Positions 1 to 64,000 of a stretch of DNA of 64,000 bases are shown here, piece by piece (the first letter of the stretch is position 1; each line of letters opens with the position of its first letter). This stretch comes from a virus. The position numbers were made by a program, and so were the translations under genes. The stretch covers positions 1 to 64,000 of the IMG/VR virus record IMGVR_UViG_3300038465_000055, one strand, 5' to 3'. The notes beneath the pieces were generated by a model, which saw only the letters and a list, made by a program, of their open reading frames with translations, was not told the origin of the DNA and ran no database searches.

Positions 1-234
1 CCCGCATCCGCAATAGGCCGATTTGACTTCATTCAGGTAGATCCCCGGTCGCTCCTCCTCCGGACAGTCGACACCGGGACAATCCGCAAAGCCAGCCACG
101 GTATAGACCAAGCCAACCTGCGGCAGATATCTGACCACTCTGCAATTGGCGATGAGTGGAATGACGTTGATCACGCGCTGGCCTACCTTGGTGATTCCCT
201 GCCAGCCGCCGGGCACGATGATATGTTTTGTCAT
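1..234 (-). CDS. Hypothetical phage protein, runs off the window edge (MTKHIIVPGGWQGITKVGQRV...)
   Basis: ATG at 234-232 overlaps the stop of the upstream ORF (ATGA); frame open to position 1. Confidence 0.6.
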   Translation of the reverse strand, partial: MTKHIIVPGGWQGITKVGQRVINVIPLIANCRVVRYLPQVGLVYTVAGFADCPGVDCPEEERPGIYLNEVKSAYCGCG

Positions 235-452
235 AGTCCCATCTTCCTTATGTTCGCCTTGTCGATGCGACGTTGATTGCGAGGGCGCTTGTCTTGGATC
301 GCGCTGAATTTTGTCGGACTATGAACCTTGGTCACCAACCAACGATCCTGTTTGCCCTGCACTGAGAACGTAACCGTCTCGCCAAACTTATACCCGTGCG
401 GCTTCGCCGTCTCGATCGTCAGAACGCCACCATCCACGGTTAGCGACGTCAT
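231..452 (-). CDS. Small stand-alone beta-domain protein (E1-FCCH-like)
   Basis: LTIETAKPHGYKFGETVTFS resembles the TxTTxxxHGxxxGxxVxxxG insert seen in structural proteins of this phage; 4-bp overlaps with both neighbours. Confidence 0.55.
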   Translation of the reverse strand: MTSLTVDGGVLTIETAKPHGYKFGETVTFSVQGKQDRWLVTKVHSPTKFSAIQDKRPRNQRRIDKANIRKMGL

Positions 453-919
453 TGGCTAAACCGATGCAGGCTGGCAAGCACATCATGAGCTGACGACGTG
501 TCGCGCGATGCCTCGGTTTCTTCATCCTGCGACATCGCCGCGACCACATTGACCGCGCGAGTATGATTCGTATATTTTGGAACGAACGGTCGCTGCCTCG
601 GTTCAAATGGAGCGCGTGATTCTTTTTCCGCTTCCGCGACAATAGTCGTCGCTGCCTCGCCGAACATTTTCATCCGCGCGCGCAGCAGCGAGCATTCCCG
701 GTTCGAGCGCGCTAGATCGTTTGTCAGGATATCGATCCGATCCGCCGCCTCATCTTGGATGGTGCGAGAATGCCGCAGCTCCAACGTCAGCGCCGCATTC
801 TCCTCGCGTAGTCGCAACGCTTCGGCCAGCGCTCGATCGCACTCTACCAAGAACGGGAGAATCTTTTCCGAGAGCGTATGTTCCGGCGCCCTCATTGATG
901 CAAATTGCCGTGTGTTCAT
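449..919 (-). CDS. Hypothetical coiled-coil protein
   Basis: 156-aa ORF, heptad-like N-terminal half, ATGA-coupled to neighbours. Confidence 0.65.
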   Translation of the reverse strand: MNTRQFASMRAPEHTLSEKILPFLVECDRALAEALRLREENAALTLELRHSRTIQDEAADRIDILTNDLARSNRECSLLRARMKMFGEAATTIVAEAEKESRAPFEPRQRPFVPKYTNHTRAVNVVAAMSQDEETEASRDTSSAHDVLASLHRFSQ

Positions 920-1179
920 GGTTGTCTAATCCTCTTGCATGGCATCGTCAGTGTCCGCGGATCGTCGGGGCGACCGGCGACGGTAACGAGCGCTGTGAAG
1001 TGGCATGTCTCGCATACCACCGAATAGGTTCCGCAGCGAGGTGCCGGATAGGGTAGGTTCCAGCAACATGATTCCTCACCGGGTTTCGCACAAGTCGCGT
1101 CGATCCCGTCAGGGTATTTTGGGTTTGGCTTCTGCGTCGCCGTGCGACCGCTATCGTTGAAATGGATTTTAGCTCCCAC
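916..1179 (-). CDS. Small Cys-rich (Zn-binding) hypothetical protein
   Basis: CETC and other Cys; GTG start preceded by AGGAGG. Confidence 0.65.
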   Translation of the reverse strand: MGAKIHFNDSGRTATQKPNPKYPDGIDATCAKPGEESCCWNLPYPAPRCGTYSVVCETCHFTALVTVAGRPDDPRTLTMPCKRIRQP

Positions 1180-1250
1180 CGGCTCGCCTCCTGTTTGTGA
1201 TTCCCGACCCTATGCAGATCGCCGGCAGATTGTCTATGGTAAAAACCAGT

Positions 1251-1288
1251 GAGGCGCCGACGCCATACAGGTCGTTTGTCGGCGCCTC
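1251..1288. other. Intergenic 11-bp stem-loop (possible minus-strand terminator/attenuator)
   Basis: GAGGCGCCGAC (1251-1261) / GTCGGCGCCTC (1278-1288); followed on the minus strand by ACTGGTTTTT. Confidence 0.5.
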
Positions 1289-1324
1289 TACCCGTCGCAA
1301 CCGGAACGACACCGGCTCGGCGGA

Positions 1325-1552
1325 TCAGTTAACCAGCTCACGGCCGGCAATCTCGATCATGGGCAATGCGGCAACCATACCGCCCCTCTGGACGCCGGGC
1401 GTGCTGGCAGACAGTTTGCTATCGATGCCAAGGAAGCGAAAGCGTACCCTGCACGCCAGACACCTGACTGCGATCAACAACACCGTGACGTCATCGTCCG
1501 CGAAATATGTCGGCACCGCCGTGATCTGGGTTTCCGGATGCTTGCACTTCAT
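1325..1552 (-). CDS. Small hypothetical protein (CxH...CxxC)
   Basis: 75-aa ORF ATGA-coupled to the upstream gene. Confidence 0.55.
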   Translation of the reverse strand: MKCKHPETQITAVPTYFADDDVTVLLIAVRCLACRVRFRFLGIDSKLSASTPGVQRGGMVAALPMIEIAGRELVN

Positions 1553-2364
1553 GGCTTGTCCATATCCGCCATCGGCGGCAAAACAGTTTTTGGATTGACC
1601 CCGATGCTTTTCAGCAGCGACGGGCTGATCAATGTGCCGTCAGACGCATAATGCGGCCGGCGCCCCATCGCCTTGTAGGCCCCGATGATATTTGCCTGAC
1701 TTGCGGCAATTGCTTGACTGGATGCCTCCTCCCGCCGCCGTTGCTCCTCCTCCGTGATAGGATCTGGCTTCTGGTTTTTTACCTTCCATTCTTCATGCCG
1801 CGCGCGAATTCCAGCCAGTTCCTCCTCTGAGAGTTGCGGCGCGCGAATATCCTTGATCGATAGAAGGCGCACGAACCGCGACTTTTCCTCGCGCATATCC
1901 ACAGTTTTGTTTTCGCATTGCTGCGCGACGACTGCCGCTGACGGTGGAAACGTCGGATTGACGCCCTCGACTAATCCGCGCGCCAGCGCCTTGCAGACAC
2001 TCTCGATCGCCCAAACCGGATGATCGCCGAGCGCATTCACGTAGGCCGCTGTTACTTTGTGCGGGCTCTCCATTTTATGTAACGGCCAACCATCTCTAAG
2101 CATCGCCGTCACTGCCGCTGCTGTGCGTTCTCGCGCAGCCATGCCCGCGTGGACAGATGGCGATAATGACCTGCCGATAGCCGTAGCCCGATCGTACAAG
2201 GCTTGCTTGTCAGTCTTCGGGATCTCGCGCGACAGTGTAAGGATGCGCCCTTGTTCAAGCACGTCGTTTTCATACGTGTGGAGCAATTGCAGCGCAGCGC
2301 GAGATTTCGTCAGCTCCTCGCTAACGCCGGTAGTGGCCGCCGTCGTCGTCAGATCGTTGCTCAT
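1549..2364 (-). CDS. Replication-associated protein (helicase-loader-like, lambda P position)
   Basis: AAYVNALGDHPVWAIESVC...FPPSAA pattern typical of the gene following phage replication initiators. Confidence 0.6.
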   Translation of the reverse strand: MSNDLTTTAATTGVSEELTKSRAALQLLHTYENDVLEQGRILTLSREIPKTDKQALYDRATAIGRSLSPSVHAGMAARERTAAAVTAMLRDGWPLHKMESPHKVTAAYVNALGDHPVWAIESVCKALARGLVEGVNPTFPPSAAVVAQQCENKTVDMREEKSRFVRLLSIKDIRAPQLSEEELAGIRARHEEWKVKNQKPDPITEEEQRRREEASSQAIAASQANIIGAYKAMGRRPHYASDGTLISPSLLKSIGVNPKTVLPPMADMDKP

Positions 2365-2824
2365 TGCCTTGGTCCCGCACGCGCTGTTCAAAATGATCGG
2401 CTAGGTCGAACATTGTCTCGCCGCCGTCCGGTGGCCGCCCCGATGGACCGTCAAGCCACCGCTTCTGATGCAGCCATGTCGCCGCCATCGGAATGAATTT
2501 GGAGTCTCCCAGCTTTCGTTCAAGCCGATGTTTCCACTCTGAGCCGAGTCTAACGGCAGCCGCAATAATGATCTCTGGTTTTTCCCCACTCTTGATCGCT
2601 GCGATGAATTTCAGCTCCGCAACGTGTTTAGGCGAGGCCCCGTCACGCCTTGGAAAAACCAGCCAAAATTCCTCGAACGAACCTGCAAGCACTAATTTGG
2701 TTCCTTTGGTCTTTTTGGGCCTCGATCGCACGGCGCCTGCCGTGGCCTGATCTATGATCGGTTGAGGGACGCCGCAGAGCAGCATCATACTCGCCATTTT
2801 CAAAATCTGTACTTCTGTGGCCAT
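2321..2824 (-). CDS. Phage replication initiator, C-terminal-domain type
   Basis: FEEFWLVFPRR...KFIPMAATWLHQKRWLD motif; strong RBS GGAGGAG before ATG 2824 (frame is open back to 3064). Confidence 0.75.
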   Translation of the reverse strand: MATEVQILKMASMMLLCGVPQPIIDQATAGAVRSRPKKTKGTKLVLAGSFEEFWLVFPRRDGASPKHVAELKFIAAIKSGEKPEIIIAAAVRLGSEWKHRLERKLGDSKFIPMAATWLHQKRWLDGPSGRPPDGGETMFDLADHFEQRVRDQGNEQRSDDDGGHYRR

Positions 2825-3222
2825 TTCGTTTTCTCCTCCGCTTATCAACAGGGAATCTTGCTTTCTTCTCTGATTCTGTTTCTTAACAATCTTAGATTCA
2901 ACAAATAATTGAAAATCTATATCGTTTGGCCGATAGGCCGAACCGAGACAGAGTCCACCAAAGGCCGACAAAAGAGCTGTCCGCCTTTGGCTAGACCGGG
3001 AGCCTTGAAAGGCTACTTGCGGACCCGATTCCCCCTCGTCGGCAGAGAGAACAACGGTGAACATATTTCACGCTCGACGTGGCGACCGGGGGCTCGTTCT
3101 TAGCCCTCCCCCATATGACCTATGGCCGCAATTCCATCCTAAGCCTTGGTAGACGCGCGCGACCGGATCGTGGGCGCTTGGGCGGCACGCGACCGATTGA
3201 CACAAGGGGATGGTGGCGAACG

Positions 3223-3251
3223 TTGACGAACGGGCACAAAGGCACTACATA
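3223..3251 (+). promoter_or_regulatory. Sigma70-type promoter of a counter-transcribed RNA
   Basis: TTGACG (3223-3228) - 17 bp - TACATA (3246-3251). Confidence 0.6.
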
Positions 3252-3256
3252 TCGTC

Positions 3257-3336
3257 TCGGTCCGATCAGCCGCCAAGCTTCTATCGGATTTTAGTTTGCG
3301 GCCTGCCGGTTTATCCCCGGCGGGCCGTTTGCTTTT
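3257..3336 (+). ncRNA. Putative ~80-nt antisense (ctRNA-like) RNA opposite the replication-gene leader
   Basis: Promoter upstream; hairpin TCCGAT/ATCGGA (3261-3288); terminator 3299-3336; no ORF inside. Confidence 0.5.
3299..3336 (+). terminator. Rho-independent terminator
   Basis: 11-bp stem CGGCCTGCCGG/CCGGCGGGCCG (one G-U) followed by TTTGCTTTT. Confidence 0.7.
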
Positions 3337-3547
3337 GTAGGATTGATTCGCTGGCCGTGTCGAGTCCGGATTATTTTTCCACCGTTATCCACCGGCTGAC
3401 TTGACAGAGCTGGTATTTACAGCCGTTCATCCAAGGCATCTGGTTTCGCGGAGCGGTTCCGACACATACATCGCAAGGCTTCGGCCACTGCACCAAGGGC
3501 AACCAACCAACATTCTGGATCGCAATCGGCCACGGCGTAACTTGTGG

Positions 3548-4108
3548 CTACCCTTTTCTCCCATAGAATGTCGGCTGCCCGATCCAGTTCCCCCCGGGGA
3601 AATAATACCAGCACGAATTATCTTTGCCCGCCGCCAGCGACCCCGGTATCCACTTCACGCGGCCTATCGCAACAATCTTCGAACACCGCCGCAATAGCCA
3701 CGCGCTTTCGCCGTTGTGCATCCAGTCCGCGTCGAATAGATACCAAGCTGGCTTGATCGAAATAAAGTGTTCGATGATCGCGTGCAGGATCAAGCGCGTC
3801 CATGGCGGATTCGTGATGATGACGTCGCAATGGTTAATCGTGGCCTTGGTGATCTTGAGCGCGTCCCGCTTCTCAATGCGGCAGATGCGCTCAAGTCTTG
3901 TTGATGCGCGTCGTGGGGCGATGTCGCTCGCATAGGCACAGAAGATGTGATCGTTATGCAGGTGACGGATCAGGTTGCCTTGCCCCGCGCACGGCTCCGC
4001 GAAGTAGTCGTCCTTATCCAGATGCGCGAGCAGCGGCCACACCGCGCGCGCTGGCGTGTCATAGGCGTCATTAGCTACGCGCTCGAAATTAGGCGATCGC
4101 TTACCCAT
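3548..4108 (-). CDS. Phage DNA amino-methyltransferase (N6-adenine type)
   Basis: DAYDTP, motif I EPCAGQG, motif IV NPPW. Confidence 0.85.
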   Translation of the reverse strand: MGKRSPNFERVANDAYDTPARAVWPLLAHLDKDDYFAEPCAGQGNLIRHLHNDHIFCAYASDIAPRRASTRLERICRIEKRDALKITKATINHCDVIITNPPWTRLILHAIIEHFISIKPAWYLFDADWMHNGESAWLLRRCSKIVAIGRVKWIPGSLAAGKDNSCWYYFPGGNWIGQPTFYGRKG

Positions 4109-4139
4109 GTTTACTTCCTTAATGAACCGTCTCTGGTAG

Positions 4140-4634
4140 TTAGTCCCAATACTTCGGCAGCTCAATCATATCGGTGCGATCGGCGCCATAGGCCGCGATC
4201 AGCGCGGCATCAGCGCGGTTGTGATCTTTCACTCGCTTGAACTGATCAGCCGACTTCGGAAACAGCGTCATCGCCAGCGCTCGCGAGTCAGCCTTCATCG
4301 TGTGAAGCAGATTGAAGCGGGTTTTCCATTTTTTCGGCGTAACGCGAACGCAGTTGTCAACCTCGCAAACCGAGATACCTTCGAGGATGCCGACATTGCG
4401 CATGAACACGCCGGCGGCGACAACGCCTTGCCCAATGAATGCGTGGACGTTTTCGAAATACAGGAAATCCGGTTCCCATTTGCGGATCAGGTCGCGGTAC
4501 GCGCGCCCGTCGATCTCGCCTTCCTCCGTGTTGGGAATATCAACACACAAACACTCTGGCCAATTGGAACGGCCTGCCTCAAACAAGAGACAGGCCGCGC
4601 CATTCTTTCCGGGATCGACGCCGACGACACGCAT
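4140..4634 (-). CDS. ruvC: RuvC-like Holliday junction resolvase
   Basis: VVGVDPGKNGA, FENV, VTPKKWK, DHNRADAALIA. Confidence 0.85.
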   Translation of the reverse strand: MRVVGVDPGKNGAACLLFEAGRSNWPECLCVDIPNTEEGEIDGRAYRDLIRKWEPDFLYFENVHAFIGQGVVAAGVFMRNVGILEGISVCEVDNCVRVTPKKWKTRFNLLHTMKADSRALAMTLFPKSADQFKRVKDHNRADAALIAAYGADRTDMIELPKYWD

Positions 4635-5218
4635 CAGTGGAGCGGCTGACGATCTTCATCCTGATCGGACTCCATCGTCTGCAGCGAGCCGGCCGCCGGA
4701 TTGTCCTCGTCCATACTGCCGCTGCCAGCGTCGGCTTCGCCGTCATCATCCTCGCCGGGCTTCTTCTTTTTGCTGTTGGCCTTTGCTTGGGCCTTGGCAA
4801 CGACCGGATCGGGAATGAGCTGGCCCTGCTCTGCTGCGCGTTTGCCGAGTTCGAGCGCATCGATATACATTAGAAGATGCGGCAGCGTCGTGGATAGCTT
4901 TCTCGGTGACATGGAGTCGAGTCCGCGGACGATCGACAAAGCCTTGCGATCGAAGTGCTGCGTCTCGCACGCCTTGGCGATCATCTCGCCCATCTTGCCG
5001 GCGGCTTCTGACGCTTCCTTCTGAGAGACCTTGAGACGACGAACGAGCGCGATAACCTGCGCGTCCTGCGGCGCCCGATCCCTGTCGAACGAAAGCTTAG
5101 GCGCGGCGGCGCGTTTTGGCTCTGACGCTGCTTTTACTTTTGGCGACGACTTTTTTGGCGACGACTTTCTTGCGCTCTTTGCTGCGGCCTTCTCGGCGGC
5201 GGACTTCGGTTTGGTCAT
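4634..5218 (-). CDS. GapR/DUF2312-like DNA-binding protein with Lys-rich N-tail and acidic C-tail
   Basis: Core ...AKACETQHFDRKALSIVRGL...LLMYIDALELG resembles the GapR pattern; SPKK repeats at N-terminus. Confidence 0.55.
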   Translation of the reverse strand: MTKPKSAAEKAAAKSARKSSPKKSSPKVKAASEPKRAAAPKLSFDRDRAPQDAQVIALVRRLKVSQKEASEAAGKMGEMIAKACETQHFDRKALSIVRGLDSMSPRKLSTTLPHLLMYIDALELGKRAAEQGQLIPDPVVAKAQAKANSKKKKPGEDDDGEADAGSGSMDEDNPAAGSLQTMESDQDEDRQPLH

Positions 5219-5507
5219 GATTGGTCTTTCCTTCAGGTTGCTGATAGTGGGCGACGTCTTTGACGATCGGCATCGGCTTTCCATCTGGCCACTTCTCAGT
5301 AAACCACGCGGTCAGAAGGTCGTATTTGCGCAGCGTGCAAGATGTCTTGCCGCTTTCGAGATCCGGGAAAAACGTCATCGTCCCGGTCGAGTTAGACCCC
5401 ACGGTCGTGATCTTCAACCCAGCCGCCTCGGCATATGCCTTGGCGAGCGTCACGAGGTTTGCCACAAGAGGGGCCGAAATGGGCTGGATTACTGCGGGCT
5501 GTGTCAT
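5097..5507 (-). CDS. Cro-like transcriptional regulator
   Basis: LAKAYAEAAGLKITTVG...TLRKYDLLTAWFTEKWP pattern of alphaproteobacterial phage Cro-like proteins; first gene of the leftward operon. Confidence 0.65.
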   Translation of the reverse strand: MTQPAVIQPISAPLVANLVTLAKAYAEAAGLKITTVGSNSTGTMTFFPDLESGKTSCTLRKYDLLTAWFTEKWPDGKPMPIVKDVAHYQQPEGKTNHDQTEVRRREGRSKERKKVVAKKVVAKSKSSVRAKTRRRA

Positions 5508-5549
5508 AGGGATATCGTTCTACCCCCTTGGAGTCCGGAAGGGAATCCC

Positions 5550-5608
5550 CCGGTGGATAAATAACAGGTAAAAACCCCTTGACGGCCGCTCTGGTTTTTA
5601 CCTAGCTT
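5550..5608 (+). promoter_or_regulatory. Divergent control region: rightward promoter inside an 11-bp inverted-repeat operator
   Basis: AGGTAAAAACC (5566-5576) / GGTTTTTACCT (5593-5603) flank TTGACG (5579-5584); TAGCTT at 5603-5608; GGTGGATAA at 5552-5560. Confidence 0.65.
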
Positions 5609-5680
5609 GTTCCGGTCAAAAGGTCCGTGATTCCCCCAAGCTGCCAGACAACCGTTCTCACGCAACAGGAGTCCGCAGAG

Positions 5681-6010
5681 ATGCCCATGATCGCTTACAA
5701 ACTGACAGGCACGAATTTTAGAGGCCAGATCGCCGTCGATTTCGTCGCCGAGATGAAGCCCGGCCATGCCGCCACCCTTTACCGGGAGCGCAACAACGAG
5801 TTGGACAAGATGGCCATCAAGGTCCTCGCCGACCAAGGTCCCAACAGCACGTCGATGGATATCGGGTACATCGGCCGCCCGCATAATGCCAAGCTTTCTA
5901 GGCTGATGGACGCCGATCCCGACGTCACATGGCACGGCAAGTTCGGCTACATGGGCACCGGCAAATCCAAAATCCCAGCGATACAGGTTGAGGTGCCCGA
6001 TGACGACTGA
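5681..6010 (+). CDS. HIRAN-domain protein
   Basis: LTGTNFRG...LYRERNNELDKMAIKV...IGYI motif; AGGAG RBS. Confidence 0.8.
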   Translation: MPMIAYKLTGTNFRGQIAVDFVAEMKPGHAATLYRERNNELDKMAIKVLADQGPNSTSMDIGYIGRPHNAKLSRLMDADPDVTWHGKFGYMGTGKSKIPAIQVEVPDDD

Positions 6011-7079
6011 TCCGTACAAATGGCACGATGACGCGATGAAGGGGATTCGCGGTCCGATCCACGACGGCGATCCGATGACTGGCTGGTACCGCAATCGCCG
6101 ACTGATCAGCCGCAAGGATGAATCGCCCAAGCGATACGAATTTGAGGCAGTGGCTTACTGGAAAGACACCGCGACCGGTGAGCAGCGCTGCCACGTCAAT
6201 GGTAAATCGGTGAACGAGACCACATTGCATACGATGTGGCCCTATGCATCGAAATACCCCATCAGCGAGGAAACATATGATGCGTACCTCGCGACCGGAA
6301 AATGGCCAGAGCACAACGATGTTCTGGCCGAGCAAGAGGCGAAGTCGAACGAGGCCCCCGACGATGATTCTCCGGAAGGCGTGCGGAGTCGCATCGACTC
6401 CCTAGTGGCAGAAGCCAATCGCCTGATGAAGAAAGGCGCTGCCAAGACCAAGGCTGAAGCCGACGCGGCCGGCGACGTTGCCGTGAAGCTGGGCGAGCTG
6501 CACGCGCACGCCGAGAAGCTTCGCAAGGCCGAGAAGAAGCCGCATCAGGACGCCGGCAATGCCGTCGACGCGAAGTGGAATCCGATCCGCGACGCCGCTG
6601 ATATTTACCTCAAGCTTAAAGCGATGGTTGTGCAGCCGTGGCTCAATGCCGAGGACGCGCGGAAGAAAAAGGAAATAGCTGAGGCAAACGCGGAGCGCGA
6701 GCGCGTCTTGCAGAAGGCGCGCGACGAGGCCGCCGCAAAGCAAGCCGAGATTGACAAGGCGCACGCTGCCGCTGCCGAAGCCGCGATCGCGAAGAACAGG
6801 CCGATCCCGCCACCGCCTGAAAAGGTCGAAGCGCAGATCCCTGAAGATTTCTATCGGGACGCACCGCAGACGTTCGTTCCTACCAAGGCCGGCACCGGCA
6901 AAACCATCAGCGCGCGCGCCGTGCGCACCGCGCAAATCGACGACTACGCCAAGACGCTGGCGCACTTCGCAGAGCATCCCGAGATCAAGGCATTGGTGCA
7001 AGAGCTGGCCAACAAACTGGCCAAGGCAAAGATGCCGATACCGGGATGTGTGATCTTGGAAGATGGACGCGCGGTGTAA
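6000..7079 (+). CDS. Conserved phage protein of recombination modules (coiled-coil)
   Basis: AEKLRKAEKKPHQDAGNAVDAKW and C-terminal IPGC motif. Confidence 0.7.
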   Translation: MTTDPYKWHDDAMKGIRGPIHDGDPMTGWYRNRRLISRKDESPKRYEFEAVAYWKDTATGEQRCHVNGKSVNETTLHTMWPYASKYPISEETYDAYLATGKWPEHNDVLAEQEAKSNEAPDDDSPEGVRSRIDSLVAEANRLMKKGAAKTKAEADAAGDVAVKLGELHAHAEKLRKAEKKPHQDAGNAVDAKWNPIRDAADIYLKLKAMVVQPWLNAEDARKKKEIAEANAERERVLQKARDEAAAKQAEIDKAHAAAAEAAIAKNRPIPPPPEKVEAQIPEDFYRDAPQTFVPTKAGTGKTISARAVRTAQIDDYAKTLAHFAEHPEIKALVQELANKLAKAKMPIPGCVILEDGRAV

Positions 7080-7081
7080 TT

Positions 7082-7609
7082 ATGCGAACATTGCCTATCA
7101 TAATAACTAGCCCCAAAACGCTGGTTAAGTTCGAAAAACGGTTCATTCCAGAACCTAATACCGGATGCAGCCTTTGGCTGGGAGCGATTAATGATGACGG
7201 CTATGGTCTTTTCTCGCTCGACGGCAAGCTGTTGTTGGCGCATCGCGTTAGCTGGACGCTTAATCATGGTCCTATCCCTGAAGGTAAATTGATCTGTCAC
7301 ACGTGCGATATGCCGCCGTGCGTCAACGACGATCACCTTTACATCGGAACACACGCCAGCAATAACGCCGATGCGCACCGACGAGAACGTCATCCTAAAG
7401 TTCATTCGGTAGTGGCCTGCCGATACGGCCATAGCCGAGAGATTTTTGGTTATCTCTACAATAAGGACGGCAGTAGAAGGTGCCGAGAGTGCGCTCGCCT
7501 AACTGGTATTAGAGCAGAAAATAAATGCAGAGAGCGATTAGGCGACGAGGCGTTTAACCAACGCGCAAGCGCCTATACCGCCAAGTATCTATCCCGTAAA
7601 GGAAAATGA
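7082..7609 (+). CDS. HNH homing endonuclease
   Basis: GCSLWLG..DGYG..AHRVSW..ICHTCDMPPCVNDDHL..GTHASN; C-terminal CRYGH...RCREC. Confidence 0.9.
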   Translation: MRTLPIIITSPKTLVKFEKRFIPEPNTGCSLWLGAINDDGYGLFSLDGKLLLAHRVSWTLNHGPIPEGKLICHTCDMPPCVNDDHLYIGTHASNNADAHRRERHPKVHSVVACRYGHSREIFGYLYNKDGSRRCRECARLTGIRAENKCRERLGDEAFNQRASAYTAKYLSRKGK

Positions 7610-7613
7610 TCTA

Positions 7614-9077
7614 ATGGCCAAGACAACCGTGAAAGAGAAGCCCGCGGAGCAAGAGAAGATCGCCGATCAGCCGACGAACCAAGGCGCTGTCGCTGTATTT
7701 CATCCGCCGCGTCTAGCCTATGCGCCAGCTCTTGAGGAGCGCTATGGCGTCGACAAGGGCCAATGGAAAGTTTTGGTCGAAGCGATCTATCCATCGGCCA
7801 AGACCGAAGAAGCCGTCGTGATGGCGCTGGCCTATTGCAAGCAGCGCAAACTCGATCCGTTCAAGCGCCCGGTCCATATCGTTCCTATGTGGGACAGCAA
7901 GAAGGGCGCGTATGTCGAGACGATTTGGCCGTCGATATCTGAGCTACGCACCACAGCGTCACGAACAAAAAATTATGCCGGCATCGAAGAGGCTATATTT
8001 GGCCCGACACTCACCCGAAAATTCATCGGCGAGACTTACGTTAATAGACAACTACGGGAAGTCGAGATCGAGGTAGAATTTCCAGAATGGTGCCGGATGA
8101 CGGTCCACCGCATCGTCGGCAATATTCGCTGCGCGTTCGTCGGCCCCAAGGTTCTTTGGATCGAGAGCTACGCTACGATCGGCAAGACTGACCTTCCAAA
8201 CAATATGTGGCAGGAACGTACCGTTGGCCAGATCGAGAAGTGCGCCGAGGCCGCCGCGCTGCGCCGCGCCTTCCCCGAGGAGATCGGCAACGAATACGCC
8301 GCTGAGGAAATGGAGGGACGTAAGATCCCTGCGGGCATTGAAGTAGTTACGACCGCATCCAAGCGCGACGATGGTCCGCCGAAGCGAGTAGATGCCGCAA
8401 AGGCCACTGAGACCACGAAAGATCCTGCCAAGGAAGAAGTTACCGAAGGCGAATTCACCGAGACCGATGGCACCAAACACGACGCTGACGGTGTGGTGCA
8501 GGAGGATGACGGCGGCAATACATCAATGGATGATCCGGAGCCTGATAAGCCGATAGCTTGCGTTGTCGACTTCGCCGGGATGAATTTCGCCCAAGCCACA
8601 GCCGCCTACATCGCCGCGCTCGAAACATCCAAGACGACCAAAGACGTCATGGAATTTGCCACTCTCAACCGCACAAGCCTCGACAAGATCTTCGGTCGCT
8701 ATGAAAAGGGCGCTGCCGAAATCCGCAGGGCCGCTGAGAATATGCTGACGAAGCTGCGCCCGAAGAACGTCGAGAACGCTGGCAAGAAAAAGGACGATCC
8801 GATATCGAGCGGCCCGCAGAAGAAAGACGATGGTCCGCCGAAGCGCAAGCCGCCCGTTGGCACCACCACTGCTGGCACCAAGGCGCCAGTTGTCGACCCT
8901 GAAGCCGTTCTGAAAGAGATCAAGCGCATCATCGACGGTGTGACTGACCCGAATGAGTTGGATGGCGTCTGGCGTGATTACTGCGAGCCGCTGATGGAAG
9001 ATCTTTCATTCCCCGGCGATAAAACCGCAGCGCAACAGCTTCACAAGGAAGCAGAGAACCGATTAGGGATCGACTGA
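7614..9077 (+). CDS. bet: Bet/RecT-family single-strand annealing protein with long C-terminal extension
   Basis: YCKQRKLDPFKRPVHIVP, LRTTASRT..YAG, MW...QIEKCAEAAALRRAFPEE. Confidence 0.88.
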   Translation: MAKTTVKEKPAEQEKIADQPTNQGAVAVFHPPRLAYAPALEERYGVDKGQWKVLVEAIYPSAKTEEAVVMALAYCKQRKLDPFKRPVHIVPMWDSKKGAYVETIWPSISELRTTASRTKNYAGIEEAIFGPTLTRKFIGETYVNRQLREVEIEVEFPEWCRMTVHRIVGNIRCAFVGPKVLWIESYATIGKTDLPNNMWQERTVGQIEKCAEAAALRRAFPEEIGNEYAAEEMEGRKIPAGIEVVTTASKRDDGPPKRVDAAKATETTKDPAKEEVTEGEFTETDGTKHDADGVVQEDDGGNTSMDDPEPDKPIACVVDFAGMNFAQATAAYIAALETSKTTKDVMEFATLNRTSLDKIFGRYEKGAAEIRRAAENMLTKLRPKNVENAGKKKDDPISSGPQKKDDGPPKRKPPVGTTTAGTKAPVVDPEAVLKEIKRIIDGVTDPNELDGVWRDYCEPLMEDLSFPGDKTAAQQLHKEAENRLGID

Positions 9078-9078
9078 C

Positions 9079-9417
9079 ATGAAACTGGATCGCAACAACA
9101 TCAACGGCGATGGACGCGGCAAATATGGGCTGATCCGCAACCGCCGCATCAAGCAATTGCTTGAGACAGGGAATGTCCATGTCGCAGCAGCCGTGCAGCA
9201 GGCGCTCGACATCCTCGAACAACACGACGTTATAAATTGGGGGACCGGCGTGGACGATGAATTTTTCGTCATGATGCTCAAGGATCGGTTCACGTCGAGC
9301 GGATTGCAGGGCTACGCGATAAATGCATTCCACGTAGATCCGGAATATGGCGCCGATATATTCGCGCTGGCTGCGCGCTCCGGTCCGTACCATCCAGCCG
9401 TCAAGATGCCTGACTGA
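9079..9417 (+). CDS. Hypothetical phage protein
   Basis: 112-aa ORF in tight operon; EFFVMMLKDRF motif. Confidence 0.7.
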   Translation: MKLDRNNINGDGRGKYGLIRNRRIKQLLETGNVHVAAAVQQALDILEQHDVINWGTGVDDEFFVMMLKDRFTSSGLQGYAINAFHVDPEYGADIFALAARSGPYHPAVKMPD

Positions 9418-9776
9418 TGGGGCGAATGAAAGAAAAGATGCCTGATCTTTTCGGGGATGGCGCAGGCCAAATTCCGAAACGTATGGTCATGCCGCCTGAT
9501 CCCAAACCGTTGACGACCGATCTGGAGGGGTGTCCGCAGGAGATCGCTAATCTATTTGAGCGCCTAGCCCTTCAACTGCACCGCGAAGGACGAAGCCACT
9601 TTTCATCGGACGCTATCCTGCACCGTATTCGCTGGTACCTGAATGTTGAACGCGGAGACGGTGATTTCAAGTGTAACGACCACTGGACTGCACCGCTCGC
9701 GCGCTGGTTCATGGCATCCCATCCAGAATGTAAAAACTTTTTCGAATTACGTGTACGCAAAAGCAAACAGACATGA
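9417..9776 (+). CDS. Conserved hypothetical phage protein
   Basis: FERLAL...SSDAILHRIRW...FKCND...LARWF...FFELR. Confidence 0.75.
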   Translation: MGRMKEKMPDLFGDGAGQIPKRMVMPPDPKPLTTDLEGCPQEIANLFERLALQLHREGRSHFSSDAILHRIRWYLNVERGDGDFKCNDHWTAPLARWFMASHPECKNFFELRVRKSKQT

Positions 9777-10213
9777 GCACGGATCTTTCAGGAAGGATGT
9801 TCGAGCGGCGCGGCAATACGTTGGTGCCGTCCGACTTTATGGCCGAAGAATTTTTGCAAAGCCTGAAGGAAGCCAAGCCGGTATTACTCGACTTCAAGAA
9901 GCCACGCAGCCCTGAGAACCATGCGCACTTCTTTGCGATCTTGCACAAGGCGCTCGAACATCTCGAAGGCTTTGAGGACGAGGATGCTTTGCTCGATTCC
10001 ATCAAACTCGCAGTTGGCCACGTCCGGCAAATCATGCTGGTCGACGGCACCATCGCTTTCGTCCCGAAGTCCATCAGGTTCGCCGCTATGCCTGAAGATC
10101 AATTCAAGCGCTTCAAGGATCGCGCGCTGTTCGTGCTGTCCGAATTACTCGGGTTCGATGCAATCACGCTTCTGCCTGAGATCAACAAGGCCAACAGGAG
10201 AAACCGACGATGA
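9773..10213 (+). CDS. DUF1367/NinB-like protein
   Basis: PRSPENHAHFFA...IKLAVGH...PKSIRFAAMPEDQF. Confidence 0.75.
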   Translation: MSTDLSGRMFERRGNTLVPSDFMAEEFLQSLKEAKPVLLDFKKPRSPENHAHFFAILHKALEHLEGFEDEDALLDSIKLAVGHVRQIMLVDGTIAFVPKSIRFAAMPEDQFKRFKDRALFVLSELLGFDAITLLPEINKANRRNRR

Positions 10214-10746
10214 CTAAACGGCAGAAGCCAAAGGACGAGATTATCGAAGATCAGCTAGAGAAGATTGAGGATCTGGCAGGATTGCTCGTCGACGAACAAA
10301 CGACAAACAAGCATCTCCTTAACAAGATCGCTTCGGCCGATCATGAATTGGCTGAAGTGCGTGAGAGGGAGCGTGATGCGATCGTGCGTGCCGGCGCCAT
10401 GGCAGCTCAATATGACTCTCTTAAAAAATCCGCCGAGCACACCGACGATCTATTGAGTGAATCCAACGCCGCCCTATCCGAAAGCCGCAAGCACTTCGGC
10501 GAGATGAAGCAACAGCTCCTCGAGTCCGAAAAGACAATCGCCCGGCTGCAAGGCTACGTCGACCGCGTCAAAGAGGATGACAACGCCAGAGATGGATTCG
10601 ACGTGGTCGAGCAAAAGCGAGAGGTCGTTCTACCCCGCCGGCATCCAGATGCGGGTTCTTCATTGAGTGTCCTGCCGGACGCCGCAGGCGGTACATACCG
10701 ATCAATGGCCACCGTCCGCCCCAAGCGGCACTGGACCGATTACTGA
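10210..10746 (+). CDS. Hypothetical coiled-coil protein
   Basis: 178 aa, heptad repeats, ATGA-coupled. Confidence 0.7.
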   Translation: MTKRQKPKDEIIEDQLEKIEDLAGLLVDEQTTNKHLLNKIASADHELAEVRERERDAIVRAGAMAAQYDSLKKSAEHTDDLLSESNAALSESRKHFGEMKQQLLESEKTIARLQGYVDRVKEDDNARDGFDVVEQKREVVLPRRHPDAGSSLSVLPDAAGGTYRSMATVRPKRHWTDY

Positions 10747-10753
10747 TATTACA

Positions 10754-10918
10754 ATGGCTTACCGCGACCCCACGAAGATCAAATTCCCTCCCGCCTGCGT
10801 AAAGTGCGGGGAACGGCCGCGAAAGTTACCTTACACGAAATGCTACACCTGCCGATTAAGAATTCTTCGGGCAGCATCCAAAAAGGGATGGGTGTTTCGA
10901 AAGAGGAAAAACAGATGA
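10754..10918 (+). CDS. Small zinc-finger protein
   Basis: CVKC...CYTC; stop overlaps the next ATG. Confidence 0.55.
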   Translation: MAYRDPTKIKFPPACVKCGERPRKLPYTKCYTCRLRILRAASKKGWVFRKRKNR

Positions 10919-12657
10919 AACTCCCCATTCCAGCCGCAGCGATCGAACAACACGTCATTGCCCTTGGCAAGACGCGCTCCGGGAAGTCGTCGAAGATGCG
11001 CGTCATCGTCGAGTATTTCCTCGATCGCAAGACGCCTGTTTGCATCATTGACCCGAAGGGCGATTGGTGGGGCCTGAAGTCCTCCGCTGACGGCAAGAGC
11101 GCTGGCTATCCGATCATTATCTTTGGCAGCGAGTACGCGCGCCATGCTGACGTGCGGATCAATGCGACATCTGGCGCCGAGATCGGCCGCCTCGTCGCAA
11201 CCGGCAATCGTCCTGCCCTGATAGACCTGAAGGGCATGAAGGTCGCAGATCGCAACCGGTTTTTTATTGGCTTCGCGGAGTCCTATTTCCGGCACGCCGC
11301 TGGCGAGCGCGTGCTGATGATCGACGAGGTTCATAATTTTGCGCCGCAAGGCAAGATGCTTTCGTTCGAGGCGACCGAGTCATTGCATTGGGCGAACCGG
11401 CTGATCACGGAAGGCGGCGGCCTGGGAATCACGATGTTCTCCGCATCGCAGCGACCGCAGAAGGTCCACAAGGATTTTGTCACCTCGAACGAAACACTTA
11501 TCGCGTGCCGCGTGATCCACAAGCGCGACCGCGACGCTGATAAGGAATGGGTCGACGCCTGCGGAGATCCTGACGTCGCGAAAGAGATGCTGGCATCGCT
11601 GGCGTCGATGCCGCGTACCGATGCATGGGTTTATTCGCCGGAAGTCGGATTCGGTCCGAAGCAAATCACGTGGCCGATGTTTCAGACCTACGATTCGTTC
11701 GCACCGCAAGGCGTGTCGAAAGCCAAGTTGAAGGGCTGGGCCGACGTCGACCTTGGCGAAGTGCAAGCGGCGATCGCCAAGACGGTCGAGGAGCACAAGG
11801 CGAACGATCCAAAAGAATTGAAGGCGGAGATTGCCCGGCTCAAGGCGGATCTGGCCAAGAAAGCAACGCTGGCGCAGATGGTGGCACCTATTACTGTGCC
11901 CGATCAGGACATGCTTTCGCTGGCCGAGGCGCGGGGATTTGAGCGCGGACTGCAATACGGACTACAGGCATTCGCCGGGCTAGAAGTGGCCGCCCGTAAG
12001 CTAGATTCAGCGCTGGGCGATATTGCCTCCGAGGTTCGCGGCGCCATACAGCGGGCTAGCGATCGACTTACACAGGCACCTAAATTCCAATCGGGCCCCC
12101 CAGCGGTTAACGGCAAATTTCCCGCTGACGCCCCGAAGCGAGCGCCGGCCGCACCGGATGTTCGCAAGCCGCCGCCTAGTGGGGAGCGTGGCGGCGGCAC
12201 CAAATTACCCAAGGCGGAACGGTCGATCCTGACTGCGCTGGCGCAGGTTGGCAACGCATCAAAGGTCAAGATCGCTGTCCTGACCCGTTATGCTGTGACC
12301 GGAGGCGGTTTCAACAATGCGCTGGGCGCGCTGCGCCGCAATCTGTGGATCGATGATTATGGCGCTGGCATGTTGTCGATCACCACTGCCGGAATGGAAG
12401 CGCTTGGCGATTGGACGCCCTTGCCGACCGGCGACGCATTGCTCCAATACTGGTTTTCACAATTACCGAAGGCAGAGCGCGCAATCCTAGCAGTGCTTTG
12501 CGAAGGCTATCCCAGCGTGTTCGATAAAGAACGTCTGGCGACACAAGCCGGGTACGAGGCCAAAGGCGGCGGTTTCAATAATGCCCTTGGCAAGCTTCGC
12601 ACCCTTGAACTAATCGAGCGCAAGGAATTGCGAGCATCACAGGATCTATTCGGATGA
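10915..12657 (+). CDS. HerA/FtsK-family (DUF87-like) ATPase with duplicated C-terminal winged-helix-like domains
   Basis: Walker A GKTRSGKS, IIDPKGD, Walker B LMIDEVH, SQRP; repeat LPKAERxIL...GGGFNNALGxLR twice. Confidence 0.85.
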   Translation: MKLPIPAAAIEQHVIALGKTRSGKSSKMRVIVEYFLDRKTPVCIIDPKGDWWGLKSSADGKSAGYPIIIFGSEYARHADVRINATSGAEIGRLVATGNRPALIDLKGMKVADRNRFFIGFAESYFRHAAGERVLMIDEVHNFAPQGKMLSFEATESLHWANRLITEGGGLGITMFSASQRPQKVHKDFVTSNETLIACRVIHKRDRDADKEWVDACGDPDVAKEMLASLASMPRTDAWVYSPEVGFGPKQITWPMFQTYDSFAPQGVSKAKLKGWADVDLGEVQAAIAKTVEEHKANDPKELKAEIARLKADLAKKATLAQMVAPITVPDQDMLSLAEARGFERGLQYGLQAFAGLEVAARKLDSALGDIASEVRGAIQRASDRLTQAPKFQSGPPAVNGKFPADAPKRAPAAPDVRKPPPSGERGGGTKLPKAERSILTALAQVGNASKVKIAVLTRYAVTGGGFNNALGALRRNLWIDDYGAGMLSITTAGMEALGDWTPLPTGDALLQYWFSQLPKAERAILAVLCEGYPSVFDKERLATQAGYEAKGGGFNNALGKLRTLELIERKELRASQDLFG

Positions 12658-12914
12658 GCGATGATCGTGCAACGCGCGCCGCGCGCGAGAAGGCCATGGC
12701 GCGGCCAGAGTTGCGAGGCACGGAATTCTATTTTGATTTCCCCGCAGCGATACCGCCAGAGGGCGAGAAGCTTTTTACAGTAGTGGTGACAGACGGTCCC
12801 GGCCCGCAATACAAGCTGCCGTTCAACGTCATCTATCGCGACGGGCGATGGTTCAATCCGAGGTATGGCGATAAGCAACTCACTGTCCGCGTGATCAGAT
12901 GGCGGTTCGCATGA
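12654..12914 (+). CDS. Hypothetical protein
   Basis: 86 aa, ATGA-coupled on both sides. Confidence 0.6.
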   Translation: MSDDRATRAAREKAMARPELRGTEFYFDFPAAIPPEGEKLFTVVVTDGPGPQYKLPFNVIYRDGRWFNPRYGDKQLTVRVIRWRFA

Positions 12915-13294
12915 GACCGCACCGGAAGGCAATTACCGATCGCGTCAAGCGCATCGTGCTGGAACGCCAGCGCAATATTTGCGACGGATGCGGGGTTCTG
13001 ATGACAACAGACGACAAGAAGCAATTCGACCATCGGCCTGCGCTGGAACAGCGGGAGGTGAACGCAAAATGGACCGACTACATTCCACCGCAGCTCGATC
13101 CGAAGTATATCGACGCGCTTCACGTCGACTGCCATTTGAAGCGAACGGTTGGACGAACGCCCGGCGCCGACAAGACGGTGACGACTAAAGGATCTGACGC
13201 ATGGCTTGCTGCAAAATTCCGCCGCCTTGAGGGAAGAAACAAACCGAAGCGACGCCAGAAGATTCCAGCGCGGCCATTTCAGAAACGAGCCTAA
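12911..13294 (+). CDS. HNH-family nuclease
   Basis: CDGCG...FDHRPAL...LHVDCHLKRT. Confidence 0.75.
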   Translation: MRPHRKAITDRVKRIVLERQRNICDGCGVLMTTDDKKQFDHRPALEQREVNAKWTDYIPPQLDPKYIDALHVDCHLKRTVGRTPGADKTVTTKGSDAWLAAKFRRLEGRNKPKRRQKIPARPFQKRA

Positions 13295-13297
13295 CCG

Positions 13298-13918
13298 ATG
13301 ACGTTTAATCCATACGAGGTGCTAGACGTGCCACGCGATGCCAGCCAGACGGATATCAGCCGCGCCTATAAGCGGAAGGCAAAAATCCATCACCCGGACA
13401 AGGGCGGCGATCGCGATGATTTCGAAAAGCTTGTCCAGTCCAATATGGTTCTGTCCGACCCGAAGAAGCGATCCAAATACGACACCACCGGAAAGATCGA
13501 CGAGGAGCACCCCGACAATACCGAGGGGATTTTTATCGCCCGCGCGATTGCAGCGATTTTGCAAGCCGCCGACGCCGCCGGCAAACACGGCGAGCCGACG
13601 CTTTTCGACCTAGTCCAGATGGCAAAGGAACAGATCAATAAAGACATACTGGCCACACGCCAGAATCAGACAATGGTCGAGATCAACGCCAAGCGGGTGG
13701 AAAATATCGCTTCCAAGATGCTGCGCAAGTCCAAGGATGGCCAACCTGATTTTGTCGTTCGCGGCATTCAGCGTCACGCTGGCATGATGCGCGAGGCTAT
13801 CGAAAAATCTGACATCCAGATCGTGACCATGCAAGGCGCGCTGAAGATCCTCGAAGATTATGACTTCGTCAAAGACGTGCAACAGGCCGTTACAACATTC
13901 TATGTGACAACACGCTGA
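13298..13918 (+). CDS. DnaJ (J-domain) protein
   Basis: NPYEVLDV...AYKRKAKIHHPDKGG...VLSDPKKRSKYD with intact HPD. Confidence 0.9.
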   Translation: MTFNPYEVLDVPRDASQTDISRAYKRKAKIHHPDKGGDRDDFEKLVQSNMVLSDPKKRSKYDTTGKIDEEHPDNTEGIFIARAIAAILQAADAAGKHGEPTLFDLVQMAKEQINKDILATRQNQTMVEINAKRVENIASKMLRKSKDGQPDFVVRGIQRHAGMMREAIEKSDIQIVTMQGALKILEDYDFVKDVQQAVTTFYVTTR

Positions 13919-14274
13919 TGCCGATCCGGCCAGAAAACAAAGACCGTTATCCGAAAGACTGGCCAGCCATCAGCCTGAGGATACGCGAGCGCGCAGGCAA
14001 TAGATGCGAAAAATGCGGAGTTCCTAATGGAGAATTTATTGTTCGTCACGATGATGGCACGTGGGAAATTACCGACATGATCTTCGCTGGAACCAAGATA
14101 GTTCTGACCGTAGCGCACCTTGATCACACGCCGGAACATTGCGACGACGAAAACCTGCGCGCATGGTGCCAACGCTGCCACAATCGATATGACGAGCCAG
14201 AGCGACGCCGAGGCATCCGAGCAAGAGCGCGAGCATCGCGCGCATCAGGAGATCTATTCGAGGGTAAGACATGA
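13918..14274 (+). CDS. HNH-like Zn-binding protein
   Basis: RYPKDW...RAGNRCEKC...VLTVAHLDH...NLRAWCQRCHNRYD. Confidence 0.8.
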   Translation: MPIRPENKDRYPKDWPAISLRIRERAGNRCEKCGVPNGEFIVRHDDGTWEITDMIFAGTKIVLTVAHLDHTPEHCDDENLRAWCQRCHNRYDEPERRRGIRARARASRASGDLFEGKT

Positions 14275-14453
14275 CTGCGACCTTGCTGGTTTATTTCATC
14301 CTGACAAAAGCCCTGACGTGGGAATTTTTTGCCGTCGAACACACCGACAAAAGTTATTGCGAGATGTCCAGCGATTCGTTAAAGCGCAATTTCGCTGGCA
14401 AGATCGGCAATATGAAAATCATCTGCGCGCCAGACGTCGGCGCCGATATCTGA
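14271..14453 (+). CDS. Small hypothetical protein
   Basis: 60 aa, ATGA-coupled; hydrophobic N-terminus, two Cys. Confidence 0.45.
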   Translation: MTATLLVYFILTKALTWEFFAVEHTDKSYCEMSSDSLKRNFAGKIGNMKIICAPDVGADI

Positions 14454-14503
14454 AAAGAATTGGCGATCGCATGTCGCGCTCGCCGTTACCCCGAGGAGAG
14501 ACT

Positions 14504-15046
14504 ATGAGAAGGTTAATTTACGCTGCGGCTATGATAACCGCGATTTCACCAGCGATCGCCAACGAAGCGCCCGTCAAACCAGAACCGCCCAAGCCCACCA
14601 TGACCATCGACGAATGCATGACGGTGCTGGCTGGCCTCGAAGCGCTCGACGGCTACACGACGATCATCAAGGAGGGAAAGCCCGATGCTCAAGTCGTCGT
14701 TCGTTCCTATGTATTCGGCAACGGTGCGCTGCGAGACGATATCGCCCAAAACCTCACCGCCTTGCGTGACGTTCGCCGATCGACGCAGGAAACTCAGAAC
14801 GCGATCGTCAAAGAGATCGGGAAGGGTGCCAACGATATCCCTGCACAGATCATGGGGCCTGACGGCAAGCAGTTAATCTCGAACCCTGACTATGTCGAAT
14901 ATGTCAGGCAGGTTAACCAGCTCACCGCCAAGCCGTGCAACGCCATCCCCGTTCCCATCAGGCTCAAGGATCTGAAACTGGACATCAACGAAATACCAAA
15001 CTCCACCATCTCAAATCTCGGAAAGATTCTTGTCCGGGATAAGTAA
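14504..15046 (+). CDS. Signal-peptide protein with a DUF1617-like helical body
   Basis: RBS GAGGAG; MRRLIYAAAMITAISPAIA leader; IAQNLTALR...IRLKDLKLD..IPNSTISNL. Confidence 0.7.
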   Translation: MRRLIYAAAMITAISPAIANEAPVKPEPPKPTMTIDECMTVLAGLEALDGYTTIIKEGKPDAQVVVRSYVFGNGALRDDIAQNLTALRDVRRSTQETQNAIVKEIGKGANDIPAQIMGPDGKQLISNPDYVEYVRQVNQLTAKPCNAIPVPIRLKDLKLDINEIPNSTISNLGKILVRDK

Positions 15047-15074
15047 CAAGCATAACAATCTTGGGGATCGATTC

Positions 15075-15113
15075 GCCCGCTGCCGGTGGACCGGTGGCGG
15101 GCTCCTCATTTTT
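15075..15113 (+). terminator. Probable terminator of the rightward operon
   Basis: GCCCGCTGCCGG/CCGGTGGCGGGC stem followed by TCCTCATTTTT. Confidence 0.55.
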
Positions 15114-15126
15114 GGAGCTGCACACA

Positions 15127-15333
15127 ATGGCCATCAACACAAGCAACGAATTCCAGCAATCAAAGACACACTGCCCGGCAGGACATCCCTACACGCCAGA
15201 GAACACAATTCAGGTAAAATCGACCAAGCCGGGGCACTTCAAACGGCAATGCCGCAAATGCAAGAACCTCTCCGCCTCCAGACGCAACAAAGAAAAAGGA
15301 CCGCAAGCAGATAAGCCAGCGGCCCGAGTCTAG
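15127..15333 (+). CDS. Stand-alone HNH-associated Zn domain protein (KTHCPAGHPY...RQCRKC)
   Basis: GGAG RBS; same motif type as the C-terminus of the HNH at 7082. Confidence 0.6.
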   Translation: MAINTSNEFQQSKTHCPAGHPYTPENTIQVKSTKPGHFKRQCRKCKNLSASRRNKEKGPQADKPAARV

Positions 15334-15365
15334 GGAGGAAACGCCCAAGGAGGGCAGCGATAGTG
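15288..15365 (-). ncRNA. mmgR: suhB/MmgR (alpha-r8)-family small RNA
   Basis: Minus strand reads GCCCTCCTTGGGCG-TTTCCTCCCT-AGACTCGGGCCGC...GCGGTCC-TTTTTCTTT: hairpin, conserved UUUCCUCCCU decamer (15332-15341), terminator. Confidence 0.75.
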
Positions 15366-15385
15366 CGAAAGGTCGGACGGACGAC

Positions 15386-15394
15386 TGCGATGCA
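15386..15394 (-). promoter_or_regulatory. PhaR/AniA-like box upstream of the sRNA
   Basis: TGCATCGCA (TGC-N3-GCA) about 20-30 bp upstream of the sRNA. Confidence 0.45.
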
Positions 15395-15446
15395 CTACCG
15401 CCGACTCGATCATAACCCTCTATTGCCGATTCCCTCAATAGATTTG

Positions 15447-16253
15447 TCAGCGCGCAGTGCGGCCCTTGGCCATAAAGGGGATTACAGCCGTGACGCCGAC
15501 GAACAGCAGCATCAGGATAGCCTGTATCCACCCGATCACGTCACTGCGGCCTGATCCGACGCTAGAATTATCCGCCTGCGCTCGGCTTAACTTTTGCACC
15601 TCACCAATAAGCGAAGCGAGCGCCGGATCTTGAAATTTCTGTTTGCCAAGACCTTCAGCTCCGGTTTGTTCAAGCGCTGTTAGTCGTGTGCCAATAACTC
15701 CAAATTGTGCTTGGATACCAGCAAAACTGTTCTGCAAATTCCTAGCCTGTTCATCCGCGGTGTTCTTCACAAGCGTTCGCACATCGTCCGCTGATTTTGT
15801 GACCTGAGCGCTCAACACCAACGCGGCGTCGTCGCCCTTCTTCGCCAGCGCCGCAGCCGTTGCGTTTGCGCGCTCGCTGGCGACCGAAACGTTGTTGGTG
15901 TCAACAATACGGATGGCATCCAGCCTGTTGGCTTCCGCTTTGCGCAGCTTGTCTTCGTAGTCAGCTCGCAATGAGGAATTTTCTTTCAGGCTGTTATATC
16001 GCAACTCCTCCAGCGAGGCTTGTGCTACTCTCAAATCGTCCTGCCGCTTGACCGTAAGATCCAGAACATCGTCAATCCGCTTGACGGCGGCTAACACCAG
16101 ATCGAGAACATTCTTGGTGGGATCAATAGCGGAATTGCCTCTGGAATCTACCGGCTGGCCGGGCTTGGACGGCGCTATAGCCGCATCCTGTGCCGACACT
16201 GGCGAAGAAAGCATCGCCATGAAGGTCAATGCTGCTAGAGCCGCCTTTAACAT
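15447..16253 (-). CDS. Signal peptide + coiled coil + C-terminal TM protein (lysis region)
   Basis: MLKAALAALTFMAMLSSPVSA leader; C-terminal hydrophobic helix. Confidence 0.7.
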   Translation of the reverse strand: MLKAALAALTFMAMLSSPVSAQDAAIAPSKPGQPVDSRGNSAIDPTKNVLDLVLAAVKRIDDVLDLTVKRQDDLRVAQASLEELRYNSLKENSSLRADYEDKLRKAEANRLDAIRIVDTNNVSVASERANATAAALAKKGDDAALVLSAQVTKSADDVRTLVKNTADEQARNLQNSFAGIQAQFGVIGTRLTALEQTGAEGLGKQKFQDPALASLIGEVQKLSRAQADNSSVGSGRSDVIGWIQAILMLLFVGVTAVIPFMAKGRTAR

Positions 16254-16263
16254 TTGTCTTTTT

Positions 16264-16638
16264 TCACCCCCGGCCGAGATAGGACTCTATCAAATGGCCA
16301 GCGAAACCTACCACAGTTCCGACCGCAAGAATGAAGGCCCAGAATAATTTGCTGGCCCACATCACACCGCCTCTGCGAGCGATATCGGTATTATACGCCG
16401 AGATCGTCGGCATGACATTATCGTCGAGATCATTTTTTAATTCTGCGACGTCTTGAATGGCACCGTCGATCTTGCTGGCCATCTGCCCTACTTGTGCTGA
16501 CAGGCCCTCAAAACGTTCGTAAAGTGCCTTGCGTGATGCTGCCGCCGCGGTCTCCTGAGACTTCCATTGATCAGCCATGCCACGCACCGTGCCCTCAAGG
16601 TCACCTAGCGCTCGAATAAGTGAGTTAGGAGTCGCCAT
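16264..16638 (-). CDS. Coiled-coil protein with C-terminal TM (holin-associated, DUF1515-like)
   Basis: ALGDLEGTVRG...SRKALYERFE; TM at C-terminus. Confidence 0.65.
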   Translation of the reverse strand: MATPNSLIRALGDLEGTVRGMADQWKSQETAAAASRKALYERFEGLSAQVGQMASKIDGAIQDVAELKNDLDDNVMPTISAYNTDIARRGGVMWASKLFWAFILAVGTVVGFAGHLIESYLGRG

Positions 16639-16655
16639 CGGTTTGTGCTTTTCCC

Positions 16656-16686
16656 CAGCCCGAAGGCGTCTATCACCTTCGGGCTG
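16656..16686. other. Stem-loop 3' of the outer-membrane protein gene
   Basis: CAGCCCGAAGG / CCTTCGGGCTG; no U-tract on the minus strand. Confidence 0.55.
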
Positions 16687-16704
16687 CTTACCGTTTTCTC
16701 CTAA

Positions 16705-17517
16705 TCAGAATGCTACCATAACGCCAGCAATATATTTGGTGCCAAGGACTGCCTTAACCTGCGCTGGACCGCCGGTGACGGCACCATTTCCCTGAAACAC
16801 GGTTTCGATGTACTCGCGGATGGCGGAGCCATTGCTCAATTGCTCCATCAAGTCGATCTCGATCTTGGGCGACCAAAGCTCCACCTTGTTCGATCCTGCA
16901 CCGAGATAAGCAATCGTCACGTCATCCATGCGGACGCCAGCGCCGAAGCCTGCTTGGATGTTGGTCGCTGCGATTCCTGTCGGCAGGAGAGGAAACGGCG
17001 CGATCGAGCTGAAGGGATTGGGAAGATTCAGCAGCCCGAATGTGCTCTGGATCAGCGACACTGGCATCCATACGAGGCCAGTGGCCTCTGCGGAAAGCGG
17101 ACCGGCAACTGAGAAGCCTTGGTTGGCGCCATTGAAGTTGGTCGCAGATACCTTGCCTTCAACGGCGTAGGCGAGCAGGCTGGATCTGCTGCCCCACGCA
17201 TAGCCCACGGCGGCGCCGATACCCGCGGTTGTCGTGGTCAAGCTTGCGGAGTTGACGCCCGGTACTGTGGCGTTAACCGGACCACCGCCGGCCTCGGTGA
17301 ACAAGCCGACATAAAGACCGGAGCTGCCATAGGGATATCCGGTAAGCCAAGATGGCCCAATGGCTGATGGCGCCTTCGTATAGAGCACAGGCGATGGAGC
17401 AACTACCGCCTGAGGTAACGGAGCGGCGACGGCAGCACCCGGCCCCGGAGAGTTCTGGGCCATCGCAGAAGTCGAAAACAACGCTGCGATCGCCGTCGCA
17501 AGTAATAGCTTCTTCAT
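16705..17517 (-). CDS. Outer-membrane beta-barrel protein (rhizobial Omp25/RopB-like)
   Basis: Signal peptide MKKLLLATAIAALFSTSAMA; YTKAP motif; GLYVG; GAAVGYAW; C-terminal Phe. Confidence 0.75.
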   Translation of the reverse strand: MKKLLLATAIAALFSTSAMAQNSPGPGAAVAAPLPQAVVAPSPVLYTKAPSAIGPSWLTGYPYGSSGLYVGLFTEAGGGPVNATVPGVNSASLTTTTAGIGAAVGYAWGSRSSLLAYAVEGKVSATNFNGANQGFSVAGPLSAEATGLVWMPVSLIQSTFGLLNLPNPFSSIAPFPLLPTGIAATNIQAGFGAGVRMDDVTIAYLGAGSNKVELWSPKIEIDLMEQLSNGSAIREYIETVFQGNGAVTGGPAQVKAVLGTKYIAGVMVAF

Positions 17518-17639
17518 GGTGAAAATCCCCTTTGGTTGCGGAGATCAGAAACTACGCCAGCGCTCTATCAGCGATAGGACGATTTACTAAGCAGACTGAC
17601 GAATTAAGTTAGCTGTGACTTATCCGCAACAAGAGAATA

Positions 17640-18029
17640 TCAGGCAGCCTTCGTCGCATCGGCGGCCATCAGGCTTATGGCCTTCGTCGCATCGGCGGCC
17701 ATCACGTCTGGATGCGTGATCGTCACGACAGCTTTGGCCGTGTCCGCGGCTCCCGTAACAGATGCCGGTTGCATCTTCTTTGCGATCTCAATCGCCGCGG
17801 CCTGCGTCGCGGTATCCGTCAGCTTCTTGAGATACGCTTCTGCTTGCACGTGTCCGTCTTGTACCCACCACGACCAGAACGCTCCACCGGCCGCGACCGC
17901 AGCTCCAGAGAATGCTTCGAGGCCGGGACCGGCCGAGATAAGACCATGGGTAACAAGAGCACCACCCGCGACCTTCAAGACGCTGGTGAACATCAGAGTG
18001 ACGAACGGTTTGATGGCATCCCAATTCAT
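17640..18029 (-). CDS. Putative holin
   Basis: Two hydrophobic segments ending AFWSWW; in lysis cassette. Confidence 0.6.
   Translation of the reverse strand: MNWDAIKPFVTLMFTSVLKVAGGALVTHGLISAGPGLEAFSGAAVAAGGAFWSWWVQDGHVQAEAYLKKLTDTATQAAAIEIAKKMQPASVTGAADTAKAVVTITHPDVMAADATKAISLMAADATKAA
17647..17704. repeat. 25-bp direct repeat, period 33 bp (MAADATKA x2)
   Basis: GCCTTCGTCGCATCGGCGGCCATCA at 17647-17671 and 17680-17704. Confidence 0.9.
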
Positions 18030-18553
18030 GATGAAGACTCCCCTGTGTGTGAAATTTCGACATGCGTGCTGAGAATGAGGAACAGCATTAGCGGACTCCA
18101 GCGATGGAATGGCACAACTGTGGGCCATTTGAAATAGGGGAACGGGTTTGTCCGCAACGCCCAACCCATTTCAGCCGAACAGATCAGATTGCCTATTGTG
18201 TGCAGGTTCAAGGCCGGATCGACAAAATTGATGATTGACTTGATATCGTAGGGTGCTCCGACTCGCTTATCGATGTGATCATAGAAGCAGTTTTGCTGAT
18301 CGATCGTGCATGGCAGATCCACAAATTTCTGAGACATTGATCCATCAGGCAGTTTCATCAGGCTTGCTATATCGTACCCCGCCGGTCGCTTCTTCATGCC
18401 GCCGTCCGCGTGCTGCCCGATCCACCATTGCTTGTCGAGAGAAACGCATTCGCAATGGCTAGGGACGAAAGGCATCGCGAGTCCCGCCTGAAATCTGATG
18501 TCGGCTGATATCAAATCGTTCTCGGTAACAAATCTGAGTGTTATGGCCGGCAC
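18026..18553 (-). CDS. Permuted papain-like (NlpC/P60, YiiX-type) enzyme
   Basis: SHC (His) precedes GAPYD and ICS (Cys). Confidence 0.75.
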   Translation of the reverse strand: MPAITLRFVTENDLISADIRFQAGLAMPFVPSHCECVSLDKQWWIGQHADGGMKKRPAGYDIASLMKLPDGSMSQKFVDLPCTIDQQNCFYDHIDKRVGAPYDIKSIINFVDPALNLHTIGNLICSAEMGWALRTNPFPYFKWPTVVPFHRWSPLMLFLILSTHVEISHTGESSS

Positions 18554-18556
18554 AGT

Positions 18557-18742
18557 TTATCCCTTAAGTTTTTCTGCCGCGACCTTTCTGGCGCTCGCTT
18601 GTAAGGCAATCAACAGATCGAAATCCAGCGCCAGCCGCTTTTCCTGCTCGGCGCCCTTCAGCGACGTTGCATTGATGAGCTGACCGGTATGAAGGCTGAC
18701 GAGAGCCGCTTTCAGGATCTCCTCATACTCTTCGAGCGTCAC
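18557..18742 (-). CDS. Hypothetical protein
   Basis: 61 aa, tightly coupled in lysis cassette. Confidence 0.5.
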   Translation of the reverse strand: MTLEEYEEILKAALVSLHTGQLINATSLKGAEQEKRLALDFDLLIALQASARKVAAEKLKG

Positions 18743-18996
18743 GGCGACTTCACTTTCTGCTCGATCAGCATGGCGATGGTTTCGACGACCGGAAGCACCT
18801 GAATGGCATCTGGATACATTTTCTTGAGGATCGGAATGGCCCTCGCGATAAGCGGCTTCATCTCCTCCGCGATCGGCTTCAGCTCCTCCCAGCCTGCCAT
18901 TAGTCGGCTGAATTCCGGTTGATCCGAATTGAGCGCTTCGATAGTTGCTTCAGGAACGCCCAAGACTGTTAGGCCAATATCGATGATCGTGCTCAT
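18739..18996 (-). CDS. Hypothetical protein
   Basis: 85 aa, ATGA-coupled to endolysin. Confidence 0.6.
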   Translation of the reverse strand: MSTIIDIGLTVLGVPEATIEALNSDQPEFSRLMAGWEELKPIAEEMKPLIARAIPILKKMYPDAIQVLPVVETIAMLIEQKVKSP

Positions 18997-19688
18997 GACA
19001 CAAGCACCGGAGTTGCAACGGTCGGTACCGAAACTGTAGGCATCGAAACCGTAAGACCCTCGATCTGGATCGAGCTGTCGATCGCCATCATCATAGAGAG
19101 CAGCGGCGCCGTTCCCTCCTGCACGTCGATATATTTGGCGTTGTACACGTGATCTCGAACGTACTTTCCGGAAATATAAACGTCACTTCCGGACCACACG
19201 TAGGCCGAGGGAACGCCCATCGCGGCATATCCGAGCCCGTTGAACTCCTCCCAGAGAGTGAGAACACCGCCGATCGTCCAAAGGGGCCACTTCGCTGCAT
19301 AGGGCGCCGAGTTGATCAGGACATCGACGCAGCACCGAGTCCAAGCATCGTGGCCGGGCGTGACATCGCCTTCATGCGCGAGATAAGGCCCCATGTTAGC
19401 CGGGACATTGTGCGAGCGCTGGTTGAGCGGATCACCCTGTCCGAGCTGCTTATCCCAATGCGGAGGCCCGCTATACTCGCGCTCCGATGCGATCGCGATA
19501 AACCACCACGGCACCGGCTGCATCTTCTGTTCGATCAGCCGATCGGTAACGCCCTGATAGCGCGCCTTCGAAACCGGATCACATAGCCGCATCGCGGACT
19601 TGTGGAAGGCCGGAAGTTTGTCGGCCTTGACGTGCATGTTCACCCAGCGATGCGCGTTGACGGCTTCGAGCGCTACAATGTTGACCAT
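18993..19688 (-). CDS. Endolysin (lysozyme-like family common in rhizobia)
   Basis: VPWWFIAIASERE..LGQGDPL..EEFNGLGY..PSAYVWSGS..YISGKYVRD. Confidence 0.85.
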   Translation of the reverse strand: MVNIVALEAVNAHRWVNMHVKADKLPAFHKSAMRLCDPVSKARYQGVTDRLIEQKMQPVPWWFIAIASEREYSGPPHWDKQLGQGDPLNQRSHNVPANMGPYLAHEGDVTPGHDAWTRCCVDVLINSAPYAAKWPLWTIGGVLTLWEEFNGLGYAAMGVPSAYVWSGSDVYISGKYVRDHVYNAKYIDVQEGTAPLLSMMMAIDSSIQIEGLTVSMPTVSVPTVATPVLVS

Positions 19689-19707
19689 GACGATATCTCC
19701 CTTCCTT

Positions 19708-22110
19708 TTATTGCCTCGTGGCAACATCTAACTGCATGACCCCGACACCTCCATTGTATCCAGTGCCAAAATTATTAGCATTTTCTTCTGTGGCTGAAAC
19801 AAAGTGAAACCCAGAGACCGCTGGATAGTTGGCAATTGAGATTGGGCTCGCAAAAAAAGAATTTGCAGTAGCCGTTTCCATCAGAGCACGAGCATCAAAA
19901 CAAGTCGTTCCGTCAAGGCATGTACCTGTGACAGAACCAGACCCCGCCGAAGCGGATGTAAATGCCTGCACCTGATAGCTTGCCGTAAAACCATTCAGGG
20001 GAAGTCCAACGACAAACGATGCCCTGTTATTGACTGAGTTGTCGGCCGCACGGACCGCGCTCGCTCCGGATTGCAACCATACACTCACAGTGTCGGTGAC
20101 CGTCGTTTTGACGTCGACTTGGTTGTACATATTCCAGACACCGAACATCGCAGCGCCGCCACCGCCTGCAGCGCTACCCCAAACATAACTTATCGAACCA
20201 TTTGCAATGGCATACACGGTGCCGAGATACGTGGCTTGGTTCGCAGCGACCGAACCATAGTTCGTCGATCCGTTGAAGCAATTCGCCAGCGCATTCTTGT
20301 TTGTTGGATATGGCCGCGTGATCTGATCGATGACGGTGTAGCCGGTGCCGCGCGACGTATTCGATCCTCCGGTATCGGCCGCCCAGCCGCCGCCGCCGCC
20401 GCCAGCAGTTGACATCGCCAAGCAAATCCTGTTGGCGCCACCATGCACCCACCAAACGTCATAGACCTGAGATCCGACGACCTGACCTGCGCTCGCCGCT
20501 GCGACCATCGCATCGATAACCTCGCATGAGGCGACCGTGTCGATCAGATCAAGCGTGCCATTGAAATACGGGACTCCGCCGCCCACCGCGCAATCATATC
20601 GCAGCGTCGTCTGGTTCGCGCACGACGACCCGCCGCAAGACGTTGCGAGCATGACCGGGGTATTAGCGGCCAGCGTGATGCGACCCTGCGGCGCGATGAC
20701 GGCGCCCGCAACCGTGCATGTTCCGGTGCTTGTAATGCTGCACGTTCCAGAGACAGCTATTCCAGATCCCGCCGCGATAATAACGTTGGTCACCGTTCCA
20801 GTGCCGCCCGCCGTCAGCCAAGCCGGCACGCCGGTCGGCCCTTCGGAAAATACCTGCGTGCCGCTATTGTTACCGGCCAGCGTCGTCCAGATGGTGCCGT
20901 TCCAGAAAGCGAAGTCGCCAACTCGAGTCGGAACAGGCATCAATGCCGTGATCGCAGCCGGCGCCCCGCTCTGACCCGTACCGCCATTTGCGATCGGCGC
21001 AATACCCGTCACGCCTCCGTTGCCGCTGGCGCCTAGATTTATCGCCGACAGCCACGAACCCGAGATCGTCCCAGAGTTGATGGCCGAGCCCGCGATCGAT
21101 GGCGTACCGCCGAGCGCATAAGTTCCGGTGATCGTGCCTGTGATCGCCGGCCCGGTGCCAAACGTGACAGTCGAATTGAATATAGCGCCGCCTGTGACAG
21201 CCAGAAAAAAACCGCCGATGGTCGCGCCGCCCAAAGCCAGCGACGTTCCCGCTGCCACACCGAGCGACGGCGTCGTCAAGGCCATATTGGTGGCGGCGAT
21301 CCCGCTGGGTAGCGTTGCGGAGAATGACGGAACGTTCGATCCGTTCGTCACCAACACCGAATTAGCAGCGAGCGCTGCCGCCGTCATGGTTCCACCGTTC
21401 GTCGAATTGTACGGAACGCCAGTGCCGCCGCTTATGGTCGTGGTTCCATAGGTGATGCCGGTAGCTGGCGCCACGATCGAGCACGTGCTTCCGAGGGCGC
21501 ATGGGATGCCGTTCACGGTCGTGAGGGCAACCGCTCCATTCACATAGTAGTTTCCGCTGACATTGATGGTGCCCGCGCCGGTCAGCGTTCCCATCGTCGT
21601 GCCGACCGTTACGCTGCCGTCTTGCTCGACCCCAAACCTGTCCGTCAACGTCGCGCTGCCATTCGGCGTAACGCCAAAGCGCAAATAGGTTCCATTCTGG
21701 CCCACGCTCCAATTCTGTGCCGCGTAGGTTCTGATCGCCGCCTGCGGGCCGACCACTCCGGTTCCGTTATAGCCGAACGCATTCAACGAACAGACTTCAT
21801 CCGCGGACTGCAACGTTGTCGGCGCCGCTTCCGTGCCATCCCAGCGCACGCAACTATAGCGCGGTACGCTAGCGTAGGCGTCCAGCTCCGTCCTTACCGT
21901 CGTTCCAGCAGCTCCGACAATCTGCAAACCGCTGCCAGCCAAAAAAGCCGGCGTCGTCTGCGAGGCGTTTAGATTGATGATCTGGGGAGAAAGAAACGTG
22001 TTGATCGCGGTCGTGAATGCGCAGTTGACGCACGAAGGCGGACTTGGCTGCGCCGCTGCACCGACAACAGAAACAGCCAGAGCGAATAGTGCCGCGATAA
22101 AACTGCGCAT
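19708..22110 (-). CDS. Tail fibre/spike-like protein with N-terminal signal peptide
   Basis: MRSFIAALFALAVSVVGAAA leader; G/T-rich fibre repeats (PIANGGTG, GTGTVT, PQGRITL, GVWNMYNQ); 16 Cys, mostly in local pairs. Confidence 0.8.
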   Translation of the reverse strand: MRSFIAALFALAVSVVGAAAQPSPPSCVNCAFTTAINTFLSPQIINLNASQTTPAFLAGSGLQIVGAAGTTVRTELDAYASVPRYSCVRWDGTEAAPTTLQSADEVCSLNAFGYNGTGVVGPQAAIRTYAAQNWSVGQNGTYLRFGVTPNGSATLTDRFGVEQDGSVTVGTTMGTLTGAGTINVSGNYYVNGAVALTTVNGIPCALGSTCSIVAPATGITYGTTTISGGTGVPYNSTNGGTMTAAALAANSVLVTNGSNVPSFSATLPSGIAATNMALTTPSLGVAAGTSLALGGATIGGFFLAVTGGAIFNSTVTFGTGPAITGTITGTYALGGTPSIAGSAINSGTISGSWLSAINLGASGNGGVTGIAPIANGGTGQSGAPAAITALMPVPTRVGDFAFWNGTIWTTLAGNNSGTQVFSEGPTGVPAWLTAGGTGTVTNVIIAAGSGIAVSGTCSITSTGTCTVAGAVIAPQGRITLAANTPVMLATSCGGSSCANQTTLRYDCAVGGGVPYFNGTLDLIDTVASCEVIDAMVAAASAGQVVGSQVYDVWWVHGGANRICLAMSTAGGGGGGWAADTGGSNTSRGTGYTVIDQITRPYPTNKNALANCFNGSTNYGSVAANQATYLGTVYAIANGSISYVWGSAAGGGGAAMFGVWNMYNQVDVKTTVTDTVSVWLQSGASAVRAADNSVNNRASFVVGLPLNGFTASYQVQAFTSASAGSGSVTGTCLDGTTCFDARALMETATANSFFASPISIANYPAVSGFHFVSATEENANNFGTGYNGGVGVMQLDVATRQ

Positions 22111-22121
22111 GTGATCTCTCT

Positions 22122-22430
22122 TCAAAACCAAACGACAGAAAATTTGTGACCGTTGGAAGCTGCGTTGACCGAGGTTATCGACGTTTGACCGGGAATGATG
22201 GGCCAACTCGCGCCGGGGTATAGCACGAAGGTTGTCCCGTTCCCCACCAAACCCGCCGGATTTACCGGATCGACATACAGATTTTCCGGCGCCCCGAGCC
22301 CCTGATCCGTTGCCGATATCGGATTGGTTATGAATCCGCCATTCGGGGCGCCGGGAATAACCTCGACGGGCGTCCCACCGTTTGTAACCACCGAGGTGAG
22401 ACCCGGTACCGGGGTGACTGCAACGGTCAT
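22122..22430 (-). CDS. Small beta-sandwich protein paralogous to the N-terminal domain of the 24639-25616 baseplate protein
   Basis: Shared GGxIxNP...DQG..PExL..D..NPA.L...TTF.L.PG...VNAA..GHKFS. Confidence 0.8.
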   Translation of the reverse strand: MTVAVTPVPGLTSVVTNGGTPVEVIPGAPNGGFITNPISATDQGLGAPENLYVDPVNPAGLVGNGTTFVLYPGASWPIIPGQTSITSVNAASNGHKFSVVWF

Positions 22431-22432
22431 TT

Positions 22433-23278
22433 TTAAGATACCCCTGTGAATGGCGGAATTTTCCAAGCGTCGATGTTTGATTCCGTCAAGTCCTCAATAT
22501 CACTTTGGACCCCAGCGGCCCAGCGCGTAACCGCGTCCATCCCCGCCTTGCTCTGCTTTTGCTGGTTAAGAAATTCGGTATCGGCCGCCGGCCGCTGCGC
22601 AGCCTGAAAGACCACCTGATCAGCGACAGATGCTTGCAGTGGCGCAACGCTGTCTGTGATTACTTTTATTTTTGCCTGCGCCGCAGCGCGATCCGCGTCT
22701 GTCTTGGCCGCCAACATTTGAACCGTTAGATCCTGCAATGGAAGTTGGGCCGTCCTGATTTCCACCATGACAGCTTGCAATCTCTGGCTATCGGATAAAG
22801 CAATATCCCCCTCTCGAATCGTGAGCGCGCGACGTTTCCCCGGAGGTGGCGCAATCTTTTCCATCTCCTGCTGTTCCATGGCCGTTACGGAATTCAGAAG
22901 AACGTTCTTCTTCGATCTTAGGATCTGATCAGCCGTGGGATCGTCGTTCACGACTTCATAGTCAGAGATATATTTTCCATCCTTGCCGAGAACGATGGAC
23001 GCCTCGACATCCTGGGAGCCGATCGGACGTTTTACCGGGGCATGACGCGATAGTTTTTCCTCCTGCCATTTGGCTACAGCATGGCTCAAATCGTTAGAGG
23101 CTGTCTTACTGCTCTTGAATTCCGCCCATGTCGGGCAAGGCTTGACCGGGCCGAGCGCCTTGAGTTCATCCGCCACGATCTTGTTTCGCTCCGCCCACAG
23201 ATTCATTTCATCGACATGGAGCTTGACGGTGTCGTCGAATCCTTCCGGCAATCTTGACTTCAAAATCTGATGCGTCAC
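22433..23278 (-). CDS. Tail-fibre-associated (assembly/chaperone-like) protein
   Basis: Follows the tail fibre; helical; ends DIEDLT...IDAWKIP. Confidence 0.6.
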   Translation of the reverse strand: MTHQILKSRLPEGFDDTVKLHVDEMNLWAERNKIVADELKALGPVKPCPTWAEFKSSKTASNDLSHAVAKWQEEKLSRHAPVKRPIGSQDVEASIVLGKDGKYISDYEVVNDDPTADQILRSKKNVLLNSVTAMEQQEMEKIAPPPGKRRALTIREGDIALSDSQRLQAVMVEIRTAQLPLQDLTVQMLAAKTDADRAAAQAKIKVITDSVAPLQASVADQVVFQAAQRPAADTEFLNQQKQSKAGMDAVTRWAAGVQSDIEDLTESNIDAWKIPPFTGVS

Positions 23279-23293
23279 GACGACATTCCTTTT

Positions 23294-24616
23294 TCAAAGT
23301 TTGAGATACCACGTTCCGCTCATCGCTAGATGGACAGTGTTGTGGGCGCCGCCGCCGGTGTTGTACGAAAGAACCGACTGACCGCTGGTAGCCCCCGATC
23401 CCGATCCGGAAACTGCAATCTGAACCGGAGACGGAGAACCAATCTGTAGGATTGGAGATGGGCCACCTTCGAGGTTAACGTTGTACACCGATCCAGTAAT
23501 GATATCCGTGTAGTTTGATACGCCAGTGATGCTGACGCTGACGGACAATGCTCCTCCGCTCGAATCGATCTGCGGAATCTCGGTCGGAGTCAGCGTATGC
23601 AGGTTTTGTCCAAGAATAGATCCCGGTATAGTCGCGCTCCCCGAGCTGAATGGTACACCGCTCAACAACGTCGTGGCAGGGCCGCCCATCGTGTCGACGC
23701 CGATCGGGCTCTTGCCTCGCATGTCGAGCGTCGTGATCGCGCAGTTTGCCGCAAAGTCCGCCGCTGCATTGACGCCTCTAGCGACAAGAGCGCCAGCGCT
23801 GTTACGAAGCGGACATTGCACGTTCGAAAATTCGTTCCAGTGCCATTCGAACAAATTGATCGTGGTTGGATCAGCAAACCCTGTGGCATTCGACGCCGCA
23901 TTGCCTATCGTCAGTGTATTGGCGGTAACCCAACCCGATATCGTTTCCGACGTCGGACGCCACTTGAAATCGCCAGTGGTAGCTATGCCAGCGCTGGACT
24001 GAGATTCCTGAGATGCACTGATGAGCTGATAAGGGCCGCTCCCGGGATCGTAAATCGTGAAGGCGCCCGCAGCCACAATAGCGCCCGTACCAAGAGCGCT
24101 GCCGTTGGGATTTACGATCGCGAAGCTTCCGGCGCCTAGATTGAGCGTCGATGGTCCAGTGTTGCTTGTGGCAGCAAGGATATCGATCACCATGCCTTGC
24201 TGGCGCGTGGTGACTGCCGGGCTCAAAACGACAGCGTAGGCGTTGACTGTTCCGGTATCCTGCGCTGATGTCGCGCTTCCAGATTGGGCCTGCACGATCT
24301 GCATCATGAGGGCCATCGTTCCAGCGGTCGGTCCCATCTGGAAGATATCGCCAGCATTCCATGCCAGCGCAACGGTGCCTTCCTGACCGCGCAGGATCGT
24401 GAAGGTATCCGCAGCCGTCGCGGTCACCCACACCACCTCGGTGATCAAACTGTTGCCAGCCGCGACAAGAGTGCCGATGAAAAATTTATTACCAGCGATC
24501 ACCGGAAAATTTGAGCCCTCGCCTGCAACCAAGGTCAGACTTGTCGCCGCCGCAGTGATCGGACTCGCCAGCGTGCCAGTCGCGTTATCCTTGAACAGCA
24601 TCAGCGGAAAAGTCAT
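23294..24616 (-). CDS. Baseplate-attached tail fibre with collar-like domain
   Basis: FKDNATGTLA..RGQEGT..AWNAGD N-terminus; DMRGKSPIGVD, GQNLHTLTPTEIP, TGGGAHN. Confidence 0.85.
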   Translation of the reverse strand: MTFPLMLFKDNATGTLASPITAAATSLTLVAGEGSNFPVIAGNKFFIGTLVAAGNSLITEVVWVTATAADTFTILRGQEGTVALAWNAGDIFQMGPTAGTMALMMQIVQAQSGSATSAQDTGTVNAYAVVLSPAVTTRQQGMVIDILAATSNTGPSTLNLGAGSFAIVNPNGSALGTGAIVAAGAFTIYDPGSGPYQLISASQESQSSAGIATTGDFKWRPTSETISGWVTANTLTIGNAASNATGFADPTTINLFEWHWNEFSNVQCPLRNSAGALVARGVNAAADFAANCAITTLDMRGKSPIGVDTMGGPATTLLSGVPFSSGSATIPGSILGQNLHTLTPTEIPQIDSSGGALSVSVSITGVSNYTDIITGSVYNVNLEGGPSPILQIGSPSPVQIAVSGSGSGATSGQSVLSYNTGGGAHNTVHLAMSGTWYLKL

Positions 24617-24638
24617 GACGCGAGCCCCTAGCTATTAT

Positions 24639-25616
24639 TTATGATGACGCGATCGAAACATTGAATGTGTACTGAAACGGCAGCTCCACGGCACCCGACT
24701 GAATCGCCTCTTGCAGAATAACCGAATTTGGAGTTAGCGGCAGGATGATATCGATCACGAACCTCGACGGATAGCTCACGCTGACCGAATAGGTATTGTC
24801 TATGACTGGATCTGTCCCGTTTGGCCCATTCAGGAATCGCAAGATGCGCCGCTTTAGCCACTGAGGATTGAACGTCTGGCCGTCCCCGCGATAGAGCCGC
24901 CACGTCATGATTCGCTTGAATATATCGTCTGAGGTCACCGTGACGTTGTCGGCGCCGATTGCCTTGTAGCCGTTCCATACAAGCTGGTTATAGAGCGCCG
25001 TGTTGTAAGGTCCAAGATTTTGATTGAGCCCCGACGAAAGAGTCGGCCGAAGCATCCCGTAAAGACCGTCAGCTACCCAATCGAGCAACGTTCCAGCAAT
25101 CAAAGAAGAGGTATAGATCGGAAGATTTATCTGGTTGAACCAATCCACGAATTGCTGCGCATAGGAATTGTACGACGCGAACATAGCTTGCAGATCTGCG
25201 TCGTCCGCATACTCCTGATAGAGATACGCCTTTATGACATTGACTAGACCGGTTGGCCCCGAGGGAGGAAACGTCGCGCCAGTCGATACCAGAGAAACTA
25301 ACGGCTGAATGATGATAGCGCTGAATTTGTGCCCGACCGTCGCCGCGTTGACATTTAGGTTCGTCGCCAAACCGGGCGGCACTTGGATGGACTGCCCCGG
25401 CGCCAGCCTGAACGTCGTCGGAGATTCGACGAGAGATGCTGGATTGATGAAATCATAGAACAGTGTTTCAGGAATCGGGATTCCCTGATCCCGCGCCGCC
25501 GCCGGATTGGCGATGATGCCACCTTGTACGCCGCCAAAAATCGCAACCTGCGAAACACCACCGATAGCGATGGATGTCGATGCCGCTTTGAAAACTGAAA
25601 CCGGAGCAGCGCCCAT
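24639..25616 (-). CDS. Baseplate wedge protein (gpI-like) with extra N-terminal domain
   Basis: AYLYQEYADD..LLDWVADGLYG..SDDIFKRIMTW; follows baseplate J. Confidence 0.75.
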   Translation of the reverse strand: MGAAPVSVFKAASTSIAIGGVSQVAIFGGVQGGIIANPAAARDQGIPIPETLFYDFINPASLVESPTTFRLAPGQSIQVPPGLATNLNVNAATVGHKFSAIIIQPLVSLVSTGATFPPSGPTGLVNVIKAYLYQEYADDADLQAMFASYNSYAQQFVDWFNQINLPIYTSSLIAGTLLDWVADGLYGMLRPTLSSGLNQNLGPYNTALYNQLVWNGYKAIGADNVTVTSDDIFKRIMTWRLYRGDGQTFNPQWLKRRILRFLNGPNGTDPVIDNTYSVSVSYPSRFVIDIILPLTPNSVILQEAIQSGAVELPFQYTFNVSIASS

Positions 25617-25621
25617 ATATG

Positions 25622-27067
25622 CTACCCCTGCGCAATCGAGATCGCCGCAGCGCTAGTCGAGAAATAGCTTTCCTGATCGCCCGCGACGATCCCCGTGCCG
25701 GCCTGCGGTGGCGTGCTGATCCCGTTGATTGAAACCGTGGGGATGACGCGCGTGAGATATGCCGGATTTAGCACCGTGACGATCGCAGCCTGAAATGCCG
25801 CGATCAGCTCGAATTCGTTGATCGGCTGTCCTACCGTGATCCCATTGATGTATGCAGCCACCGCTGGCGCCCCGAGCTGCGCAATCGATGCCGTGTTTAC
25901 GAAATTAACCTGAGTCGTATTCCAGATGATGCTGACCGTCACCGTCTGCTGCGGCGGCGTGACATAGGTTACGTTGTAGATATCCGGGAAATTATTGATG
26001 GAAACCGAGATATTGCGGGCATTCGGCGTGGCAACTCCGCCGCTTACGTAAGGAGAAAATCCCGTCGAGTTTATGCTGATCGTGAAATTCTTTTCATCTA
26101 TCACCGCAACGACCGTCGTCGGGATGCCGTTGATCTGCACCATGCCGAGAACGCCGTTCAGCTCGACCGGATTTCCTGCGACGTATCCGTGATTAAGCGT
26201 GGTCGTCACTTGCGCATTTGCAGCTTGTGTAATGTTCGACACCGTCATCGACGAGCCGATCAATCCGGTGATGTCGACACCCGAATTCAGGATGGCATTG
26301 GCGACAAGATTTGGATCGCCTCCGCCAACGATGATTTCCCAGCCTCCATTGTTCGGCGCCTGAAGGATAGAAACGAGCTGCGATTGCACGCCGGATATTT
26401 GCTCCAACGCCGTTCGCAAGGTCGTCTGAAAACCGGTGCCTGCGGAAAGAAAACCCTGCTGCACGCGCGCGCGATACGATGCCGCCGTCTCACCTGTGGT
26501 CGAAGGAATTCCTGCAAGCGGATTGTTCACCGTCAACGTCACGTCGTCGGGCACCGATGTCACGAGCTGCTGCACCGTGCCGGGAGGTACCGCCCACGAT
26601 CCCACCACCGAGGCCAGAGCAAAAAGCGGCGCTGTCGTGCCGTTGCCAGATCCATTGTTTGCCCCGATGATTCCTCCGTCTGTGATCGTGTATTGATAAG
26701 TGCCATCGCTGACGATGAATCCGATCCCGATAACGAATCCCGGCGTTCCGGTGAACACAACGAAAACGCTGGTATTGCTGGCACCTCCGATCTGGATTCC
26801 TGTCTGCTGTCCCTGCTGCACAAGCAGGAATTCATTGGCGCCAAGCGCGGTGAGCGAGTTGATAAGATCGACGCGAAATTGGTCGCATTCCAGAATCGCG
26901 AAGGTATCGGTTTGGTTGACGTCGGAAATAAGAGAGGCCGGCAGCCGTCCAGTGTAGCCCGGCGCCGCCGCAGCGATCGCGGCAATGAGACTATCCAGCA
27001 CCGCTTGAGGCTGTAGCGGCGTGAGTCCGGCAGCCGTCACCACAGTCGGAAGATCGGTGGCACTCAT
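25622..27067 (-). CDS. Baseplate J-like protein
   Basis: VVFTGTPGFVI..VSDG, ETAASYRARV, VANAI; FCCH-like insert. Confidence 0.88.
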   Translation of the reverse strand: MSATDLPTVVTAAGLTPLQPQAVLDSLIAAIAAAAPGYTGRLPASLISDVNQTDTFAILECDQFRVDLINSLTALGANEFLLVQQGQQTGIQIGGASNTSVFVVFTGTPGFVIGIGFIVSDGTYQYTITDGGIIGANNGSGNGTTAPLFALASVVGSWAVPPGTVQQLVTSVPDDVTLTVNNPLAGIPSTTGETAASYRARVQQGFLSAGTGFQTTLRTALEQISGVQSQLVSILQAPNNGGWEIIVGGGDPNLVANAILNSGVDITGLIGSSMTVSNITQAANAQVTTTLNHGYVAGNPVELNGVLGMVQINGIPTTVVAVIDEKNFTISINSTGFSPYVSGGVATPNARNISVSINNFPDIYNVTYVTPPQQTVTVSIIWNTTQVNFVNTASIAQLGAPAVAAYINGITVGQPINEFELIAAFQAAIVTVLNPAYLTRVIPTVSINGISTPPQAGTGIVAGDQESYFSTSAAAISIAQG

Positions 27068-27432
27068 CCCGGAACCCCTACATTGATCGTCGGTATCACC
27101 GCGCCTGTCTTGGTGACGATGTTAACGTTATAGGTCGGATTGCCATCCTCGTCGGCCGGGCCGGGCGCGATCGATAGATTGGCAAAATATGGAGCGAACT
27201 GCTGCTGCGTGATGGTCGATTGGTAATCCGGATGCGTCTGCGTGATCACCGAGTTCATCGCGTTGATACCATAATTGGCGTTGTACGGAGCCTCATTGAG
27301 ATTGAGTTTCAACACCTGAATCAGCGTCGTTACCCAAACCCAAGTGTCATCGCCGGTCACCGGATCAGTCGCGACCTCAACCCAGATCGTCGGATTTCCG
27401 TTTTCATCCTTGATGCGGCCGAACGTGCGCAT
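27064..27432 (-). CDS. Baseplate wedge/sheath initiator-like protein
   Basis: MRTFGR..LIQVLKLNLNEAP; position between spike and J. Confidence 0.7.
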   Translation of the reverse strand: MRTFGRIKDENGNPTIWVEVATDPVTGDDTWVWVTTLIQVLKLNLNEAPYNANYGINAMNSVITQTHPDYQSTITQQQFAPYFANLSIAPGPADEDGNPTYNVNIVTKTGAVIPTINVGVPG

Positions 27433-27472
27433 CAGGCAGACCTCGCGATTTCACTGGCTTGGGTAAGGTTGG

Positions 27473-28120
27473 TCATACCGGCGGCCCCGTGTCGCCGCTG
27501 CCAGTCTGGACGCCGCTGTGAATGTGAGCGCTCAATATCTTGCCTTCCGAATTTATGGTTCCGGTCGTCGTGATGTTGGCGCTACCGAAATCGATAAGGC
27601 CGTCCGTGATCTTGATGGTTGTGGCGCCCACGGTGATGTCGACTTCCGTTTCTGATCCGACGATCTTGACGTTACCGTTCTGCGATCGAGCGATAAACCC
27701 TTCCGGCCCGTAAATCTCGTATTTGTTCGGATCGGTCGGCGCTGTGAATCCCTTGTTACCCAGAGGGGCAAATACAAGAGCCCCAAGATTGGCTGGTTGA
27801 GCGAGCGTAGCCGTTCCGCCGCCGAGCCCGGTAATCCCACCTAGTCTGGCGTCCGCCGGTTTTACCCAGCCCTTGCAGCCAACCTGAATCGGAACGCGCG
27901 CATATTCCGAGCCCTCTACCGGCACCGTCACAGTGGTGAACGTCGCCGTCTGTCCCGGTGTCTGGATCTGAAAGCTGACGGTAACGACCGATCCCATCAC
28001 CGCGGTCACCGAGCACGGCAGCGCATAGCCTGATCGAACAAGTGCACCGTGTATTTTCTTTTCCGTGAATTGATTGATGTAGCGCTGGAACGGACTGCGC
28101 TGAGAGTCGCCGCTGCTCAT
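27473..28120 (-). CDS. Baseplate spike (gpV/Gp138-like)
   Basis: LPCSVTAV..PIQVGCKG; C-terminal HIHSGVQTGSGDTGPP. Confidence 0.85.
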   Translation of the reverse strand: MSSGDSQRSPFQRYINQFTEKKIHGALVRSGYALPCSVTAVMGSVVTVSFQIQTPGQTATFTTVTVPVEGSEYARVPIQVGCKGWVKPADARLGGITGLGGGTATLAQPANLGALVFAPLGNKGFTAPTDPNKYEIYGPEGFIARSQNGNVKIVGSETEVDITVGATTIKITDGLIDFGSANITTTGTINSEGKILSAHIHSGVQTGSGDTGPPV

Positions 28121-29187
28121 GACGTCGATGCTCCCGTGTTCGCAGACTGCTGCGTCGGATAAGCATCGAACACGGTAACCCACGCGCCTGCGTCGGACTG
28201 TCTGAAATTTCCGATATGCCGCATCGACTGGATGAAGAACGAACCTTGAAACGCCACTTTCTGATTAACGAGGAAACCTTGCGCCTGCGCGCTGTTAGTC
28301 ACCAACGTCTGCGGCATCTTCACAGACTGACCGACTTTAAGATCAGCGCGCATCGCGCATTTGAAATTGATCAGCGGCGCGTTCTGCCAAGAGGGCTGGC
28401 CTATCAGATCAACGAAATTGATTTGCGCGGAGTTGCCACCGGGAGTTGTCGTGCTTCCAGCCTGCGAAGGAAATGTCGCCGCCGAAGATCCTGACGTCGA
28501 CGGCGATGACGATCCTGATCCTCCCATGCCGTCGAAAACGTTGAACGTTTTCTGAAACGGAACGATGCTCACTCCGGGATAGTTGGTGCCTCCGATGATT
28601 GCCTTGCTCGTCTCATTCGCCCATTGGGCAAACGAAGTGAGATCCGGATAGTGACCATACTGGCTTTCAGGAAAAACCAGAATCGAGCTTATGTTGCTGT
28701 TCACCGAGAAGTCTGGATAGGCTGTCGTCAACGCGCTCTTGATCGCGGTACCCATCGTTTGACCCTGAGGCCAAACCAGAGAAAGGTTTTTTGGATTAGG
28801 CGTTCCGCCGGTGATCGAGCTATTGCCTGTTGGGGCGTCGCCTGCGCGAATAATTAATGCCAGCCATTGATCAGTGTCGATCCAGTTGCCGAATGCATTG
28901 AGAATGTAACCCTGTGCCAAGAGGCCAGCCTGCGCAGGATTGGCCAGCGGAAGACCCTTCGCAAATCCTCCATAGACGCTGATGCTCTTGTTGATCAGGT
29001 TGTTCGCCTGACTGAGAGTCGAAAGCGGAACGCCCCATATTTTTACCAGCGCGTCGCCAAAGGGAAGATGGGCAGACACAACCGGAAGATCAATCTCAAC
29101 CTGCAAGGCATTCGGATTGGTCGAGCCATCACCGTTGAGGCTCGTATAGGTGGCGCCGCCGCCGATCTGGATTGAGTAATAGCGCAT
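28117..29187 (-). CDS. Baseplate hub protein
   Basis: MRYYSIQI..LIGQPSW..MRHIGNFRQSDAGAWVT. Confidence 0.8.
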   Translation of the reverse strand: MRYYSIQIGGGATYTSLNGDGSTNPNALQVEIDLPVVSAHLPFGDALVKIWGVPLSTLSQANNLINKSISVYGGFAKGLPLANPAQAGLLAQGYILNAFGNWIDTDQWLALIIRAGDAPTGNSSITGGTPNPKNLSLVWPQGQTMGTAIKSALTTAYPDFSVNSNISSILVFPESQYGHYPDLTSFAQWANETSKAIIGGTNYPGVSIVPFQKTFNVFDGMGGSGSSSPSTSGSSAATFPSQAGSTTTPGGNSAQINFVDLIGQPSWQNAPLINFKCAMRADLKVGQSVKMPQTLVTNSAQAQGFLVNQKVAFQGSFFIQSMRHIGNFRQSDAGAWVTVFDAYPTQQSANTGASTS

Positions 29188-29190
29188 CGG

Positions 29191-29793
29191 TCAACCCTTC
29201 CATCGACGAAGGGCCGCCTCACTCATTCGTTTCCGAGTTTCCTCAGACCTCTTTCGGCCGACATTGATCGTGTTGCCTTTTTTGAAACAATTGTTCTCCG
29301 TCCTCGGTAGGGTATTGCCCACTCCTCCTCCTCCGCCGATCCTATTTGGCACCAATTCTCCAGATAGAAGCCTGCGAGTCATACGCTCGCTCAATACCCT
29401 CCTCGCTTCTGGGGAAGCGAATTGAGCCTTTGCTTTTCGACTAAGCTTGGCTCGAGTCTGCTCAGAAAAATTATGAGCACCACCACCGCCATCTGACCTA
29501 TTCCAAAGCGGCCCCTTTAATTTGTCAGCACGACCTATCTCATCGATCAAGCGGCGCTCGTTTTCGTAAGCCTCCTCTCTTGTGAGCCCACAAATTATCT
29601 TCTTGGGAACCACAGAAAGACCGCAGCCGATCGCATGAAGGATGCCAAGATTTTTTGAAGGGCTAATATTTTTCGCAAGCTCCCTAGCCGCATTTCTTAT
29701 GTGCATGTTCATGCGGTATCCGCTTCCCATTCCGATATATCTTGGGATGGGATCATCACCGACAAATAGGCCATAGACATAGAACTTGTTCAT
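29191..29793 (-). CDS. GIY-YIG-family homing endonuclease with NUMOD3-like tail
   Basis: FYVYGL..RYIGMG..R; LTREEAYENE; LWNRSDGG; GRKRSEETRKRMSEA. Confidence 0.85.
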   Translation of the reverse strand: MNKFYVYGLFVGDDPIPRYIGMGSGYRMNMHIRNAARELAKNISPSKNLGILHAIGCGLSVVPKKIICGLTREEAYENERRLIDEIGRADKLKGPLWNRSDGGGGAHNFSEQTRAKLSRKAKAQFASPEARRVLSERMTRRLLSGELVPNRIGGGGGVGNTLPRTENNCFKKGNTINVGRKRSEETRKRMSEAALRRWKG

Positions 29794-30281
29794 GGCGACA
29801 CTTCTATTTGATTGTTGGCGATACGGTACACCAGAGTCGAGTTGAAGTATCCAGCGGTCAGGCTGATGTTCTCGCTGGCGACGCCAAGCCTCGTCGCAGC
29901 TCCCGGATCGGCCATCAGCGGATAGGTGAATGTGTACCGGCCTGTGACATAGGCGAGCACCTGACCGTTGTAGGCGTCCGGCGTCGAGCCCGTGATCGTG
30001 AGCGCCACCGTACTGCCGATTCGGTATGGAATGGGATTCGCAAGCGTCCCTGTCACAAAACCATTGGCCCATGACAGCTCCGCAAGATTGGCCCCGTTCG
30101 GAGATCCCACCATTGCCTTGTTGACGATCAGCGTGCCGTCGAGACCTGCGATCGCGAGATAGTATCGCTGCGCCGCCATATTAAAGGTGACGGTCGCGTT
30201 GTAGACCTGACCGTCCAGCGTGGGCTGGAACGTATAGTTCGCGGTCGGTACCGGCGTGAAATCATAATAGGTGATGCTCAT
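29790..30281 (-). CDS. Baseplate plug-like protein with FCCH-like insert
   Basis: FQPTLDGQVYNATVTFNMAAQRYYL; NISLTAGYFNSTLVYR. Confidence 0.7.
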   Translation of the reverse strand: MSITYYDFTPVPTANYTFQPTLDGQVYNATVTFNMAAQRYYLAIAGLDGTLIVNKAMVGSPNGANLAELSWANGFVTGTLANPIPYRIGSTVALTITGSTPDAYNGQVLAYVTGRYTFTYPLMADPGAATRLGVASENISLTAGYFNSTLVYRIANNQIEVSP

Positions 30282-31018
30282 AGGCCGTTGCCGCCGATCC
30301 CGCCAATTGATCCGCTACCCGCCACGCTGCTGCCGCTGGACGATCCCAGCGATGGCACCACCGAGGAGCCGGTGAGGGACTGCGGTGACGTCGACGCATT
30401 GGCGCCAGACGTCGATCCGTCCGTCGTCAGGCCGCCAGAGATCTTGCTCATCATGGTATTGAGAACATTCGAAGCATCTGACTGCGTGAGAAGCGGCTTG
30501 CGAAACGTCCATATCCATTCGGACTGAGGTTGTTTCGGATTTGGCGACACGTCATCCAACCCAAGCAAAACCAAATTGGTGTAATAATAGGCCGGCGTCG
30601 CCACCGTATAGGTTCCTCCAGACGCATTGTGCTGGTCGAGTGCAGCCTTCAACGCCGTCATCGTGGCCAGCTTTATCAGCCACGCGCCCGATCCCCGCGC
30701 CGGGCAATACATCTTCAGCATGACTTTGAGTGGATCAGAGATGACCGCATTCGCCGCTGTGGCCTGATTCGCGAACGGATATTCGCCGAGCCGCTGTGCG
30801 ATCAGAGAGCCACCCGGCATCACCACGAAATTAGCAAAGCAGTTATTCAGATCGAGGTTGGCGCCTTGAAGAATTCCAGCGGTGAAATTGATCGCCTCCG
30901 TCAGCGCGATGATCGGCAACATCCCGCCGAGAAGCGTGGCGATCCCATTGGTCAAAATGATAGGCGAGAGCTGATAGCTCAATTGCGCCGCGATCGCCCC
31001 TGTCGGTTGTCCTGCCAT
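30278..31018 (-). CDS. Tail/baseplate protein (tube initiator-like)
   Basis: YQLSPIILTNGIA..YPFANQATAANAVI..HNASGGTYTVATP. Confidence 0.7.
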   Translation of the reverse strand: MAGQPTGAIAAQLSYQLSPIILTNGIATLLGGMLPIIALTEAINFTAGILQGANLDLNNCFANFVVMPGGSLIAQRLGEYPFANQATAANAVISDPLKVMLKMYCPARGSGAWLIKLATMTALKAALDQHNASGGTYTVATPAYYYTNLVLLGLDDVSPNPKQPQSEWIWTFRKPLLTQSDASNVLNTMMSKISGGLTTDGSTSGANASTSPQSLTGSSVVPSLGSSSGSSVAGSGSIGGIGGNGL

Positions 31019-31056
31019 TGCCCTGAAGTTCCATGACTCGAGTCGTGGTTTTTACC

Positions 31057-32742
31057 TTACTGCGCAACTTGTCTTGTGTTGGTTATGACGGTGCCGCCTG
31101 CCGCATTCTCGATCTTGACCTCGACCTTTGGATTGTAGCCGGGGACACTATGTCCGTGCCTGATATATTTCTGCGTTTCCCATGGCAAAACGTTGATGTT
31201 GTCTCCCGTTCGATGAAACTTGTTGGCGCGACCGGGACCGGCATTGTAGGCCGCAAGGATTTCGTCCGTGTTGCCACCATAGCGCTTGGTCAGATCCGCT
31301 AGAATCGCATCAGCAACCTGCTCATTATACTTCGCATCTTTCAGGCGACTTGGATCAAATCCATACTGCCGCGCCGTGCCGGGCATGACCTGATATCTGC
31401 CGATCGCTCCAGCCGATGAAACCTCCTGATCGCCGCTTCCCTCCAGTTTGCGAACTAGCCCCTTGAGCCACGCGGCATCACCGGTACCTCCGCCAGCGTT
31501 CGCATTTCCGGAGAAAACATCCCATAGCTGCGACACCGCGCTCTTACCGGTCGTCTCGCGCTCCTCGCGCAATGCGCGCGCTCTATTCTTGGTCCCCTCG
31601 TATCCTTCGGAGCCTTCGCCGCCGCCCATCCATTCGATAAACCCACCGATCTTTTTGGCGATCGTCACCATGCCGTCGACGAACGTGCCGATAGCCTTTA
31701 GGAATTCCGGCGTCGAGACATAATCCGCAAATCCTTCTAGCCCTGCCGCAACCCGCTTGATGACGTCCTCGAGTCCCTTGTTACCGAGGAAGCGTTCAAC
31801 GACGTGCGTCGCTGCTTCTGACAGCTTTTGCAGCGGTCCAGTCAAAGGCGTGAGACCGCGAATGAACACCGTTTCGATCGTGTTGCCCGCCGCCCCCAGC
31901 CGCGTATTGAAATCCTGCCAGCGCTTCAGATCTTCCTGCGACACTCCCATCGCACCGCGATCGCGACCGAAGCTTCCGCCCAGCTCGTTCAATTCCTTGT
32001 AGGACGTGGCCTTCAACGCTTGGAACTGTTCCGGGGTAATGATCCCATCCAGCTTGCGCGCCGATAGCGTATCTGACAGCAGCGCATCCGGCGTTCTGTC
32101 TGCAAGCCGCTTCAGGCCGCGTAGGACGCGCATGGAGACGTCTGTAGTATCCCCGGTCAGATCCCGCTCGCTCAAGCCTGCGCCGTACAGGGACGCCCGC
32201 CCAGCCGCGCTATGCAGTGCCGAGTTAACGCCACCAAGGAATTCCGGTCCGACGATTCGGCCGAAGTTCGTGTTGAAAGCTTTCTGATCGCCGAATTGCG
32301 TGTTGTGGCCGAGCCCGTATTGCCGGCCAGCGCTGGCCGATTGCGCCAGCCGCTCGATGCCAAAGAGGCCGCCAGCGCCCAGCAACCCGGTAAAGATCCC
32401 GGTGAGCGTGCCCCATTTCAGCAGCGAATTTGTCGCGCTGGTAATGTTGGCTGCCACCGTCTTGGTATTGCGAGCCAGATCGCGCCAGTATTCCATCTCG
32501 GTCTTGGTGATGCGCAGCGCCTTCTCATGCGCCTCCGTCATCAGCTTCGCCTTGCCGATCGATGCCACCTCCAGCGCCACAAGCTCTTGAAAGCTTTTGA
32601 CGTTGCCTGTGACCATGTTCTGAATGGAGCGCAATTGCTGCGGATGCTTCGCGAGCAACGCCGAATACTGGCGATAGTTCGCATGGAATCGATTGAACGC
32701 GCTATCGTTCAGATCAATGTCGATGATAGATTTGACCGGCAT
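31057..32742 (-). CDS. Tape measure protein with C-terminal lytic transglycosylase
   Basis: Helical body; LEGSG..SSAGAIGRYQVMPGTA..LAAYNAGPG..ETQKY. Confidence 0.85.
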   Translation of the reverse strand: MPVKSIIDIDLNDSAFNRFHANYRQYSALLAKHPQQLRSIQNMVTGNVKSFQELVALEVASIGKAKLMTEAHEKALRITKTEMEYWRDLARNTKTVAANITSATNSLLKWGTLTGIFTGLLGAGGLFGIERLAQSASAGRQYGLGHNTQFGDQKAFNTNFGRIVGPEFLGGVNSALHSAAGRASLYGAGLSERDLTGDTTDVSMRVLRGLKRLADRTPDALLSDTLSARKLDGIITPEQFQALKATSYKELNELGGSFGRDRGAMGVSQEDLKRWQDFNTRLGAAGNTIETVFIRGLTPLTGPLQKLSEAATHVVERFLGNKGLEDVIKRVAAGLEGFADYVSTPEFLKAIGTFVDGMVTIAKKIGGFIEWMGGGEGSEGYEGTKNRARALREERETTGKSAVSQLWDVFSGNANAGGGTGDAAWLKGLVRKLEGSGDQEVSSAGAIGRYQVMPGTARQYGFDPSRLKDAKYNEQVADAILADLTKRYGGNTDEILAAYNAGPGRANKFHRTGDNINVLPWETQKYIRHGHSVPGYNPKVEVKIENAAGGTVITNTRQVAQ

Positions 32743-32746
32743 GGCT

Positions 32747-33092
32747 TCAGAATATGCCCTTCTTGGCGATCACTCCGGTTAGCGTCGCCAGCGAGTTTAG
32801 TATATACCGCTGCCGAAACTCATGGGCCGTACTCCAATCAGCCTCCGGATTGAGATCTTCCATGAAATCGTGGAAGCCCTCGTTCGCCGTCCAATTCAGG
32901 ATGGCGGCGACAATCCCTTGGCTGTCTCTCCAGAACTGGCGATCGCGGTCAACGTCGGTAAGGAATTCCGATAGGCCGTAGAGTTCAATGATGTTGTGTG
33001 CGCATCCCAGAGCGTACCGACCTTTCGGCCCACTTCTAACAGCATCGCCAATTCTTTTCGCCTGCGCATAACCGAGTTGACAGTAAAAAAAA
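32747..33092 (-). CDS. Tail assembly chaperone, -1 frameshift extension (lambda GT-like)
   Basis: -1 frame open from the T8 run to a stop 4 bp before the tape-measure start. Confidence 0.55.
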
Positions 33093-33528
33093 CGAGGATG
33101 TTTTCGACCTCGTCGGCGTCCTGTTTGTCCAGCACGCCCTTCTTGACTGCCTCGTCCATCCCCATGGAATGCCACGCCGTAGCTTTCCATTGAGGAGATT
33201 TGCCCTCGTCCTCAACCACGACAGCCTTTTCGTTCGGAACGATAACGTGAGCCAACCGCCTGACTTCCCCGATGACGTTCATCTCGACGCCCTGCGGACC
33301 TTCCCACACGCCCTGATCCTTGGCTATGTCCCGGAGCGCCTTTGCCGCGATGCGCGACCCGCCCGCGCTGCCATGGCCGCCGCCGAATATCTTGGAATAG
33401 GTCTGACCGAGAACATCCCAATACACATCGAACGTCTCCGGTGAGATAGGTGCAGCATGGACATAGACGACACCGCGATCTTCAGTTTCAACAGGCACGA
33501 CAAAATTCAACGTCTGATCAATCTTCAT
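32896..33528 (-). CDS. Tail assembly chaperone
   Basis: Between tube and tape measure; contains a T8 slippery run (VFF). Confidence 0.75.
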   Translation of the reverse strand: MKIDQTLNFVVPVETEDRGVVYVHAAPISPETFDVYWDVLGQTYSKIFGGGHGSAGGSRIAAKALRDIAKDQGVWEGPQGVEMNVIGEVRRLAHVIVPNEKAVVVEDEGKSPQWKATAWHSMGMDEAVKKGVLDKQDADEVENILVFFTVNSVMRRRKELAMLLEVGRKVGTLWDAHTTSLNSTAYRNSLPTLTAIASSGETAKGLSPPS

Positions 33529-33576
33529 GCAGACTCTCCCGTTGGCCGCCCGGTGAAGGCGGTTTGTCCTAAGACT

Positions 33577-34023
33577 TTACGCAGCATTCCACATCGCATT
33601 GTTCACGTAGTACGTCGATTTGAAGCGTACCGTGAACGCCGGATTTGTGCCTCCAGAGTCGAGTCCGTCGACGCCTTCGATCGCCGCATTCACCACGTCG
33701 AACGGTGGAATGGCTGCGGTATCGAGCCGGATCGAACAGTTGCCCAACCGCGTGTCGTTTTCCCATGCCGCCTTGTAGAGCGCCGCAAGCGCGACCGTCT
33801 TGACGATCCCCACGCTGAAGGAAAACATCATCCACGGTTCCGGCGACGTGACGGCGCCAGCCATCGCCGCAAGGAATTGCGTCATGTCGCCGTCGATCCC
33901 AAGCTTGATCGCCTCTTTCGTCATGTTTTGAGCATTGACGTCGAGCGACGGGAAGGCGTCAAACAGAACGCTGCCGCGCAGCCTGTTGAGCGAACCGAGC
34001 TGAATGAGAGGATTGGCAGCCAT
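33577..34023 (-). CDS. Tail tube protein
   Basis: NPLIQLGSLNRLRGSV..GAVTSPEP; follows sheath. Confidence 0.8.
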   Translation of the reverse strand: MAANPLIQLGSLNRLRGSVLFDAFPSLDVNAQNMTKEAIKLGIDGDMTQFLAAMAGAVTSPEPWMMFSFSVGIVKTVALAALYKAAWENDTRLGNCSIRLDTAAIPPFDVVNAAIEGVDGLDSGGTNPAFTVRFKSTYYVNNAMWNAA

Positions 34024-34050
34024 GACGATCTCGCCCTTTCAGAAAAAGGT

Positions 34051-35436
34051 TTATGCGTTGACGATGAAATTCGAAACCGAGAGATTGTATATGATCTGTT
34101 TGAACCCGCGCGCCGGGACATAGGCAATCGACAACCCGCGGTATATCCCCGCCGGGAAGTCGGTCGGATTTTCCGCAGCATTGATCAGGAATGGTTCGGC
34201 GTTGACGACGGTCATCCCGGTATAGGCGCCAGATTCAAACGCTGTGATGAAGTCGCTCTGCGAGAGCTGTGTTTGTATAGTGTTGCCATTGAGAACGAGG
34301 CCGTTTGTGACACCTTGCTGCATCGTGCTCAATGCAACCCGCTGTATGCGGTTGATGCCGTTCTGATCATAGTACAACGGATTGTTTTTGTTGTTCGAAT
34401 TGGCGACGACATAATTCGAGGTATTGAGGTCGAGGTTGATTTCAACCCAATCGACCGAATACCAATAGAGCATGTCGTTGCCGTCCAGCGACGTGCCATC
34501 GCGCAGGATGACGTTCGACAACCCGGCTTCCGAAGCTGGGCCACCATAGTTGACGAAAGCCGCTTCGAACTCGGTGGTCTGCGTTCCGAAGCCCGCCGCC
34601 GGCCATGGCGTGATGCCGAAGCCGTAGTTGTAGCAGAACGGAGTCGCCTTGCTTGTGGATGACGGATTCTGCCCGATCAGGCTGCGGAACGGCCATGCCG
34701 CGCCGAATTCGGTTGGCGGCGCATCTGGCGATGGAATGAAGATGAACGCCGACTTGTCCGCGCCAACATAATCGGTGTAGGTCCCCGGCGTGCTGGTCGT
34801 GATGAAGTAAAGCCGCGATGTCGGAGTCGTGTATTGCGCTATCAGCGCGAGATACTGCGACAGGCCATCCCATTCTGACGGGACGAGGAACGCATAGATC
34901 GTGCCGGGATTGGCCGCGATATAGGTCGCCAGCGCAGCGATCGCAGCAACCGGCGCCAGATCGCCCAGCTCAAGCACATAGGGTGCAACCTGACTCCCCT
35001 GCGCCCAGAACGTATTATTCTGCGTGACCAGCTCGTTGACGTCGGCAGATATCCAAGTGCCGGGCACCGTTTCCGCCCCCGGATTCGCCGCCAGCGGATA
35101 AGTAAAGGTGCTGGCACCGGTCACCGTCGCCAAGAATGTGCCGTTGTAAGCAGCCGGCACCGCACCAACGATCGCGACTCCCAACGTCGAAGGATTTGGA
35201 AGCCCATGAGGCGCCGCGGTGGTAACGGTTGCGATACCACTCAGCCACGTGATCGAGGTGATCGCCGCCCCCGGCGTCAGGATCGAATTGATGGAATTGG
35301 ACTGCGTCAGGAGTTGCCTCGTCCCCGGCGCCAGCGTGGTGCCTCCGACCGAAACGATGGCGCCAGTTTGCTGCAAGGTCGAAGGGGCGGGCGCGGAAAC
35401 GATGTTCGCGTTGACGATCGTGATCGGATTGCTCAT
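34051..35436 (-). CDS. Tail sheath protein with FCCH-like insert
   Basis: YWYSVDWVEIN..NPLYYDQNGINRIQ..PARGFKQI. Confidence 0.85.
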   Translation of the reverse strand: MSNPITIVNANIVSAPAPSTLQQTGAIVSVGGTTLAPGTRQLLTQSNSINSILTPGAAITSITWLSGIATVTTAAPHGLPNPSTLGVAIVGAVPAAYNGTFLATVTGASTFTYPLAANPGAETVPGTWISADVNELVTQNNTFWAQGSQVAPYVLELGDLAPVAAIAALATYIAANPGTIYAFLVPSEWDGLSQYLALIAQYTTPTSRLYFITTSTPGTYTDYVGADKSAFIFIPSPDAPPTEFGAAWPFRSLIGQNPSSTSKATPFCYNYGFGITPWPAAGFGTQTTEFEAAFVNYGGPASEAGLSNVILRDGTSLDGNDMLYWYSVDWVEINLDLNTSNYVVANSNNKNNPLYYDQNGINRIQRVALSTMQQGVTNGLVLNGNTIQTQLSQSDFITAFESGAYTGMTVVNAEPFLINAAENPTDFPAGIYRGLSIAYVPARGFKQIIYNLSVSNFIVNA

Positions 35437-35489
35437 CGGGTGCCCCTAGAGGGAGATGTGATGCTGGTTTCCGCGCCTTTGGCTTGCAA

Positions 35490-35861
35490 TTACTCGTAGT
35501 TTATCGCGATCGTCTGGCCAGCGCCGGGGACGACTACAATGCCAGTGGAGCATGGGAAGTTGAGCTGGGTATTCCCGACCGCGGCTGGCGTCGTAGCGAT
35601 CTGGTTGGCCGCCGCAGCCGCGCCAGTGGTCGCACAATCGTTGATGGTCCCAGCCGCACCGGCCACCACAACTGTAAATGAAATGACGGTTCCCGGCGTC
35701 GCCTTCACGACGGTGGCCACCGTGATATTTTTAAGCGTGGTGGACGCATCGGAAGCCTGACTCGCTGTTTCGAGCCGGCCGGCCGCGTCCGCCAGCGCTG
35801 GCACATAAGCACCTGACGGATTCTTCGCATACATTTTCTGGGCGTTTGCGTTCTGGACCAT
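35490..35861 (-). CDS. Small beta-sandwich virion protein
   Basis: NITVATVVKATPG..GTINDC..FPCSTGIVVVPGAGQTIAINY. Confidence 0.7.
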   Translation of the reverse strand: MVQNANAQKMYAKNPSGAYVPALADAAGRLETASQASDASTTLKNITVATVVKATPGTVISFTVVVAGAAGTINDCATTGAAAAANQIATTPAAVGNTQLNFPCSTGIVVVPGAGQTIAINYE

Positions 35862-35879
35862 CGTCGTCTCGCTCCTATT

Positions 35880-36836
35880 TTAGACAGCTTGAGGAAAATA
35901 ATTGTTTATCACTTTCGTGATCAGTTGCCGGGCGATGTTGCGCGCGGTGAATTGGTGGTACGAGATTTCAAACTCAACCGACTTCTTTTGCGCGATCGTC
36001 ATCAGCTCGGGCTGGATTCGACGCTCGTCCATAACCACAGGCATATTCATAATGCCAAACGTATCATAGTCCAAGCTATACTGGTTGACGGCATCGACCA
36101 AAGTCAGCGCTTCGGCATTGCGCAGCCCGAACATCGTGATTTTGACCCGATCGGATACAAGCTGGAAATGCGTTCCATCTTTGCCGATATAGGCCGTGGA
36201 CTGCAAAGCGATCGGGCTTCCCTGCAAGATATCCACAGAAGCGAATGGAGGGCTCATGTCGAGCGGCAGGAGGTAGGCCGGATACAAGGTCACCGGAAGC
36301 GCCCAGCGAACGCCCGGCACCGGCGGCTGATAGGCGTTCATCGCCAGCCAGAGCGGAAGGCTGTTCGACGCAATGACCTCGTCGGTGGCGAGATGGCTGG
36401 CCGAATTGACGACCTGAGTCCGCATGTCCGGATAGATCGCAGCGCCATAATAGTGATGCAGGCCCGATTGCTTGAAGTATTTTCCACGACCTGAGAAACC
36501 GAACATCAGGCCATCGAATTCGCCGATCCACATCGTCTTTGGATCGACCGCATTCAGCGGCGTGACTTCGCTCAGTGACGTGAATACCACGCGATTGAGC
36601 GCGAATGTCTCCTCGACGTCCTGATGGATCTCGGTGGCATAATGCAGCGAGCCCATCACCTTCATCGTCTTGAGCGGTCGAATCCTCACCCAGAAGCGAT
36701 AATTATCTAGCGGCAGGATCGCTTCTGCGTAGTGCGTAAACTTGATCTCTTGCTGGATCGCGATCGCCTTGACGCCTTCGGCAAGGTCGCTTCCTAGCGG
36801 AGTGTCTGCGCCAGAGGCTTCGTCAATTCCCGGCAA
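35880..36836 (-). CDS. Head-closure/tail-completion protein
   Basis: TTG start right after the upstream stop; ILPLDNYRFWV, GSLHYAT, SNSLPLWL. Confidence 0.7.
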   Translation of the reverse strand: MPGIDEASGADTPLGSDLAEGVKAIAIQQEIKFTHYAEAILPLDNYRFWVRIRPLKTMKVMGSLHYATEIHQDVEETFALNRVVFTSLSEVTPLNAVDPKTMWIGEFDGLMFGFSGRGKYFKQSGLHHYYGAAIYPDMRTQVVNSASHLATDEVIASNSLPLWLAMNAYQPPVPGVRWALPVTLYPAYLLPLDMSPPFASVDILQGSPIALQSTAYIGKDGTHFQLVSDRVKITMFGLRNAEALTLVDAVNQYSLDYDTFGIMNMPVVMDERRIQPELMTIAQKKSVEFEISYHQFTARNIARQLITKVINNYFPQAV

Positions 36837-36837
36837 T

Positions 36838-37284
36838 TTACGTGACCCATGCTCGAAGTGATGATTCGTACAATTCTGTATCAACAAACGACACCGGACG
36901 CGAGTTAGATCGACGTCCGCGCTTCTTCTTCCGCCCGCTCCGCTTCTTCCCCAAGGCACGGTCGATCGCTGCCTGCGTCGGCACGCCGGGATAGCCAAGG
37001 CTGTCCATTTCTCCGTTTGTGATGAATTCCTTCATGCCTTCTTCGATCTTCGAGGCGCCGCCCGCGAACACATCGATGGTTGCCGGGGCCCCCATCAGCA
37101 GACTTTCGAGCGCTCCGCGCGCGCCTTCCTCCATCGCCGTCGCCATGTCCGGCCCGTGAACCTGCGAATAGATTTCGAGGATATGATATTTGTCCTCAAG
37201 CCAGCCTGCGACGTCGCCGGTCGTCACCGTGCCCTTCTGGTCATAAGGCAGATCGTCAATGACTCCGAGATGAAGTACGGGCAT
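36838..37284 (-). CDS. Neck/tail-completion protein
   Basis: LHLGVIDDLPY..TTGDVAGWLEDKYH..GVPTQAA..SFVDTELYESSLRAWV. Confidence 0.75.
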   Translation of the reverse strand: MPVLHLGVIDDLPYDQKGTVTTGDVAGWLEDKYHILEIYSQVHGPDMATAMEEGARGALESLLMGAPATIDVFAGGASKIEEGMKEFITNGEMDSLGYPGVPTQAAIDRALGKKRSGRKKKRGRRSNSRPVSFVDTELYESSLRAWVT

Positions 37285-37298
37285 TTATCTCGCTTCCA

Positions 37299-40200
37299 TC
37301 AGTGACCGCTGTTGAAACTCGACGTGCCATTATAATTTTGCCAGAACGGCGAAGTGAGCGGGTTGCAGAACAGACTAGTACACGAACTAAACCCCCATTG
37401 TTGCGAGAGAAGAAAATTCAAAGACGAAGGAGACCCCGAATTAGGCATCAAACCAAAGGTGACTTGATTGATGTCGGTCCCCATGAATCCCTTGTAGTAA
37501 TACTCCCATGTCACGGCGAATGACGGATCATTCTTATACCCGGTAAAAACTGCGTCATTGAAAGCGTTGGCCGCTCCTGTACTCGACGGATCAGAGAACG
37601 TGATGCCTTCTCCCGCGTTCGTTCCCGTGGCATTGCCAGATAGAATCACATAGTTGCCGGTGCATGTTGTAGGGCATCCGCTGTTGATCGACGAAACCGT
37701 CAGCCCCGAAATATCGCCCGCGGCAACCGTCATCCCTGTGTAATAGCCAAGAGCAGTCGAGAGACTGTCGACGACGGTGTTTGTGTGAGTCGACCCGGTA
37801 ATTCCAACCGTAGTGCCGATCTGGATCGGAGGCACCGCCGCAGCGAAGGTAGCTGCCGCATAAGGATTAACTTCAATGTCGCCTTCGTACCACCGCATCA
37901 AAACCGGACCCATCCCAGAAGGTCGAGGATTGGCTGCCGTCCCGCAACTCTGTTGAGTGGAGCTGCTGTAGCTACAGGCAAGAGTTTGCCAGAGCTGAAG
38001 ATTAGTCTGGACCGTGGAATTGTTGCCTTGCGTAAAAGTAAATGGCGTCGATGTGTATATCAGAGAGTTTAGCGACAACGTACCGGTGCCGGGCGTGCCG
38101 CAATTTACATCGCTGCCGTTTTGGATTCCGGCAGTGAACCCTTTCATGGTGAAGTTCCACGGCGAAGTGGTCAGCGCCGCCCCCGCGGATGTTGTGGCTG
38201 CACTTGTGACGTAGAGACCGGCCCCACCGGTCGTGCCCGAGGTCTGGCTGACGATCGTGGTGGTGATGGTGGACGGAACGCCTGTGCCAGCAACCGCAGC
38301 ACCTATCGCAATGGTGCCCGTGACGCCGGTTACGGTGAGGTTGGTTCCGCTGCCAGTCCCCGTGAAGCTGGCTGTGCCGGTGATGGTGTCCGTCGTATAG
38401 ACTTGGTTTCCTGCTAAACCACTTGGAAGCGTTCCACCGGGCGATGTGAACAGGAAGAAGTTGCCATTCCCTCCCGGCTCGTATGACGATGCGCCTGTCC
38501 CCGTCGTGAACGTGGTGCCGCTGCAAGTAAGTGCTTGGGGTGCTCTGCGCGGATAAGTCCCCCTCAGGTCTTGGTCGATGAGCGATATGGCGGCGGCTTC
38601 GCTGCCGTTGATCCAGTCGTTCACGACAGGTTGGAAAAACCAAGCTGATGCTAGCCCGAATCCAGAGCCTCCGACGTCCGACCCGTTCGTGATGTTGTTG
38701 CCGCCAACATATGGCGCACCTCCGATCGTGTTGATGTCGTCGATGGGGCGGTTAGGATAAACATTTCGTCCTGCTACTGAACACCCGCTGGTAAACGTTC
38801 CGCCAAAATGTACGCAAAGTGGAGCGTTCGTTGCTGTGCTTAGAAGTGACCCGCCCAGAGCCAAGATATAATCGCTGGAAGAAAGGGCGCAGCAGAATTG
38901 CCCCATCATGGCGGCTTCGTAACGAGAGCGATTTGAGCCACTAAATACGGACGAAAATGCAAGCGCTGTGTCCGAAGCCAGCACCGCCATGTAGTGCGTA
39001 TAATCGAGCGGAGAGCCGTTGGTTATATTGAGCCAGTTCTCACGCTGGATCGCCAGCCGCCATGGTTGATACGCCGGATTCCAGACCTCATTGCCATCTT
39101 CAGTAAGCACCTTGAGCGGCGCTTTCATCAAACTAAGAATAAGGGAGGCCGTTCTGGTCTTGTAAGTGTTGGTGGCCGTTATCGGAAGATTCAGCCAGAA
39201 GTTCGCGTCGGTCTGATTGGCAAGATTGATGAAATACTCATACGGCGCCATGCCCGGCGAGACGCCGCCGCCCTGTTCGATGACCCCGCCTAAAATGGCA
39301 TCGTAAGCAAACGTGGAGTAGCCGGTGCCGAGCTGGTTGGAATTTATTCCACCACAGTTGTCGTTGTAGCCCTGTCCTTCGCAGTTCAAGATGAACGCTT
39401 GAGCGCCGCCGGCCTTCGTGGAAACAACGATTGCAAATGGACTTATGTAGCCTAGGCAACCGGAACAGGCATGGACAAACGCTGTGTTGAAGGTGACGTG
39501 GTAGCCATCACTTGAGATGTTAGTTATTGTCTGGACGCCACCAGCCTCGGTGGTGCCGCTCGTCAATCCATTGACATAGAGCACATTTCCGACAATGGCG
39601 GCGGACACGTTGCCCGCGTAAAGCGCCTGCGCCGCAACAGTCTGCGAAACGCTGACAGCATAAGTTCCTGTGCCACCGGCCCCCGTGCAAGCAGGCGCAC
39701 AAGCAGATGAATTGGTCGTGGAGTTTCCGACAATCGTGGTGTTGGCCGCAACCGACGTTCCGGAGATAGAAAAGACCGTGTCTCCGAGCAGTACGGAGGC
39801 GCTGCCGCCCCCGTAGCTGTTGAAGGCGCTGACGGTCATCGTCGTACCAGAAATGCTGGCCGTCGTCATCTGGCTGTGCGCGATCGACGCCGAAACGCAC
39901 GGACCGCCGCCGCAGTTGGTCGTGCTGTCTCCGACCGCGTTGACTAGAGTCCATCCCGGCGTCGGTCCTGTGCCGGGATTTCCCATCACGGTGTCGCCAT
40001 CAGCCCATGCCCCTAGGCTCTGGTCGTTGGCGCTGTTGTTCATGTCGTCAGAAGGCGCGCAGGTAAAAATATATGGCGCCTGTCCTGACGAGCCAGCCGT
40101 GAGCGGACACGTCGGCGTAGTATTGCCCGCTCCTCCGGAACGAGCGCTCGGCACATTACGGCTGGTGAATGTGAGATGGAGGTCGGTGATCTGAGCACGA

Positions 40201-41096
40201 TAACCAAACGTCGTCATCTTGGTAGTGTCGGAAGCGCTTGATCCCATATTTCGGAGCCAGCCGAAGCCAGCTCCCTTTATGGCTGCTACAAATTCAGGAA
40301 CGAAGAACGAGCCGGAAGCCCCGCTGGTTGACATCGCAAGCGCGTATTGGGAGCAATCATCGTTCGGCGCGCCGCCGTTATTGGTGCTCCGACAAAGTAT
40401 CCACTCGCCGCTGCCCGGCGCAAAAGCATAACCCGTCGGATAAAGAATGGAGAGACCGAAGCACTGCGACGTGCATTGAAACACTGCCGTGCCAGCCGTG
40501 CTGCCGTTGCACTTGAAATTCTGGTTGCTGCTGGTGAACGTGCCCGGTGTGCCGGAACCGCTGAGCGTCATTCCACCCGTGAAAGACGACACCACAAATG
40601 TCGGCGTGGTCGTATTGCCGAAAACTATCGACATGAACGGACGTGTCGCGGCGCACGACAGCGTATAGGTTGAGTTTAACCACAGACCATTAGTCTGCGA
40701 ACCAATCTGCTGCGTCAGCGTCGTAATCGGATATTGGCTACCATCGACGTCGATGGAAGTATTGTTGTTTGTTGCTTGGTTTCCCCTCAGGGCATTTGTG
40801 TAAGTGATCGGCGTAAGATCCGCGCCGACACTGAGCATTACTTGGGAAATGCCGGCGGGTGGCGATAAGGGCGCTGAACCATGACGATAGCCGACCGGCA
40901 GAAAGCGAGACTCACCTTGGCCGAAAAATTTAACGGCTCCCGACAACGAAGCCTTCTGCTCAATGATTAGATGCTGGATCTGAATCGAGTAGGCCAGAAG
41001 ATTATTGCGCTGCGGATTGACCGGCATCGCAAAGGAAGTCGTCGTCGCCAGTGCGACTACCACACCAGCCAGAGCTGATAAAAATCTTTTGAACAT
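37299..41096 (-). CDS. Large exported glycoside-hydrolase-like (clan GH-A-type) protein with inserted beta domains
   Basis: Signal peptide MFKRFLSALAGVVVALATTTSFA; WLRNMG, FINLANQTDANFWLNLP, EDGNEVWN, WYEG; about 28 Cys. Confidence 0.7.
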   Translation of the reverse strand: MFKRFLSALAGVVVALATTTSFAMPVNPQRNNLLAYSIQIQHLIIEQKASLSGAVKFFGQGESRFLPVGYRHGSAPLSPPAGISQVMLSVGADLTPITYTNALRGNQATNNNTSIDVDGSQYPITTLTQQIGSQTNGLWLNSTYTLSCAATRPFMSIVFGNTTTPTFVVSSFTGGMTLSGSGTPGTFTSSNQNFKCNGSTAGTAVFQCTSQCFGLSILYPTGYAFAPGSGEWILCRSTNNGGAPNDDCSQYALAMSTSGASGSFFVPEFVAAIKGAGFGWLRNMGSSASDTTKMTTFGYRAQITDLHLTFTSRNVPSARSGGAGNTTPTCPLTAGSSGQAPYIFTCAPSDDMNNSANDQSLGAWADGDTVMGNPGTGPTPGWTLVNAVGDSTTNCGGGPCVSASIAHSQMTTASISGTTMTVSAFNSYGGGSASVLLGDTVFSISGTSVAANTTIVGNSTTNSSACAPACTGAGGTGTYAVSVSQTVAAQALYAGNVSAAIVGNVLYVNGLTSGTTEAGGVQTITNISSDGYHVTFNTAFVHACSGCLGYISPFAIVVSTKAGGAQAFILNCEGQGYNDNCGGINSNQLGTGYSTFAYDAILGGVIEQGGGVSPGMAPYEYFINLANQTDANFWLNLPITATNTYKTRTASLILSLMKAPLKVLTEDGNEVWNPAYQPWRLAIQRENWLNITNGSPLDYTHYMAVLASDTALAFSSVFSGSNRSRYEAAMMGQFCCALSSSDYILALGGSLLSTATNAPLCVHFGGTFTSGCSVAGRNVYPNRPIDDINTIGGAPYVGGNNITNGSDVGGSGFGLASAWFFQPVVNDWINGSEAAAISLIDQDLRGTYPRRAPQALTCSGTTFTTGTGASSYEPGGNGNFFLFTSPGGTLPSGLAGNQVYTTDTITGTASFTGTGSGTNLTVTGVTGTIAIGAAVAGTGVPSTITTTIVSQTSGTTGGAGLYVTSAATTSAGAALTTSPWNFTMKGFTAGIQNGSDVNCGTPGTGTLSLNSLIYTSTPFTFTQGNNSTVQTNLQLWQTLACSYSSSTQQSCGTAANPRPSGMGPVLMRWYEGDIEVNPYAAATFAAAVPPIQIGTTVGITGSTHTNTVVDSLSTALGYYTGMTVAAGDISGLTVSSINSGCPTTCTGNYVILSGNATGTNAGEGITFSDPSSTGAANAFNDAVFTGYKNDPSFAVTWEYYYKGFMGTDINQVTFGLMPNSGSPSSLNFLLSQQWGFSSCTSLFCNPLTSPFWQNYNGTSSFNSGH

Positions 41097-41102
41097 TTTT
41101 TA

Positions 41103-41903
41103 TTAAGTTCCTGGATACCAGTATGCCCACGGATTTTCGGACCACTTCAACAGAGTGTTGAACGACAGCATGTTGCCAAAATTAAAACTATACATATACG
41201 CAGCGATGTGACCCGGAAACGCTGCCACTGCCGCAGTGTGGTTGCCTATGTTGAAGGTGCCGTCACCTGCCGAGGCTCCGACGCTGGCCAATGCAGCCTG
41301 TGTGGCCACTACTTTTCCCGTCGCCAGATTGCGAATGATTCCGTCAATTGAATTTGCACCGTTGGCATAGTTACTGAAGGCCGCAAAGTAAGGCACCCCA
41401 ACCGCAAGCGCATAGCCAGCAGTCGGAAACGCTCCGGCGGTTTCCGGAAATAAAACAGGAGCAGTACTTACAAGCAAAGAGTTGCTCGTATTTGCATTTG
41501 CCGTGCTGTGGAGAGCAGCCGTGACTGTTGGGATGCTGTCCATGACGAAAATGCAACCATACGTAAAACCACCGATCGGATTCCTTGCCGAGAAACCGGA
41601 AAACTCGATCTGATCCGTGCTGGCGCCGTTGAACTTGACGCTTGGACCGATCACCGGGTCTAGAAATCCAGTCGGAGCACCAATGATCGTTCCCGGTTTG
41701 CCACCTAGAAGGTTTGTGAAATTCCCGCCTAAATTGGCCACCGCCGATATCCACGGCTGTCCAGAAACAGGATGACTCTGATTCATCCCCGGAGCCACCC
41801 CAGCCGGAAACGCAAACGGCGGCCTTTGAGCTGCAAACAGTTTGCGCGACGGCAACAGGAGGGCTGGGGCAGCAACTTGGATAAGACGACGGCGCGACAG
41901 CAT
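41103..41903 (-). CDS. LamG/concanavalin-like protein with twin-arginine-type leader
   Basis: MLSRRRLIQVAAPALLLP; FTYGCIF, FNIGN..FPGHIAAY; ends ENPWAYW. Confidence 0.7.
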   Translation of the reverse strand: MLSRRRLIQVAAPALLLPSRKLFAAQRPPFAFPAGVAPGMNQSHPVSGQPWISAVANLGGNFTNLLGGKPGTIIGAPTGFLDPVIGPSVKFNGASTDQIEFSGFSARNPIGGFTYGCIFVMDSIPTVTAALHSTANANTSNSLLVSTAPVLFPETAGAFPTAGYALAVGVPYFAAFSNYANGANSIDGIIRNLATGKVVATQAALASVGASAGDGTFNIGNHTAAVAAFPGHIAAYMYSFNFGNMLSFNTLLKWSENPWAYWYPGT

Positions 41904-42548
41904 TTAGTTTTGTCCTGCAATCGGAGCTAACTTTATCAAATTTCCGGTCCCGCCCAGCGCAGCGCCACAGTTATTTTGGGTCATCACCTTGAACTGAAGT
42001 GCAGGAACGTTAATCGGCCCCGGCGCTTTATAGGTGTTGGTGCTGATCGCAGCAGTGGGAAGAAAAATTATAGCATCTGGAGAGCGGACCATTTGCGCTG
42101 CTGTGGCAGTCTCGAACGTTGTTCCGTCTCCGGTTTGAAGAAACCAGATCGAGATGTTGCCGCCCGCCGTGCACGTCGCGGTGGCGCCAGAGGTGAAGAA
42201 GATTTCACCGAGTTGTGCGCCGCCTGTGTTTGAATTGTTGAACAGTCCAGAGGTGCCACCAACCGAACTGACGGCAACCGCACCATTGGCTAGCGCGTTC
42301 AATTCTATCGATTCCAGCGTCAGCAGCGCCGAGTAAAGACCATTGTTCGACGAGCCGAGATACCATTTGTGCGGCCCTGCATTCGGCGCGCAGTTTCCGT
42401 CATCTCCGGTTTGCGTGCTCATACCGACCGAGGACGGCACGTTGTTGTTGATCGAGATCGGATTGGTGCACGCCGCCAGCGCTGGCGCGGCGAACGCGAT
42501 CAGCCAAAGCACGACTGCTGTTAGTGGTGCTGCGAGACGCTTGATCAT
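41904..42548 (-). CDS. Exported beta-sandwich protein
   Basis: MIKRLAAPLTAVVLWLIAFAAPALA leader; 4 Cys. Confidence 0.75.
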   Translation of the reverse strand: MIKRLAAPLTAVVLWLIAFAAPALAACTNPISINNNVPSSVGMSTQTGDDGNCAPNAGPHKWYLGSSNNGLYSALLTLESIELNALANGAVAVSSVGGTSGLFNNSNTGGAQLGEIFFTSGATATCTAGGNISIWFLQTGDGTTFETATAAQMVRSPDAIIFLPTAAISTNTYKAPGPINVPALQFKVMTQNNCGAALGGTGNLIKLAPIAGQN

Positions 42549-42560
42549 AGTGATCGCTCC

Positions 42561-42746
42561 TTACCGGAAGATGAGAGAGAAATATTGACTGTTGCAGGCT
42601 TGCGAAAAATCCAGCTCGTTCGAGCACGAGTTCCCGCCACCACTGCCGGCGCCGAGCAGCATGATGCTTGCCGCGCGCGACTGATCGCCGCGAACCGAGC
42701 ACGACGCGATCGCGATGAGAACGAGAATGATAATGCGCTTCTTCAC
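42561..42746 (-). CDS. Small exported/lipoprotein-like peptide ending LDFSQACNSQYFSLIFR
   Basis: GTG start with GAGGAG; MKKRIIILVLIAIAS-C lipobox-like. Confidence 0.7.
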   Translation of the reverse strand: MKKRIIILVLIAIASCSVRGDQSRAASIMLLGAGSGGGNSCSNELDFSQACNSQYFSLIFR

Positions 42747-42757
42747 GTATCCACTCC

Positions 42758-45700
42758 TCAGAATTGCATGTAGCTGATCGAACCGGCGACAGCCACCGCT
42801 GCCGTTGTAATGGCGCACAGCGCGTTTCCTGACGGCACCTTCAAGATCGTCCCCACACCGCCGCCTTTCGTAAGACCCGGATTGGACGTGCTCAGAGAAT
42901 ATGCCCCGCTAAGTGTGCCCTGCCCTGTAGCGCAAGCCGTTCCAGTTCCGTAAATCCATTGGAACGTGTCCACACCCGCGGCCATGAAATCTTCCGACGT
43001 GACATAGATCGACGTCGAGCCCGACAGCGCGACGATCTGGGTTGTAGTCGCCGTCGAGATGCTGATCGGCGCAGACAGGCTGTCCTGCGACAAAGTCTGG
43101 CGCCCCACGCCAGTTCCGGTCTGACCTTGGCCGGTTGCCGTAGCCGTTCCAGCCGTCTGGGCATTGTTGGTCTGCACCACAACGCTGGGCGCCGAGCCCG
43201 CCAGCGTCGCGGTATCGGTGGCAACGGTGACTCGAGGAACTGTGGCTCCCTGCGCTCCGGTACCGGTGGCCACCGCGGCGTTGCCGACCATCAGGTTGGC
43301 AAAGAGACCGTTCGTGGCACTCAGGACCGCGTTGCCTTGCAGGAGGTTGGAGAAGATGCCGTTGGTCGCTGACAAGGCCGAGCCGCCTTGCGTGAGACCA
43401 GCCGTCCACGTGCCCGATTGCGTGGCTGCAACCGTGCCTGTGATCGTGGTCGACGTCAGCGTCACGGCAAGACCGGAGACACCCGCCGCAACCAGCAATT
43501 CACCGCGCGAACTGAATAGCAGCGCAGCCTGTTGCGTGTTCGTCATTGTCGGCTGCGCCGAAAGATACTGACCGCCGACCGTGAGCGCGCTGGTCGACGC
43601 CGCCGTCGCCGCATTGAGCGGACCCGTAACCTGCGGGATCGGCCCCTTGATATCGTCGTCAAGCTGGCCGAGACAGCCGATGATGGTATTCCCTGCAACC
43701 GAGCAGGTATGCGCCGAGGTGATCGTTCCCTCGACGACGTTGGCGCCGTTGGCGAGCGAGCCCGCTGCGAACGCACCGGACGCGAACGCGCCCGACGCAT
43801 AGGCGCCCGAAGCGATCGAGCCCGACGCATAGGCGCCGCTCGCCACCGCACCGGACACCATCGTGACAGCACCGCCCCCACCGCCCACCTTGACGTTGAC
43901 TAGCAGGTTGCCCGCGGCATCCATCTGGAACGGCGAGAAGTTCCCGGACGTGATCGTGGCCGGCGTCGTGTTGAACTGGCCACCGACTAGAACTGAGCTG
44001 AATGTGCCCGTCGCGTTCTGGCCAGCGAAATCGAGCAGCGCGCCGGCATTGCCGACGATCCGATCGCTCCACGTGCCAGATTGCGTGACTGGAATGGCGC
44101 TCTGGTTGCTGGCGATCGCAACCGAGACGCTATTGGCCATCGTGACTTGGCCGTTTGGATTGACGCTATTCGGCGAGATCGATACGACGATCGCCGTGTC
44201 GGTAGCCAACGGCGGCGTGCTCCCGAGCTTGATTGCCGCCCCGACGACGTTCTGACCAGCCGCGCCCGTGACTGTACCGCCGAACACGACCGGGGGATTG
44301 GCGTTCGCAACGCCCACTGCCGTGGGACCAAAGACCGCCCCCCCGCCGCCGCCGCCGCCGGTGCATCCAGAGATACAAGCGACATTCAGGGCATTCGTGG
44401 TCGAGGCTATGACGTTCCCGGAGCCGTCGACGATCTGGGTTTTTGCCGCGCCGCTGGTTTGCAAGGTGGCCGTGGCCGCGCCCGTGGGAAGGCTGATAGT
44501 TCCTGTGATGTTGTTGATGTTGTTCGTGGCGCCGGTGAGCTGGACGCCAAAGGTACCCGTTCCGACGACGGTCGCATTGAGGGCCGCCGCCGTGGCCTGC
44601 GTCACAGCGAACGAGCTGTTGCCGATCGAACCGCCGGCCTGAAATGGCGTTCCAAGCGCTGCTATGATAGTCGCCTGATTGGCCGCCGTGCCGGCTCCCC
44701 CCAAGGTGCCAAGGTTGACCGTAGGCGTTGCCGCGAAGGCAGGGAGCGTCCCCAAGATGCCAAAGGCCGTATTGGCGATGCTGCCACCGGCTTGGAACGG
44801 CGTGCCCAGCGCCGTCTGGATCGCCGCCAGCGTGGTCTGTGTCGCGACCCCCGCGATGGTCCCCAGATTGACGGTTGGCGTCGCAGCAAACGCAGGCAGC
44901 GTGCCCGTGATGCCAAACCCGGTATTGGTGATCGAGCCGATCGCGTTGGTGCCCGCAGCGAGCCCAATCGACCAAGCGCCAGACTGCGCGGCCGGGAATG
45001 TGCCGCCAGCGCCGGTAACAAGCAGCGCCGAGCCGTTCGAACCGGTATTGGCGAGAGAGACCTGAAGCGGGGCCGCCGATACGCCGACTTCCGCTCCCGC
45101 CGCGTTGCGCAGGTTCATCATGACAGCGCGGAATTCCGTCAACTGCACCATGCCCTGATCGCCAGCCGTCAGGGGATTTGCCGTCACCGTCGTCTGATAG
45201 AAACCGCCCGCGCCAGCGAACAGCGAAGCGCCGGCCGCGAACAGCGCACCATCCGCCGTGCTCACGCCCGAACCCGAGCAGTTCGAGCACTGGATATTCA
45301 GGTTGCCGCCGGTACCGGTGAGCGGAACAAGATTGCCGCCCTGCAACATACCGACGTAGGTGGCCGAGCCCGGCGCCAGCGTGGCCACCGCTCCAACGGA
45401 CGCATTCGGAGCCGCGCCGCAGCCCGTGCCGCAATTGAATGTCGGGGTGGCCGCAAATGCCGGGAGCGTGCCGCCGAGACTGACAGTGCCGCTGACCGGT
45501 TGCGTTACCGCAGATCCGTCGACCATGAGGCCATTGGCGGTCGCGACCAATCCCGTCAGGACGCCGCCGACGCTGGCGCCGAGATAGGTGGCAGAGGCCG
45601 GCACCGCGATCGAGGTGAGCGCAACCGACGCATTCGATCCGTTGCAACCGCTGACGCAATTGACATTCGGCGTGCCCGCAACCGAGACAGGAAGGGTGAC

Positions 45701-46126
45701 CGAAGCCTTGATGCTTACCCATTCTCCATTGGTGACGTCGCCGAGCTGCGGCTGAAAATTACCCGACACATCCTTGAAGCCGCCCGGCGTGCCGAAATTT
45801 CCGATCGGGCTTGCGAAGGTGGCCGAGACGCCAGTGCCGCTGCAATTCGAGCATGTGATGCTGCCGGTGACTGCAAACGTAGCTCCCGCGCCGGGCGAGA
45901 CAAAGATCGGATTGGCCGACACACCCATCGGGTTGCCAGTCTGATCCTGAATGACGTTAGCCGCGCATATGACGCTGTTCGAGCAATTGAACCCATGCAG
46001 TTGGCGCGGGATCTTGTAGGCGTCGAGGAACGAATAATTAGGGAACGTGGCCTGTTGAGCCAGAGCTGGGGAAAGGCCAACGAGCGACAGCGACCAGATC
46101 GCCAATGCCAAGAGAGCTTTTTTCAT
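42758..46126 (-). CDS. Large exported fibre-like protein (repeat-rich shaft, C-terminal beta-sandwich)
   Basis: MKKALLALAIWSLSLVGLSPALA leader; GTLPAFAATPT x3, ALGTPFQAGGSI x2, SGAYA pentapeptides; 16 Cys. Confidence 0.85.
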   Translation of the reverse strand: MKKALLALAIWSLSLVGLSPALAQQATFPNYSFLDAYKIPRQLHGFNCSNSVICAANVIQDQTGNPMGVSANPIFVSPGAGATFAVTGSITCSNCSGTGVSATFASPIGNFGTPGGFKDVSGNFQPQLGDVTNGEWVSIKASVTLPVSVAGTPNVNCVSGCNGSNASVALTSIAVPASATYLGASVGGVLTGLVATANGLMVDGSAVTQPVSGTVSLGGTLPAFAATPTFNCGTGCGAAPNASVGAVATLAPGSATYVGMLQGGNLVPLTGTGGNLNIQCSNCSGSGVSTADGALFAAGASLFAGAGGFYQTTVTANPLTAGDQGMVQLTEFRAVMMNLRNAAGAEVGVSAAPLQVSLANTGSNGSALLVTGAGGTFPAAQSGAWSIGLAAGTNAIGSITNTGFGITGTLPAFAATPTVNLGTIAGVATQTTLAAIQTALGTPFQAGGSIANTAFGILGTLPAFAATPTVNLGTLGGAGTAANQATIIAALGTPFQAGGSIGNSSFAVTQATAAALNATVVGTGTFGVQLTGATNNINNITGTISLPTGAATATLQTSGAAKTQIVDGSGNVIASTTNALNVACISGCTGGGGGGGAVFGPTAVGVANANPPVVFGGTVTGAAGQNVVGAAIKLGSTPPLATDTAIVVSISPNSVNPNGQVTMANSVSVAIASNQSAIPVTQSGTWSDRIVGNAGALLDFAGQNATGTFSSVLVGGQFNTTPATITSGNFSPFQMDAAGNLLVNVKVGGGGGAVTMVSGAVASGAYASGSIASGAYASGAFASGAFAAGSLANGANVVEGTITSAHTCSVAGNTIIGCLGQLDDDIKGPIPQVTGPLNAATAASTSALTVGGQYLSAQPTMTNTQQAALLFSSRGELLVAAGVSGLAVTLTSTTITGTVAATQSGTWTAGLTQGGSALSATNGIFSNLLQGNAVLSATNGLFANLMVGNAAVATGTGAQGATVPRVTVATDTATLAGSAPSVVVQTNNAQTAGTATATGQGQTGTGVGRQTLSQDSLSAPISISTATTTQIVALSGSTSIYVTSEDFMAAGVDTFQWIYGTGTACATGQGTLSGAYSLSTSNPGLTKGGGVGTILKVPSGNALCAITTAAVAVAGSISYMQF
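43751..43860 (-). repeat. 15-bp/pentapeptide tandem repeat (SGAVA-SGAYA-SGSIA-SGAYA-SGAFA-SGAFA-AGSLA)
   Basis: Seen in translation and in DNA (CCCGACGCATAGGCG repeated). Confidence 0.85.
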
Positions 46127-46151
46127 CGCTCGAATTCCCCAAAGGAAAGTG

Positions 46152-46592
46152 TCAGCCGCCGATCAGCGGTATGTACTGCGAATTTTCTGCATCCGAAAAA
46201 TCAAGGTCAGGATCTTCTTCGCCTCGTATCCGCAGGTAAACGATTTCCACGAAGATACGGCCCTGCGCCGTCGTCGCATTGTTCATCAGAGCATACACTG
46301 ATCCGATTGCTCCGACCGACAACCAGACGGAAACAAACGGATTATTTATTGCCTTGTTACCTATCACCAAACCTTCATCCGGAGGTTCGATCTGATCCCA
46401 CGTCGAAGTCACGATCGTGTCGCCCGCCGCCGCCGGTGGCACAGCAAGCCGTATCGAATAATCGATACCGAAGTCGAGTTTTTCGATCGAATTCTTTGCT
46501 GGCCATTCAAGCAGTTGGCGCCCGCGACCGGGGGTAACGATTCGCGAAAATCCTGCCGGCAGAATAACCCGCTGTGAATTAACGCCGACCAT
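46152..46592 (-). CDS. Phage fibre-adaptor-like protein ending LDFSDAENSQYIPLIGG
   Basis: WPAK..EKLDFGIDYS..GDTIVTSTW..VSVWLSVG..TTAQGR. Confidence 0.7.
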   Translation of the reverse strand: MVGVNSQRVILPAGFSRIVTPGRGRQLLEWPAKNSIEKLDFGIDYSIRLAVPPAAAGDTIVTSTWDQIEPPDEGLVIGNKAINNPFVSVWLSVGAIGSVYALMNNATTAQGRIFVEIVYLRIRGEEDPDLDFSDAENSQYIPLIGG

Positions 46593-46605
46593 GACCGTTC
46601 ACGCC

Positions 46606-46920
46606 CTATTTATAATATGACACGTTGAGGACAGCGGTTGCCGACTGCTGGATGAATTGCAGCGCGGCCAGATTGGCGAGGGGAATCGGCGCAGCTCCAG
46701 CCGTGATCTGCATCCCGATCGTCGCAGTTGGCGCTGTCCCGTCATCGCGATAATTCACATTTGCGCCCGTGCACATCACCAAGGCATAGGTCGCGCCCGC
46801 CGGCACTGTAAACGCCGCCGCCACTGTCAATGCCGTGATCTGCTGGAATCCCAACGGCTTGCCTGACGGGATGATCGTGACCGGCGTCGACGCACCAGCC
46901 TGCACAAGTTGGTTTGCCAT
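46606..46920 (-). CDS. Small beta-sandwich virion protein
   Basis: PLGFQQI..VPAGATYAL..VNYRDDGTAPTATIGM..LNVSYY. Confidence 0.75.
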   Translation of the reverse strand: MANQLVQAGASTPVTIIPSGKPLGFQQITALTVAAAFTVPAGATYALVMCTGANVNYRDDGTAPTATIGMQITAGAAPIPLANLAALQFIQQSATAVLNVSYYK

Positions 46921-46933
46921 TATCTATTTTCCC

Positions 46934-47452
46934 TCATGTGATCCCGAACAGAGTCGGTCCCCACTTCTGTGCGATCGACAGATAGCGTCGGCCCCATGGC
47001 GTCTTCATGTTTTGCAGATCCGACAGCGAGAGCTGCGCGAGCGAATCAGGAACGACCATCGACTCGCTTGTTCCCTCATCGCTCGCGGACGATATCACGC
47101 CTGAGACGAAACCGTTGACGTTGAATTTTCTTCGCAGATACGCAAAGACAGGCAGCCTGTCCTTACCGATGGTCCCATAAAACGGCGGCGGATTGCCGAA
47201 CGCATCACCGATGTCAGGCGCATAATTGATCAGGATATCCGCTGCCAGATTGTAGACCGCCTGATGATAAAGGAACGGCACAGCACACCTGATGAAGCCG
47301 TTCACCGTTTCCCGCGCCGAGTGAAAAGCAAAGAACACCACCGGCGAGGTTGGTGGCAACTGTGCCGGAGTGATCTGCATAAAACCGTAGACGAATTGAA
47401 GGAATCCATCGACGGTCGGCGGGGGAACGATGAACGGCGGATCATTATCCAT
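46934..47452 (-). CDS. Head-tail adaptor (DUF4054-like)
   Basis: AVYNLAADILI..GVISSASDEGTS..KTPWGRRYLSIAQ. Confidence 0.8.
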   Translation of the reverse strand: MDNDPPFIVPPPTVDGFLQFVYGFMQITPAQLPPTSPVVFFAFHSARETVNGFIRCAVPFLYHQAVYNLAADILINYAPDIGDAFGNPPPFYGTIGKDRLPVFAYLRRKFNVNGFVSGVISSASDEGTSESMVVPDSLAQLSLSDLQNMKTPWGRRYLSIAQKWGPTLFGIT

Positions 47453-47706
47453 CAGCGCGGTCCCTCGAACGACTCGAGAAACAGGCCCTCTCGATAGGCG
47501 CCATTGTGCAGGACATAATGCCGCGCGCCCCACTTGATGACGTCTGGAGGCCCGCCGGGCGGCAGCCTGATCGTTGTGACGCGCTCCCCTGACTTGGTGA
47601 ACAACTGCACGTCGCCTCTATTTTCAGGACGCTTCATTTCCTGCTGTGGCATGTCAAATCCCGTGATGTTCCAAACCTCGCCTTTTTCATCTGCCCACTG
47701 GCCCAC
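47452..47706 (-). CDS. Hypothetical protein
   Basis: 84 aa; TGATG-coupled. Confidence 0.55.
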   Translation of the reverse strand: MGQWADEKGEVWNITGFDMPQQEMKRPENRGDVQLFTKSGERVTTIRLPPGGPPDVIKWGARHYVLHNGAYREGLFLESFEGPR

Positions 47707-47712
47707 GGCGCG

Positions 47713-48210
47713 CTACCCCTTTCGCCGCTTCGACGGCCGAGCCGTCCCGGTGTCGATCTCGGTGCGATAGCCATCTGCCCATGCGCCATCTTCATCCTGC
47801 ACCGAAAACTCCGTCTTTCGAATGTTGGGAAGATCGTACTTCTGATTATCGCGCACCATCCGGTTGGTCTCGACGATCGCCGCCACCTTGCGCATTTCCT
47901 GCCCGCGCAGCACAAGCACGTTCTGGTTGGCGTGAAAAAGCTTTTCGATTTTCGACGAGCTGATTTCCTTGCCGACCTGATAGCAAAGCCCGCGGAACAT
48001 CGTGCTCCCTTGGTCGATCGTGTCTACCGACGTCAGGCCGTACTTTTCGCCCTGATGAACGATCGCCGCGACCTCATCCGGTGTAAGATCGCCGCTGATT
48101 TTGATCTGCTCGCCCATGGGAATGATTTCGTGCAGGGCACTCTTTTTCTCCGGAAGCCGGTAATAGAAATCCCAATGCTGTCCCGTAGCGTTTCCAAGAT
48201 ATAGATCCAT
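47713..48210 (-). CDS. Conserved head-module protein
   Basis: MDLYLGNATGQHWDFYYRLPE; AGGAG RBS. Confidence 0.7.
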   Translation of the reverse strand: MDLYLGNATGQHWDFYYRLPEKKSALHEIIPMGEQIKISGDLTPDEVAAIVHQGEKYGLTSVDTIDQGSTMFRGLCYQVGKEISSSKIEKLFHANQNVLVLRGQEMRKVAAIVETNRMVRDNQKYDLPNIRKTEFSVQDEDGAWADGYRTEIDTGTARPSKRRKG

Positions 48211-48284
48211 CGTGCCTTCTCCTGTTGATGGTGGTGCCCGGCATTCCACCGGGCGGCGTCCTTAGCGTCCGCTGCATCATTCCT

Positions 48285-48320
48285 TTATAAACGAAACGCG
48301 GCAGCCGTGAAGCTACCGCG
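48285..48320 (-). terminator. Terminator downstream of capsid/coiled-coil genes
   Basis: Minus strand CGCGGTAGC-TTCACG-GCTGCCGCG-TTTCGTTT. Confidence 0.7.
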
Positions 48321-48348
48321 CTGCGTTCCTCCGCCGATATTCAAAAAC

Positions 48349-48510
48349 TCAAAACTTGATGTTGAAGCCGGGACCGCCGCCGCCCTGAAGATGCTGCTCG
48401 ATATGCTCCAAGCGCGCTTTAAGCTGCTCGATCTCCCCCAGCGCTGTTTCCAGCGCCGTCTGTAGCTCTTGCACGACGGCCGGTAGATTTGAATTTAATG
48501 GTGTCGCCAT
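48349..48510 (-). CDS. 53-aa coiled-coil protein (moron-like)
   Basis: AAGGA RBS; LQTALETALGEIEQLKARLEHIEQHL. Confidence 0.6.
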   Translation of the reverse strand: MATPLNSNLPAVVQELQTALETALGEIEQLKARLEHIEQHLQGGGGPGFNIKF

Positions 48511-48603
48511 GTTGTTTTCCTTTTCGTCGCGACTCTCGCGCAAGCCACACATCAAGATCAAGGTTGCTCTGGGCTTTCGTTATAGCAGCAAGTAGCTGAA
48601 ACG

Positions 48604-49626
48604 TCAGCTATATTGCATCGATATCACTTGGACTGCCTCACCACGGAGTCCCCATCCACTCGTAATCCTCATCTCGGACACGACGTCGACGGCGCCACCG
48701 GGCAGAGGCGCGGTCAGTTCGCGCGGCGCGACCATGTCGCAGAGCTGCAAGACGCAAGCGTCTAGCCCCGGAGCGATGTTAGCGAATTCGTTGGTGTTCC
48801 AGTTCGTTGTCGGCTGCGGATTCTCGACTTCCGGCATGACGAGCAAGACCGCATCAAGGCCACCGGCGCCCTTGCCGATCAGCGTGTCGTCATAGGCCCA
48901 GATGATCTCGTCACCGTTCAAGCCACCGACGCCCTCGACCACGCCAGCGGTTGACTGCGAACCGGCGCCTGCGCGCTGATACTGCGTGAGCTGGACGACG
49001 TTGTACTCGAACTGGCCGAGCGTGCGCTGCGATCCGAGGATCGTGAATTTGCGGCCGATGCCGAGCTGGTTGGTGCGAGTCTTCATCGCGAGCAACTGGC
49101 TGATGACGAAGAACGCCATCTCGCCGTTGTCATAGGTGATGACGGTATCGTTGCCGTAACTGTCCGGCGGTAGGTTGATCGCGACGGCGCCTGCCGTATT
49201 CAGCAGGCCCTCGCCGTTGGCCGGGTTCATGCCGTAGAGCAGCGCGGATCGAGTGAGCTGGAAATGCCCCTGACGCATACCTAGGCGATAGGCTTGTTCG
49301 ATCGCCATGCCGCGACGCGCCATCGCCGCTGAATCGTGATGATCCCATTCGGCACGAACCCGCAGCAGGTAGGTCGCCGTCTGGATGTATGAAAGGAAAA
49401 TGCCGATCGACGGGAGCTGGTTATAGGCGCTCTGTCCCGCCGCCATCTTGGTGCGAACATCGGCGCGATTGATGTAGCAGGCCAGATCGCCTTCACCTAG
49501 CCTCACCATCAGGTCGCCGCTTGGAAGTGTCTTGAAGGCGCCCGAAGCTTGGCTATAGGGCAGCAACACTTCCGGAAGCGTGAGCGACGGATTGAGCGTG
49601 ATAAAGGCCGGTGCAATTACGGGCAT
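48604..49626 (-). CDS. Major capsid protein
   Basis: 340 aa after protease and decoration genes; PEVLLPYSQASGAF, EMRITSGWGLR. Confidence 0.8.
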   Translation of the reverse strand: MPVIAPAFITLNPSLTLPEVLLPYSQASGAFKTLPSGDLMVRLGEGDLACYINRADVRTKMAAGQSAYNQLPSIGIFLSYIQTATYLLRVRAEWDHHDSAAMARRGMAIEQAYRLGMRQGHFQLTRSALLYGMNPANGEGLLNTAGAVAINLPPDSYGNDTVITYDNGEMAFFVISQLLAMKTRTNQLGIGRKFTILGSQRTLGQFEYNVVQLTQYQRAGAGSQSTAGVVEGVGGLNGDEIIWAYDDTLIGKGAGGLDAVLLVMPEVENPQPTTNWNTNEFANIAPGLDACVLQLCDMVAPRELTAPLPGGAVDVVSEMRITSGWGLRGEAVQVISMQYS

Positions 49627-49708
49627 TTGTTCGTCTCCGGTATGGGCTCAATCGTCTGATGATGAGCGGGTGATGGCGTCTGTCGGTTTGAGGTTGCGGG
49701 AAACGCGA

Positions 49709-50593
49709 TCAGATCTTGATGAGCGCGCAGGCACCATTGCGGTTGAAAATGTAAGCGCCGGCCGAATTGAGCTGGACCGTCATGCAGTTCGTCGCCTTCA
49801 CGTCGAGCACTTGGACCGGAAGGATGCCGCCGCCAGCGACGAGCGTGCCGAACACTGTGCCGGCGCCGGGCGTCGACGCGAGCGGATTGGCTGTGACAAT
49901 GGTCGAGCCCGTGGTGCCGGCGAGCGTGAGGAAGGTGCCGTTGTAGGCGGCCGGGGTGATACCCGAGAAGGTGACGTATTCTCCGACGCCGATGCCATGC
50001 GCTGACGTCGTGGTGTAGGTCGACTGGCCACCGGCGGTCGCAGCCCACGTCGCCGCTGTGATGACGTTCGCGTTATATATCGCCTGACCTGCGATAAGCT
50101 TCTGGCCGCCAAAATCCCAGCTCACTTGCGAAGTGATGATATTGCCCTGCAAGTCGATCAGGGCCGGGTCCATCGCAACCGCGATGCGAGCCCCACATCC
50201 GAGTCGATAGCCGTGGACACTCATTCCCGAAAGCGCGACGGGCACTTCCTGCGTTGCCGACTGGATCATGGAGTGATCCTGATCGAATACGCTGAAACCA
50301 ACGAGGTTGAAATTTCCGGGAGTGCCTGTTCCGGGATAGAGCCCTGTTGCGCGGCCGAGGATATTGCCGAGCACCGAACCGGGACCGTTCGCCAGCCCGC
50401 CGATCTGCTCATAGATGCCGACACCACCGTACATCGGGAGCGTTTCGGTTACGGCCAGCACGCCGCCGAACAGTTCGTGGCGAATGGCGGGATCGTCCAT
50501 CGCCTGACCTTGGATGTAGCCGGTGCTCTCGACATTGAACGAGCCACTGGCATTCGTCGTGACGATCGGGTTGTAGCTGAGAGAACCTACCAT
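49709..50593 (-). CDS. Capsid decoration/cement protein with FCCH-like insert
   Basis: GYIQGQAMDDPA..ETLPMYGGVGI..YRLGCGARIAV..VSWDF. Confidence 0.75.
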   Translation of the reverse strand: MVGSLSYNPIVTTNASGSFNVESTGYIQGQAMDDPAIRHELFGGVLAVTETLPMYGGVGIYEQIGGLANGPGSVLGNILGRATGLYPGTGTPGNFNLVGFSVFDQDHSMIQSATQEVPVALSGMSVHGYRLGCGARIAVAMDPALIDLQGNIITSQVSWDFGGQKLIAGQAIYNANVITAATWAATAGGQSTYTTTSAHGIGVGEYVTFSGITPAAYNGTFLTLAGTTGSTIVTANPLASTPGAGTVFGTLVAGGGILPVQVLDVKATNCMTVQLNSAGAYIFNRNGACALIKI

Positions 50594-50675
50594 GGCCCAG
50601 AGTTCCTTGCGTGAGTGCGACGATCGTCGCGATTATGCCAGATCCTAAAAAAGAAAAGACGCCCGCGCGCCGCCC

Positions 50676-52679
50676 TTAGTGTTGGGTCGGCATGCGGGTA
50701 CCGATGAAGTTGACGTTGCGGTGTGGGCGCGACATCTGCGCGAAGATCGTGCCCTTGCCGACGAACCGTGTGATCTTGTGGCCGCCCGGTGCGGTTTCCT
50801 TGATCTCGCGATGCTGGAATGGCTGCGCATCTGTCGGGTCCATCGCCGCCTTGAAGGCGTCTGCCCGAATGCCGTCGAGCGCGATCGTGAAGCCCTTGGC
50901 ATCGGCAGCGATCACCGCCAGATCGACATCCTTCCACGTTTTTGAGTGGGGCTGAAGCTTGCGGGCAAGCCGAATGTTGTAGGCGACAATATCCTCGCCG
51001 GACATCGGCGGATCTGCGCTGTCATTCATGGCGCGCAGCACGACGTCGGCTTTCGCCTGTGCATCTGCGAAGGCATCGCGATCGGCCTGCGTCATCTTGC
51101 GCGGCTGCATCGAGGTGACCATCGCCTGAAGCTTTTCGAATTCAGAGCGAGGAACGCTGTCAGCCTTGGCTGCATCAGCCTTCTCTTTCTCTTTTTCCTT
51201 GTCCTCGGCATCCTTCTTGGCAGCATCAGCCTTTTCTTTTTCCTTCTCTTTTTCCTCAGCGTCCTTGCGCTTCTTGTCGGCTGCCGTCTCCTCGGCTCCC
51301 TCGCCGTCTTTCTTGGCGCCGTCCTTCTTGGCCGCGTCTTTCTTCTTCTCCTCCTCCTCCTTTTCGGAATCGGACTTGGCGGCGTCCTTTTTCTTTTCTT
51401 CTTCCTTCTCTGCGTCGCGCTTCGCCGAGTCGGACTTCACCGCGTCCATCACAGCATCGTACTTCGAATCCATTTTCTGACAGTGCGAGGCCATGTCCTG
51501 ACGGAGACCATCCGCCATCTTCTTGAACGAATCCATGATGGCGTCCATCACACCATTTGCGTGCGAACCAACACCGGCCTCATCAGCAGCCTTCTTATCG
51601 GCATCCGCCTTCTTCTCTGCTTCGGTTTTTTCGGCCACGCTGGAATCTCCTCTGATGATGTGATCGCTGCTAATTCCGGCGGGCTCCCCGCCTTTGTCCC
51701 AAACACCCTGCTGGCAGATCGCGACATGATCTAGCAAACCGGGGTCGCCTTCAATGAGTAACAAGCTCTTGTCGGGAAGTGCTACGGACTGATTTACACT
51801 GAGTTTCGTGAAAACAACAGTGGGACTTGTGGACAGCACGCCTTTTTCCATCTCGGCGTTGGCCTCGTCGTCATAGATCTTGGCCACCGCCCAGACTTCA
51901 TCTTCGTCGATGTAGGGCACAAAAACGGTGCCGACGATCCGCTTGGCGAACTCTTTTGACGTCAGCTTCGCCTTAGCCGGGTGCAGCCAGATAACCGGCA
52001 GCCCGTTGCATCGATCGAGGAAATCCTGATTGAGATAGTGCTCTGGCGGCCGATAGACGTGCTCGTCATAGACGATCGTCTTGCCGTCGTCGTCCTTTCG
52101 CTTCTGCGCCTTGCGGAATGACCGGCCCGTACCCGTGATCCGCATCGTCCACATCGTCATGTTGATGTAGCGCTGCGGCGACATTAGCTCGCCCGCGGCC
52201 ATCGCGCGCGCGATCCCCAGCTCATTCATCGTCAGCTTGTCGAGCGCGATCTGACAGCCGGGATGCAGCGGTTGCGGCGCGTCGCCGATCGACGACCACA
52301 CGAAGCCGTCATGCTCCTCATTCAGCTTAGGTGTGAACTGGACCGGGACGCGGACAAGGAACGTCGTGAAATCAACCATAGGCGGAGGCGGCAGCTCGAC
52401 CACGTCAGGAACAAGCGACGCCGGCTTTTCAGCTACATCCTCCAACACCGGCTTGATGCGCCTTGCGTGCAGACGCAGCGCCGCTGGCTTTACCTTGTAT
52501 CCGGTCTCCTCCTCGACCTCGCGGATTGCCGCACCATCGGCGTCCTCGCCATCCTCGATTTTTCCACCGGGAAACGCCCAACGGCCGATCTGGTCGCCGT
52601 CAGCGCGGCGCAGGAATAAGGCTTTGCCCTCGGGATCGAGGAACAGGATGCCGGCGGCGCGAATCACATTATCGGTCAT
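50676..52679 (-). CDS. Nudix hydrolase - prohead protease (DUF2213-like) - scaffold fusion
   Basis: Nudix box GGKIEDGEDADGAAIREVEEETGY; RCNGLPVIWLHP, STSP, LDHVAIC..GVWDK; K/E/D/A-rich scaffold. Confidence 0.85.
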   Translation of the reverse strand: MTDNVIRAAGILFLDPEGKALFLRRADGDQIGRWAFPGGKIEDGEDADGAAIREVEEETGYKVKPAALRLHARRIKPVLEDVAEKPASLVPDVVELPPPPMVDFTTFLVRVPVQFTPKLNEEHDGFVWSSIGDAPQPLHPGCQIALDKLTMNELGIARAMAAGELMSPQRYINMTMWTMRITGTGRSFRKAQKRKDDDGKTIVYDEHVYRPPEHYLNQDFLDRCNGLPVIWLHPAKAKLTSKEFAKRIVGTVFVPYIDEDEVWAVAKIYDDEANAEMEKGVLSTSPTVVFTKLSVNQSVALPDKSLLLIEGDPGLLDHVAICQQGVWDKGGEPAGISSDHIIRGDSSVAEKTEAEKKADADKKAADEAGVGSHANGVMDAIMDSFKKMADGLRQDMASHCQKMDSKYDAVMDAVKSDSAKRDAEKEEEKKKDAAKSDSEKEEEEKKKDAAKKDGAKKDGEGAEETAADKKRKDAEEKEKEKEKADAAKKDAEDKEKEKEKADAAKADSVPRSEFEKLQAMVTSMQPRKMTQADRDAFADAQAKADVVLRAMNDSADPPMSGEDIVAYNIRLARKLQPHSKTWKDVDLAVIAADAKGFTIALDGIRADAFKAAMDPTDAQPFQHREIKETAPGGHKITRFVGKGTIFAQMSRPHRNVNFIGTRMPTQH

Positions 52680-52681
52680 CG

Positions 52682-53038
52682 TCAGTCGCTCGCGCTCACG
52701 TTGGCCGGGATAGGCGGCATCGCCACGATATCAGATCGCTTATGCCAACTGTCAGAGCAAAACTGGATTTGTCCATCGGTGATGATGTAGTGGCACGTGC
52801 CGTCTATCGGATGGCCGTCCTCGTCGCGATGCCATTCTCCGTTCCACTTGCCGTCGACCACAACCAAGCGTTTGCCGGAATGCTTGAAACTCGGCGTGAA
52901 CGTCGGCTTGTCGACGTCGCCGTTCCATTTCCAGCCGAAGCCATCGAACACCGGATGCAGCACCTCGCACGCTGGGCACCAATGAAACATCCGGTTGCCG
53001 TTGCGCTCTAGGATTGGGCTCAAACGCTCGACCGCCAT
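52682..53038 (-). CDS. DUF6527-like Zn-binding protein
   Basis: HWCPAC..H..WKWNGDVDKPTFTPS..CHYIITDGQIQFCSDSWH. Confidence 0.75.
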   Translation of the reverse strand: MAVERLSPILERNGNRMFHWCPACEVLHPVFDGFGWKWNGDVDKPTFTPSFKHSGKRLVVVDGKWNGEWHRDEDGHPIDGTCHYIITDGQIQFCSDSWHKRSDIVAMPPIPANVSASD

Positions 53039-53039
53039 T

Positions 53040-53390
53040 TTAAGTCATGCTCCCCGGCATAAAACATCGAACCTGCGGCCTACCGTCGATCCAGATGGGC
53101 CAGACGATTGTCCGTCCGTCGAGATTGGGAACGGTGATCAGGGCATCGTCAGGAACGTCAACCCACTCCCGCAGCATGAACACACGGTAATGGCCGCGCT
53201 TTACCTCCCAATCGGCATCCTTGACCACATCCCCGTCAGCGTCAGCGCAGCAGCGCCCTTTGCCCGATTGCAGGCCCTCAAACCACGCATGAAGCGGCGA
53301 TTGCGAATGGCCGTCGCCTTCCTTGGCAAACGAAGCTGCAACCCCCGAGAGGATGATCCAGCAAATTGAGATGGCTCTCGACGAGATCAT
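53040..53390 (-). CDS. Host-type small secreted protein (Bradyrhizobium-like)
   Basis: Signal peptide; WFEGLQSGKGRCCADADG..VDVPDDA..RCFMPGSMT. Confidence 0.75.
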   Translation of the reverse strand: MISSRAISICWIILSGVAASFAKEGDGHSQSPLHAWFEGLQSGKGRCCADADGDVVKDADWEVKRGHYRVFMLREWVDVPDDALITVPNLDGRTIVWPIWIDGRPQVRCFMPGSMT

Positions 53391-53396
53391 GAAAGG

Positions 53397-53561
53397 TCAT
53401 AGCCTTCCGAGCAGCAGCAGGACGAGCAAGATCACAACGATAAGGCCGAGGCCGCCGCCGCCATAATAACCGCTTCCGTAGAACGGTCCACCGCCGACGC
53501 CCGTGAATCCGCCGAGCAACGCGATAACAAGGATGATCAAGATAATTGTCCCGAGCGACAT
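53397..53561 (-). CDS. DUF3309-family small membrane protein (absent from ORF track, 54 aa)
   Basis: MSLGTIILIILVIALLGGFTGVGGGPFYGSGYYGGGGLGLIVVILLVLLLLGRL; AGGAG RBS. Confidence 0.85.
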   Translation of the reverse strand: MSLGTIILIILVIALLGGFTGVGGGPFYGSGYYGGGGLGLIVVILLVLLLLGRL

Positions 53562-53709
53562 GGTCTTTACTCCTTTGCGTCGCAGCCCTTGCAGATCGAT
53601 GGAGGGCCGGGCTCCATCGGAGGATCTGCCTCCGAGCAGTCGGTAACACCCCCGACATAGTAGCAGCCCTTGCGCGCGGGGACCATTTCAACAATGGGTG
53701 GCTTGCCCC

Positions 53710-53907
53710 CTAGTAAAAAGAATGGTGGCCCGCTCCTATGCCCTGCAAGGGAAAACCAAACTCGGCCAATCCCAGCAGCACGATCAAAATGAGGATAAGC
53801 GCATCGTTGGCCCAACCATATTGCCACGTCGGGCCTCGCCGATAGCCTATGACGCTAAGAATGACGATGACGATAAAAATGCCCCAGAAGATGTATCCAA
53901 GCGGCAT
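53710..53907 (-). CDS. Small two-TM membrane protein
   Basis: MPLGYIFW..LILILIVLLGLAEFGFPL; GAGGAG RBS. Confidence 0.7.
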   Translation of the reverse strand: MPLGYIFWGIFIVIVILSVIGYRRGPTWQYGWANDALILILIVLLGLAEFGFPLQGIGAGHHSFY

Positions 53908-53917
53908 GGCGCACTCC

Positions 53918-54748
53918 TCATGAAGCCAGTTCGACTCTCACGCGATCCAACTCAGCTTTACCCTTAACGGTGAGCATGTCCGGCGGCAAGTCCCGCAATG
54001 CGTAAATCCAAACCATGTAGCAGCGGCAGAACGGTTCCTCTCCAACCTTTGTTACCTTGTCGTACCAGCCGGCGCCGACGGGTTTGACTAAACCTTTCTC
54101 GGTCGCCCACGTATCGCGCAGCAAATAGATTTCCTGATCTCGTTCCTTGTGATCCTCGCGATAATCGTACCCCGGCTGTTTCCAATGCGAGCGCCAGCGT
54201 CCCGCGATCGCTTGCCCGCCAATGGCTACCACCTCCGAAATTGACGCTGTCAGCTTGTGACCTTGATCGATAAAAACTCGCCGTTCCTCAAAGGATAGCG
54301 ACGTTATCGATCGGCGAATCTTATCCTTGAGGCCAGCCTTGTTGCCCTGAGACGTCCCGCCCTTCGGCACCGACGTAGCCCAGCCAGAGAAGCGAGACAT
54401 CATGGTGTCGATCGTTGTCTTGCGCTTGCGCTTGATCAGATCTGCCGACGCCATGATGCGCTGATCGAGGATCTTACGAAGCTCCGGTCGCAGCTTGTCG
54501 ACAGTGAATGTGCTGATGCCGGGATGCTTACTATAGATCTGGCCCTTGTCGATCAGGCGCTCGTAAATCTGCGCCAGTCCGTCGCGCAGCATCTTGTCCA
54601 TCTCGGCTTCCGGCAGGAGCGAAGCCCTAGCCGACGTCGCCAGCTTTTCTTCCCATCTGCGCACGCGACCAATTTCGTCAAAGCCGTGATCGAGGATATC
54701 GACCACGGCCTGAGTCACGACGCGATAGAATGTGCTCTTGTCAGCCAT
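53918..54748 (-). CDS. Head morphogenesis protein (MuF/SPP1 gp7-like)
   Basis: IDQGHKL..WRSHW..YDYREDHKERD..GEEPFCRC. Confidence 0.85.
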   Translation of the reverse strand: MADKSTFYRVVTQAVVDILDHGFDEIGRVRRWEEKLATSARASLLPEAEMDKMLRDGLAQIYERLIDKGQIYSKHPGISTFTVDKLRPELRKILDQRIMASADLIKRKRKTTIDTMMSRFSGWATSVPKGGTSQGNKAGLKDKIRRSITSLSFEERRVFIDQGHKLTASISEVVAIGGQAIAGRWRSHWKQPGYDYREDHKERDQEIYLLRDTWATEKGLVKPVGAGWYDKVTKVGEEPFCRCYMVWIYALRDLPPDMLTVKGKAELDRVRVELAS

Positions 54749-55070
54749 GCTGATCTTGGCCGCTCTCCTGAGGCCCATCAGCCTTTTCGATTAGCGTGTA
54801 GCTTTCGAGGAACGCCTTGCGCGACGAGAACGACCGATAGCCGTCGTCATAGATCACATAGAAGTCGCCCTGCTTCGGCGTGTAGCGCGCGAGCATCTTA
54901 GGGTCGATCTGCTGCGAAGGATATTTCGCATCCATGAAATGCAGGAGACCATCTGCCATGCCCATGATCTCCAGCGCGCGCACCGTCTTGTGTGACTTGT
55001 AGAGCGGGACTTCCTTGTTGATGTTGAGCGTGGGGAAGCCGTTTGAAGTCTCGATATTATCGTCGGTCAT
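54741..55070 (-). CDS. Conserved phage protein (YKSHK...YVIYDDGYRSFS)
   Basis: Recognisable motif; coupled to neighbours. Confidence 0.7.
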   Translation of the reverse strand: MTDDNIETSNGFPTLNINKEVPLYKSHKTVRALEIMGMADGLLHFMDAKYPSQQIDPKMLARYTPKQGDFYVIYDDGYRSFSSRKAFLESYTLIEKADGPQESGQDQHG

Positions 55071-55261
55071 GTTTCAACCTTTCCTCGTTGATTTCGTTGC
55101 TCTTGGGAACGTTTCTGACGGATTCTCTCGTTGGTGTTGATGCGGCTGGCCTGCAACGCATATTCCCGCGCACGTCTGTTGAAATCGGTCTCTGGCGGAA
55201 TTAACCCGACCAGCTCCAAAATCTCTCGCTTCACGACCTTGTAATTATTTTTATGCCTCAT
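55067..55261 (-). CDS. Hypothetical protein
   Basis: 64 aa, ATGA-coupled both sides. Confidence 0.5.
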   Translation of the reverse strand: MRHKNNYKVVKREILELVGLIPPETDFNRRAREYALQASRINTNERIRQKRSQEQRNQRGKVET

Positions 55262-56808
55262 GCTGCATTTGGCCTGCGATCTGGCGCGATGATCGGCGAG
55301 TTTGGCGTCTTGCCGCTGCCTGTATATTGCGCCAGCGAATCCCTGTAGGCTGCGAGCGCGTCGGTCCTCGGTTTGAACGAGCCTTCGATGTTCTTCGTCT
55401 CGGCCTGTTTTCCCTCCATCTCCAACTGCTTCTCAGGCGGCACATAATTGACCAGAGCGTCGAAATCCAGATCGAGCCGCACGCCGAACATCAGCTTTTG
55501 ATTGTTGAAGATATCCTGCAACCATTCGAGCAGCTTGGCCTTGTTGTCCGGATCGGCCATCGGCGCCATCATCTCGAAGGCCGCCAGCACCGCGCGGAAG
55601 CGAACGTCCTCGACTTGGATCTTCTCGCTGTCGGGCTCTGTCAGGAGGTTAGGCCACGTCGCCTTCATGTTGTTGGTGACGTCGTAAAACCACGTCTGAT
55701 ATTTGACGCCTCCAAACTCATCCGGAAACTCGCTCTTGATCGTATCGAAAAACTCCTCGTTGAATGCGCGGCGTTGGATGATCGGGTCCATAAACGCATA
55801 GGTTGGCGCCATGTCGTCGCGAATGCGTGTGATGAAGCGAGACTCGGCTGCCGCGTCCTCCGTGCCCTCGCCAAACCCCTCTGCGAAAGTCTCATGGTTC
55901 AACATGCGAGCTGGCATCGGCACAGCCGTGGCAATGTTTTGCAGGACGTTCTTTCGCGACTCGGACATAGCGGTGTTGACGTTAGTGAGGTCGATCCCCT
56001 TGATATCCTCATCCTTCTCGACGCTGATGACGTTCTCGGTGGCCGCCTGCTTGATCATGGCGCGCTTGATGCCGGCCATCAGCAGCATCGCCCGATCGAT
56101 AATCGATCCTGCCGACTTCAGCACCGCGACGATGATGCCGGCTTTCTTCGTAACCATGTCGTCGGTGATCATGGACTGGACGAAAGACTTCAGCGGGAAC
56201 AGCGCGCGCTGGTAGGCCGATCGGCCGACGTAACCGTAAGCGCTGGCCGTGTACTCGATATAGATCGGGCTTTCGTTCATAACCACGATCGCGCGCGAGC
56301 GATGATACGACACCCCATTGATCGCTATGTTGTCGACCTTCTGGAAGTCGGTTGCATTGGGGCGCTGATTAAGGACGAGGCTTCCGGCGGTATTGAGAGG
56401 ATCGAGCACATTCCAGCTAATCGACAATTTGGCAAGTCGATCGAACGGCATAGGCTCAGAGGGCAGGAAATCGTCACTGACGACGCACAGCGTAGAGATG
56501 CCATACACTCTCGCCAGTACATGAGTGTTGAAGATATTTCTGTCGGCATTGTCGGACGTCCACTGCTTGTTCCATTGCTCCTTTAGCCGCTGCTCGATGC
56601 CGGGATGCTTTGGGAACGCGATCTCCCGCGGCTGGCTCATCGCGATGCGAATCGGCTCCTCGACGATCTTGGCGCCGAGCGGGTGGAACACGTAGATGGT
56701 TTTGCAGATCTGGTAACTGGCGGGAGCGCCGGGGACTATCTCAGGGGCCATAAGCAGCCCTTGGAGCGACTGGCCTAGCGTGCTGCCGTTGATGATGACT
56801 TCGGCCAC
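55258..56808 (-). CDS. Portal protein (DUF1073-like)
   Basis: HPLGAKIVEEP..ARVYG..LDPLNTAGS..YHRSR..GFGEGTED; follows terL. Confidence 0.88.
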   Translation of the reverse strand: MAEVIINGSTLGQSLQGLLMAPEIVPGAPASYQICKTIYVFHPLGAKIVEEPIRIAMSQPREIAFPKHPGIEQRLKEQWNKQWTSDNADRNIFNTHVLARVYGISTLCVVSDDFLPSEPMPFDRLAKLSISWNVLDPLNTAGSLVLNQRPNATDFQKVDNIAINGVSYHRSRAIVVMNESPIYIEYTASAYGYVGRSAYQRALFPLKSFVQSMITDDMVTKKAGIIVAVLKSAGSIIDRAMLLMAGIKRAMIKQAATENVISVEKDEDIKGIDLTNVNTAMSESRKNVLQNIATAVPMPARMLNHETFAEGFGEGTEDAAAESRFITRIRDDMAPTYAFMDPIIQRRAFNEEFFDTIKSEFPDEFGGVKYQTWFYDVTNNMKATWPNLLTEPDSEKIQVEDVRFRAVLAAFEMMAPMADPDNKAKLLEWLQDIFNNQKLMFGVRLDLDFDALVNYVPPEKQLEMEGKQAETKNIEGSFKPRTDALAAYRDSLAQYTGSGKTPNSPIIAPDRRPNAA

Positions 56809-57267
56809 TTGTTACCCCGTCGCGAGAAGCTACAGGGCAGCCTTATCATCACCGGGCGCTTTCGTCACTATCGACTTAACATGATCTCTCGGAACAAGCT
56901 TTTGTGCTTTTGCATGGAGCGAGGCAATCTGATCTTCGCCGGTTTCAATCCACGTCCGCGCTGATAACGATCCCAAGCTTTCATCCATGGCCTGCGGAGA
57001 GCACGCAATCGATGCAGTGTGCGTGCTAATGCTTTTCGGCATCGTCCCGGCGCCAACCCTCAAGCCGCTCGCGCAATTCATCTATGTTCATGTGTCGCTC
57101 CCAGCGCGCATCTAATTCCGTCCATCGCAGCTTTGCCGCACGCGCAGACGCCGGACCAATCGGTGCAGTCTCTCCCGCTGTCACGCACGGCATTTCCGCC
57201 TATCGCCGCGTTGGCGGCCACGAAAGAGACCGATGCTGCGCCGGGATGCTCTGCGTGGGCAACTATG

Positions 57268-58674
57268 TCACTGGCCTTCGGAGTTTCCGAGGGCGATGGC
57301 GAGTCCGTAGCAATATGCGTCCAGAAGGTCATCTGCTCGCCGACTGGCATCTTTGTCACCGATTCTAAAGCCTGTAACCTGCGTCAACAGATGGTTGCGC
57401 GTCTCGCGCTTGAAAGTAACGGTCTTGTCATAGGCTAGTTGGCTGGTTTTTACAAGGCCGCGATAATGATAACTTGAGACCGAAATGGCTCTTTCGTCCT
57501 TACCGGCCGCCGTCAGGGTTGATTCGATCTCGTTGACGTTCCAGCCACGATTGCGGCCCTGCTGCAGCAGGATAGAACCGGAACCTTTATCCTCGATCCA
57601 TGCGCCAACGCTGCCCTGCCGGGCGCCGCATTCCTTCGCATAGTGCTCCAGCATGTCGAACACCACAGGCATCCAGAGCTCTAGTGTGGCGCCCTCAACC
57701 TGAATGATGTCCCAATCGAGAACGGTCAGAGGATGCTGCGCTGTGCTATTGAGCGCGAAATAGATCACCGCCGTGCCATCGTGCTCGGCGCCATCCTTGA
57801 CGGCGGTGTCGATCACAGCGAACACGGTATCGCACGGCTTGACGCCAGCGATCGGCTTACCTTCCACCATCCACTTCGCTGGATCAAAGAACGCCTTGCC
57901 TGCCCAATCGACGAACTCGGCCTCGTACTCTTGCGCATAAACCAGAGGATCGTTGTCGCGCCGCAGGTCCTCAAGATACGTCGTGCGATTGAGAATCCAT
58001 TGCATTCGGCTTTCGCCCGGCATCCGCTTGGGCAACCGATCGTTGTCGACCGTCTTGGCGTGATACTCAATGAAGCTGTACTGCGGATCGGTGCAGATCT
58101 TGTAAAAGAAATTGTCTGGATTCTTGCCGGCGCTATTCGAGCAGACCAGCGCTTCACCGCGGAAGTCGAACAGCGTTGGCTTGATCGACTTTTCCCAGAT
58201 GTCCATCATCGAACCATCGGTGGTGTTGTCACCATCCTTTGCGAACGCTGCCTCGTCGATCACGATGCGCTGATAGCGGCGCGATCGCCCGGCCATGTGA
58301 TTTTCCAATGTCCAGAAGTCTAGGCGCCCGCCGCTCCATGATCTCATGACCGCTGCGCCCTTGCTGCCACCGTCGACGATCGGCGCAAATGCTCCGCGCA
58401 TTTCTGTGTAGGCCTCCGACCACGTCTTATGCTGCGGAGCGAACCAGCCGCACTCCATGCCGTTGGCGAGCCCGTCACCGATCCACAGCTTTGCATAGTC
58501 GGTCTTGCCCCAGCGCCGGCCGCAACGCAGCGCTTTGAAGCGATGCCCCGCCAGCGCGTGCCATGCCGCAGACTGCCCCTTATGCAGTGTCGGGAGCGAC
58601 AGCCTAACTTGGATCTCTTTGTCGCCGGGATGCCTGTGCTCGCGCTCGTCGTCCAGAATTACAACGTCGCCCAT
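57268..58674 (-). CDS. terL: Terminase large subunit
   Basis: Walker A CGRRWGKT, Walker B IVIDEAAF, QEYEAEF, nuclease IDTA, EDKGSG, DDLLD. Confidence 0.95.
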   Translation of the reverse strand: MGDVVILDDEREHRHPGDKEIQVRLSLPTLHKGQSAAWHALAGHRFKALRCGRRWGKTDYAKLWIGDGLANGMECGWFAPQHKTWSEAYTEMRGAFAPIVDGGSKGAAVMRSWSGGRLDFWTLENHMAGRSRRYQRIVIDEAAFAKDGDNTTDGSMMDIWEKSIKPTLFDFRGEALVCSNSAGKNPDNFFYKICTDPQYSFIEYHAKTVDNDRLPKRMPGESRMQWILNRTTYLEDLRRDNDPLVYAQEYEAEFVDWAGKAFFDPAKWMVEGKPIAGVKPCDTVFAVIDTAVKDGAEHDGTAVIYFALNSTAQHPLTVLDWDIIQVEGATLELWMPVVFDMLEHYAKECGARQGSVGAWIEDKGSGSILLQQGRNRGWNVNEIESTLTAAGKDERAISVSSYHYRGLVKTSQLAYDKTVTFKRETRNHLLTQVTGFRIGDKDASRRADDLLDAYCYGLAIALGNSEGQ

Positions 58675-58880
58675 GGGAATACTCCTCTAGCCACGGCATC
58701 ATTTCTATAAAAATGGCGAAGCTTCTGTTCCATCCTAAACCGCGCGCCGTGCTTCACCCCGGCAGCATTGAACAGTCTGCTCAAGATCACGCGATGCCGA
58801 TCGGTGTGTTTGCTGATCTCACGCAACGTGGCGCCGTCCATATAGAGCTGGATCGCTTCGGCGCGCTGCTCGTCGGTCAT
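58659..58880 (-). CDS. HTH DNA-binding protein
   Basis: MTDEQRAEAIQLYMDGATLREISKHTDRHRVILSRL. Confidence 0.6.
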   Translation of the reverse strand: MTDEQRAEAIQLYMDGATLREISKHTDRHRVILSRLFNAAGVKHGARFRMEQKLRHFYRNDAVARGVFPWATL

Positions 58881-58921
58881 GTGCCGGCGCCCCGTCGTAA
58901 GCTTGGCGATCTTCCTCCGCT

Positions 58922-59158
58922 TCATTTGCCAGAGCACTCCGGACAGAGCCAGATGCGACCTTGCGGCCCGTTGCGCTCAAGCCAGCCGGCAAGCATCGCT
59001 AGGTTGTGGGCCCCTATGTAACCGTTTGGATCGGAAAAGATCTTGTGCCCATGGCAGAACATCTTCGAGCGATCGTCGCAATCCAGCTCCACTTGTATCG
59101 GAAGCCGGCCAGCTCGATCGGGGGCCAAGGGCATACTATGCGTGATCGAGATGCCCAC
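58922..59158 (-). CDS. Small Zn-ribbon protein
   Basis: CD..C..AGW..WLCPECS. Confidence 0.55.
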   Translation of the reverse strand: MGISITHSMPLAPDRAGRLPIQVELDCDDRSKMFCHGHKIFSDPNGYIGAHNLAMLAGWLERNGPQGRIWLCPECSGK

Positions 59159-59267
59159 GGGAGCGCTTACCTAAACCAAAGCCATGTGCCCAGCCCGATC
59201 CCTATTGCCACGGCAAAGGCAGAGAGCACAAAACCAATAAGAAATCCCTCCAAAGCAGCACGGTCCA

Positions 59268-59450
59268 TCACTTCTTGTCCCATGGTGTTGGCGGTAGCGT
59301 GACAGGCTTCGGAGCGAATCCGCCTCGGCGTTTGTCAATTGTGTATCTCGTACCTGTCCTAGACGACGCCTGCCGCATGATCATAAGCTTTTGCTGCTCT
59401 CTGGCGGTAAGCGGTGGATCGCCTTTCTTCTGGATCGTCATCGTGGCCAC
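59268..59450 (-). CDS. Hypothetical protein
   Basis: 60 aa ending PKPVTLPPTPWD. Confidence 0.45.
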   Translation of the reverse strand: MATMTIQKKGDPPLTAREQQKLMIMRQASSRTGTRYTIDKRRGGFAPKPVTLPPTPWDKK

Positions 59451-59481
59451 CGCCTTGATACCATGCCGGGCTTGAACGCCT

Positions 59482-59622
59482 TCAACAGATCGACCATGGC
59501 AGATCTCCCATCTTCATCGCTGAAATAGAGCACAGCCGCGTCGACCCCGGCTTAAAGTGATTGACAAAAATACGTTCGATGAGAGCAGTGTATCGGTTCT
59601 CGACAGTCTCTCCCTTAGCCAT
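59482..59622 (-). pseudogene. Probable truncated N-terminus of the cognate restriction endonuclease
   Basis: MAKGETVENRYTALIERIFVNHFKPGST starts overlapping the dcm stop and resembles N-termini of endonucleases paired with this MTase type; stops after 46 aa. Confidence 0.5.
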
Positions 59623-60946
59623 GGAGTTCTCCCAAGGCATGCAGGCGAGCCGCTTCCGTCTCTTGCTGAGTTCGCTTGCGAGCACCACTCTTCCGATCTC
59701 GCCTTCCGTTCGGAGCAGCCACTCCGAAGTAGCTCGCCGCTTGCGACATCTCGATAGAAAGTAGAGCTACGTCCCCGAGCTCGACCGCCTTTCTAGGGCG
59801 GCTCGGCCTGTAGCCAAGTCCCCTAACTATTTCGCTCGCAATTGCCCGAGCTAAAGCGGGAGGGACGGCGTTGCCGATCTGTCGCGCTCCATGCCACTTG
59901 GTCGAATGCAGTCGAAACCAATCGGGAAAGCCGTGCAGTCGCGCCATCTCACGCACAGTGATGCAGCGCGGGTATTTGTAGTGTATCGGTCGCGGGCTTG
60001 TAAAAGCACCTCGGGCTCCGTCAGTGCCGGCCCTAAGCGTGTTCGAGAGACCTTTTGCCGGCAGACGGAAGAACCTGGAAATCGGTTCTACCGAACCCGG
60101 CTCGGTGCGGTCGAACCTCTGTTGGGAAATCACCGAGTGTCCGGTTCGCCAAGACGAGGTCAAAACGGACGGGTCCCAGTTTCTCACGTATCCATAGTGC
60201 CATGCATCGTTCGTTAGGCACCGCAATTCTCTGGCGTAGGTTGATGGCTTATTCCACTTTGTGGGTCGCATGCTATCGCCCCGCTCTAGCGCCGCGTATT
60301 TATCGGCGTTCGGTAAATCACCAAGAGCGTCGGCGCATGTCGGGCCATGTGGCAAATCCAGCGCGGGTTCGTCGGCGGCACTTGTCGTTCGCCGAGGGTA
60401 CTCGGGCAGCCGCACGCCTTTCTTAGCACCGACCAAAATCAAGCGTTCACGATGTTGCGGAACGCCGAAGTGCGCAGCGTCAAACACCTGCCACGGCAGC
60501 CGGACAACATAGCCGGCTTCTGCAAACGCAGCGACAAGCTCGTCCAAGAAGGCGCGGTGCCGCCCGACCGTCAGGCCCTTTACGTTCTCGAAGACAAATG
60601 TCTGAGCGCGCAATTCGCGCACGAGCCGCACAAATTCCAGAACAAGCGAATTGCGCGGATCATCAAGGACGCGATGACCGATCAACGAGAAGCCCTGACA
60701 TGGAGGTCCACCGAACACGCAATCAACTTGCTGATTGCCAATTCCGGCGGCCCGCCTGATCTCCGCGCCGGTAATCTCCGCAACGCTTTTTGGGATAACT
60801 GCGCAATTCGGAAAATTGAATTTGTGAACAGCACAATGGATCGGCTCGATCTCCACCGAGGCGACTACGTCAAACCCCGCCTGCTCGAACCCAAGCGACA
60901 TTCCCCCAGCGCCCGAAAACAGGTCAATTCCAATAGGCCGCGCCAT
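59615..60946 (-). CDS. dcm: DNA (cytosine-5) methyltransferase
   Basis: DLFSGAGG, GGPPCQGFS, FENV, PQHRER, TVREMARLHGFPD, QIGNAVPP. Confidence 0.96.
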   Translation of the reverse strand: MARPIGIDLFSGAGGMSLGFEQAGFDVVASVEIEPIHCAVHKFNFPNCAVIPKSVAEITGAEIRRAAGIGNQQVDCVFGGPPCQGFSLIGHRVLDDPRNSLVLEFVRLVRELRAQTFVFENVKGLTVGRHRAFLDELVAAFAEAGYVVRLPWQVFDAAHFGVPQHRERLILVGAKKGVRLPEYPRRTTSAADEPALDLPHGPTCADALGDLPNADKYAALERGDSMRPTKWNKPSTYARELRCLTNDAWHYGYVRNWDPSVLTSSWRTGHSVISQQRFDRTEPGSVEPISRFFRLPAKGLSNTLRAGTDGARGAFTSPRPIHYKYPRCITVREMARLHGFPDWFRLHSTKWHGARQIGNAVPPALARAIASEIVRGLGYRPSRPRKAVELGDVALLSIEMSQAASYFGVAAPNGRRDRKSGARKRTQQETEAARLHALGELHG

Positions 60947-61074
60947 CGTCACCCCAAATCGATTCGCTATCGACATTAACGGCAACGCCACTCTATTGCT
61001 TTGGACATCGTACGTTGATCACAAGAAATCTTTCATGCTTATCCGGTTTGGACATACGGCCCTAGATGTTGTGG

Positions 61075-61299
61075 TCATGTGTCGTCATCTTCTGCGTAGG
61101 CTCCGGGCTTGCAGGTTTCCCATCCGCCGTCGTGATGGTCGGTGTGGCAGGTTTCGCACCATGTCCGATTGCCTTCACAGACCGGACATTGATGAACGTT
61201 CCTGCGGTTGCCTTCCCCGAGCGCCGCGATATCAGCGTCGCCACGCAACAGATTCTGGCAGGGCTGCGTCCCGACCGTGTAGCGGTGCTGCGGTTTCAT
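61075..61299 (-). CDS. Small Cys-rich protein
   Basis: CPVCEGNRTWCETCHTDHH; ATGA-coupled. Confidence 0.55.
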   Translation of the reverse strand: MKPQHRYTVGTQPCQNLLRGDADIAALGEGNRRNVHQCPVCEGNRTWCETCHTDHHDGGWETCKPGAYAEDDDT

Positions 61300-61550
61300 G
61301 CCATCCTCGCATCCGGGTCATAATCGTCTGGCGGGGTCAATTGGTGCATCAATCTGACCAGGGCGGCATTCGCTTTTGGCCCAAACGCCCCGTGATCGAC
61401 CGGAAACGCCTCAGATACGCGGCTGAATATCTCTTCGCCAACTTCTTGATGCACGAGATCAAGCAGGCTTCCAAAGGCTTCTACGGCGTCGGCTAAATCG
61501 CCAACCAAATCCGCCGCGATTTGCAGGCGGATAGATTTCTGAGCGCTCAT
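61296..61550 (-). CDS. Hypothetical protein
   Basis: AGGAGG RBS; 84 aa. Confidence 0.6.
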   Translation of the reverse strand: MSAQKSIRLQIAADLVGDLADAVEAFGSLLDLVHQEVGEEIFSRVSEAFPVDHGAFGPKANAALVRLMHQLTPPDDYDPDARMA

Positions 61551-61630
61551 TGCGGCCTCCTAGATATAGTGGGTTTCAGCGTTTGTGTGCGGCAACCGGA
61601 TAAGCATGCAAAAGTATTCTACGCTCATGG

Positions 61631-61762
61631 CTACCACCACTTGATCAGGAAATGGACGACGATGACGGCAGCGCCGCCCCACACCATCGTCCAGAAGGCA
61701 GCGTAGACGCCGATTATCAGGAACGCAGCCCACGGCACTGGCGCCTTTTTAGGCTCGCTCAT
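61631..61762 (-). CDS. Small membrane protein
   Basis: MSEPKKAPVPWAAFLIIG..VIVVHFLIKWW. Confidence 0.55.
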   Translation of the reverse strand: MSEPKKAPVPWAAFLIIGVYAAFWTMVWGGAAVIVVHFLIKWW

Positions 61763-61965
61763 CGTCTGCCCTTCGCAAAATCTTCGGTGCATGACGGGCA
61801 AGCGTGCGCCCATTGTTTGTCTGGGCCTTTGTAGACGCGCCAGCCATTTTGTTTTGCAGCGGCCAGCGCCGCAGTGAAATCCACATGCTCAGTGTCGAAA
61901 GATTCAGGACACTCGTCGCAATGAACCACAAAGGCTTGCGCGCCGGAATCGAGCTGCATCGTCAT
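61759..61965 (-). CDS. Small Zn-ribbon protein
   Basis: CDEC..AKQNGW..HACPSC. Confidence 0.65.
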   Translation of the reverse strand: MTMQLDSGAQAFVVHCDECPESFDTEHVDFTAALAAAKQNGWRVYKGPDKQWAHACPSCTEDFAKGRR

Positions 61966-62192
61966 GACAGCTTCTCCAATAGCTGCTCGGCCTTGTACTT
62001 TACCTTATTGAGCGCGCCATGATCAAACGGCTTGTTATCGGTGGCGCACAATACGCGCCCCACTGGCAGCGCCGCGACGAACTCGCGCAACAGATCCTCG
62101 GCGTTCTCCGCGCGCACGCACAGATCATATGCATCCTTGGCGAGATCAGCAGCTCGCTTGTAGAGTCCCAATAGCCGATCGGTGTCGTTCAT
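61962..62192 (-). CDS. Hypothetical protein
   Basis: MNDTDRLLG..; ATGA-coupled. Confidence 0.5.
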   Translation of the reverse strand: MNDTDRLLGLYKRAADLAKDAYDLCVRAENAEDLLREFVAALPVGRVLCATDNKPFDHGALNKVKYKAEQLLEKLS

Positions 62193-62650
62193 AGCGTGCC
62201 TTTCTTCCTGCGCCGGTACCACGTGCGCCGCGATATCCTCGGCCGCATCTTCTTCCATGGCTTTGTCTGCTCGATCGTGCTGGCCGAGTCCTCAAGGCGA
62301 GGGCGGCCGGGCTTGTGCTTAACAAGCGTTGCTTCCACATCCTTAAGATCGTCGCTGGATGGCGGTCGCCAAGCAGGCGCACTGGCGTAAGATCCAACAG
62401 CTTCGGGTGGCACGCACCGATGCGTGCGCCCGACGAGCGCGAGGTTGGCGCCACATGCCGGGCAGTTGTCAGTCATCATCGTCGTCTTTCGGCACAGTAT
62501 TGTCGCTCGGACCTGCAACATCTCTGGATTTTTCTCAATACAAACGGGGAAGCCGAGAGCGTCCATAATCAATCCGCGCAAATCCTCGGCAGCTCTGAGA
62601 TCGTCACGCTCGAAATCAGTTTCCATTTCCACGACGAACGCTCGCTTCAT
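62189..62650 (-). CDS. Zn-ribbon + AT-hook-like + HTH-like protein (paralog 2)
   Basis: CPACGANLALVGRTHRCVPP..GRPR..PW..ISRRTWYRR. Confidence 0.65.
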   Translation of the reverse strand: MKRAFVVEMETDFERDDLRAAEDLRGLIMDALGFPVCIEKNPEMLQVRATILCRKTTMMTDNCPACGANLALVGRTHRCVPPEAVGSYASAPAWRPPSSDDLKDVEATLVKHKPGRPRLEDSASTIEQTKPWKKMRPRISRRTWYRRRKKGTL

Positions 62651-62931
62651 TTGCGGGACGCCTTTTCCTCTGCCTTACGACGACGCCATGTCCTTTCTGA
62701 CATACCGAGAGCAACCCACGGTTCGTGCTTGGGCGACTTTGGATCACCAATGCGAGGGCGACCACGCTTCGGATTGATTGCACCGGGGGGCGAAGGTCTC
62801 GTCGTGACCTGCGAAGGCCCTTGGTTCCTACCGCCCTTGCGCACCATGCCCTCAGTCAACGGTGGGATACACCGATGGCTGATGCCGACCATATCGATGT
62901 TAGCGCCGCATTTGGGACAGGGATTTGCCAT
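62647..62931 (-). CDS. Zn-ribbon + AT-hook-like + HTH-like protein (paralog 1)
   Basis: CPKCGANIDMVGISHRCIPP..RGRPR..PWVALGMSERTWRRR. Confidence 0.7.
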   Translation of the reverse strand: MANPCPKCGANIDMVGISHRCIPPLTEGMVRKGGRNQGPSQVTTRPSPPGAINPKRGRPRIGDPKSPKHEPWVALGMSERTWRRRKAEEKASRK

Positions 62932-62975
62932 GACCGGATTTATGGCAGAATTTATGGCAGTGCGCAAGGCCGGCG

Positions 62976-63605
62976 CTATTTACGCGGTTCCTCTGGCGGG
63001 ACTTCGTCATAGTCGTCGCCCTCAGGCTTCTCAGGCGTCGACCCCTTCGGCAGCCCGCCCTCGATAATGATGCGCCTTGTGATCGTGGGGCCGCCCGGCG
63101 AGCCATCAGCATTGGGCACGTACTCATCGCCCTTGCCCAGCACCGGCCGCGGATCGAGCGGTTCGCTGCGGAAGCCCATTAGGTTCTTCGACATAAAGAA
63201 TGACGTGCCTTCGAGACCTCGCGCTAGATTTTTCATCAGAGTGCCGCTCAAGATCGCAATCACCGCAGCAACTCCGGTATCCAGCTCTTTCCTGAAATGC
63301 TTGTGCAAAGTCTCAACAGTGATGGGCCATTGCGTGTGCGGATTCATTATCGCGTTGGCGATCACCTCCTCCGATTGCTTCATCCCCTTCATCATCAGGA
63401 CAATACGGCGTTGATCGTCAGTGGGCGAGAATGGCCTCTGTCCTGCCCCAGCGCGCTTGCCGCCTTTCTTTGGAGTGGGGATGCCAAGCTTATGCATCAT
63501 GCGAAGCTCTTTGGCGCGCTTTCGCTTCGCTTTTAGCTTCTGAGCGGCAGTCAGCGGTTTCGCTGGCGCGTCGTCTTTTTTAATTGGGTCCGACTGATCC
63601 GGCAC
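62976..63605 (-). CDS. terS: Terminase small subunit
   Basis: PFSPTDDQRRIV..IA..TLHKHFRKELDTG..IIIEGGLP. Confidence 0.75.
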   Translation of the reverse strand: MPDQSDPIKKDDAPAKPLTAAQKLKAKRKRAKELRMMHKLGIPTPKKGGKRAGAGQRPFSPTDDQRRIVLMMKGMKQSEEVIANAIMNPHTQWPITVETLHKHFRKELDTGVAAVIAILSGTLMKNLARGLEGTSFFMSKNLMGFRSEPLDPRPVLGKGDEYVPNADGSPGGPTITRRIIIEGGLPKGSTPEKPEGDDYDEVPPEEPRK

Positions 63606-64000
63606 GACGACGAGATGACCTCATAAATTGTTCTGCGCTCAGACTGCGCGGCCCGACTTATAGACCTCATTTCATTTCTGTTGTGGTTCCAGTGATTTGT
63701 CAATTTGACAATGGGTAACAAGCAAGGCAGGCTTGGCACAATTAAACAGGTGATTTGCTTGTAGGAGGATGGCTCTTGATCTGGACGATAGGCTACCAGC
63801 GCTTGGCGCCCTCTCGCTTGCTTGAGCTGGCCGAGCGATTGGATGCGCTGGTTATCGATGTTCGAGCTGTTCCAAAGACGCGGATCAAGGGCTATGGAAC
63901 CCGCCAGCTTGAGACGCTTCTGGGGCGCCGATATCTCTGGGCAGGCAGCGTTCTAGGCGGACGTGGGCATGGTGGGAAGGTGACCGAGGAAGGGATTAAG

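Follow-up and report, generated by a model that had tools for sequence, protein, structure and literature searches.

A small RNA of the alpha-r8 (suhB/MmgR) family at the end of the late operon of a contractile-tailed phage

Introduction

Can a phage carry a copy of a bacterial regulatory RNA and, if it does, is this copy still under the control of the signals that govern the bacterial gene? The question is raised by a locus near 15.4 kb in a 64-kb stretch of an IMG/VR virus record (IMGVR_UViG_3300038465_000055, positions 1 to 64,000), which was analyzed over its whole length and is called the window in what follows. An initial annotation, made from the letters of the DNA, had placed there a small RNA (sRNA) of the suhB/MmgR family, also called alpha-r8, just behind a long series of late genes. 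We have examined whether the locus belongs to this family, from where it could have come, how it may be expressed and what it could do to the infected cell.

The alpha-r8 RNAs are Hfq-associated. The best reference points for the phage copy are MmgR of Sinorhizobium meliloti and the Sis RNAs of Caulobacter crescentus. MmgR limits the accumulation of polyhydroxybutyrate (PHB) and lowers the levels of phasin (PMC7143759, PMC8401924). Its gene is repressed by AniA and activated by NtrC (PMC7143759), and a conserved dyad is found between the -35 and -10 boxes (PMC8401924). In Caulobacter, SisA represses many mRNAs, mostly those of TonB-dependent receptors and transporters, by means of a 10-mer that pairs with the ribosome-binding region. 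Compensatory mutations prove that this repression depends on the seed, and a sponge RNA, CrfA, neutralises SisA during carbon starvation (PMC12559287). We found no description of phage-borne alpha-r8 RNAs in the searchable literature, a search that did not cover the 2016 phylogeny paper of the family.

Gene neighbourhood of the small RNA

The source record is the complete genome, 74,737 bp long, of a contractile-tailed phage (IMG/VR virus; CheckV 100%). The minus strand, from ca. 58.7 kb down to 15.4 kb, codes for the late functions: terminase, portal, head protease, major head protein, tail sheath, baseplate wedge protein and lytic tail protein. On the plus strand, the region from 5.3 to 15.0 kb contains an exonuclease, RecT, an HNH endonuclease, a HerA-like ATPase and a DnaJ-domain protein. 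The sRNA is located at the point where these two blocks converge, 85 nt past the stop codon of the last late gene (Table 1), and the GC content is even across the junction. Gene content and completeness thus indicate that the sRNA lies inside a genuine phage genome, and its description as phage-encoded in the initial annotation was right.

The two immediate neighbours are less easily classified. None of the ORFs next to the sRNA gave a match in Pfam. The last late gene belongs to no PHROG family either, and a pattern-based search retrieved no relatives of it in IMG/VR. Its product has an N-terminal signal peptide, a long coiled-coil-like stretch and a C-terminal membrane helix. On the other side, the converging ORF corresponds only to the C-terminal zinc-ribbon part of an HNH endonuclease and looks like a remnant. 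Over its final 16 codons and the stop codon it runs antisense to the 3' part of the sRNA, with an overlap of some 45-50 nt, suggesting that the sRNA unit landed in or beside a decaying homing-endonuclease gene.

Table 1. Features at the junction between the late genes and the plus-strand block (coordinates in the window).
Feature	Position	Strand	Basis or remarks
Last gene of the long minus-strand late operon, 268 aa	15447..16253	-	Stop codon 8 nt upstream of the -35 box
Promoter-like -35 hexamer TTGAGG	15433..15438	-	Sigma-70-like match, prediction
Promoter-like -10 hexamer TATGAT, 18-nt spacer	15409..15414	-	Prediction; start near 15402
5' hairpin, 11-bp stem GGCGGUAGUGC / GCACUAUCGCU, 25-nt loop with a 4-bp mini-hairpin	15356..15402	-	Fold; outside the Rfam model
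TGCATCGCA (TGC-N3-GCA), candidate PhaR/AniA operator	15386..15394	-	Sequence match
Rfam RF00519 suhB/mmgR match	15284..15362	-	58.1 bits, E 2.3e-9, model positions 1-77 of 77
Short hairpin GCCCUCCUUGGGC, 4 bp, CCUCC in the loop region	15343..15355	-	Rfam match and fold
Single-stranded stretch (17 nt) with the anti-Shine-Dalgarno seed UUUCCUCCCU at 15341-15332	15326..15342	-	Fold
Intrinsic terminator, stem 15325-15298 followed by UUUUUCUUU	15289..15325	-	Rfam match and fold
Converging 68-aa ORF, only the C-terminal zinc-ribbon part of an HNH endonuclease	15127..15333	+	phrog_826, E 5e-12, positions 163-211 of 281

Family membership and structure

The assignment of the phage sRNA to the alpha-r8/MmgR family is secure. 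In a cmscan search with Rfam 15, the covariance model RF00519 ("Makes More Granules Regulator RNA") was matched over its full length and above its gathering score of 41 bits. This was the sole Rfam match above threshold in the window and also in the whole 74.7-kb record. The initial annotation had named the family and had proposed the Rfam suhB model as a check, and on both points the search agrees with it. All the motifs that it had listed (hairpin, decamer, terminator arms, U-tract and TGCATCGCA) are likewise found on the minus strand where it had put them.

The 118-nt stretch between 15403 and 15286 folds into four successive elements, namely a 5' hairpin, the short hairpin, a single strand of 17 nt and the terminator. 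The energy of this fold was -48.4 kcal/mol (z = -5.7), and none of 200 shuffled sequences was as stable. The four pairs of the short hairpin were invariant in all 40 of the chromosomal and viral copies aligned. Directly after this hairpin comes the seed UUUCCUCCCU, which is the exact 10-mer of the family (PMC12559287) and was unpaired in both the minimum-energy and the centroid folds. The arms of the terminator are GGGCCGC (15325-15319) and GCGGUCC (15304-15298), and the U-tract occupies 15297-15289, all on the minus strand. A simple terminator scan missed this structure because its loop limit was set to 8 nt.

The sRNA terminator is the first strong one after about 40 kb of minus-strand late genes. 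We scanned the region 15200-34000 and found no convincing intrinsic terminator upstream of it in the late genes, so that late transcripts plausibly end at the sRNA. The suggestion of the initial annotation that the element closes the long late transcript is therefore plausible, the sRNA following directly on the last late gene.

Primary alpha-r8 copies are typically adjacent to the gene of an N-formylglutamate amidohydrolase, a setting that is not required of paralogs. At the phage locus the flanks are instead a late gene and the HNH fragment, which points to an accessory copy, like the extra copies present in Bradyrhizobium-type genomes.

Upstream of the RNA, TTGAGG-N18-TATGAT (15438-15409) was the only sigma-70-like site in the region 14900-15700 (one found, 0.3 expected from shuffles). 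This predicted promoter agrees with the consensus at nine of 12 positions; over 19 kb, matches of this quality were not enriched (six found, 10.1 expected). The TATGAT box precedes by 7 nt the GCGG that opens the Bradyrhizobium-type 5' stem, and in the Bradyrhizobium-type chromosomal genes a CATATT is found 8 nt ahead of the homologous stem. This similar spacing suggests that the phage RNA probably measures about 113 nt. The 70-80 nt assumed originally are probably too short.

The 5' hairpin is itself a conserved structure. In the copies of Bradyrhizobium/Xanthobacteraceae type, the order of elements is CTTGC(A/G), a spacer with TTGTGCA, CATATT, 8 nt, and then GCGGUAGCGC, a loop and GCGCUAUCGC, with the family hairpin immediately after. 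We aligned 40 Bradyrhizobium-type chromosomal and viral copies. MAFFT misplaced the 5' stem arm of the window's copy because of its 25-nt loop insertion, and this stem was read from its own fold; the covariation counts describe the other 39. In these, the homologous stem was 94.9% paired, four pairs were changed on both sides and many G-U pairs were present, and the observed covariation was reached by none of 500 shuffles. In the window, the stem GCGGUAGUGC / GCACUAUCGC has kept its pairing through an exchange of C-G to U-A.

Origin and distribution

The core of the phage sRNA, which begins with the 3' arm of the 5' hairpin and extends up to where the terminator begins, shows 96% identity across 51 nt with chromosomal copies of Bradyrhizobium type. 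Genomes of this type contain 2-7 copies. One of them is canonical, with a score of 70-75 bits and the regulated promoter, and the 1-6 further ones have scores of ca. 30-63 bits and unrelated upstream sequence. A Bradyrhizobium altum assembly (G020; L328, L332, L335-L338) gave seven RF00519 matches, one canonical (75 bits, regulated promoter) and six divergent (ca. 31-53 bits, five of them above the cut-off). The upstream regions of the divergent copies were unrelated, and two pairs of these copies had near-identical flanks, for which reason they look like repeated mobile or prophage units.

We searched the same model in the phages most similar in their capsid. Among 19 phage records with a major capsid protein 60-71% identical (15 of them at least 90% complete), not one had an RF00519 match above the cut-off, indicating a sporadic acquisition of the sRNA gene in this phage lineage. 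With a predicted promoter, a terminator, a position between modules and this absence from the capsid relatives, the gene looks like a sporadic, moron-like capture. As no close phage relative carries it, its conservation since the capture is judged from one sequence. One of the capsid relatives (L323, G013:C1:58345-58416) gave a weak RF00519 match of 23 bits. Its layout is like that of the phage sRNA, with a promoter-like TTGAAC-N17-GATACACT, a short hairpin, a single-stranded UUUUUCUCCCG and a strong terminator, and it could represent an anti-Shine-Dalgarno sRNA of analogous type in that related phage.

The relatives of the capsid protein among cultured phages and plasmids are enterobacterial, and those in cultured phages infect Gammaproteobacteria. 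The relatives of RecT are also mostly enterobacterial, chiefly from Klebsiella. A related capsid gene was not found in any of 301 genomes of the Bradyrhizobium family, and a set of 401 alphaproteobacterial genomes gave a single distant homologue, with 39% identity. It is from the sRNA alone that we infer an alphaproteobacterial host.

The alpha-r8 core pattern was found in at least 119 IMG/VR contigs. Under strict criteria, a clear terminator follows 91 of the 113 distinct viral copies listed; in the other 22, GC hairpins are accompanied by weak U-tracts. Unannotated copies are present as well in three cultured phages, ppBeUSDA76-1 (62.8 bits), Mwe-JY08 (62.8 bits) and ppBdUSDA122-1 (32 bits). 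A sorting of the neighbours of the viral copies by ORF orientation was discarded, since for the HNH gene of ppBeUSDA76-1 it disagreed with the strand given in the annotation.

Some of these copies deserve separate mention. Mwe-JY08 (PP395640.1), deposited as a 'Microcystis' phage with a cyanobacterial host, has a full alpha-r8 sRNA at 2495-2578, overlapped on the opposite strand by an annotated hypothetical CDS. To our knowledge, the family is otherwise known only from Alphaproteobacteria, and the recorded host of this phage may deserve a second look. In a viral subclass (L002, 3964-4087, and ca. 24-28 others such as L024, L031, L039 and L096) a terminator hairpin takes the place of the upstream promoter region and is succeeded by a conserved CATAGG(G/T)TGTGCGG box, and in the two Bradyrhizobium phages the RNA runs straight into the HNH-terminase genes. 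Many of the 22 copies with weakened U-tracts among the 113 listed belong to this subclass. In a 74-kb viral contig (L033, 2784-2942), the copy has no U-tract and leads directly into a tRNA-Thr gene on the same strand (2784-2859).

Alternative explanations

Along with the family, the initial annotation had recognised in TGCATCGCA an operator of the PhaR type. If so, the phage sRNA would be under the control of PhaR/AniA through this dyad and would respond to the carbon-storage state of the host. The 9-mer does conform to the published TGC-N3-GCA consensus. Besides, the identical 9-mer appears in some chromosomal alpha-r8 genes at -38 and -31 from the short hairpin, compared to -39 here, and in some of these genes (L148, L218, L228) it forms a second dyad just past the -10 box. 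RNA polymerase could still be obstructed if a repressor occupied the positions from about +8 to +16. However, the characterised dyad sits in the interval between -35 and -10 (PMC8401924), and TGCATCGCA is outside of it, ca. 8-16 nt past the predicted start and 14 nt beyond the -10 box, with no promoter-like site beside it and no dyad in the promoter spacer. Within the 5' hairpin the 9-mer takes part in the three uppermost stem pairs and supplies the six bases with which the loop begins; it belongs to a transcribed and covarying structure. At the place where CGC and GCG face each other in the Bradyrhizobium-type consensus stem, the TGC half of the 9-mer is paired with GCA, so that a compensated, structure-preserving change explains this half.

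The distribution of the dyad points in the same direction. A TGC-N3-GCA dyad within 70 nt upstream was found in 64 of the 126 genomic copies sampled (51%), in most cases between the promoter boxes, and in seven of the 113 distinct viral copies among the matches listed (6%), the expectation by chance being ca. 3% for both. The heptamer TTGTGCA, which Ceizel Borella et al. in 2018 reportedly connected with the induction of mmgR under nitrogen limitation, was found within the same distance in 22 of the 126 genomic copies, and was absent there from the window's copy and from all 119 viral copies listed. Being inside the hairpin, and with such dyads scarce upstream of the viral copies, TGCATCGCA is probably not an operator. 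We regard PhaR/AniA control as unlikely but give it some credit, because a few chromosomal genes have the same 9-mer at a similar distance.

The other explanations concern the function of the element and appear weaker still. It could be retained mainly to terminate the late operon, the likeness to an sRNA being what is left of a captured host fragment with no role in trans. Its place as the first strong terminator after the late genes agrees with this, and the capsid relatives do without the element, which is then dispensable for this type of phage. Yet a terminator has no need of a 5' hairpin, a short hairpin or the 10-mer, and all three are intact; the pairing of the 5' stem has survived a double change, a promoter-like site is found just upstream, and many unrelated viral contigs, as well as the three cultured phages, show the same architecture in full. 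We therefore consider this explanation improbable. Much less credit can be given to a cis-acting antisense RNA directed against the converging ORF (15127-15333). The overlap of both at the 3' end of the ORF is real, and the annotated converging CDS of Mwe-JY08 also overlaps the copy of that phage, but the ORF in the window is a mere fragment of an HNH endonuclease, the two converging ORFs are unrelated to each other and in other phages the sRNA has no antisense partner, which makes such a function very improbable. Finally, phage-borne partial tRNA genes serve for integration, and the sRNA might by analogy be an attP half-site directed at the mmgR gene of the host. Genes for small RNAs are among the known targets of integration, and the several copies in Bradyrhizobium-type genomes would fit. 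Against it, no tyrosine integrase or large serine recombinase domains were found in the 74.7-kb record, and the copy is no 3' fragment but complete, has a 5' extension and is preceded by a promoter-like site. This last possibility was rejected for the lack of such enzymes in the record, and we give it hardly any credence.

Proposed role

On balance, we think it probable that the locus is a host-derived sRNA of alpha-r8/MmgR type, carried as a self-contained moron at the junction of the late operon and the early module, and that it represses the host alpha-r8 regulon in trans. The RNA would be made from its own predicted sigma-70-like promoter, and it may also be produced as the 3' end of the late transcripts that enter its terminator. 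It would then bind Hfq and repress the same host mRNAs as the host alpha-r8 RNA through the seed that they share. The predicted targets are transporters and TonB-dependent receptors, as in Caulobacter, and the phasin/PHB output, as in Sinorhizobium. With the nitrogen- and carbon-responsive promoter elements gone, the phage would impose the state of the regulon regardless of the nutrient signals of the host. The imposed state could favour phage production over carbon storage and uptake under starvation, or reduce the levels of receptors. Among the possible gains for the phage are carbon for replication, suppression of the starvation response, titration of the sponge RNA and fewer receptors available to competing phages. 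A physiological role of this kind is plausible by analogy with the characterised members of the family, and we infer that the sRNA could redirect host carbon storage, as the initial annotation had proposed.

The targets are expected in the host and not in the phage itself. Complements to the 10-mer with up to one mismatch were absent near start codons from all the mRNA strands of the phage. The perfect complements found in the phage were only the antisense of the sRNA itself and a plus-strand site opposite a late gene. At this site (25262-25273), a 12-nt copy of the seed region, CGUUUCCUCCCU, is present in sense on the minus strand inside the late gene 24639-25616, and the plus strand is perfectly complementary to the sRNA seed (ca. 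0.01 matches would be expected by chance in the window). No hairpin or terminator follows this seed copy.

A more general proposal can be made only tentatively, as a possibility that we do not hold to be the likelier outcome. Phages of Alphaproteobacteria may repeatedly capture the host alpha-r8 riboregulator, strip it of the promoter that senses nitrogen and carbon, and bring it back into expression under their own control; it would then serve as a non-coding auxiliary metabolic gene and lock the host in a "feast" programme. Examples would be the stand-alone unit at the end of the late genes found here, the 3'-UTR form of Mwe-JY08 and the form that leads the late genes of the two Bradyrhizobium phages. 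Under the "feast" programme the host would store less PHB and make fewer of its starvation transporters and TonB receptors, aiding phage yield or blocking superinfection.

Comparison with known systems

With MmgR of S. meliloti the phage sRNA shares the full-length match to the covariance model, the short hairpin, the single-stranded UUUCCUCCCU and the intrinsic terminator. It differs in being encoded by a phage and not at a chromosomal locus, and in having the additional Bradyrhizobium-type 5' hairpin with the 25-nt loop insertion. Ahead of it there is neither TTGTGCA nor a dyad between -35 and -10, and a plain sigma-70-like site is predicted instead.

The alpha-r8 siblings SisA-D of C. crescentus have the same seed, and they are also extra copies of the family with unrelated promoters. 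This combination suggests in both cases a separate transcriptional control over shared targets. The Sis RNAs are chromosomal, and their targets and the CrfA sponge have been shown experimentally (PMC12559287), whereas the phage copy is known from its sequence.

Trans-acting small RNAs encoded as accessory genes by phages and prophages of enterobacteria have been described before, such as DicF, svsR and AgvB/AsxR (PMC5069750, PMC12803456, PMC4104026), and in common with them the sRNA found here is expected to act on host mRNAs in an Hfq-dependent manner. Those RNAs are phage-specific or directed against host sRNAs. The present one closely reproduces a conserved core sRNA of the host, seed included, and would for this reason mimic a host regulator and not add a new one.

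The closest parallels are the copies in ppBeUSDA76-1, ppBdUSDA122-1 and Mwe-JY08, which belong to the same RNA family although these phages are otherwise unrelated to that of the window. In Mwe-JY08 the copy is also placed at the end of the lysis/late genes and faces a converging gene; only ca. 30 nt separate it from the stop codon that ends the lysis cassette, which leaves no room for a promoter. The arrangement in the two Bradyrhizobium phages is different, the copy being situated behind a terminator and the CATAGG box and ahead of the HNH-terminase genes.

Significance

Phage auxiliary metabolic genes are nearly always discussed as proteins. The locus analyzed here adds a phage-borne member to a known sRNA family and is one instance of a recurring phage pattern, of which three cultured phages in GenBank already held copies that had passed without annotation. 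Closely resembling a conserved regulatory RNA of the host and sharing its seed, a single gene of about 113 nt could reprogramme a whole post-transcriptional regulon, in this case that of carbon storage and nutrient uptake. The case can be tested in Bradyrhizobium or Sinorhizobium, for which mmgR mutants and PHB and phasin read-outs exist.

The contrast in the upstream dyad between the genomic copies and the viral copies listed points to a deliberate rewiring of control and not to passive carry-over. With the family promoter elements lost from the viral copies, a phage could switch the host regulon on its own terms. For the family itself, these results suggest that part of what has been described as its "multiple copies and lateral transfer" comes from phages.

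Follow-up and report, generated by a model that had tools for sequence, protein, structure and literature searches.

How a tailed phage might mount a second fibre that carries a bacterial secretion signal is the question raised by one part of a 64,000-nt stretch of viral DNA (hereafter the window), which belongs to a 74.7-kb genome. In this part, the gene for an 800-aa fibre (fibre 2) lies beside a small gene whose product resembles an extra N-terminal domain of the baseplate wedge protein (Table 1). The phage of the window is uncultured and contractile-tailed.

Table 1 Features of the fibre region and its flanks. Coordinates are positions of the 64,000-nt window.
Feature	Coordinates	Strand	Remarks
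Baseplate J-like wedge subunit (481 aa)	25622..27067	minus	Directly upstream of wedge protein; phrog_6 baseplate wedge subunit, 6.8e-20
Baseplate wedge protein (325 aa)	24639..25616	minus	N-terminal jelly-roll domain, Pro-rich linker and DUF2612-type body
Fused copy of the ~100-aa domain (wedge residues 3-103)	25308..25610	minus	Domain profile, 1.2e-26; BLASTP, 3e-20
Primary tail fibre, fibre 1 (440 aa)	23294..24616	minus	No signal peptide; PHROG tail-fibre families, residues 6-175
281-aa protein, role unassigned	22433..23278	minus	Between fibre 1 and free domain; no signal peptide
Free copy of the domain (102 aa)	22122..22430	minus	Cytoplasmic; no signal peptide, no Cys; proposed fibre 2 adaptor
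Second fibre, fibre 2 (800 aa)	19708..22110	minus	Sec signal peptide, 16 Cys; stop-free translation
Fibre 2 signal peptide (residues 1-21)	22048..22110	minus	Read from sequence; predicted signal peptidase I cut after AAA, before Q22
Fibre 2 TNF/C1q-like jelly-roll tip (residues 667-800)	19711..20112	minus	VIA-align to solved structures
Endolysin-like protein (244 aa)	18993..19727	minus	First gene of lysis cassette, immediately after fibre 2
Holin	17640..18164	minus	PF23987 Phage_holin_10, 8.5e-08, above curated cut-off

The window and all related loci shared the gene order J, wedge protein, fibre. In the J-like subunit, a Pfam scan returned a weak Baseplate_J match and PF16190 at 3.5e-10, the latter an E1_FCCH-like insert. 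The wedge body (residues 126-322) matched phrog_8212 at 3.7e-61 over profile positions 7-205 of 208, and tblastn against GenBank phages aligned wedge residues 120-322 at 38-48% identity with genes annotated as DUF2612 or as baseplate genes after a J gene, one DUF2612-annotated gene among these matches reaching 46%. Residues 1-119 were covered by none of the 14 GenBank matches; full-length relatives numbered more than 120 in metagenomes. A Pfam scan of the wedge protein gave no match at E ≤ 0.01, and a sequence search of the wedge alignment against solved structures returned nothing meaningful. By its ~200-aa body profile and its position after J and before the tail fibre, the protein belongs to the DUF2612/phrog_8212 class. 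The virion of Pseudomonas phage K8 contains a DUF2612 protein, GP075, with the J-like protein and the tail fibre as its interaction partners (PMC9887876). The wedge body of the window is like such DUF2612 wedge proteins of myoviruses and sits in the same place after J, but here the protein adds an N-terminal jelly-roll domain and a free paralog of this domain is encoded elsewhere. The N-terminal ~200 aa of fibre 1 were shared, by alignment, with 210-aa "anchor" proteins of relatives.

BLASTP of the 102-aa free copy against the 325-aa wedge protein gave 40/83 identities (48%, E 3e-20) over wedge residues 19-101, and a profile built from free copies matched the whole fused domain (1.2e-26). On this alignment, which lies far beyond chance, the free copy is a true paralog of the extra wedge domain, as the sequence-only reading had claimed. 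That reading had also spoken of free copies in the plural; a count over the 74.7-kb genome gave a single copy of each kind, fused and free. Results of AF2 modelling showed a small jelly roll for the 102-aa domain (pLDDT 97.8). In a Foldseek search of the PDB, this model had no match below E 0.03, and the best VIA-align score (Ena1B, Z 7.7) did not rise above background; we therefore name no specific structural relative. XepA of PBSX (6i56) and YomS of SPbeta (6i5o) are likewise small prophage jelly-roll modules, one of them annotated as exported, but the match to them was only Z 6.3, within the aligner background. The cupin superfamily was considered and rejected: cupin matches to the model were at background level (Z 5.5-6.9, VIA-align), and in place of the cupin metal motif (two His and a Glu, then a His) the domain has only H95, E49 and N36.

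The domain was present in 323 representative clusters, all of them viral, and the family is, judged by this distribution, virus-specific and previously unnamed. No Pfam or PHROG family matched the free copy. Against 50,697 deposited GenBank phage records, neither tblastn of the 102-aa protein nor blastn of the 5.9-kb region gave a match, and the wedge N-terminal domain was absent there too; further searches with the domain returned only uncharacterised viral look-alikes. Within the family, N36 and H95 were invariant and E49 near-invariant, with D/Q43-44 also conserved, in cytoplasmic and exported forms. Such invariant polar residues are as compatible with a ligand site as with an interface. 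In many exported proteins the domain forms the C-terminal end.

The 800-aa fibre had been described as carrying a signal peptide and 16 Cys, with the motifs CVNC, CALGSTC, CGGSSC and CLDGTTC, and all of these were found. Its N-terminus (MRSFIAALFALAVSVVGAAA followed by QPSPP) divides into MR, SFIAALFALAVSVVG and AAA before Q, and has the full set of sequence features of a Sec signal peptidase I substrate: the n-region is basic, the hydrophobic core spans 13 residues, A-A-A forms the cleavage motif and there is no lipobox. Residues 2-13 were helical in the AF2 model. At least 52 of 66 members of the fibre family have signal-like N-termini, which are conserved in type and not in sequence (Q at +1 in 30). 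The 16 Cys of fibre 2 lie at residues 27, 30, 87, 107, 204, 210, 457, 465, 492, 497, 507, 529, 563, 611, 731 and 737. Across the family they were gained or lost in pairs (457/465, 492/497, 507/529, 563/611 and 731/737), and four core Cys were missing in the signal-less homologs P0059, P0060 and P0065. The small domain behaved in the same way, having its own Cys pair in 39/63 exported copies versus 8/88 others (p 4e-12). The signal peptide, together with paired, co-varying Cys found in signal-bearing relatives only, strongly indicates export; we infer it with good support, and predict translocation and cleavage from the sequence features, for which the link between Cys pairs and signal gives indirect support. 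Bearing a bacterial secretion signal, fibre 2 probably folds outside the compartment in which particles are built. The accompanying claim that it has no anchor N-terminus stood in part: a ~90-aa module (PxPW...GTINxxxxYxNG), which most relatives have after a proline-rich stretch, is indeed missing, but a short proline-rich mature N-terminus is present as in the relatives. The docking of the window fibre is therefore less certain than that of relatives that keep the module.

At the other end of fibre 2, residues 667-800 (pLDDT 85-92) aligned with the TNF-like lectin PLTL (9ib6) at Z 13.1 and rmsd 2.2 over 126/134 residues (VIA-align). Cyanophage tips (9k09, 8ke9 and 9vzi) scored Z 8.8-9.9, Bdellovibrio fibres (8okw and 8ol4) Z 7.1-7.8 and dozens of TNF/C1q entries Z 8-11, and the ten strands of the jelly roll were present. 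The modelled tip is a TNF/C1q-like lectin fold, and a trimeric state is predicted. Its fold is like that of PLTL, of cyanophage A4 (9k09), of the short fibre of cyanophage A-1(L) (8ke9) and of the two Bdellovibrio fibres, which are phage-fibre-like adhesins shown outside a cell, although sequence identity of the tip to TNF/C1q-like structures is just 6-13%. A Pfam scan of fibre 2 found no family, and a sequence search against solved structures gave nothing meaningful.

To relate the two domain copies to the fibre, related loci were gathered with the wedge alignment, and genomic contexts for the representative clusters with the domain were taken from viral contig scans. In about 90 related loci, the wedge N-terminal domain and the free copy were both present or both absent, with one exception. 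Counting each distinct wedge protein once where 3.5 kb or more of downstream sequence was available, we found 23 with the N-terminal domain and a free copy, none with the N-terminal domain only, 20 with neither and one (L067) with the free copy only; the Fisher test on this co-occurrence ignores relatedness. In a tree of the DUF2612 part, the N-domain label changed at least four times on well-supported branches. The free copy tracked the N-terminal domain in each of three independent contrasts (six on all branches), the test with three pairs giving p 0.25, as three are too few for significance. In the domain tree the fused copies all grouped together (SH-aLRT 93), and given this single origin, wedge proteins without the domain that are nested among those bearing it represent losses. 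At least three independent secondary losses of the domain pair removed the downstream fibre too. One pair of near relatives amounts to a natural knock-out. L083 has the order J, wedge protein with N-terminal domain, 209-aa anchor, 472-aa signal-peptide protein, free domain, 869-aa signal-peptide fibre and endolysin-like gene, whereas L073 has J, wedge protein without the domain, 210-aa anchor, 332-aa signal-peptide protein and endolysin-like gene, so that the N-terminal domain, free copy and fibre 2 are jointly missing; L033 and L045 are alike.

A fibre gene always followed the free-copy gene, starting -43 to +38 nt from its stop; in 13 distinct loci the start lay from 16 nt before to 38 nt after that stop, and in the window it lies 11 nt past it. 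A profile of the ~90-aa fibre module matched in N-domain-bearing loci only, and always in the ORF directly after the free copy. Thus the co-occurrence that the sequence-only reading had expected was borne out: fused copy, free copy and downstream fibre occur together, are lost together and keep a fixed adjacency, which makes the two domain copies and the fibre one module. Its tie of the domain pair to exported fibres proved too narrow, since the fibre after the free copy was Sec-signal-bearing and Cys-rich in ~13 lineages and signal-less and Cys-poor in ~7, and exported fibres were also found in related phages without the domain. The module does not depend on export, and it is most likely the attachment site for a second fibre. 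In other phage lineages, exported domain proteins were followed by a signal-bearing, Cys-rich protein in 8/13 loci. Some contigs encode a signal-bearing domain protein but lack any wedge-fused copy within 8 kb, so the domain must in some cases act without a partner fused to the baseplate. A general docking of exported to cytoplasmic domain copies was rejected, as most exported-copy contigs had no second copy within 8 kb; L067 was the sole locus with a free copy beside an exported copy.

We tentatively favour, with confidence a little short of even, the reading that the baseplate bears a second set of receptor-binding fibres, for which the wedge-fused domain and the free copy are the attachment kit and the 800-aa protein is the fibre. 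The wedge protein would bring its extra N-terminal ~100-aa jelly-roll domain to the baseplate, the free cytoplasmic paralog would come from the gene that directly precedes the fibre gene, and on the finished baseplate both copies, binding each other or the fibre, would form the place where the N-terminus of fibre 2 docks. Fibre 2 itself, as a trimeric adhesin with a TNF-like tip, would carry its Sec signal peptide when made and be exported; once in the periplasm, it would form about eight disulfides and lose the signal, leaving the Pro-rich N-terminus. A fibre exported to the periplasm would meet the baseplate, and so reach the virion, only once the downstream holin and endolysin break the inner membrane. 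A broader version of this scheme is possible, though rather doubtful: a clade of soil myoviruses, probably infecting Hyphomicrobiales, would assemble heads, tails and baseplates in the cytoplasm, the docking sites still empty, and export disulfide-bonded receptor-binding fibres by Sec, the two joining at lysis, with the domain family as a general docking module. The docking sites would be the wedge-fused and free jelly-roll domains and, in relatives, also the 210-aa fibre stub.

Tailed-phage particles are thought to be completed in the cytoplasm. In the searchable literature, we found no tailed phage described as adding periplasm-folded fibres to cytoplasm-built particles and no paper on signal-bearing tail fibres. 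If the signals work on fibres that stand in the ordinary fibre position and have a dedicated baseplate adaptor, some phages would finish their particles only after the envelope is breached, and such late completion would permit oxidatively folded, disulfide-stabilised adhesins. Adaptor-mediated mounting of a second receptor-binding protein is known from branched fibre or tailspike systems such as G7C gp66/gp63.1, the CBA120 tailspikes and the K1-5/SP6 adaptor. There, likewise, a small particle module mounts an extra, exchangeable receptor-binding protein, and the cassette is gained or lost whole; here, in contrast, the adaptor fold differs, one copy is wedge-fused and one free, and the fibre that would be mounted has a secretion signal. 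The domain family has no Pfam family, no match among deposited phages and no relative identified among solved structures. The role proposed for it, as partner of an exchangeable fibre, is clear and testable, and would help to annotate the host-range modules of phages known from metagenomes.

The same signal peptide and disulfide pattern could point elsewhere, because they put fibre 2 in the periplasm and particles are built in the cytoplasm. It is unlikely that fibre 2 is exported without being a virion part, as a soluble or envelope-bound trimeric lectin acting on the envelope of the infected cell, with the domain pair serving another purpose. Such a protein might mask receptors against adsorption of progeny or superinfecting phage to the dying cell, or might remodel surface glycans, and its lectin-like TNF tip and the exported domain and fibre pairs that exist without a nearby baseplate-fused copy would suit it. 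Known signal-bearing phage genes adjoining fibre genes, such as T5 Llp and lambda Lom/Bor, are exclusion or conversion genes. However, a mask should copy the receptor-binding protein of the virion, and the genome has no signal-less paralog of fibre 2. Sister phages have, in the corresponding place, signal-less homologs that share the N-terminal module and can only be ordinary fibres of the virion, and fibre 2 is lost jointly with the baseplate domain. Moreover, in relatives of the L073 type a signal-bearing protein is all that can serve as the distal part joined to the 210-aa fibre stub, an arrangement difficult to account for if exported proteins stay out of the virion.

The polar residues kept across cytoplasmic and exported forms (N36, H95, near-invariant E49 and D/Q43-44) would also suit a domain that is itself a glycan- or receptor-binding module, its copies being auxiliary baseplate adhesins that travel with fibre 2 as a host-range cassette. 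A cupin or jelly-roll-like fold and the place of the domain at the C-terminal end of exported proteins agree with this, and DUF2612 wedge proteins can touch the cell surface, since K8 GP075 variants bind LPS core (PMC9887876). We nevertheless consider it improbable, as the domain matched no known carbohydrate-binding family, and the proposal accounts neither for the constant need for a free copy beside the fused one nor for a free-copy gene locked to the fibre start in three export states. Less credible still is a hydrophobic N-terminus without export during infection, fibre 2 being assembled in the cytoplasm. Signal-less fibre orthologs do exist, and in some phages disulfides can form post-lysis, as would happen here after release. 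Against it stand the full n-h-c pattern with AxA before Q, the conservation of type rather than sequence in at least 52 relatives, and signal presence that tracks Cys pairs in both the fibre and the small domain.

We give very little credence to the free copy as a Tfa-like assembly chaperone for fibre 1 or fibre 2 that is not kept in the particle: it is small and in L029, L035, L037, L047, L051 and L052 comes right after the gene for the primary fibre, where chaperone genes classically lie, but it is paralogous to a structural baseplate domain with which it co-varies, it is cytoplasmic while the window fibre 2 is probably exported, another gene separates it from fibre 1 in the window, L004 and L008, and relatives with fibre 1 but without the wedge N-terminal domain also lack it. 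In the window this intervening gene encodes the 281-aa protein, which matched no Pfam or PHROG family and had BLAST matches in L004 and L008; few relatives have one. A Pfam scan likewise found no family in the 244-aa endolysin-like protein. Its gene also lies directly after fibres in L007, L073 and L083, and the homolog in L083 carries PG_binding_1.

A myovirus structural operon lies on the minus strand of the 64-kb window, which comes from a 74.7-kb virus record of IMG/VR with a rating of complete. The first genes are those for terminase, portal and major capsid protein, a neck region whose ORFs are very large, and sheath. The tape measure, which contains a lytic domain, comes next, ahead of a homing endonuclease, the baseplate hub, a gpV-type spike and a gp25-like protein, and the tail-tip genes tabulated below follow. 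The 800-aa fibre gene (fibre 2) is the final structural gene and the lysis cassette adjoins it, an arrangement that fits joining at lysis, when the exported fibre would meet the particle.

Genes of the tail tip and lysis cassette, with two further genes discussed in the text
Feature	Position	Strand	Remark
Head-module protein, 667 aa	50676-52679	minus	phrog_6216
Homing-endonuclease-like gene	29191-30072	minus	phrog_314, 4e-16; between tape-measure region and baseplate hub gene
Baseplate J-like protein	25622-27067	minus	
Wedge protein, 325 aa	24639-25616	minus	phrog_8212/DUF2612 type
Fibre 1, 440 aa	23294-24616	minus	
281-aa protein	22433-23278	minus	
Free domain copy, 102 aa	22122-22430	minus	
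Fibre 2, 800 aa	19708-22110	minus	
Endolysin-like protein	18993-19727	minus	
Holin	17640-18164	minus	

Residues 126-322 of the wedge protein form a phrog_8212/DUF2612-type wedge subunit body, and all 14 GenBank phage matches to the protein begin near residue 120, which makes the N-terminal domain a true addition. The DUF2612 protein of K8, GP075, is in the virion, with the J-like protein and tail fibre as binding partners (PMC9887876). The sequence-only reading had called the 102-aa protein a paralog of the added domain, and alignment with wedge residues 19-101 agreed (48% identity, E 3e-20); exactly two copies, one fused and one free, were found in a whole-genome search. Among genomic matches, the N-domain occurs only in MAG contigs labelled Rhizobiales and Xanthobacteraceae. 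One metagenomic wedge protein (P0069, 442 aa) carries a tandem domain pair (residues 2-102 and 112-214) ahead of the DUF2612 body.

Loci around wedge homologs were sampled, 80 of them viral and 32 genomic. Of the distinct wedge proteins that had sufficient downstream sequence, 23 had both N-domain and free copy, none the N-domain alone, 20 neither, and one (L067) the free copy alone. The N-domain label requires at least four changes on well-supported branches in the tree of the DUF2612 part, and co-occurrence is therefore not a single-clade effect. The free copy changed in the same direction in 3/3 independent contrasts (6 counting all branches), three pairs being too few to attain significance (p 0.25). 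In a tree of 115 domain copies, all fused copies fell on one side of a branch (SH-aLRT 93), which indicates a single old duplication, so that wedges lacking the N-domain but nested among those bearing it are secondary losses. The clearest case is a pair of near relatives. The L083 contig, from the bin of an uncultured Rhizobiales genome, reads J, wedge with N-domain, 209-aa anchor, 472-aa signal-bearing protein, free domain, 869-aa signal-bearing fibre and endolysin-like gene, whereas L073 reads J, wedge, 210-aa anchor, 332-aa signal-bearing protein and endolysin-like gene, and its wedge protein begins exactly at the Pro-rich linker. L073 thus lacks the second fibre, the N-domain and the free copy together, the kind of co-occurrence that the sequence-only reading had asked to be checked for fibre and N-domain; the joint absence recurs in L033 and L045. 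These results indicate that the N-domain, free copy and fibre 2 are one module for a second fibre. In the simplest mechanism, the wedge-fused and free domains would jointly make its docking site.

At the exceptional L067 (4326-7062), the gene for a signal-less free copy (103 aa) directly precedes one for a signal-bearing protein of 309 aa with the domain at its end; a 496-aa signal-bearing fibre comes next.

Many relatives have the primary fibre reduced to a cytoplasmic stub of about 210 aa, with an overlapping signal-bearing gene after it. Stubs (L003, L010, L012, L017, L022, L026, L073, L083 and L084; e.g. L083:11079-13075) are 209-221 aa long, with the N-terminal anchor and one small domain ending ...NxWSFKP; the protein that follows, often overlapping, has 289-482 aa and a signal peptide. 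Fibre 1 of the window is the unsplit form without a signal. In the tail module of L073, the signal-bearing protein after the stub is the sole candidate for a distal fibre, which argues that exported proteins end up on particles. Fibre 2 itself is a mosaic whose residues 37-175 and 470-776 are each common to different metagenomic protein sets, and none of its parts recurs elsewhere in the genome. The AF2 monomer was poor in the Gly/Thr-rich shaft, as a trimeric protein would lead one to expect, and confident at the C-terminus, where residues 667-800 are modelled as a TNF/C1q-like jelly roll superposing on the lectin PLTL (Z 13.1), cyanophage fibre tips (Z 8.8-9.9) and Bdellovibrio surface fibres (Z 7.1-7.8). 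The lectin likeness would suit an exported lectin acting away from the virion; weighed against the L073 arrangement and the lack of a second copy of the fibre in the genome, this reading has a modest chance.

The small domain was modelled as a compact all-beta jelly roll (AF2, pLDDT 97.8, 36 sequences). Foldseek against PDB gave no match below E 0.03, and the best VIA-align scores stayed at background level (Z 7.7; endospore appendage subunit, PirA, PM2 spike and cupins, with YomS/XepA at Z 6.3). Matches in BFVD and ESM Atlas were confined to uncharacterised proteins of uncultured tailed phages, and the domain is absent from deposited phage records and searchable literature. HMMER, run in full over 1.8 billion representatives, gave 323 clusters; in the best 150 of these the domain was a free protein of about 100-130 aa in 62, N-terminal in longer proteins (wedge fusions) in 16, a tandem pair in 1 and C-terminal in variable proteins in 71. 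Such C-terminal placement may recall a glycan-binding domain; this reading leaves the constant presence of a free copy beside the fused one unexplained, and we regard glycan binding by the domain itself as unlikely and favour a role in docking.

About two-fifths of the same 150 clusters start with a signal peptide. Domain positions 32 and 78 were both Cys in 39/63 signal-bearing and 8/88 signal-less copies (p 4e-12). Exported versions (P0075, P0093, P0109, P0135 and P0158; alignment A4) read NGC-Y-x-NP, then C-x-PG about 45 residues on, and have gained this Cys pair within the domain. Both copies in the window have the Gly and Ile/Val of cytoplasmic versions there and no signal, and are predicted to be cytoplasmic; the pair thus offers the family a simple sequence marker of compartment. 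Fibre 2 has the 800-aa frame, 16 Cys and four motifs (CVNC, CALGSTC, CGGSSC, CLDGTTC) originally described, and its N-terminus, where a signal peptide had been claimed, reads MR-SFIAALFALAVSVVG-AAA↓Q, a complete Sec-type signal with no lipobox. A strict signal-peptide heuristic was passed by 52/66 family members (the fibre and 65 matches), about five more resemble signal-bearing proteins by eye, and Q is at +1 in 30. In the C-terminal alignment, Cys are gained or lost in pairs (457/465, 492/497, 507/529, 563/611, 731/737); four core Cys occur in nearly all Cys-bearing relatives, mostly signal-bearing, and are missing from three distant homologs with no signal (P0059, P0060 and P0065). Judged from alignment, this pattern is the signature of disulfides linked to export. 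The signal could be non-functional, as the family members without one might hint, but given this pattern we consider that quite improbable. Signal-bearing tail fibres were not found in deposited phage records or searchable literature.

At 13 distinct loci the fibre start lies no more than 16 nt upstream or 38 nt downstream of the stop of the free copy (an 11-nt gap in the window). In most, its mature N-terminus is Pro-rich, ending PxPW, before a module of about 90 aa with GTINxxxxYxNG, whose profile matches N-domain-bearing loci only, always in the ORF right after the free copy. This fibre has a signal in about 13 lineages (1.0-2.1 Cys per 100 aa) and none in about 7 (0-0.9), and the predicted cleavage site AxA↓Q coincides with the start of the Pro-rich stretch in signal-less proteins. 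The window fibre has a shortened N-terminus, Q-PSPPSCVNC, positioned like PGPVPDVW of the protein P0055, and is not matched by the profile, which makes docking more doubtful for it than for its relatives. On unrelated viral contigs, the protein after an exported domain protein is signal-bearing and Cys-rich in 8/13 cases; domain protein and downstream fibre thus form a conserved two-gene unit. By its predicted signals, the unit has three states: both products cytoplasmic, a cytoplasmic domain with an exported fibre (window), or both products exported. A role of the free copy as a fibre chaperone, which its place directly after the primary fibre gene in several relatives would suit, is very improbable given its wedge-fused paralog. 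The sequence-only reading, a hetero-oligomeric baseplate socket of fused and free copies capturing an exported fibre, is supported in its core, the three parts being one module, while its tie to export is loosened because signal-less fibres use this kit too, and some relatives that lack it have exported fibres.

The 281-aa protein encoded after fibre 1 and before the free domain looks helical for the most part, has no family match and occurs only in relatives with an unsplit primary fibre (L004, L008); it could be a chaperone of that fibre. Residues 288-347 of the J-like protein are an insert matching the ubiquitin-activating enzyme E1 FCCH domain (PF16190, 3.5e-10, above the curated cut-off). 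The 667-aa head-module protein matches NUDIX hydrolase families at its N-terminus (residues 6-67, 3.4e-18) and, weakly, a head maturation protease.

Follow-up and report, generated by a model that had tools for sequence, protein, structure and literature searches.

Predicted export and cysteine pairing of a fibre/glycanase cassette in the neck module of a tailed phage

Why would a tailed phage place, among the genes of its neck, genes for proteins that begin with export signals? If the signals are what they seem, then fibre-, lectin- and sugar-cutting-type phage proteins would fold outside the cytoplasm, away from the site of particle building. We studied a cassette of this kind in a window of 64,000 nucleotides (positions 1 to 64,000 of the IMG/VR record IMGVR_UViG_3300038465_000055), which comes from an uncultured, contractile-tailed phage with a myovirus neck module. 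The cassette is real, conserved and undescribed in the literature that we searched, where we found no account of an export-signal-bearing fibre/glycanase cassette in tailed phages. The initial annotation, made from the letters alone, read its products as virion appendages, and that reading is partly supported.

The seven open reading frames are arranged as the initial annotation described: all are on the minus strand, tightly packed into 9.6 kb (37299-46920), with intergenic gaps of 0-25 nt (Table 1). Its labels for the flanking genes, "head-tail adaptor" upstream and "neck gene" downstream, were right as to position and were not borne out as to function, as both genes match PHROGs of unknown function. 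In relatives, the homologue of the upstream gene directly precedes the homologue of the downstream gene; because the two adjoin in every relative examined (PdC23, L028, L029 and L030), we consider the cassette to be an insertion. Inside the block, the coding strand has nothing that resembles a promoter, and the terminator-like hits, several in number, are all weak and unconvincing. Homologous cassettes occupy other sites: that of L004 precedes the terminase gene, and those of L022 and Synechococcus phage Yong-M4-211 separate fibre genes from lysis genes. The region is best explained as a mobile accessory block that has entered the late structural operon at the junction of two neck genes.

Table 1. 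Features of the cassette, its flanks and one related gene in the window
Feature	Coordinates	Strand	Remarks
Upstream flank, conserved head-tail joining gene	46934..47533	-	phrog_6356, function unknown
g104, small beta protein, 104 aa	46606..46920	-	leaderless; 1 Cys
g146, 146 aa	46152..46592	-	leaderless; Cys-free; Pfam Gp77 fibre-tail adaptor domain at 46233-46496
g146 C-terminal LDFS tail	46155-46205	-	..LDFSDAENSQYIPLIGG
P0001, fibre-like protein, 1122 aa, predicted exported	42758..46126	-	Sec leader, residues 1-23 (46058-46126); predicted cleavage between ALA and QQ
P0001 highly conserved core	44927-45364	-	residues 255-400
P0001 C-terminal jelly-roll	42761-43084	-	residues 1015-1122; pLDDT ~90
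g61, 61 aa	42561..42746	-	lipobox-type leader, cleavage between IAS and C; GTG start, GGAG 7 nt upstream
g214, 214 aa	41904..42548	-	Sec leader, cleavage between ALA and AC; 4 mature Cys
g266, 266 aa	41103..41903	-	twin-arginine-like leader; 1 Cys
P0002, 1265 aa, predicted exported	37299..41096	-	Sec leader, residues 1-23, cleavage between SFA and M; 28 Cys
P0002 clan GH-A-like (beta/alpha)8 barrel	37302-39299	-	from ~residue 600; conserved N669-E670 and E1071
P0002 inserted mobile domain, 68 aa	38169-38372	-	residues 909-976
Downstream flank, conserved neck-region gene	36838..37284	-	phrog_6560, function unknown
800-aa protein outside the cassette	19708..22110	-	from MRSFIAAL..; Sec-type leader; 16 Cys

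The leaders are predictions, from a simple heuristic and from conservation in homologues. The heuristic flagged 6 of 90 greedy ORFs of the window and none of its recognisable capsid, portal, terminase, sheath, tube or baseplate proteins. We added g61 and the 800-aa protein by eye, which gives eight leader-bearing proteins; five of these are consecutive among ~75 genes (chance p ~2e-4). These five are cassette products, with Sec-type leaders on P0001, g214 and P0002, a lipobox on g61, and a Tat-like leader on g266 (SRRRLIQ, with a weakly hydrophobic core and a basic residue before cleavage between LFA and A). The N-termini had been quoted correctly, and so had the lack of leaders on the first two proteins, g104 and g146. 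Furthermore, the leaders are conserved. The heuristic flagged 99 of 111 homologues of the P0001 core (most of the other 12 also bear a leader on inspection), and canonical n/h/c architecture and AxA-type sites are kept across ~100 homologues despite sequence divergence. Members of the P0002 family have Sec leaders, canonical Tat leaders (P0030, L006 and L011), or no leader. Leaderless relatives start at the predicted cleavage point of the exported forms: for example, L014 begins M-ADNITVKDASG and the L005 homologue reads ANA, the cleavage site, and then ADNAVTVTNG. We checked downstream true starts as an alternative, and no internal start preceded by a Shine-Dalgarno sequence lies behind any leader.

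The cysteine counts given earlier also hold: exactly 16 in P0001, where they form 8 sequential close pairs, and 28 in P0002, as against 1 in the sheath, 1 in baseplate J and 2 in the 440-aa fibre. The mean per 100 aa is 0.42 in sixteen leaderless structural proteins and 1.88 in the large leader-bearing ones. CxxC-type pairs could in principle bind metal rather than form disulfides. The mature cysteine count is even in 97 of 99 leader-flagged homologues of the P0001 core (binomial p ~8e-27), and even counts are found in 20 of 24 members of the P0002 family (p ~8e-4). Leaderless relatives are cysteine-poor (1 in P0267, 0 in the Pam5 spike, 1 in a 309-aa protein of L027 and 1 in g104). Even parity across families and the cysteine-poor leaderless relatives together support, in silico, the view that the Sec-type products are suited to disulfide formation. 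Leaderless virion fibres and spikes of IMG/VR phages (L014, 308 aa; L008, 597 aa; P0267) and the tail spike of Pseudanabaena phage Pam5 resemble the cassette proteins in their fibre repeats, in a conserved core or N-terminal start, and in lying beside connector or tail genes; but they have no leader and 0-1 cysteines, whereas the proteins in the window add a predicted cleavable leader and 4-28 paired cysteines. Judging from sequence, it is very probable that five of the seven products are exported and fold in the periplasm.

The predicted structures agree with the fibre, lectin and glycanase roles first proposed for cassette parts. P0001 is a long, fibre-like protein, probably oligomeric, with a jelly-roll tip. 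The top structural matches of the tip are the beta-sandwich proteins YomS (Z 8.5) and XepA (Z 8.1) from the Bacillus subtilis prophages SPbeta and PBSX (PDB 6i5o and 6i56; rmsd ~3 Å over 94-98 residues), a borderline match which may reflect only the common jelly-roll and does not establish homology. XepA is encoded between tail-fibre and lysis genes and is exported, and it is absent from PBSX particles (PMC6834076). However, XepA comes from a monoderm host and is a 30-kDa pentameric two-disc protein that lacks fibre repeats and paired cysteines, while the P0001 domain tips an 1122-aa, cysteine-paired fibre whose cassette also encodes a glycanase and an adaptor and, by its lipobox and Tat leader, belongs to a diderm-type setting.

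P0002 (model pLDDT 76) is a putative clan GH-A glycanase with both catalytic glutamates kept, as supported in silico by its model. Its 50 best VIA matches are without exception of (beta/alpha)8 glycosidase type, and almost all belong to clan GH-A-type glycoside hydrolase families (Z 8.8-11.7 over ~195-265 residues). We compared it with clan GH-A hydrolases (GH51, GH53, GH44, GH79, GH39, GH26 and GH5) and with virion-borne phage depolymerases. Like the clan, it has the barrel, with an N-E that follows strand 4 and a Glu that follows strand 7, both conserved in 43 family members. Unlike clan members, it has large insertions, a cysteine-rich N-terminal half of 480 residues and a leader, and it has no match to a Pfam or CAZy-type family. 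Small domains within P0002 also occur in virion proteins; we found no docking element on P0002 or g266.

Of the leaderless proteins, g104 shares 37% identity with a protein of 127 aa, with a leader and 2 mature Cys, that ends the L002 cassette. The reading of g146 as a fibre adaptor matches Pfam: g146 scores 57 bits (curated cut-off 27) across the whole domain of Gp77, the fibre-tail adaptor of Ralstonia podophage GP4 (PF23148). It differs from GP4 Gp77 in lying in a myovirus neck module and in having an extra C-terminal tail with an LDFS motif. Four other phage records that have the cassette, one of them a complete genome, contain no Gp77-like domain.

At 27 IMG/VR loci with the LDFS motif, it always lies 15-21 residues from a C-terminus; we call this tail a socket. 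Sockets without flanking cysteines ride leaderless virion proteins, namely head completion (PF05521), tail tube (PF18906) and Ig-like decoration proteins (a class based on weak Ig/cadherin and Hoc-like matches), and the gene after them encodes a leaderless fibre (0/12 with a leader). Cysteine-flanked sockets ride small leader-bearing proteins, and the next gene is leader-bearing in 7/11 cases (Fisher p 0.0013); the flanking pair is found only where the carrier bears a leader. In most phages the carrier is itself exported, with a mature peptide of ~40 residues that has no virion-binding domain. By these features, g61 (C..LDFSQAC NSQYF..) is a predicted exported version of the socket, and mature g214 has an N-terminus similar to that of the exported fibres encoded after cysteine-flanked sockets elsewhere (L064). 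There are also two hybrid pairs. In the window, leaderless g146 is followed by leader-bearing P0001; in L002, at a site flanked by head genes and the sheath gene, the LDFS tail is on a "head protein" (phrog_1912), and the next gene encodes a leader-bearing fibre that is 55% identical to P0001. The portable tail seems to indicate where a fibre docks; outside the hybrid pairs, its carrier and the fibre encoded next are found together, either in the cytoplasm or among the exported proteins. We infer the binding of fibre to socket from gene order alone.

Very probably, Sec takes P0001, g214 and P0002 out of the cytoplasm, the lipoprotein route takes g61 and, less surely, Tat takes g266, and the Sec products are stapled by local disulfides in the periplasm. 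The P0001 fibre, the P0002 glycanase and the small beta proteins are very probably directed at polysaccharide. Because the block encodes no outer-membrane export component, the exported products would stay in the periplasm and would meet virions or the outside only once holin or lysis breaches the envelope. Synteny suggests that attachment depends on a socket and on a fibre, encoded next, that fits into it, so that the window would hold two pairs: the hybrid g146 and P0001, and the fully exported g61 lipoprotein and g214. On finished particles, g146 would capture P0001 after the inner membrane opens, to give a neck fibre hardened by disulfides. For loading onto virions there is one indirect sign, and for P0001 only: the tail of g146, just upstream, is of the kind that other phages have on virion proteins encoded directly ahead of their fibre. 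The g61-g214 pair, g266 and P0002 would remain envelope-anchored or free, as lysis-released lectins and enzymes acting on surface polysaccharide. We hold this split of destinations tentatively, at a little under an even chance, and the same goes for the explanation as a whole, which is nevertheless our best.

To our knowledge, post-lysis assembly of tailed-phage parts has no precedent, and several observations speak against the split. Sockets are usually co-exported without a virion-binding domain, which argues that exported fibres are usually not hung on the virion through them; the four other cassette-bearing records lack Gp77-like domains; mature P0001 begins with a sequence that has diverged from the typical start of such fibres; g146 might really pair with leaderless g104, whose gene lies just upstream of it; and XepA, among the best if borderline structural matches, is exported yet absent from particles (PMC6834076).

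Alternatively, no exported protein joins the virion. A XepA-like late exported set would wait in the periplasm and, at or after lysis, cut or bind capsule, EPS or LPS, destroy receptors on debris, or aid escape from the matrix, and the tail of g146 would serve a leaderless partner such as g104. XepA is a precedent in gene position, export and absence from particles (PMC6834076), and no structure matches the P0001 tip better than YomS and XepA, but the match to XepA is in a range where only the common jelly-roll may be shared. Homologous cassettes lie at module ends (L004, L022 and Yong-M4-211), relatives make virions without the block, and this phage already has an ordinary baseplate fibre, which is leaderless. 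Sockets are normally co-exported with their fibres, yet twice a leaderless virion protein with a socket directly precedes a leader-bearing fibre, and the L002 homologue of g104 is itself exported, which leaves the L002 socket without an obvious leaderless partner. A free, binding-only fibre would also compete with progeny virions for receptors. We regard this reading as possible but doubtful.

The full model of the initial annotation, in which all five exported proteins are virion appendages, oxidatively folded in the periplasm and loaded through two leaderless adaptors onto cytoplasm-built particles when the holin opens the inner membrane, is unlikely. The block does lie within the neck module, co-transcribed with neck genes, with a Gp77-like adaptor, with domain types of receptor-binding proteins and depolymerases, and with small P0002 domains common to virion proteins; the socket evidence applies here too. 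But there is one leaderless socket for five exported proteins, P0002 and g266 lack a recognisable docking element, and g61 is a predicted lipoprotein, which would leave its partner g214 membrane-tethered rather than virion-bound. Relatives without the cassette and its non-neck positions in other phages also argue against this model.

Lambda Lom and Bor and T5 Llp are examples of phage morons that lie among tail genes and encode exported proteins of the envelope. By that precedent, and given the leaders and the lipoprotein anchor, the products might serve the cell and not the virus, displayed on the host envelope or used in lysogenic conversion (adhesins, surface remodelling or superinfection exclusion); the initial annotation named a host-surface adhesin as its alternative. 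This is very improbable, as the block has no promoter or terminator of its own, is tightly coupled to late virion genes and has no outer-membrane translocation component, the 74.7-kb record (100% complete by CheckV) has no tyrosine integrase, and the P0001 family has no OMP-type C-terminal signal (the last residue is not consistently aromatic). Equally improbable is that the leaders are non-exporting assembly or membrane-association segments on cytoplasmic proteins whose cysteines bind metal: the leader calls are heuristic, CxxC and Cx3C spacings look like metal sites and fibres of some phages bind metal ions, but the leader architecture survives divergence, Sec leaders are swapped for canonical Tat leaders within one family, leaderless homologues begin exactly at the predicted cleavage site, cysteine parity is even while leaderless relatives are cysteine-poor, and the LDFS tail acquires its flanking pair only on leader-bearing carriers.

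Other late phage proteins use Sec or Lol export, such as the lambda Rz/Rz1 spanins and signal-peptide or SAR endolysins, and spanins need periplasmic disulfides. However, those are lysis effectors; the cassette has no sequence or fold likeness to them, and its domain types are those of host recognition. Outside the cassette, the gene for the 800-aa leader-bearing protein lies just downstream of leaderless tail-fibre genes, the same phenomenon at the tail-fibre locus.

Textbook tailed-phage assembly is entirely cytoplasmic, and receptor-binding proteins are regarded as leaderless. The myovirus studied here carries a block of seven genes, five of which, in succession, encode proteins with predicted export signals (see table). 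Judging from the sequences, it is very likely that these leader-bearing products are exported and folded oxidatively. The lengths, N-termini and Cys counts of the seven ORFs agree with those in the initial annotation.

Features of the block and of the rest of the window (block products are named by their length in amino acids, except for P0001 and P0002)
Feature	Coordinates	Strand	Length (aa)	Leader	Cys
Head-module protein	50676-52679	-	667		
Gene flanking the block	46934-47533				
Block of seven genes	37299-46920	-			
g104	46606-46920	-	104	none	1
g146	46152-46592	-	146	none	
LDFS tail of g146	46155-46205	-			
P0001	42758-46126	-	1122	predicted	16
g61	42561-42746	-	61	predicted, lipoprotein-type	2 + lipid Cys
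LDFS tail of g61	42561-42650	-			
g214	41904-42548	-	214	predicted	4
g266	41103-41903	-	266	predicted, Tat-like	1
P0002	37299-41096	-	1265	predicted	28
Gly/Thr-rich domain of P0002	38169-38372	-	68		
Gene flanking the block	36838-37284				
Endonuclease-like ORF	29191-30072	-	293		7
g800	19708-22110	-	800	predicted, Sec-type	16
Leader-bearing protein	16705-17517	-	270	predicted, Sec	0
Leader-bearing protein	15447-16253	-	268	predicted, Sec	0

As evidence for Sec export with cleavage by SPase I, we took a positive n-region, a hydrophobic core of 7-15 residues, and small residues at -3 and -1. P0001, g214, P0002, and the protein g800 from outside the block pass a simple hydropathy and charge rule, and all four have AxA-type sites. 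The leader of g61, which starts at a GTG codon with GGAG 7 nt upstream, ends in ..LIAIAS/C and matches the lipobox pattern of bacterial lipoproteins ([LVI][ASTVI][GAS]C at the leader end). For Tat export, the criteria were an S/T-R-R-x-F-L-K motif, a mildly hydrophobic core, and a basic c-region; the g266 leader has S-R-R-R-L-I-Q, a proline-containing core, and R-K before LFA/A. This is a single sequence: neither g266 nor g146 has close relatives in IMG/VR or in a word-indexed protein search. None of the recognisable cytoplasmic virion proteins of the window passes the leader rule. Leader-like N-termini are rare in the window, with three further leader-bearing proteins outside the block (800, 268, and 270 aa), and five consecutive leader-bearing genes among ~75 correspond to p ~2e-4.

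The leaders are also conserved in homologues. In the P0001 family, 99 of 111 proteins were flagged as leader-bearing, as were, by inspection, most of the other 12. Leaderless relatives start exactly where the exported ones have their predicted cleavage site. Both in this family and in the majority of the P0002 family, the leaders are retained despite sequence divergence. Full-length relatives of P0002 mostly have Sec leaders; some have canonical Tat motifs (SRREFVK, SRRSFLL), and a few are leaderless. We also checked whether the true starts might lie behind the leaders, and found no internal start with a ribosome-binding site behind any of them. In particular, we rejected a dual start that would yield a leaderless P0002 isoform from Met24, right after the cleavage site, as there is no Shine-Dalgarno sequence there.

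P0001, g214, P0002, and g800 each combine an even number of mature cysteines with a paired arrangement, which predicts disulfide bonds. In P0001 the cysteines fall, in order along the chain, into eight close pairs, with spacings of 3-39 residues within a pair and gaps of 38-301 residues between pairs. The mature Cys count is even in 97 of 99 leader-flagged members of the P0001 family and in 20 of 24 leader-bearing members of the P0002 family. The one clear full-length leaderless member of the P0001 family (P0267) has a single cysteine. Matched pairs of related proteins follow the same division: g800 is matched by the leaderless tail spike of phage Pam5, with no cysteine, and by a leaderless 309-aa protein of locus L027, with one; a leader-bearing 127-aa protein of the myovirus locus L002 has two mature cysteines versus one in the leaderless g104.

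The source record is 74.7 kb and rated complete by CheckV. PHROG matches identify a terminase, portal, major head protein, sheath, baseplate hub, wedge (J), and leaderless tail fibre, and the capsid protein shares 52-55% identity with its counterparts in Pantoea phage PdC23, Klebsiella phage Chronis, and Yersinia vB_YenM phages. No tRNA gene or tyrosine integrase was found in the record, and no lysis cassette could be annotated via PHROGs. In PdC23, as in the uncultured relatives L028, L029, and L030, homologues of the two genes that flank the block are directly adjacent, which implies that the block is an insertion. Within the block, the coding strand has no promoter-like site, the several terminator-like hits are weak and none is convincing, and the intergenic gaps are just 0-25 nt, so the block should be expected to be co-expressed late with the virion genes. 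Its DNA has no match among GenBank phages, and its five leader-bearing proteins, along with the cassette neighbours in other loci, match nothing in Pfam or PHROGs.

P0001 and P0002 represent two large dark families (at least 111 and at least 471 members) with fibre and glycanase modules, whose members are almost always predicted to be exported and Cys-paired. Relatives of P0001 occur in 17 IMG/VR loci, and the family is defined by a conserved core. The monomer model of P0001 is poor (pLDDT 48), as expected of an intertwined fibre, except for a confident C-terminal jelly-roll tip; structural conclusions are therefore confined to the tip, beyond residues 24-1010. The tip best matches YomS (Z 8.5) and XepA (Z 8.1), which are C2-like beta-sandwiches that form pentameric discs, and then other viral or carbohydrate-binding jelly-rolls; scores of 8.1-8.5 lie within the range of a common arrangement. 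The rest of P0001 consists of Gly/Ala/Thr-rich fibre repeats that it shares with leaderless phage fibres. Against GenBank phages, P0001 and g800 gave short domain hits only. We considered the C-terminal ..YMQF of P0001 as a sign of an OMP or autotransporter and rejected this, since homologues end in Q, Y, or R.

The initial annotation listed a glycanase among the exported proteins, and the model of P0002 is in line with this. The C-terminal 766 residues retrieve the 471 family members. In the model of residues 500-1265 (pLDDT 76), the best 50 VIA-align matches are all of the (beta/alpha)8 glycosidase type (Z 8.8-11.7), and almost all of these 50 are clan GH-A-type glycoside hydrolases (GH51, GH53, GH44, GH79, and others). 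A 43-member alignment conserves N669-E670 and E1071 to at least 90%, and these residues follow strands 4 and 7 (model strands 164-168 and 567-570). In clan GH-A the catalytic pair occupies these positions, which predicts an acid/base Glu in N-E and E1071 as the nucleophile. None of the 43 members has a Pfam match, so they belong to no described sequence family. The barrel gave no significant Foldseek match in PDB or BFVD (the BFVD match is limited to a small domain of ~74 residues that also occurs in virion proteins), P0002 has no match among GenBank phages, and a comparison to the ESM Atlas gave no usable hit. The fold suggests a GH-A-like enzyme action, though outside every named family. A Gly/Thr-rich domain (residues 909-976) recurs at 65-76% identity in phage proteins that are otherwise unrelated, among them the L002 sheath and DUF3383 sheath-like proteins, and looks like a recently mobile decoration domain. 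[quoted passage not shown]

The 146-aa protein had been described as fibre-adaptor-like. Indeed, g146 scores 57-58 bits against Pfam Gp77 (PF23148; cut-off 27), with an alignment that spans positions 1-83 of the 84 in the profile. It shares with g61 a C-terminal motif, the LDFS tail. A pattern scan of IMG/VR found LDFSxAxNSQY in 27 loci (L038-L064), invariably 15-21 residues from a C-terminus, and the carrier is always followed by a fibre gene. Where the tail lacks flanking cysteines, the carriers are leaderless virion proteins (for example a head completion protein, a tail tube protein, or Ig-like decoration proteins with weak Ig/cadherin and Hoc-like matches). The fibre downstream is then leaderless and begins MAxx(V/I)KDAxG; the next gene was leader-bearing in 0 of 12 cases. 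Where a Cys pair flanks the tail, the carrier is small and has its own leader, and 7 of the 11 next genes were leader-bearing (Fisher p 0.0013). The Cys pair is present exactly when the carrier has a leader. From its distribution across sequences, the LDFS tail is a portable C-terminal module of head-completion, tail-tube, Ig-like, and Gp77-like virion proteins. The pattern of cysteines and leaders implies that the tail and the downstream fibre are normally in the same compartment, which is what would be expected of a docking site (socket) and its ligand. In our window, g61 and then g214 make up a fully exported pair, and the leaderless g146, followed by the exported P0001, makes up a hybrid one. 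A hybrid pair recurs in L002, from a different myovirus lineage, where a phrog_1912 head protein with an LDFS tail precedes a leader-bearing fibre that is 55% identical to P0001; this pair lies between head genes and the sheath gene.

These predictions give good support to export and periplasmic maturation. As to where the proteins go, we lean, at somewhat below an even chance, towards a split: once the inner membrane is open, virions would capture P0001, and the other exported products would be released or envelope-bound. The hybrid pairs favour capture of P0001, as do its fibre character and the Gp77-like adaptor. The alternative that none of the exported proteins joins the virion is slightly less likely than the split. 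A released or envelope-bound destination is favoured by the co-export of sockets elsewhere, the predicted lipoprotein anchor of g61, the accessory and mobile character of the block, its differing position among other phages, and the precedent of XepA, which is exported but absent from particles (PMC6834076). It is improbable that every exported protein is loaded onto particles once the holin breaches the inner membrane, as the initial annotation had it. We found no leader-bearing virion fibres of tailed phages in the literature; the nearest cases are XepA and the sortase substrates of huge phages, the subject of a 2026 preprint.

Tailed phages of soil and freshwater diderms might run a two-compartment assembly line, a proposal that we make tentatively. 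Fibres would be disulfide-hardened in the periplasm and then snapped onto finished virions, docking by way of a portable LDFS socket carried by a neck or head protein built in the cytoplasm, within seconds of the holin opening the inner membrane. Loading of some proteins after the holin fires would be a new assembly step and a natural way for phages in harsh environments to obtain oxidation-hardened fibres, and the socket rule offers a concrete, testable docking code. If the proteins are instead free or envelope-bound, then a large share of late coding capacity is spent on a periplasmic arsenal, and pipelines that annotate host range and depolymerases now misread these proteins as virion parts.

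Relatives occur on viral contigs from many metagenomes and in MAGs labelled Alphaproteobacteria, Acetobacteraceae, Roseiarcus, and Candidatus Sulfotelmatobacter. The cultured Synechococcus phages Ssp-JY42 (L026) and Yong-M4-211 (L031) encode a leader-bearing 138-aa homologue of the P0001 tip (44% identity) next to a leader-bearing 786-aa protein with 10 cysteines, between fibre genes and holin/endolysin genes. The host of Yong-M4-211 is Synechococcus PCC 7002, a tractable strain. These phages are a possible laboratory model; a search for proteomes among related cultured phages gave no result.

Several other genes in the window deserve mention. The gene for g800 is directly downstream of leaderless tail-fibre genes; we took its start as MRSFIAAL (the long ORF has a TTG upstream). 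In its C-terminal part g800 shares 29% identity with the Pam5 tail spike (Pam5 is a Pseudanabaena phage), and in its N-terminal part 34% identity with the 309-aa protein, which is from MW202748 (Manatee Spring), an uncultured Caudoviricetes record deposited as Myoviridae sp. The 268-aa and 270-aa proteins have textbook Sec leaders and no family match, and may belong to an unrecognised lysis or envelope module. The 667-aa head-module protein joins an N-terminal NUDIX-like stretch to a region that matches head-maturation protease profiles, a combination that is also present in relatives from the PdC23 group. Finally, the 293-aa ORF within the baseplate module matches the homing-endonuclease family phrog_314 and is probably a mobile endonuclease insertion.
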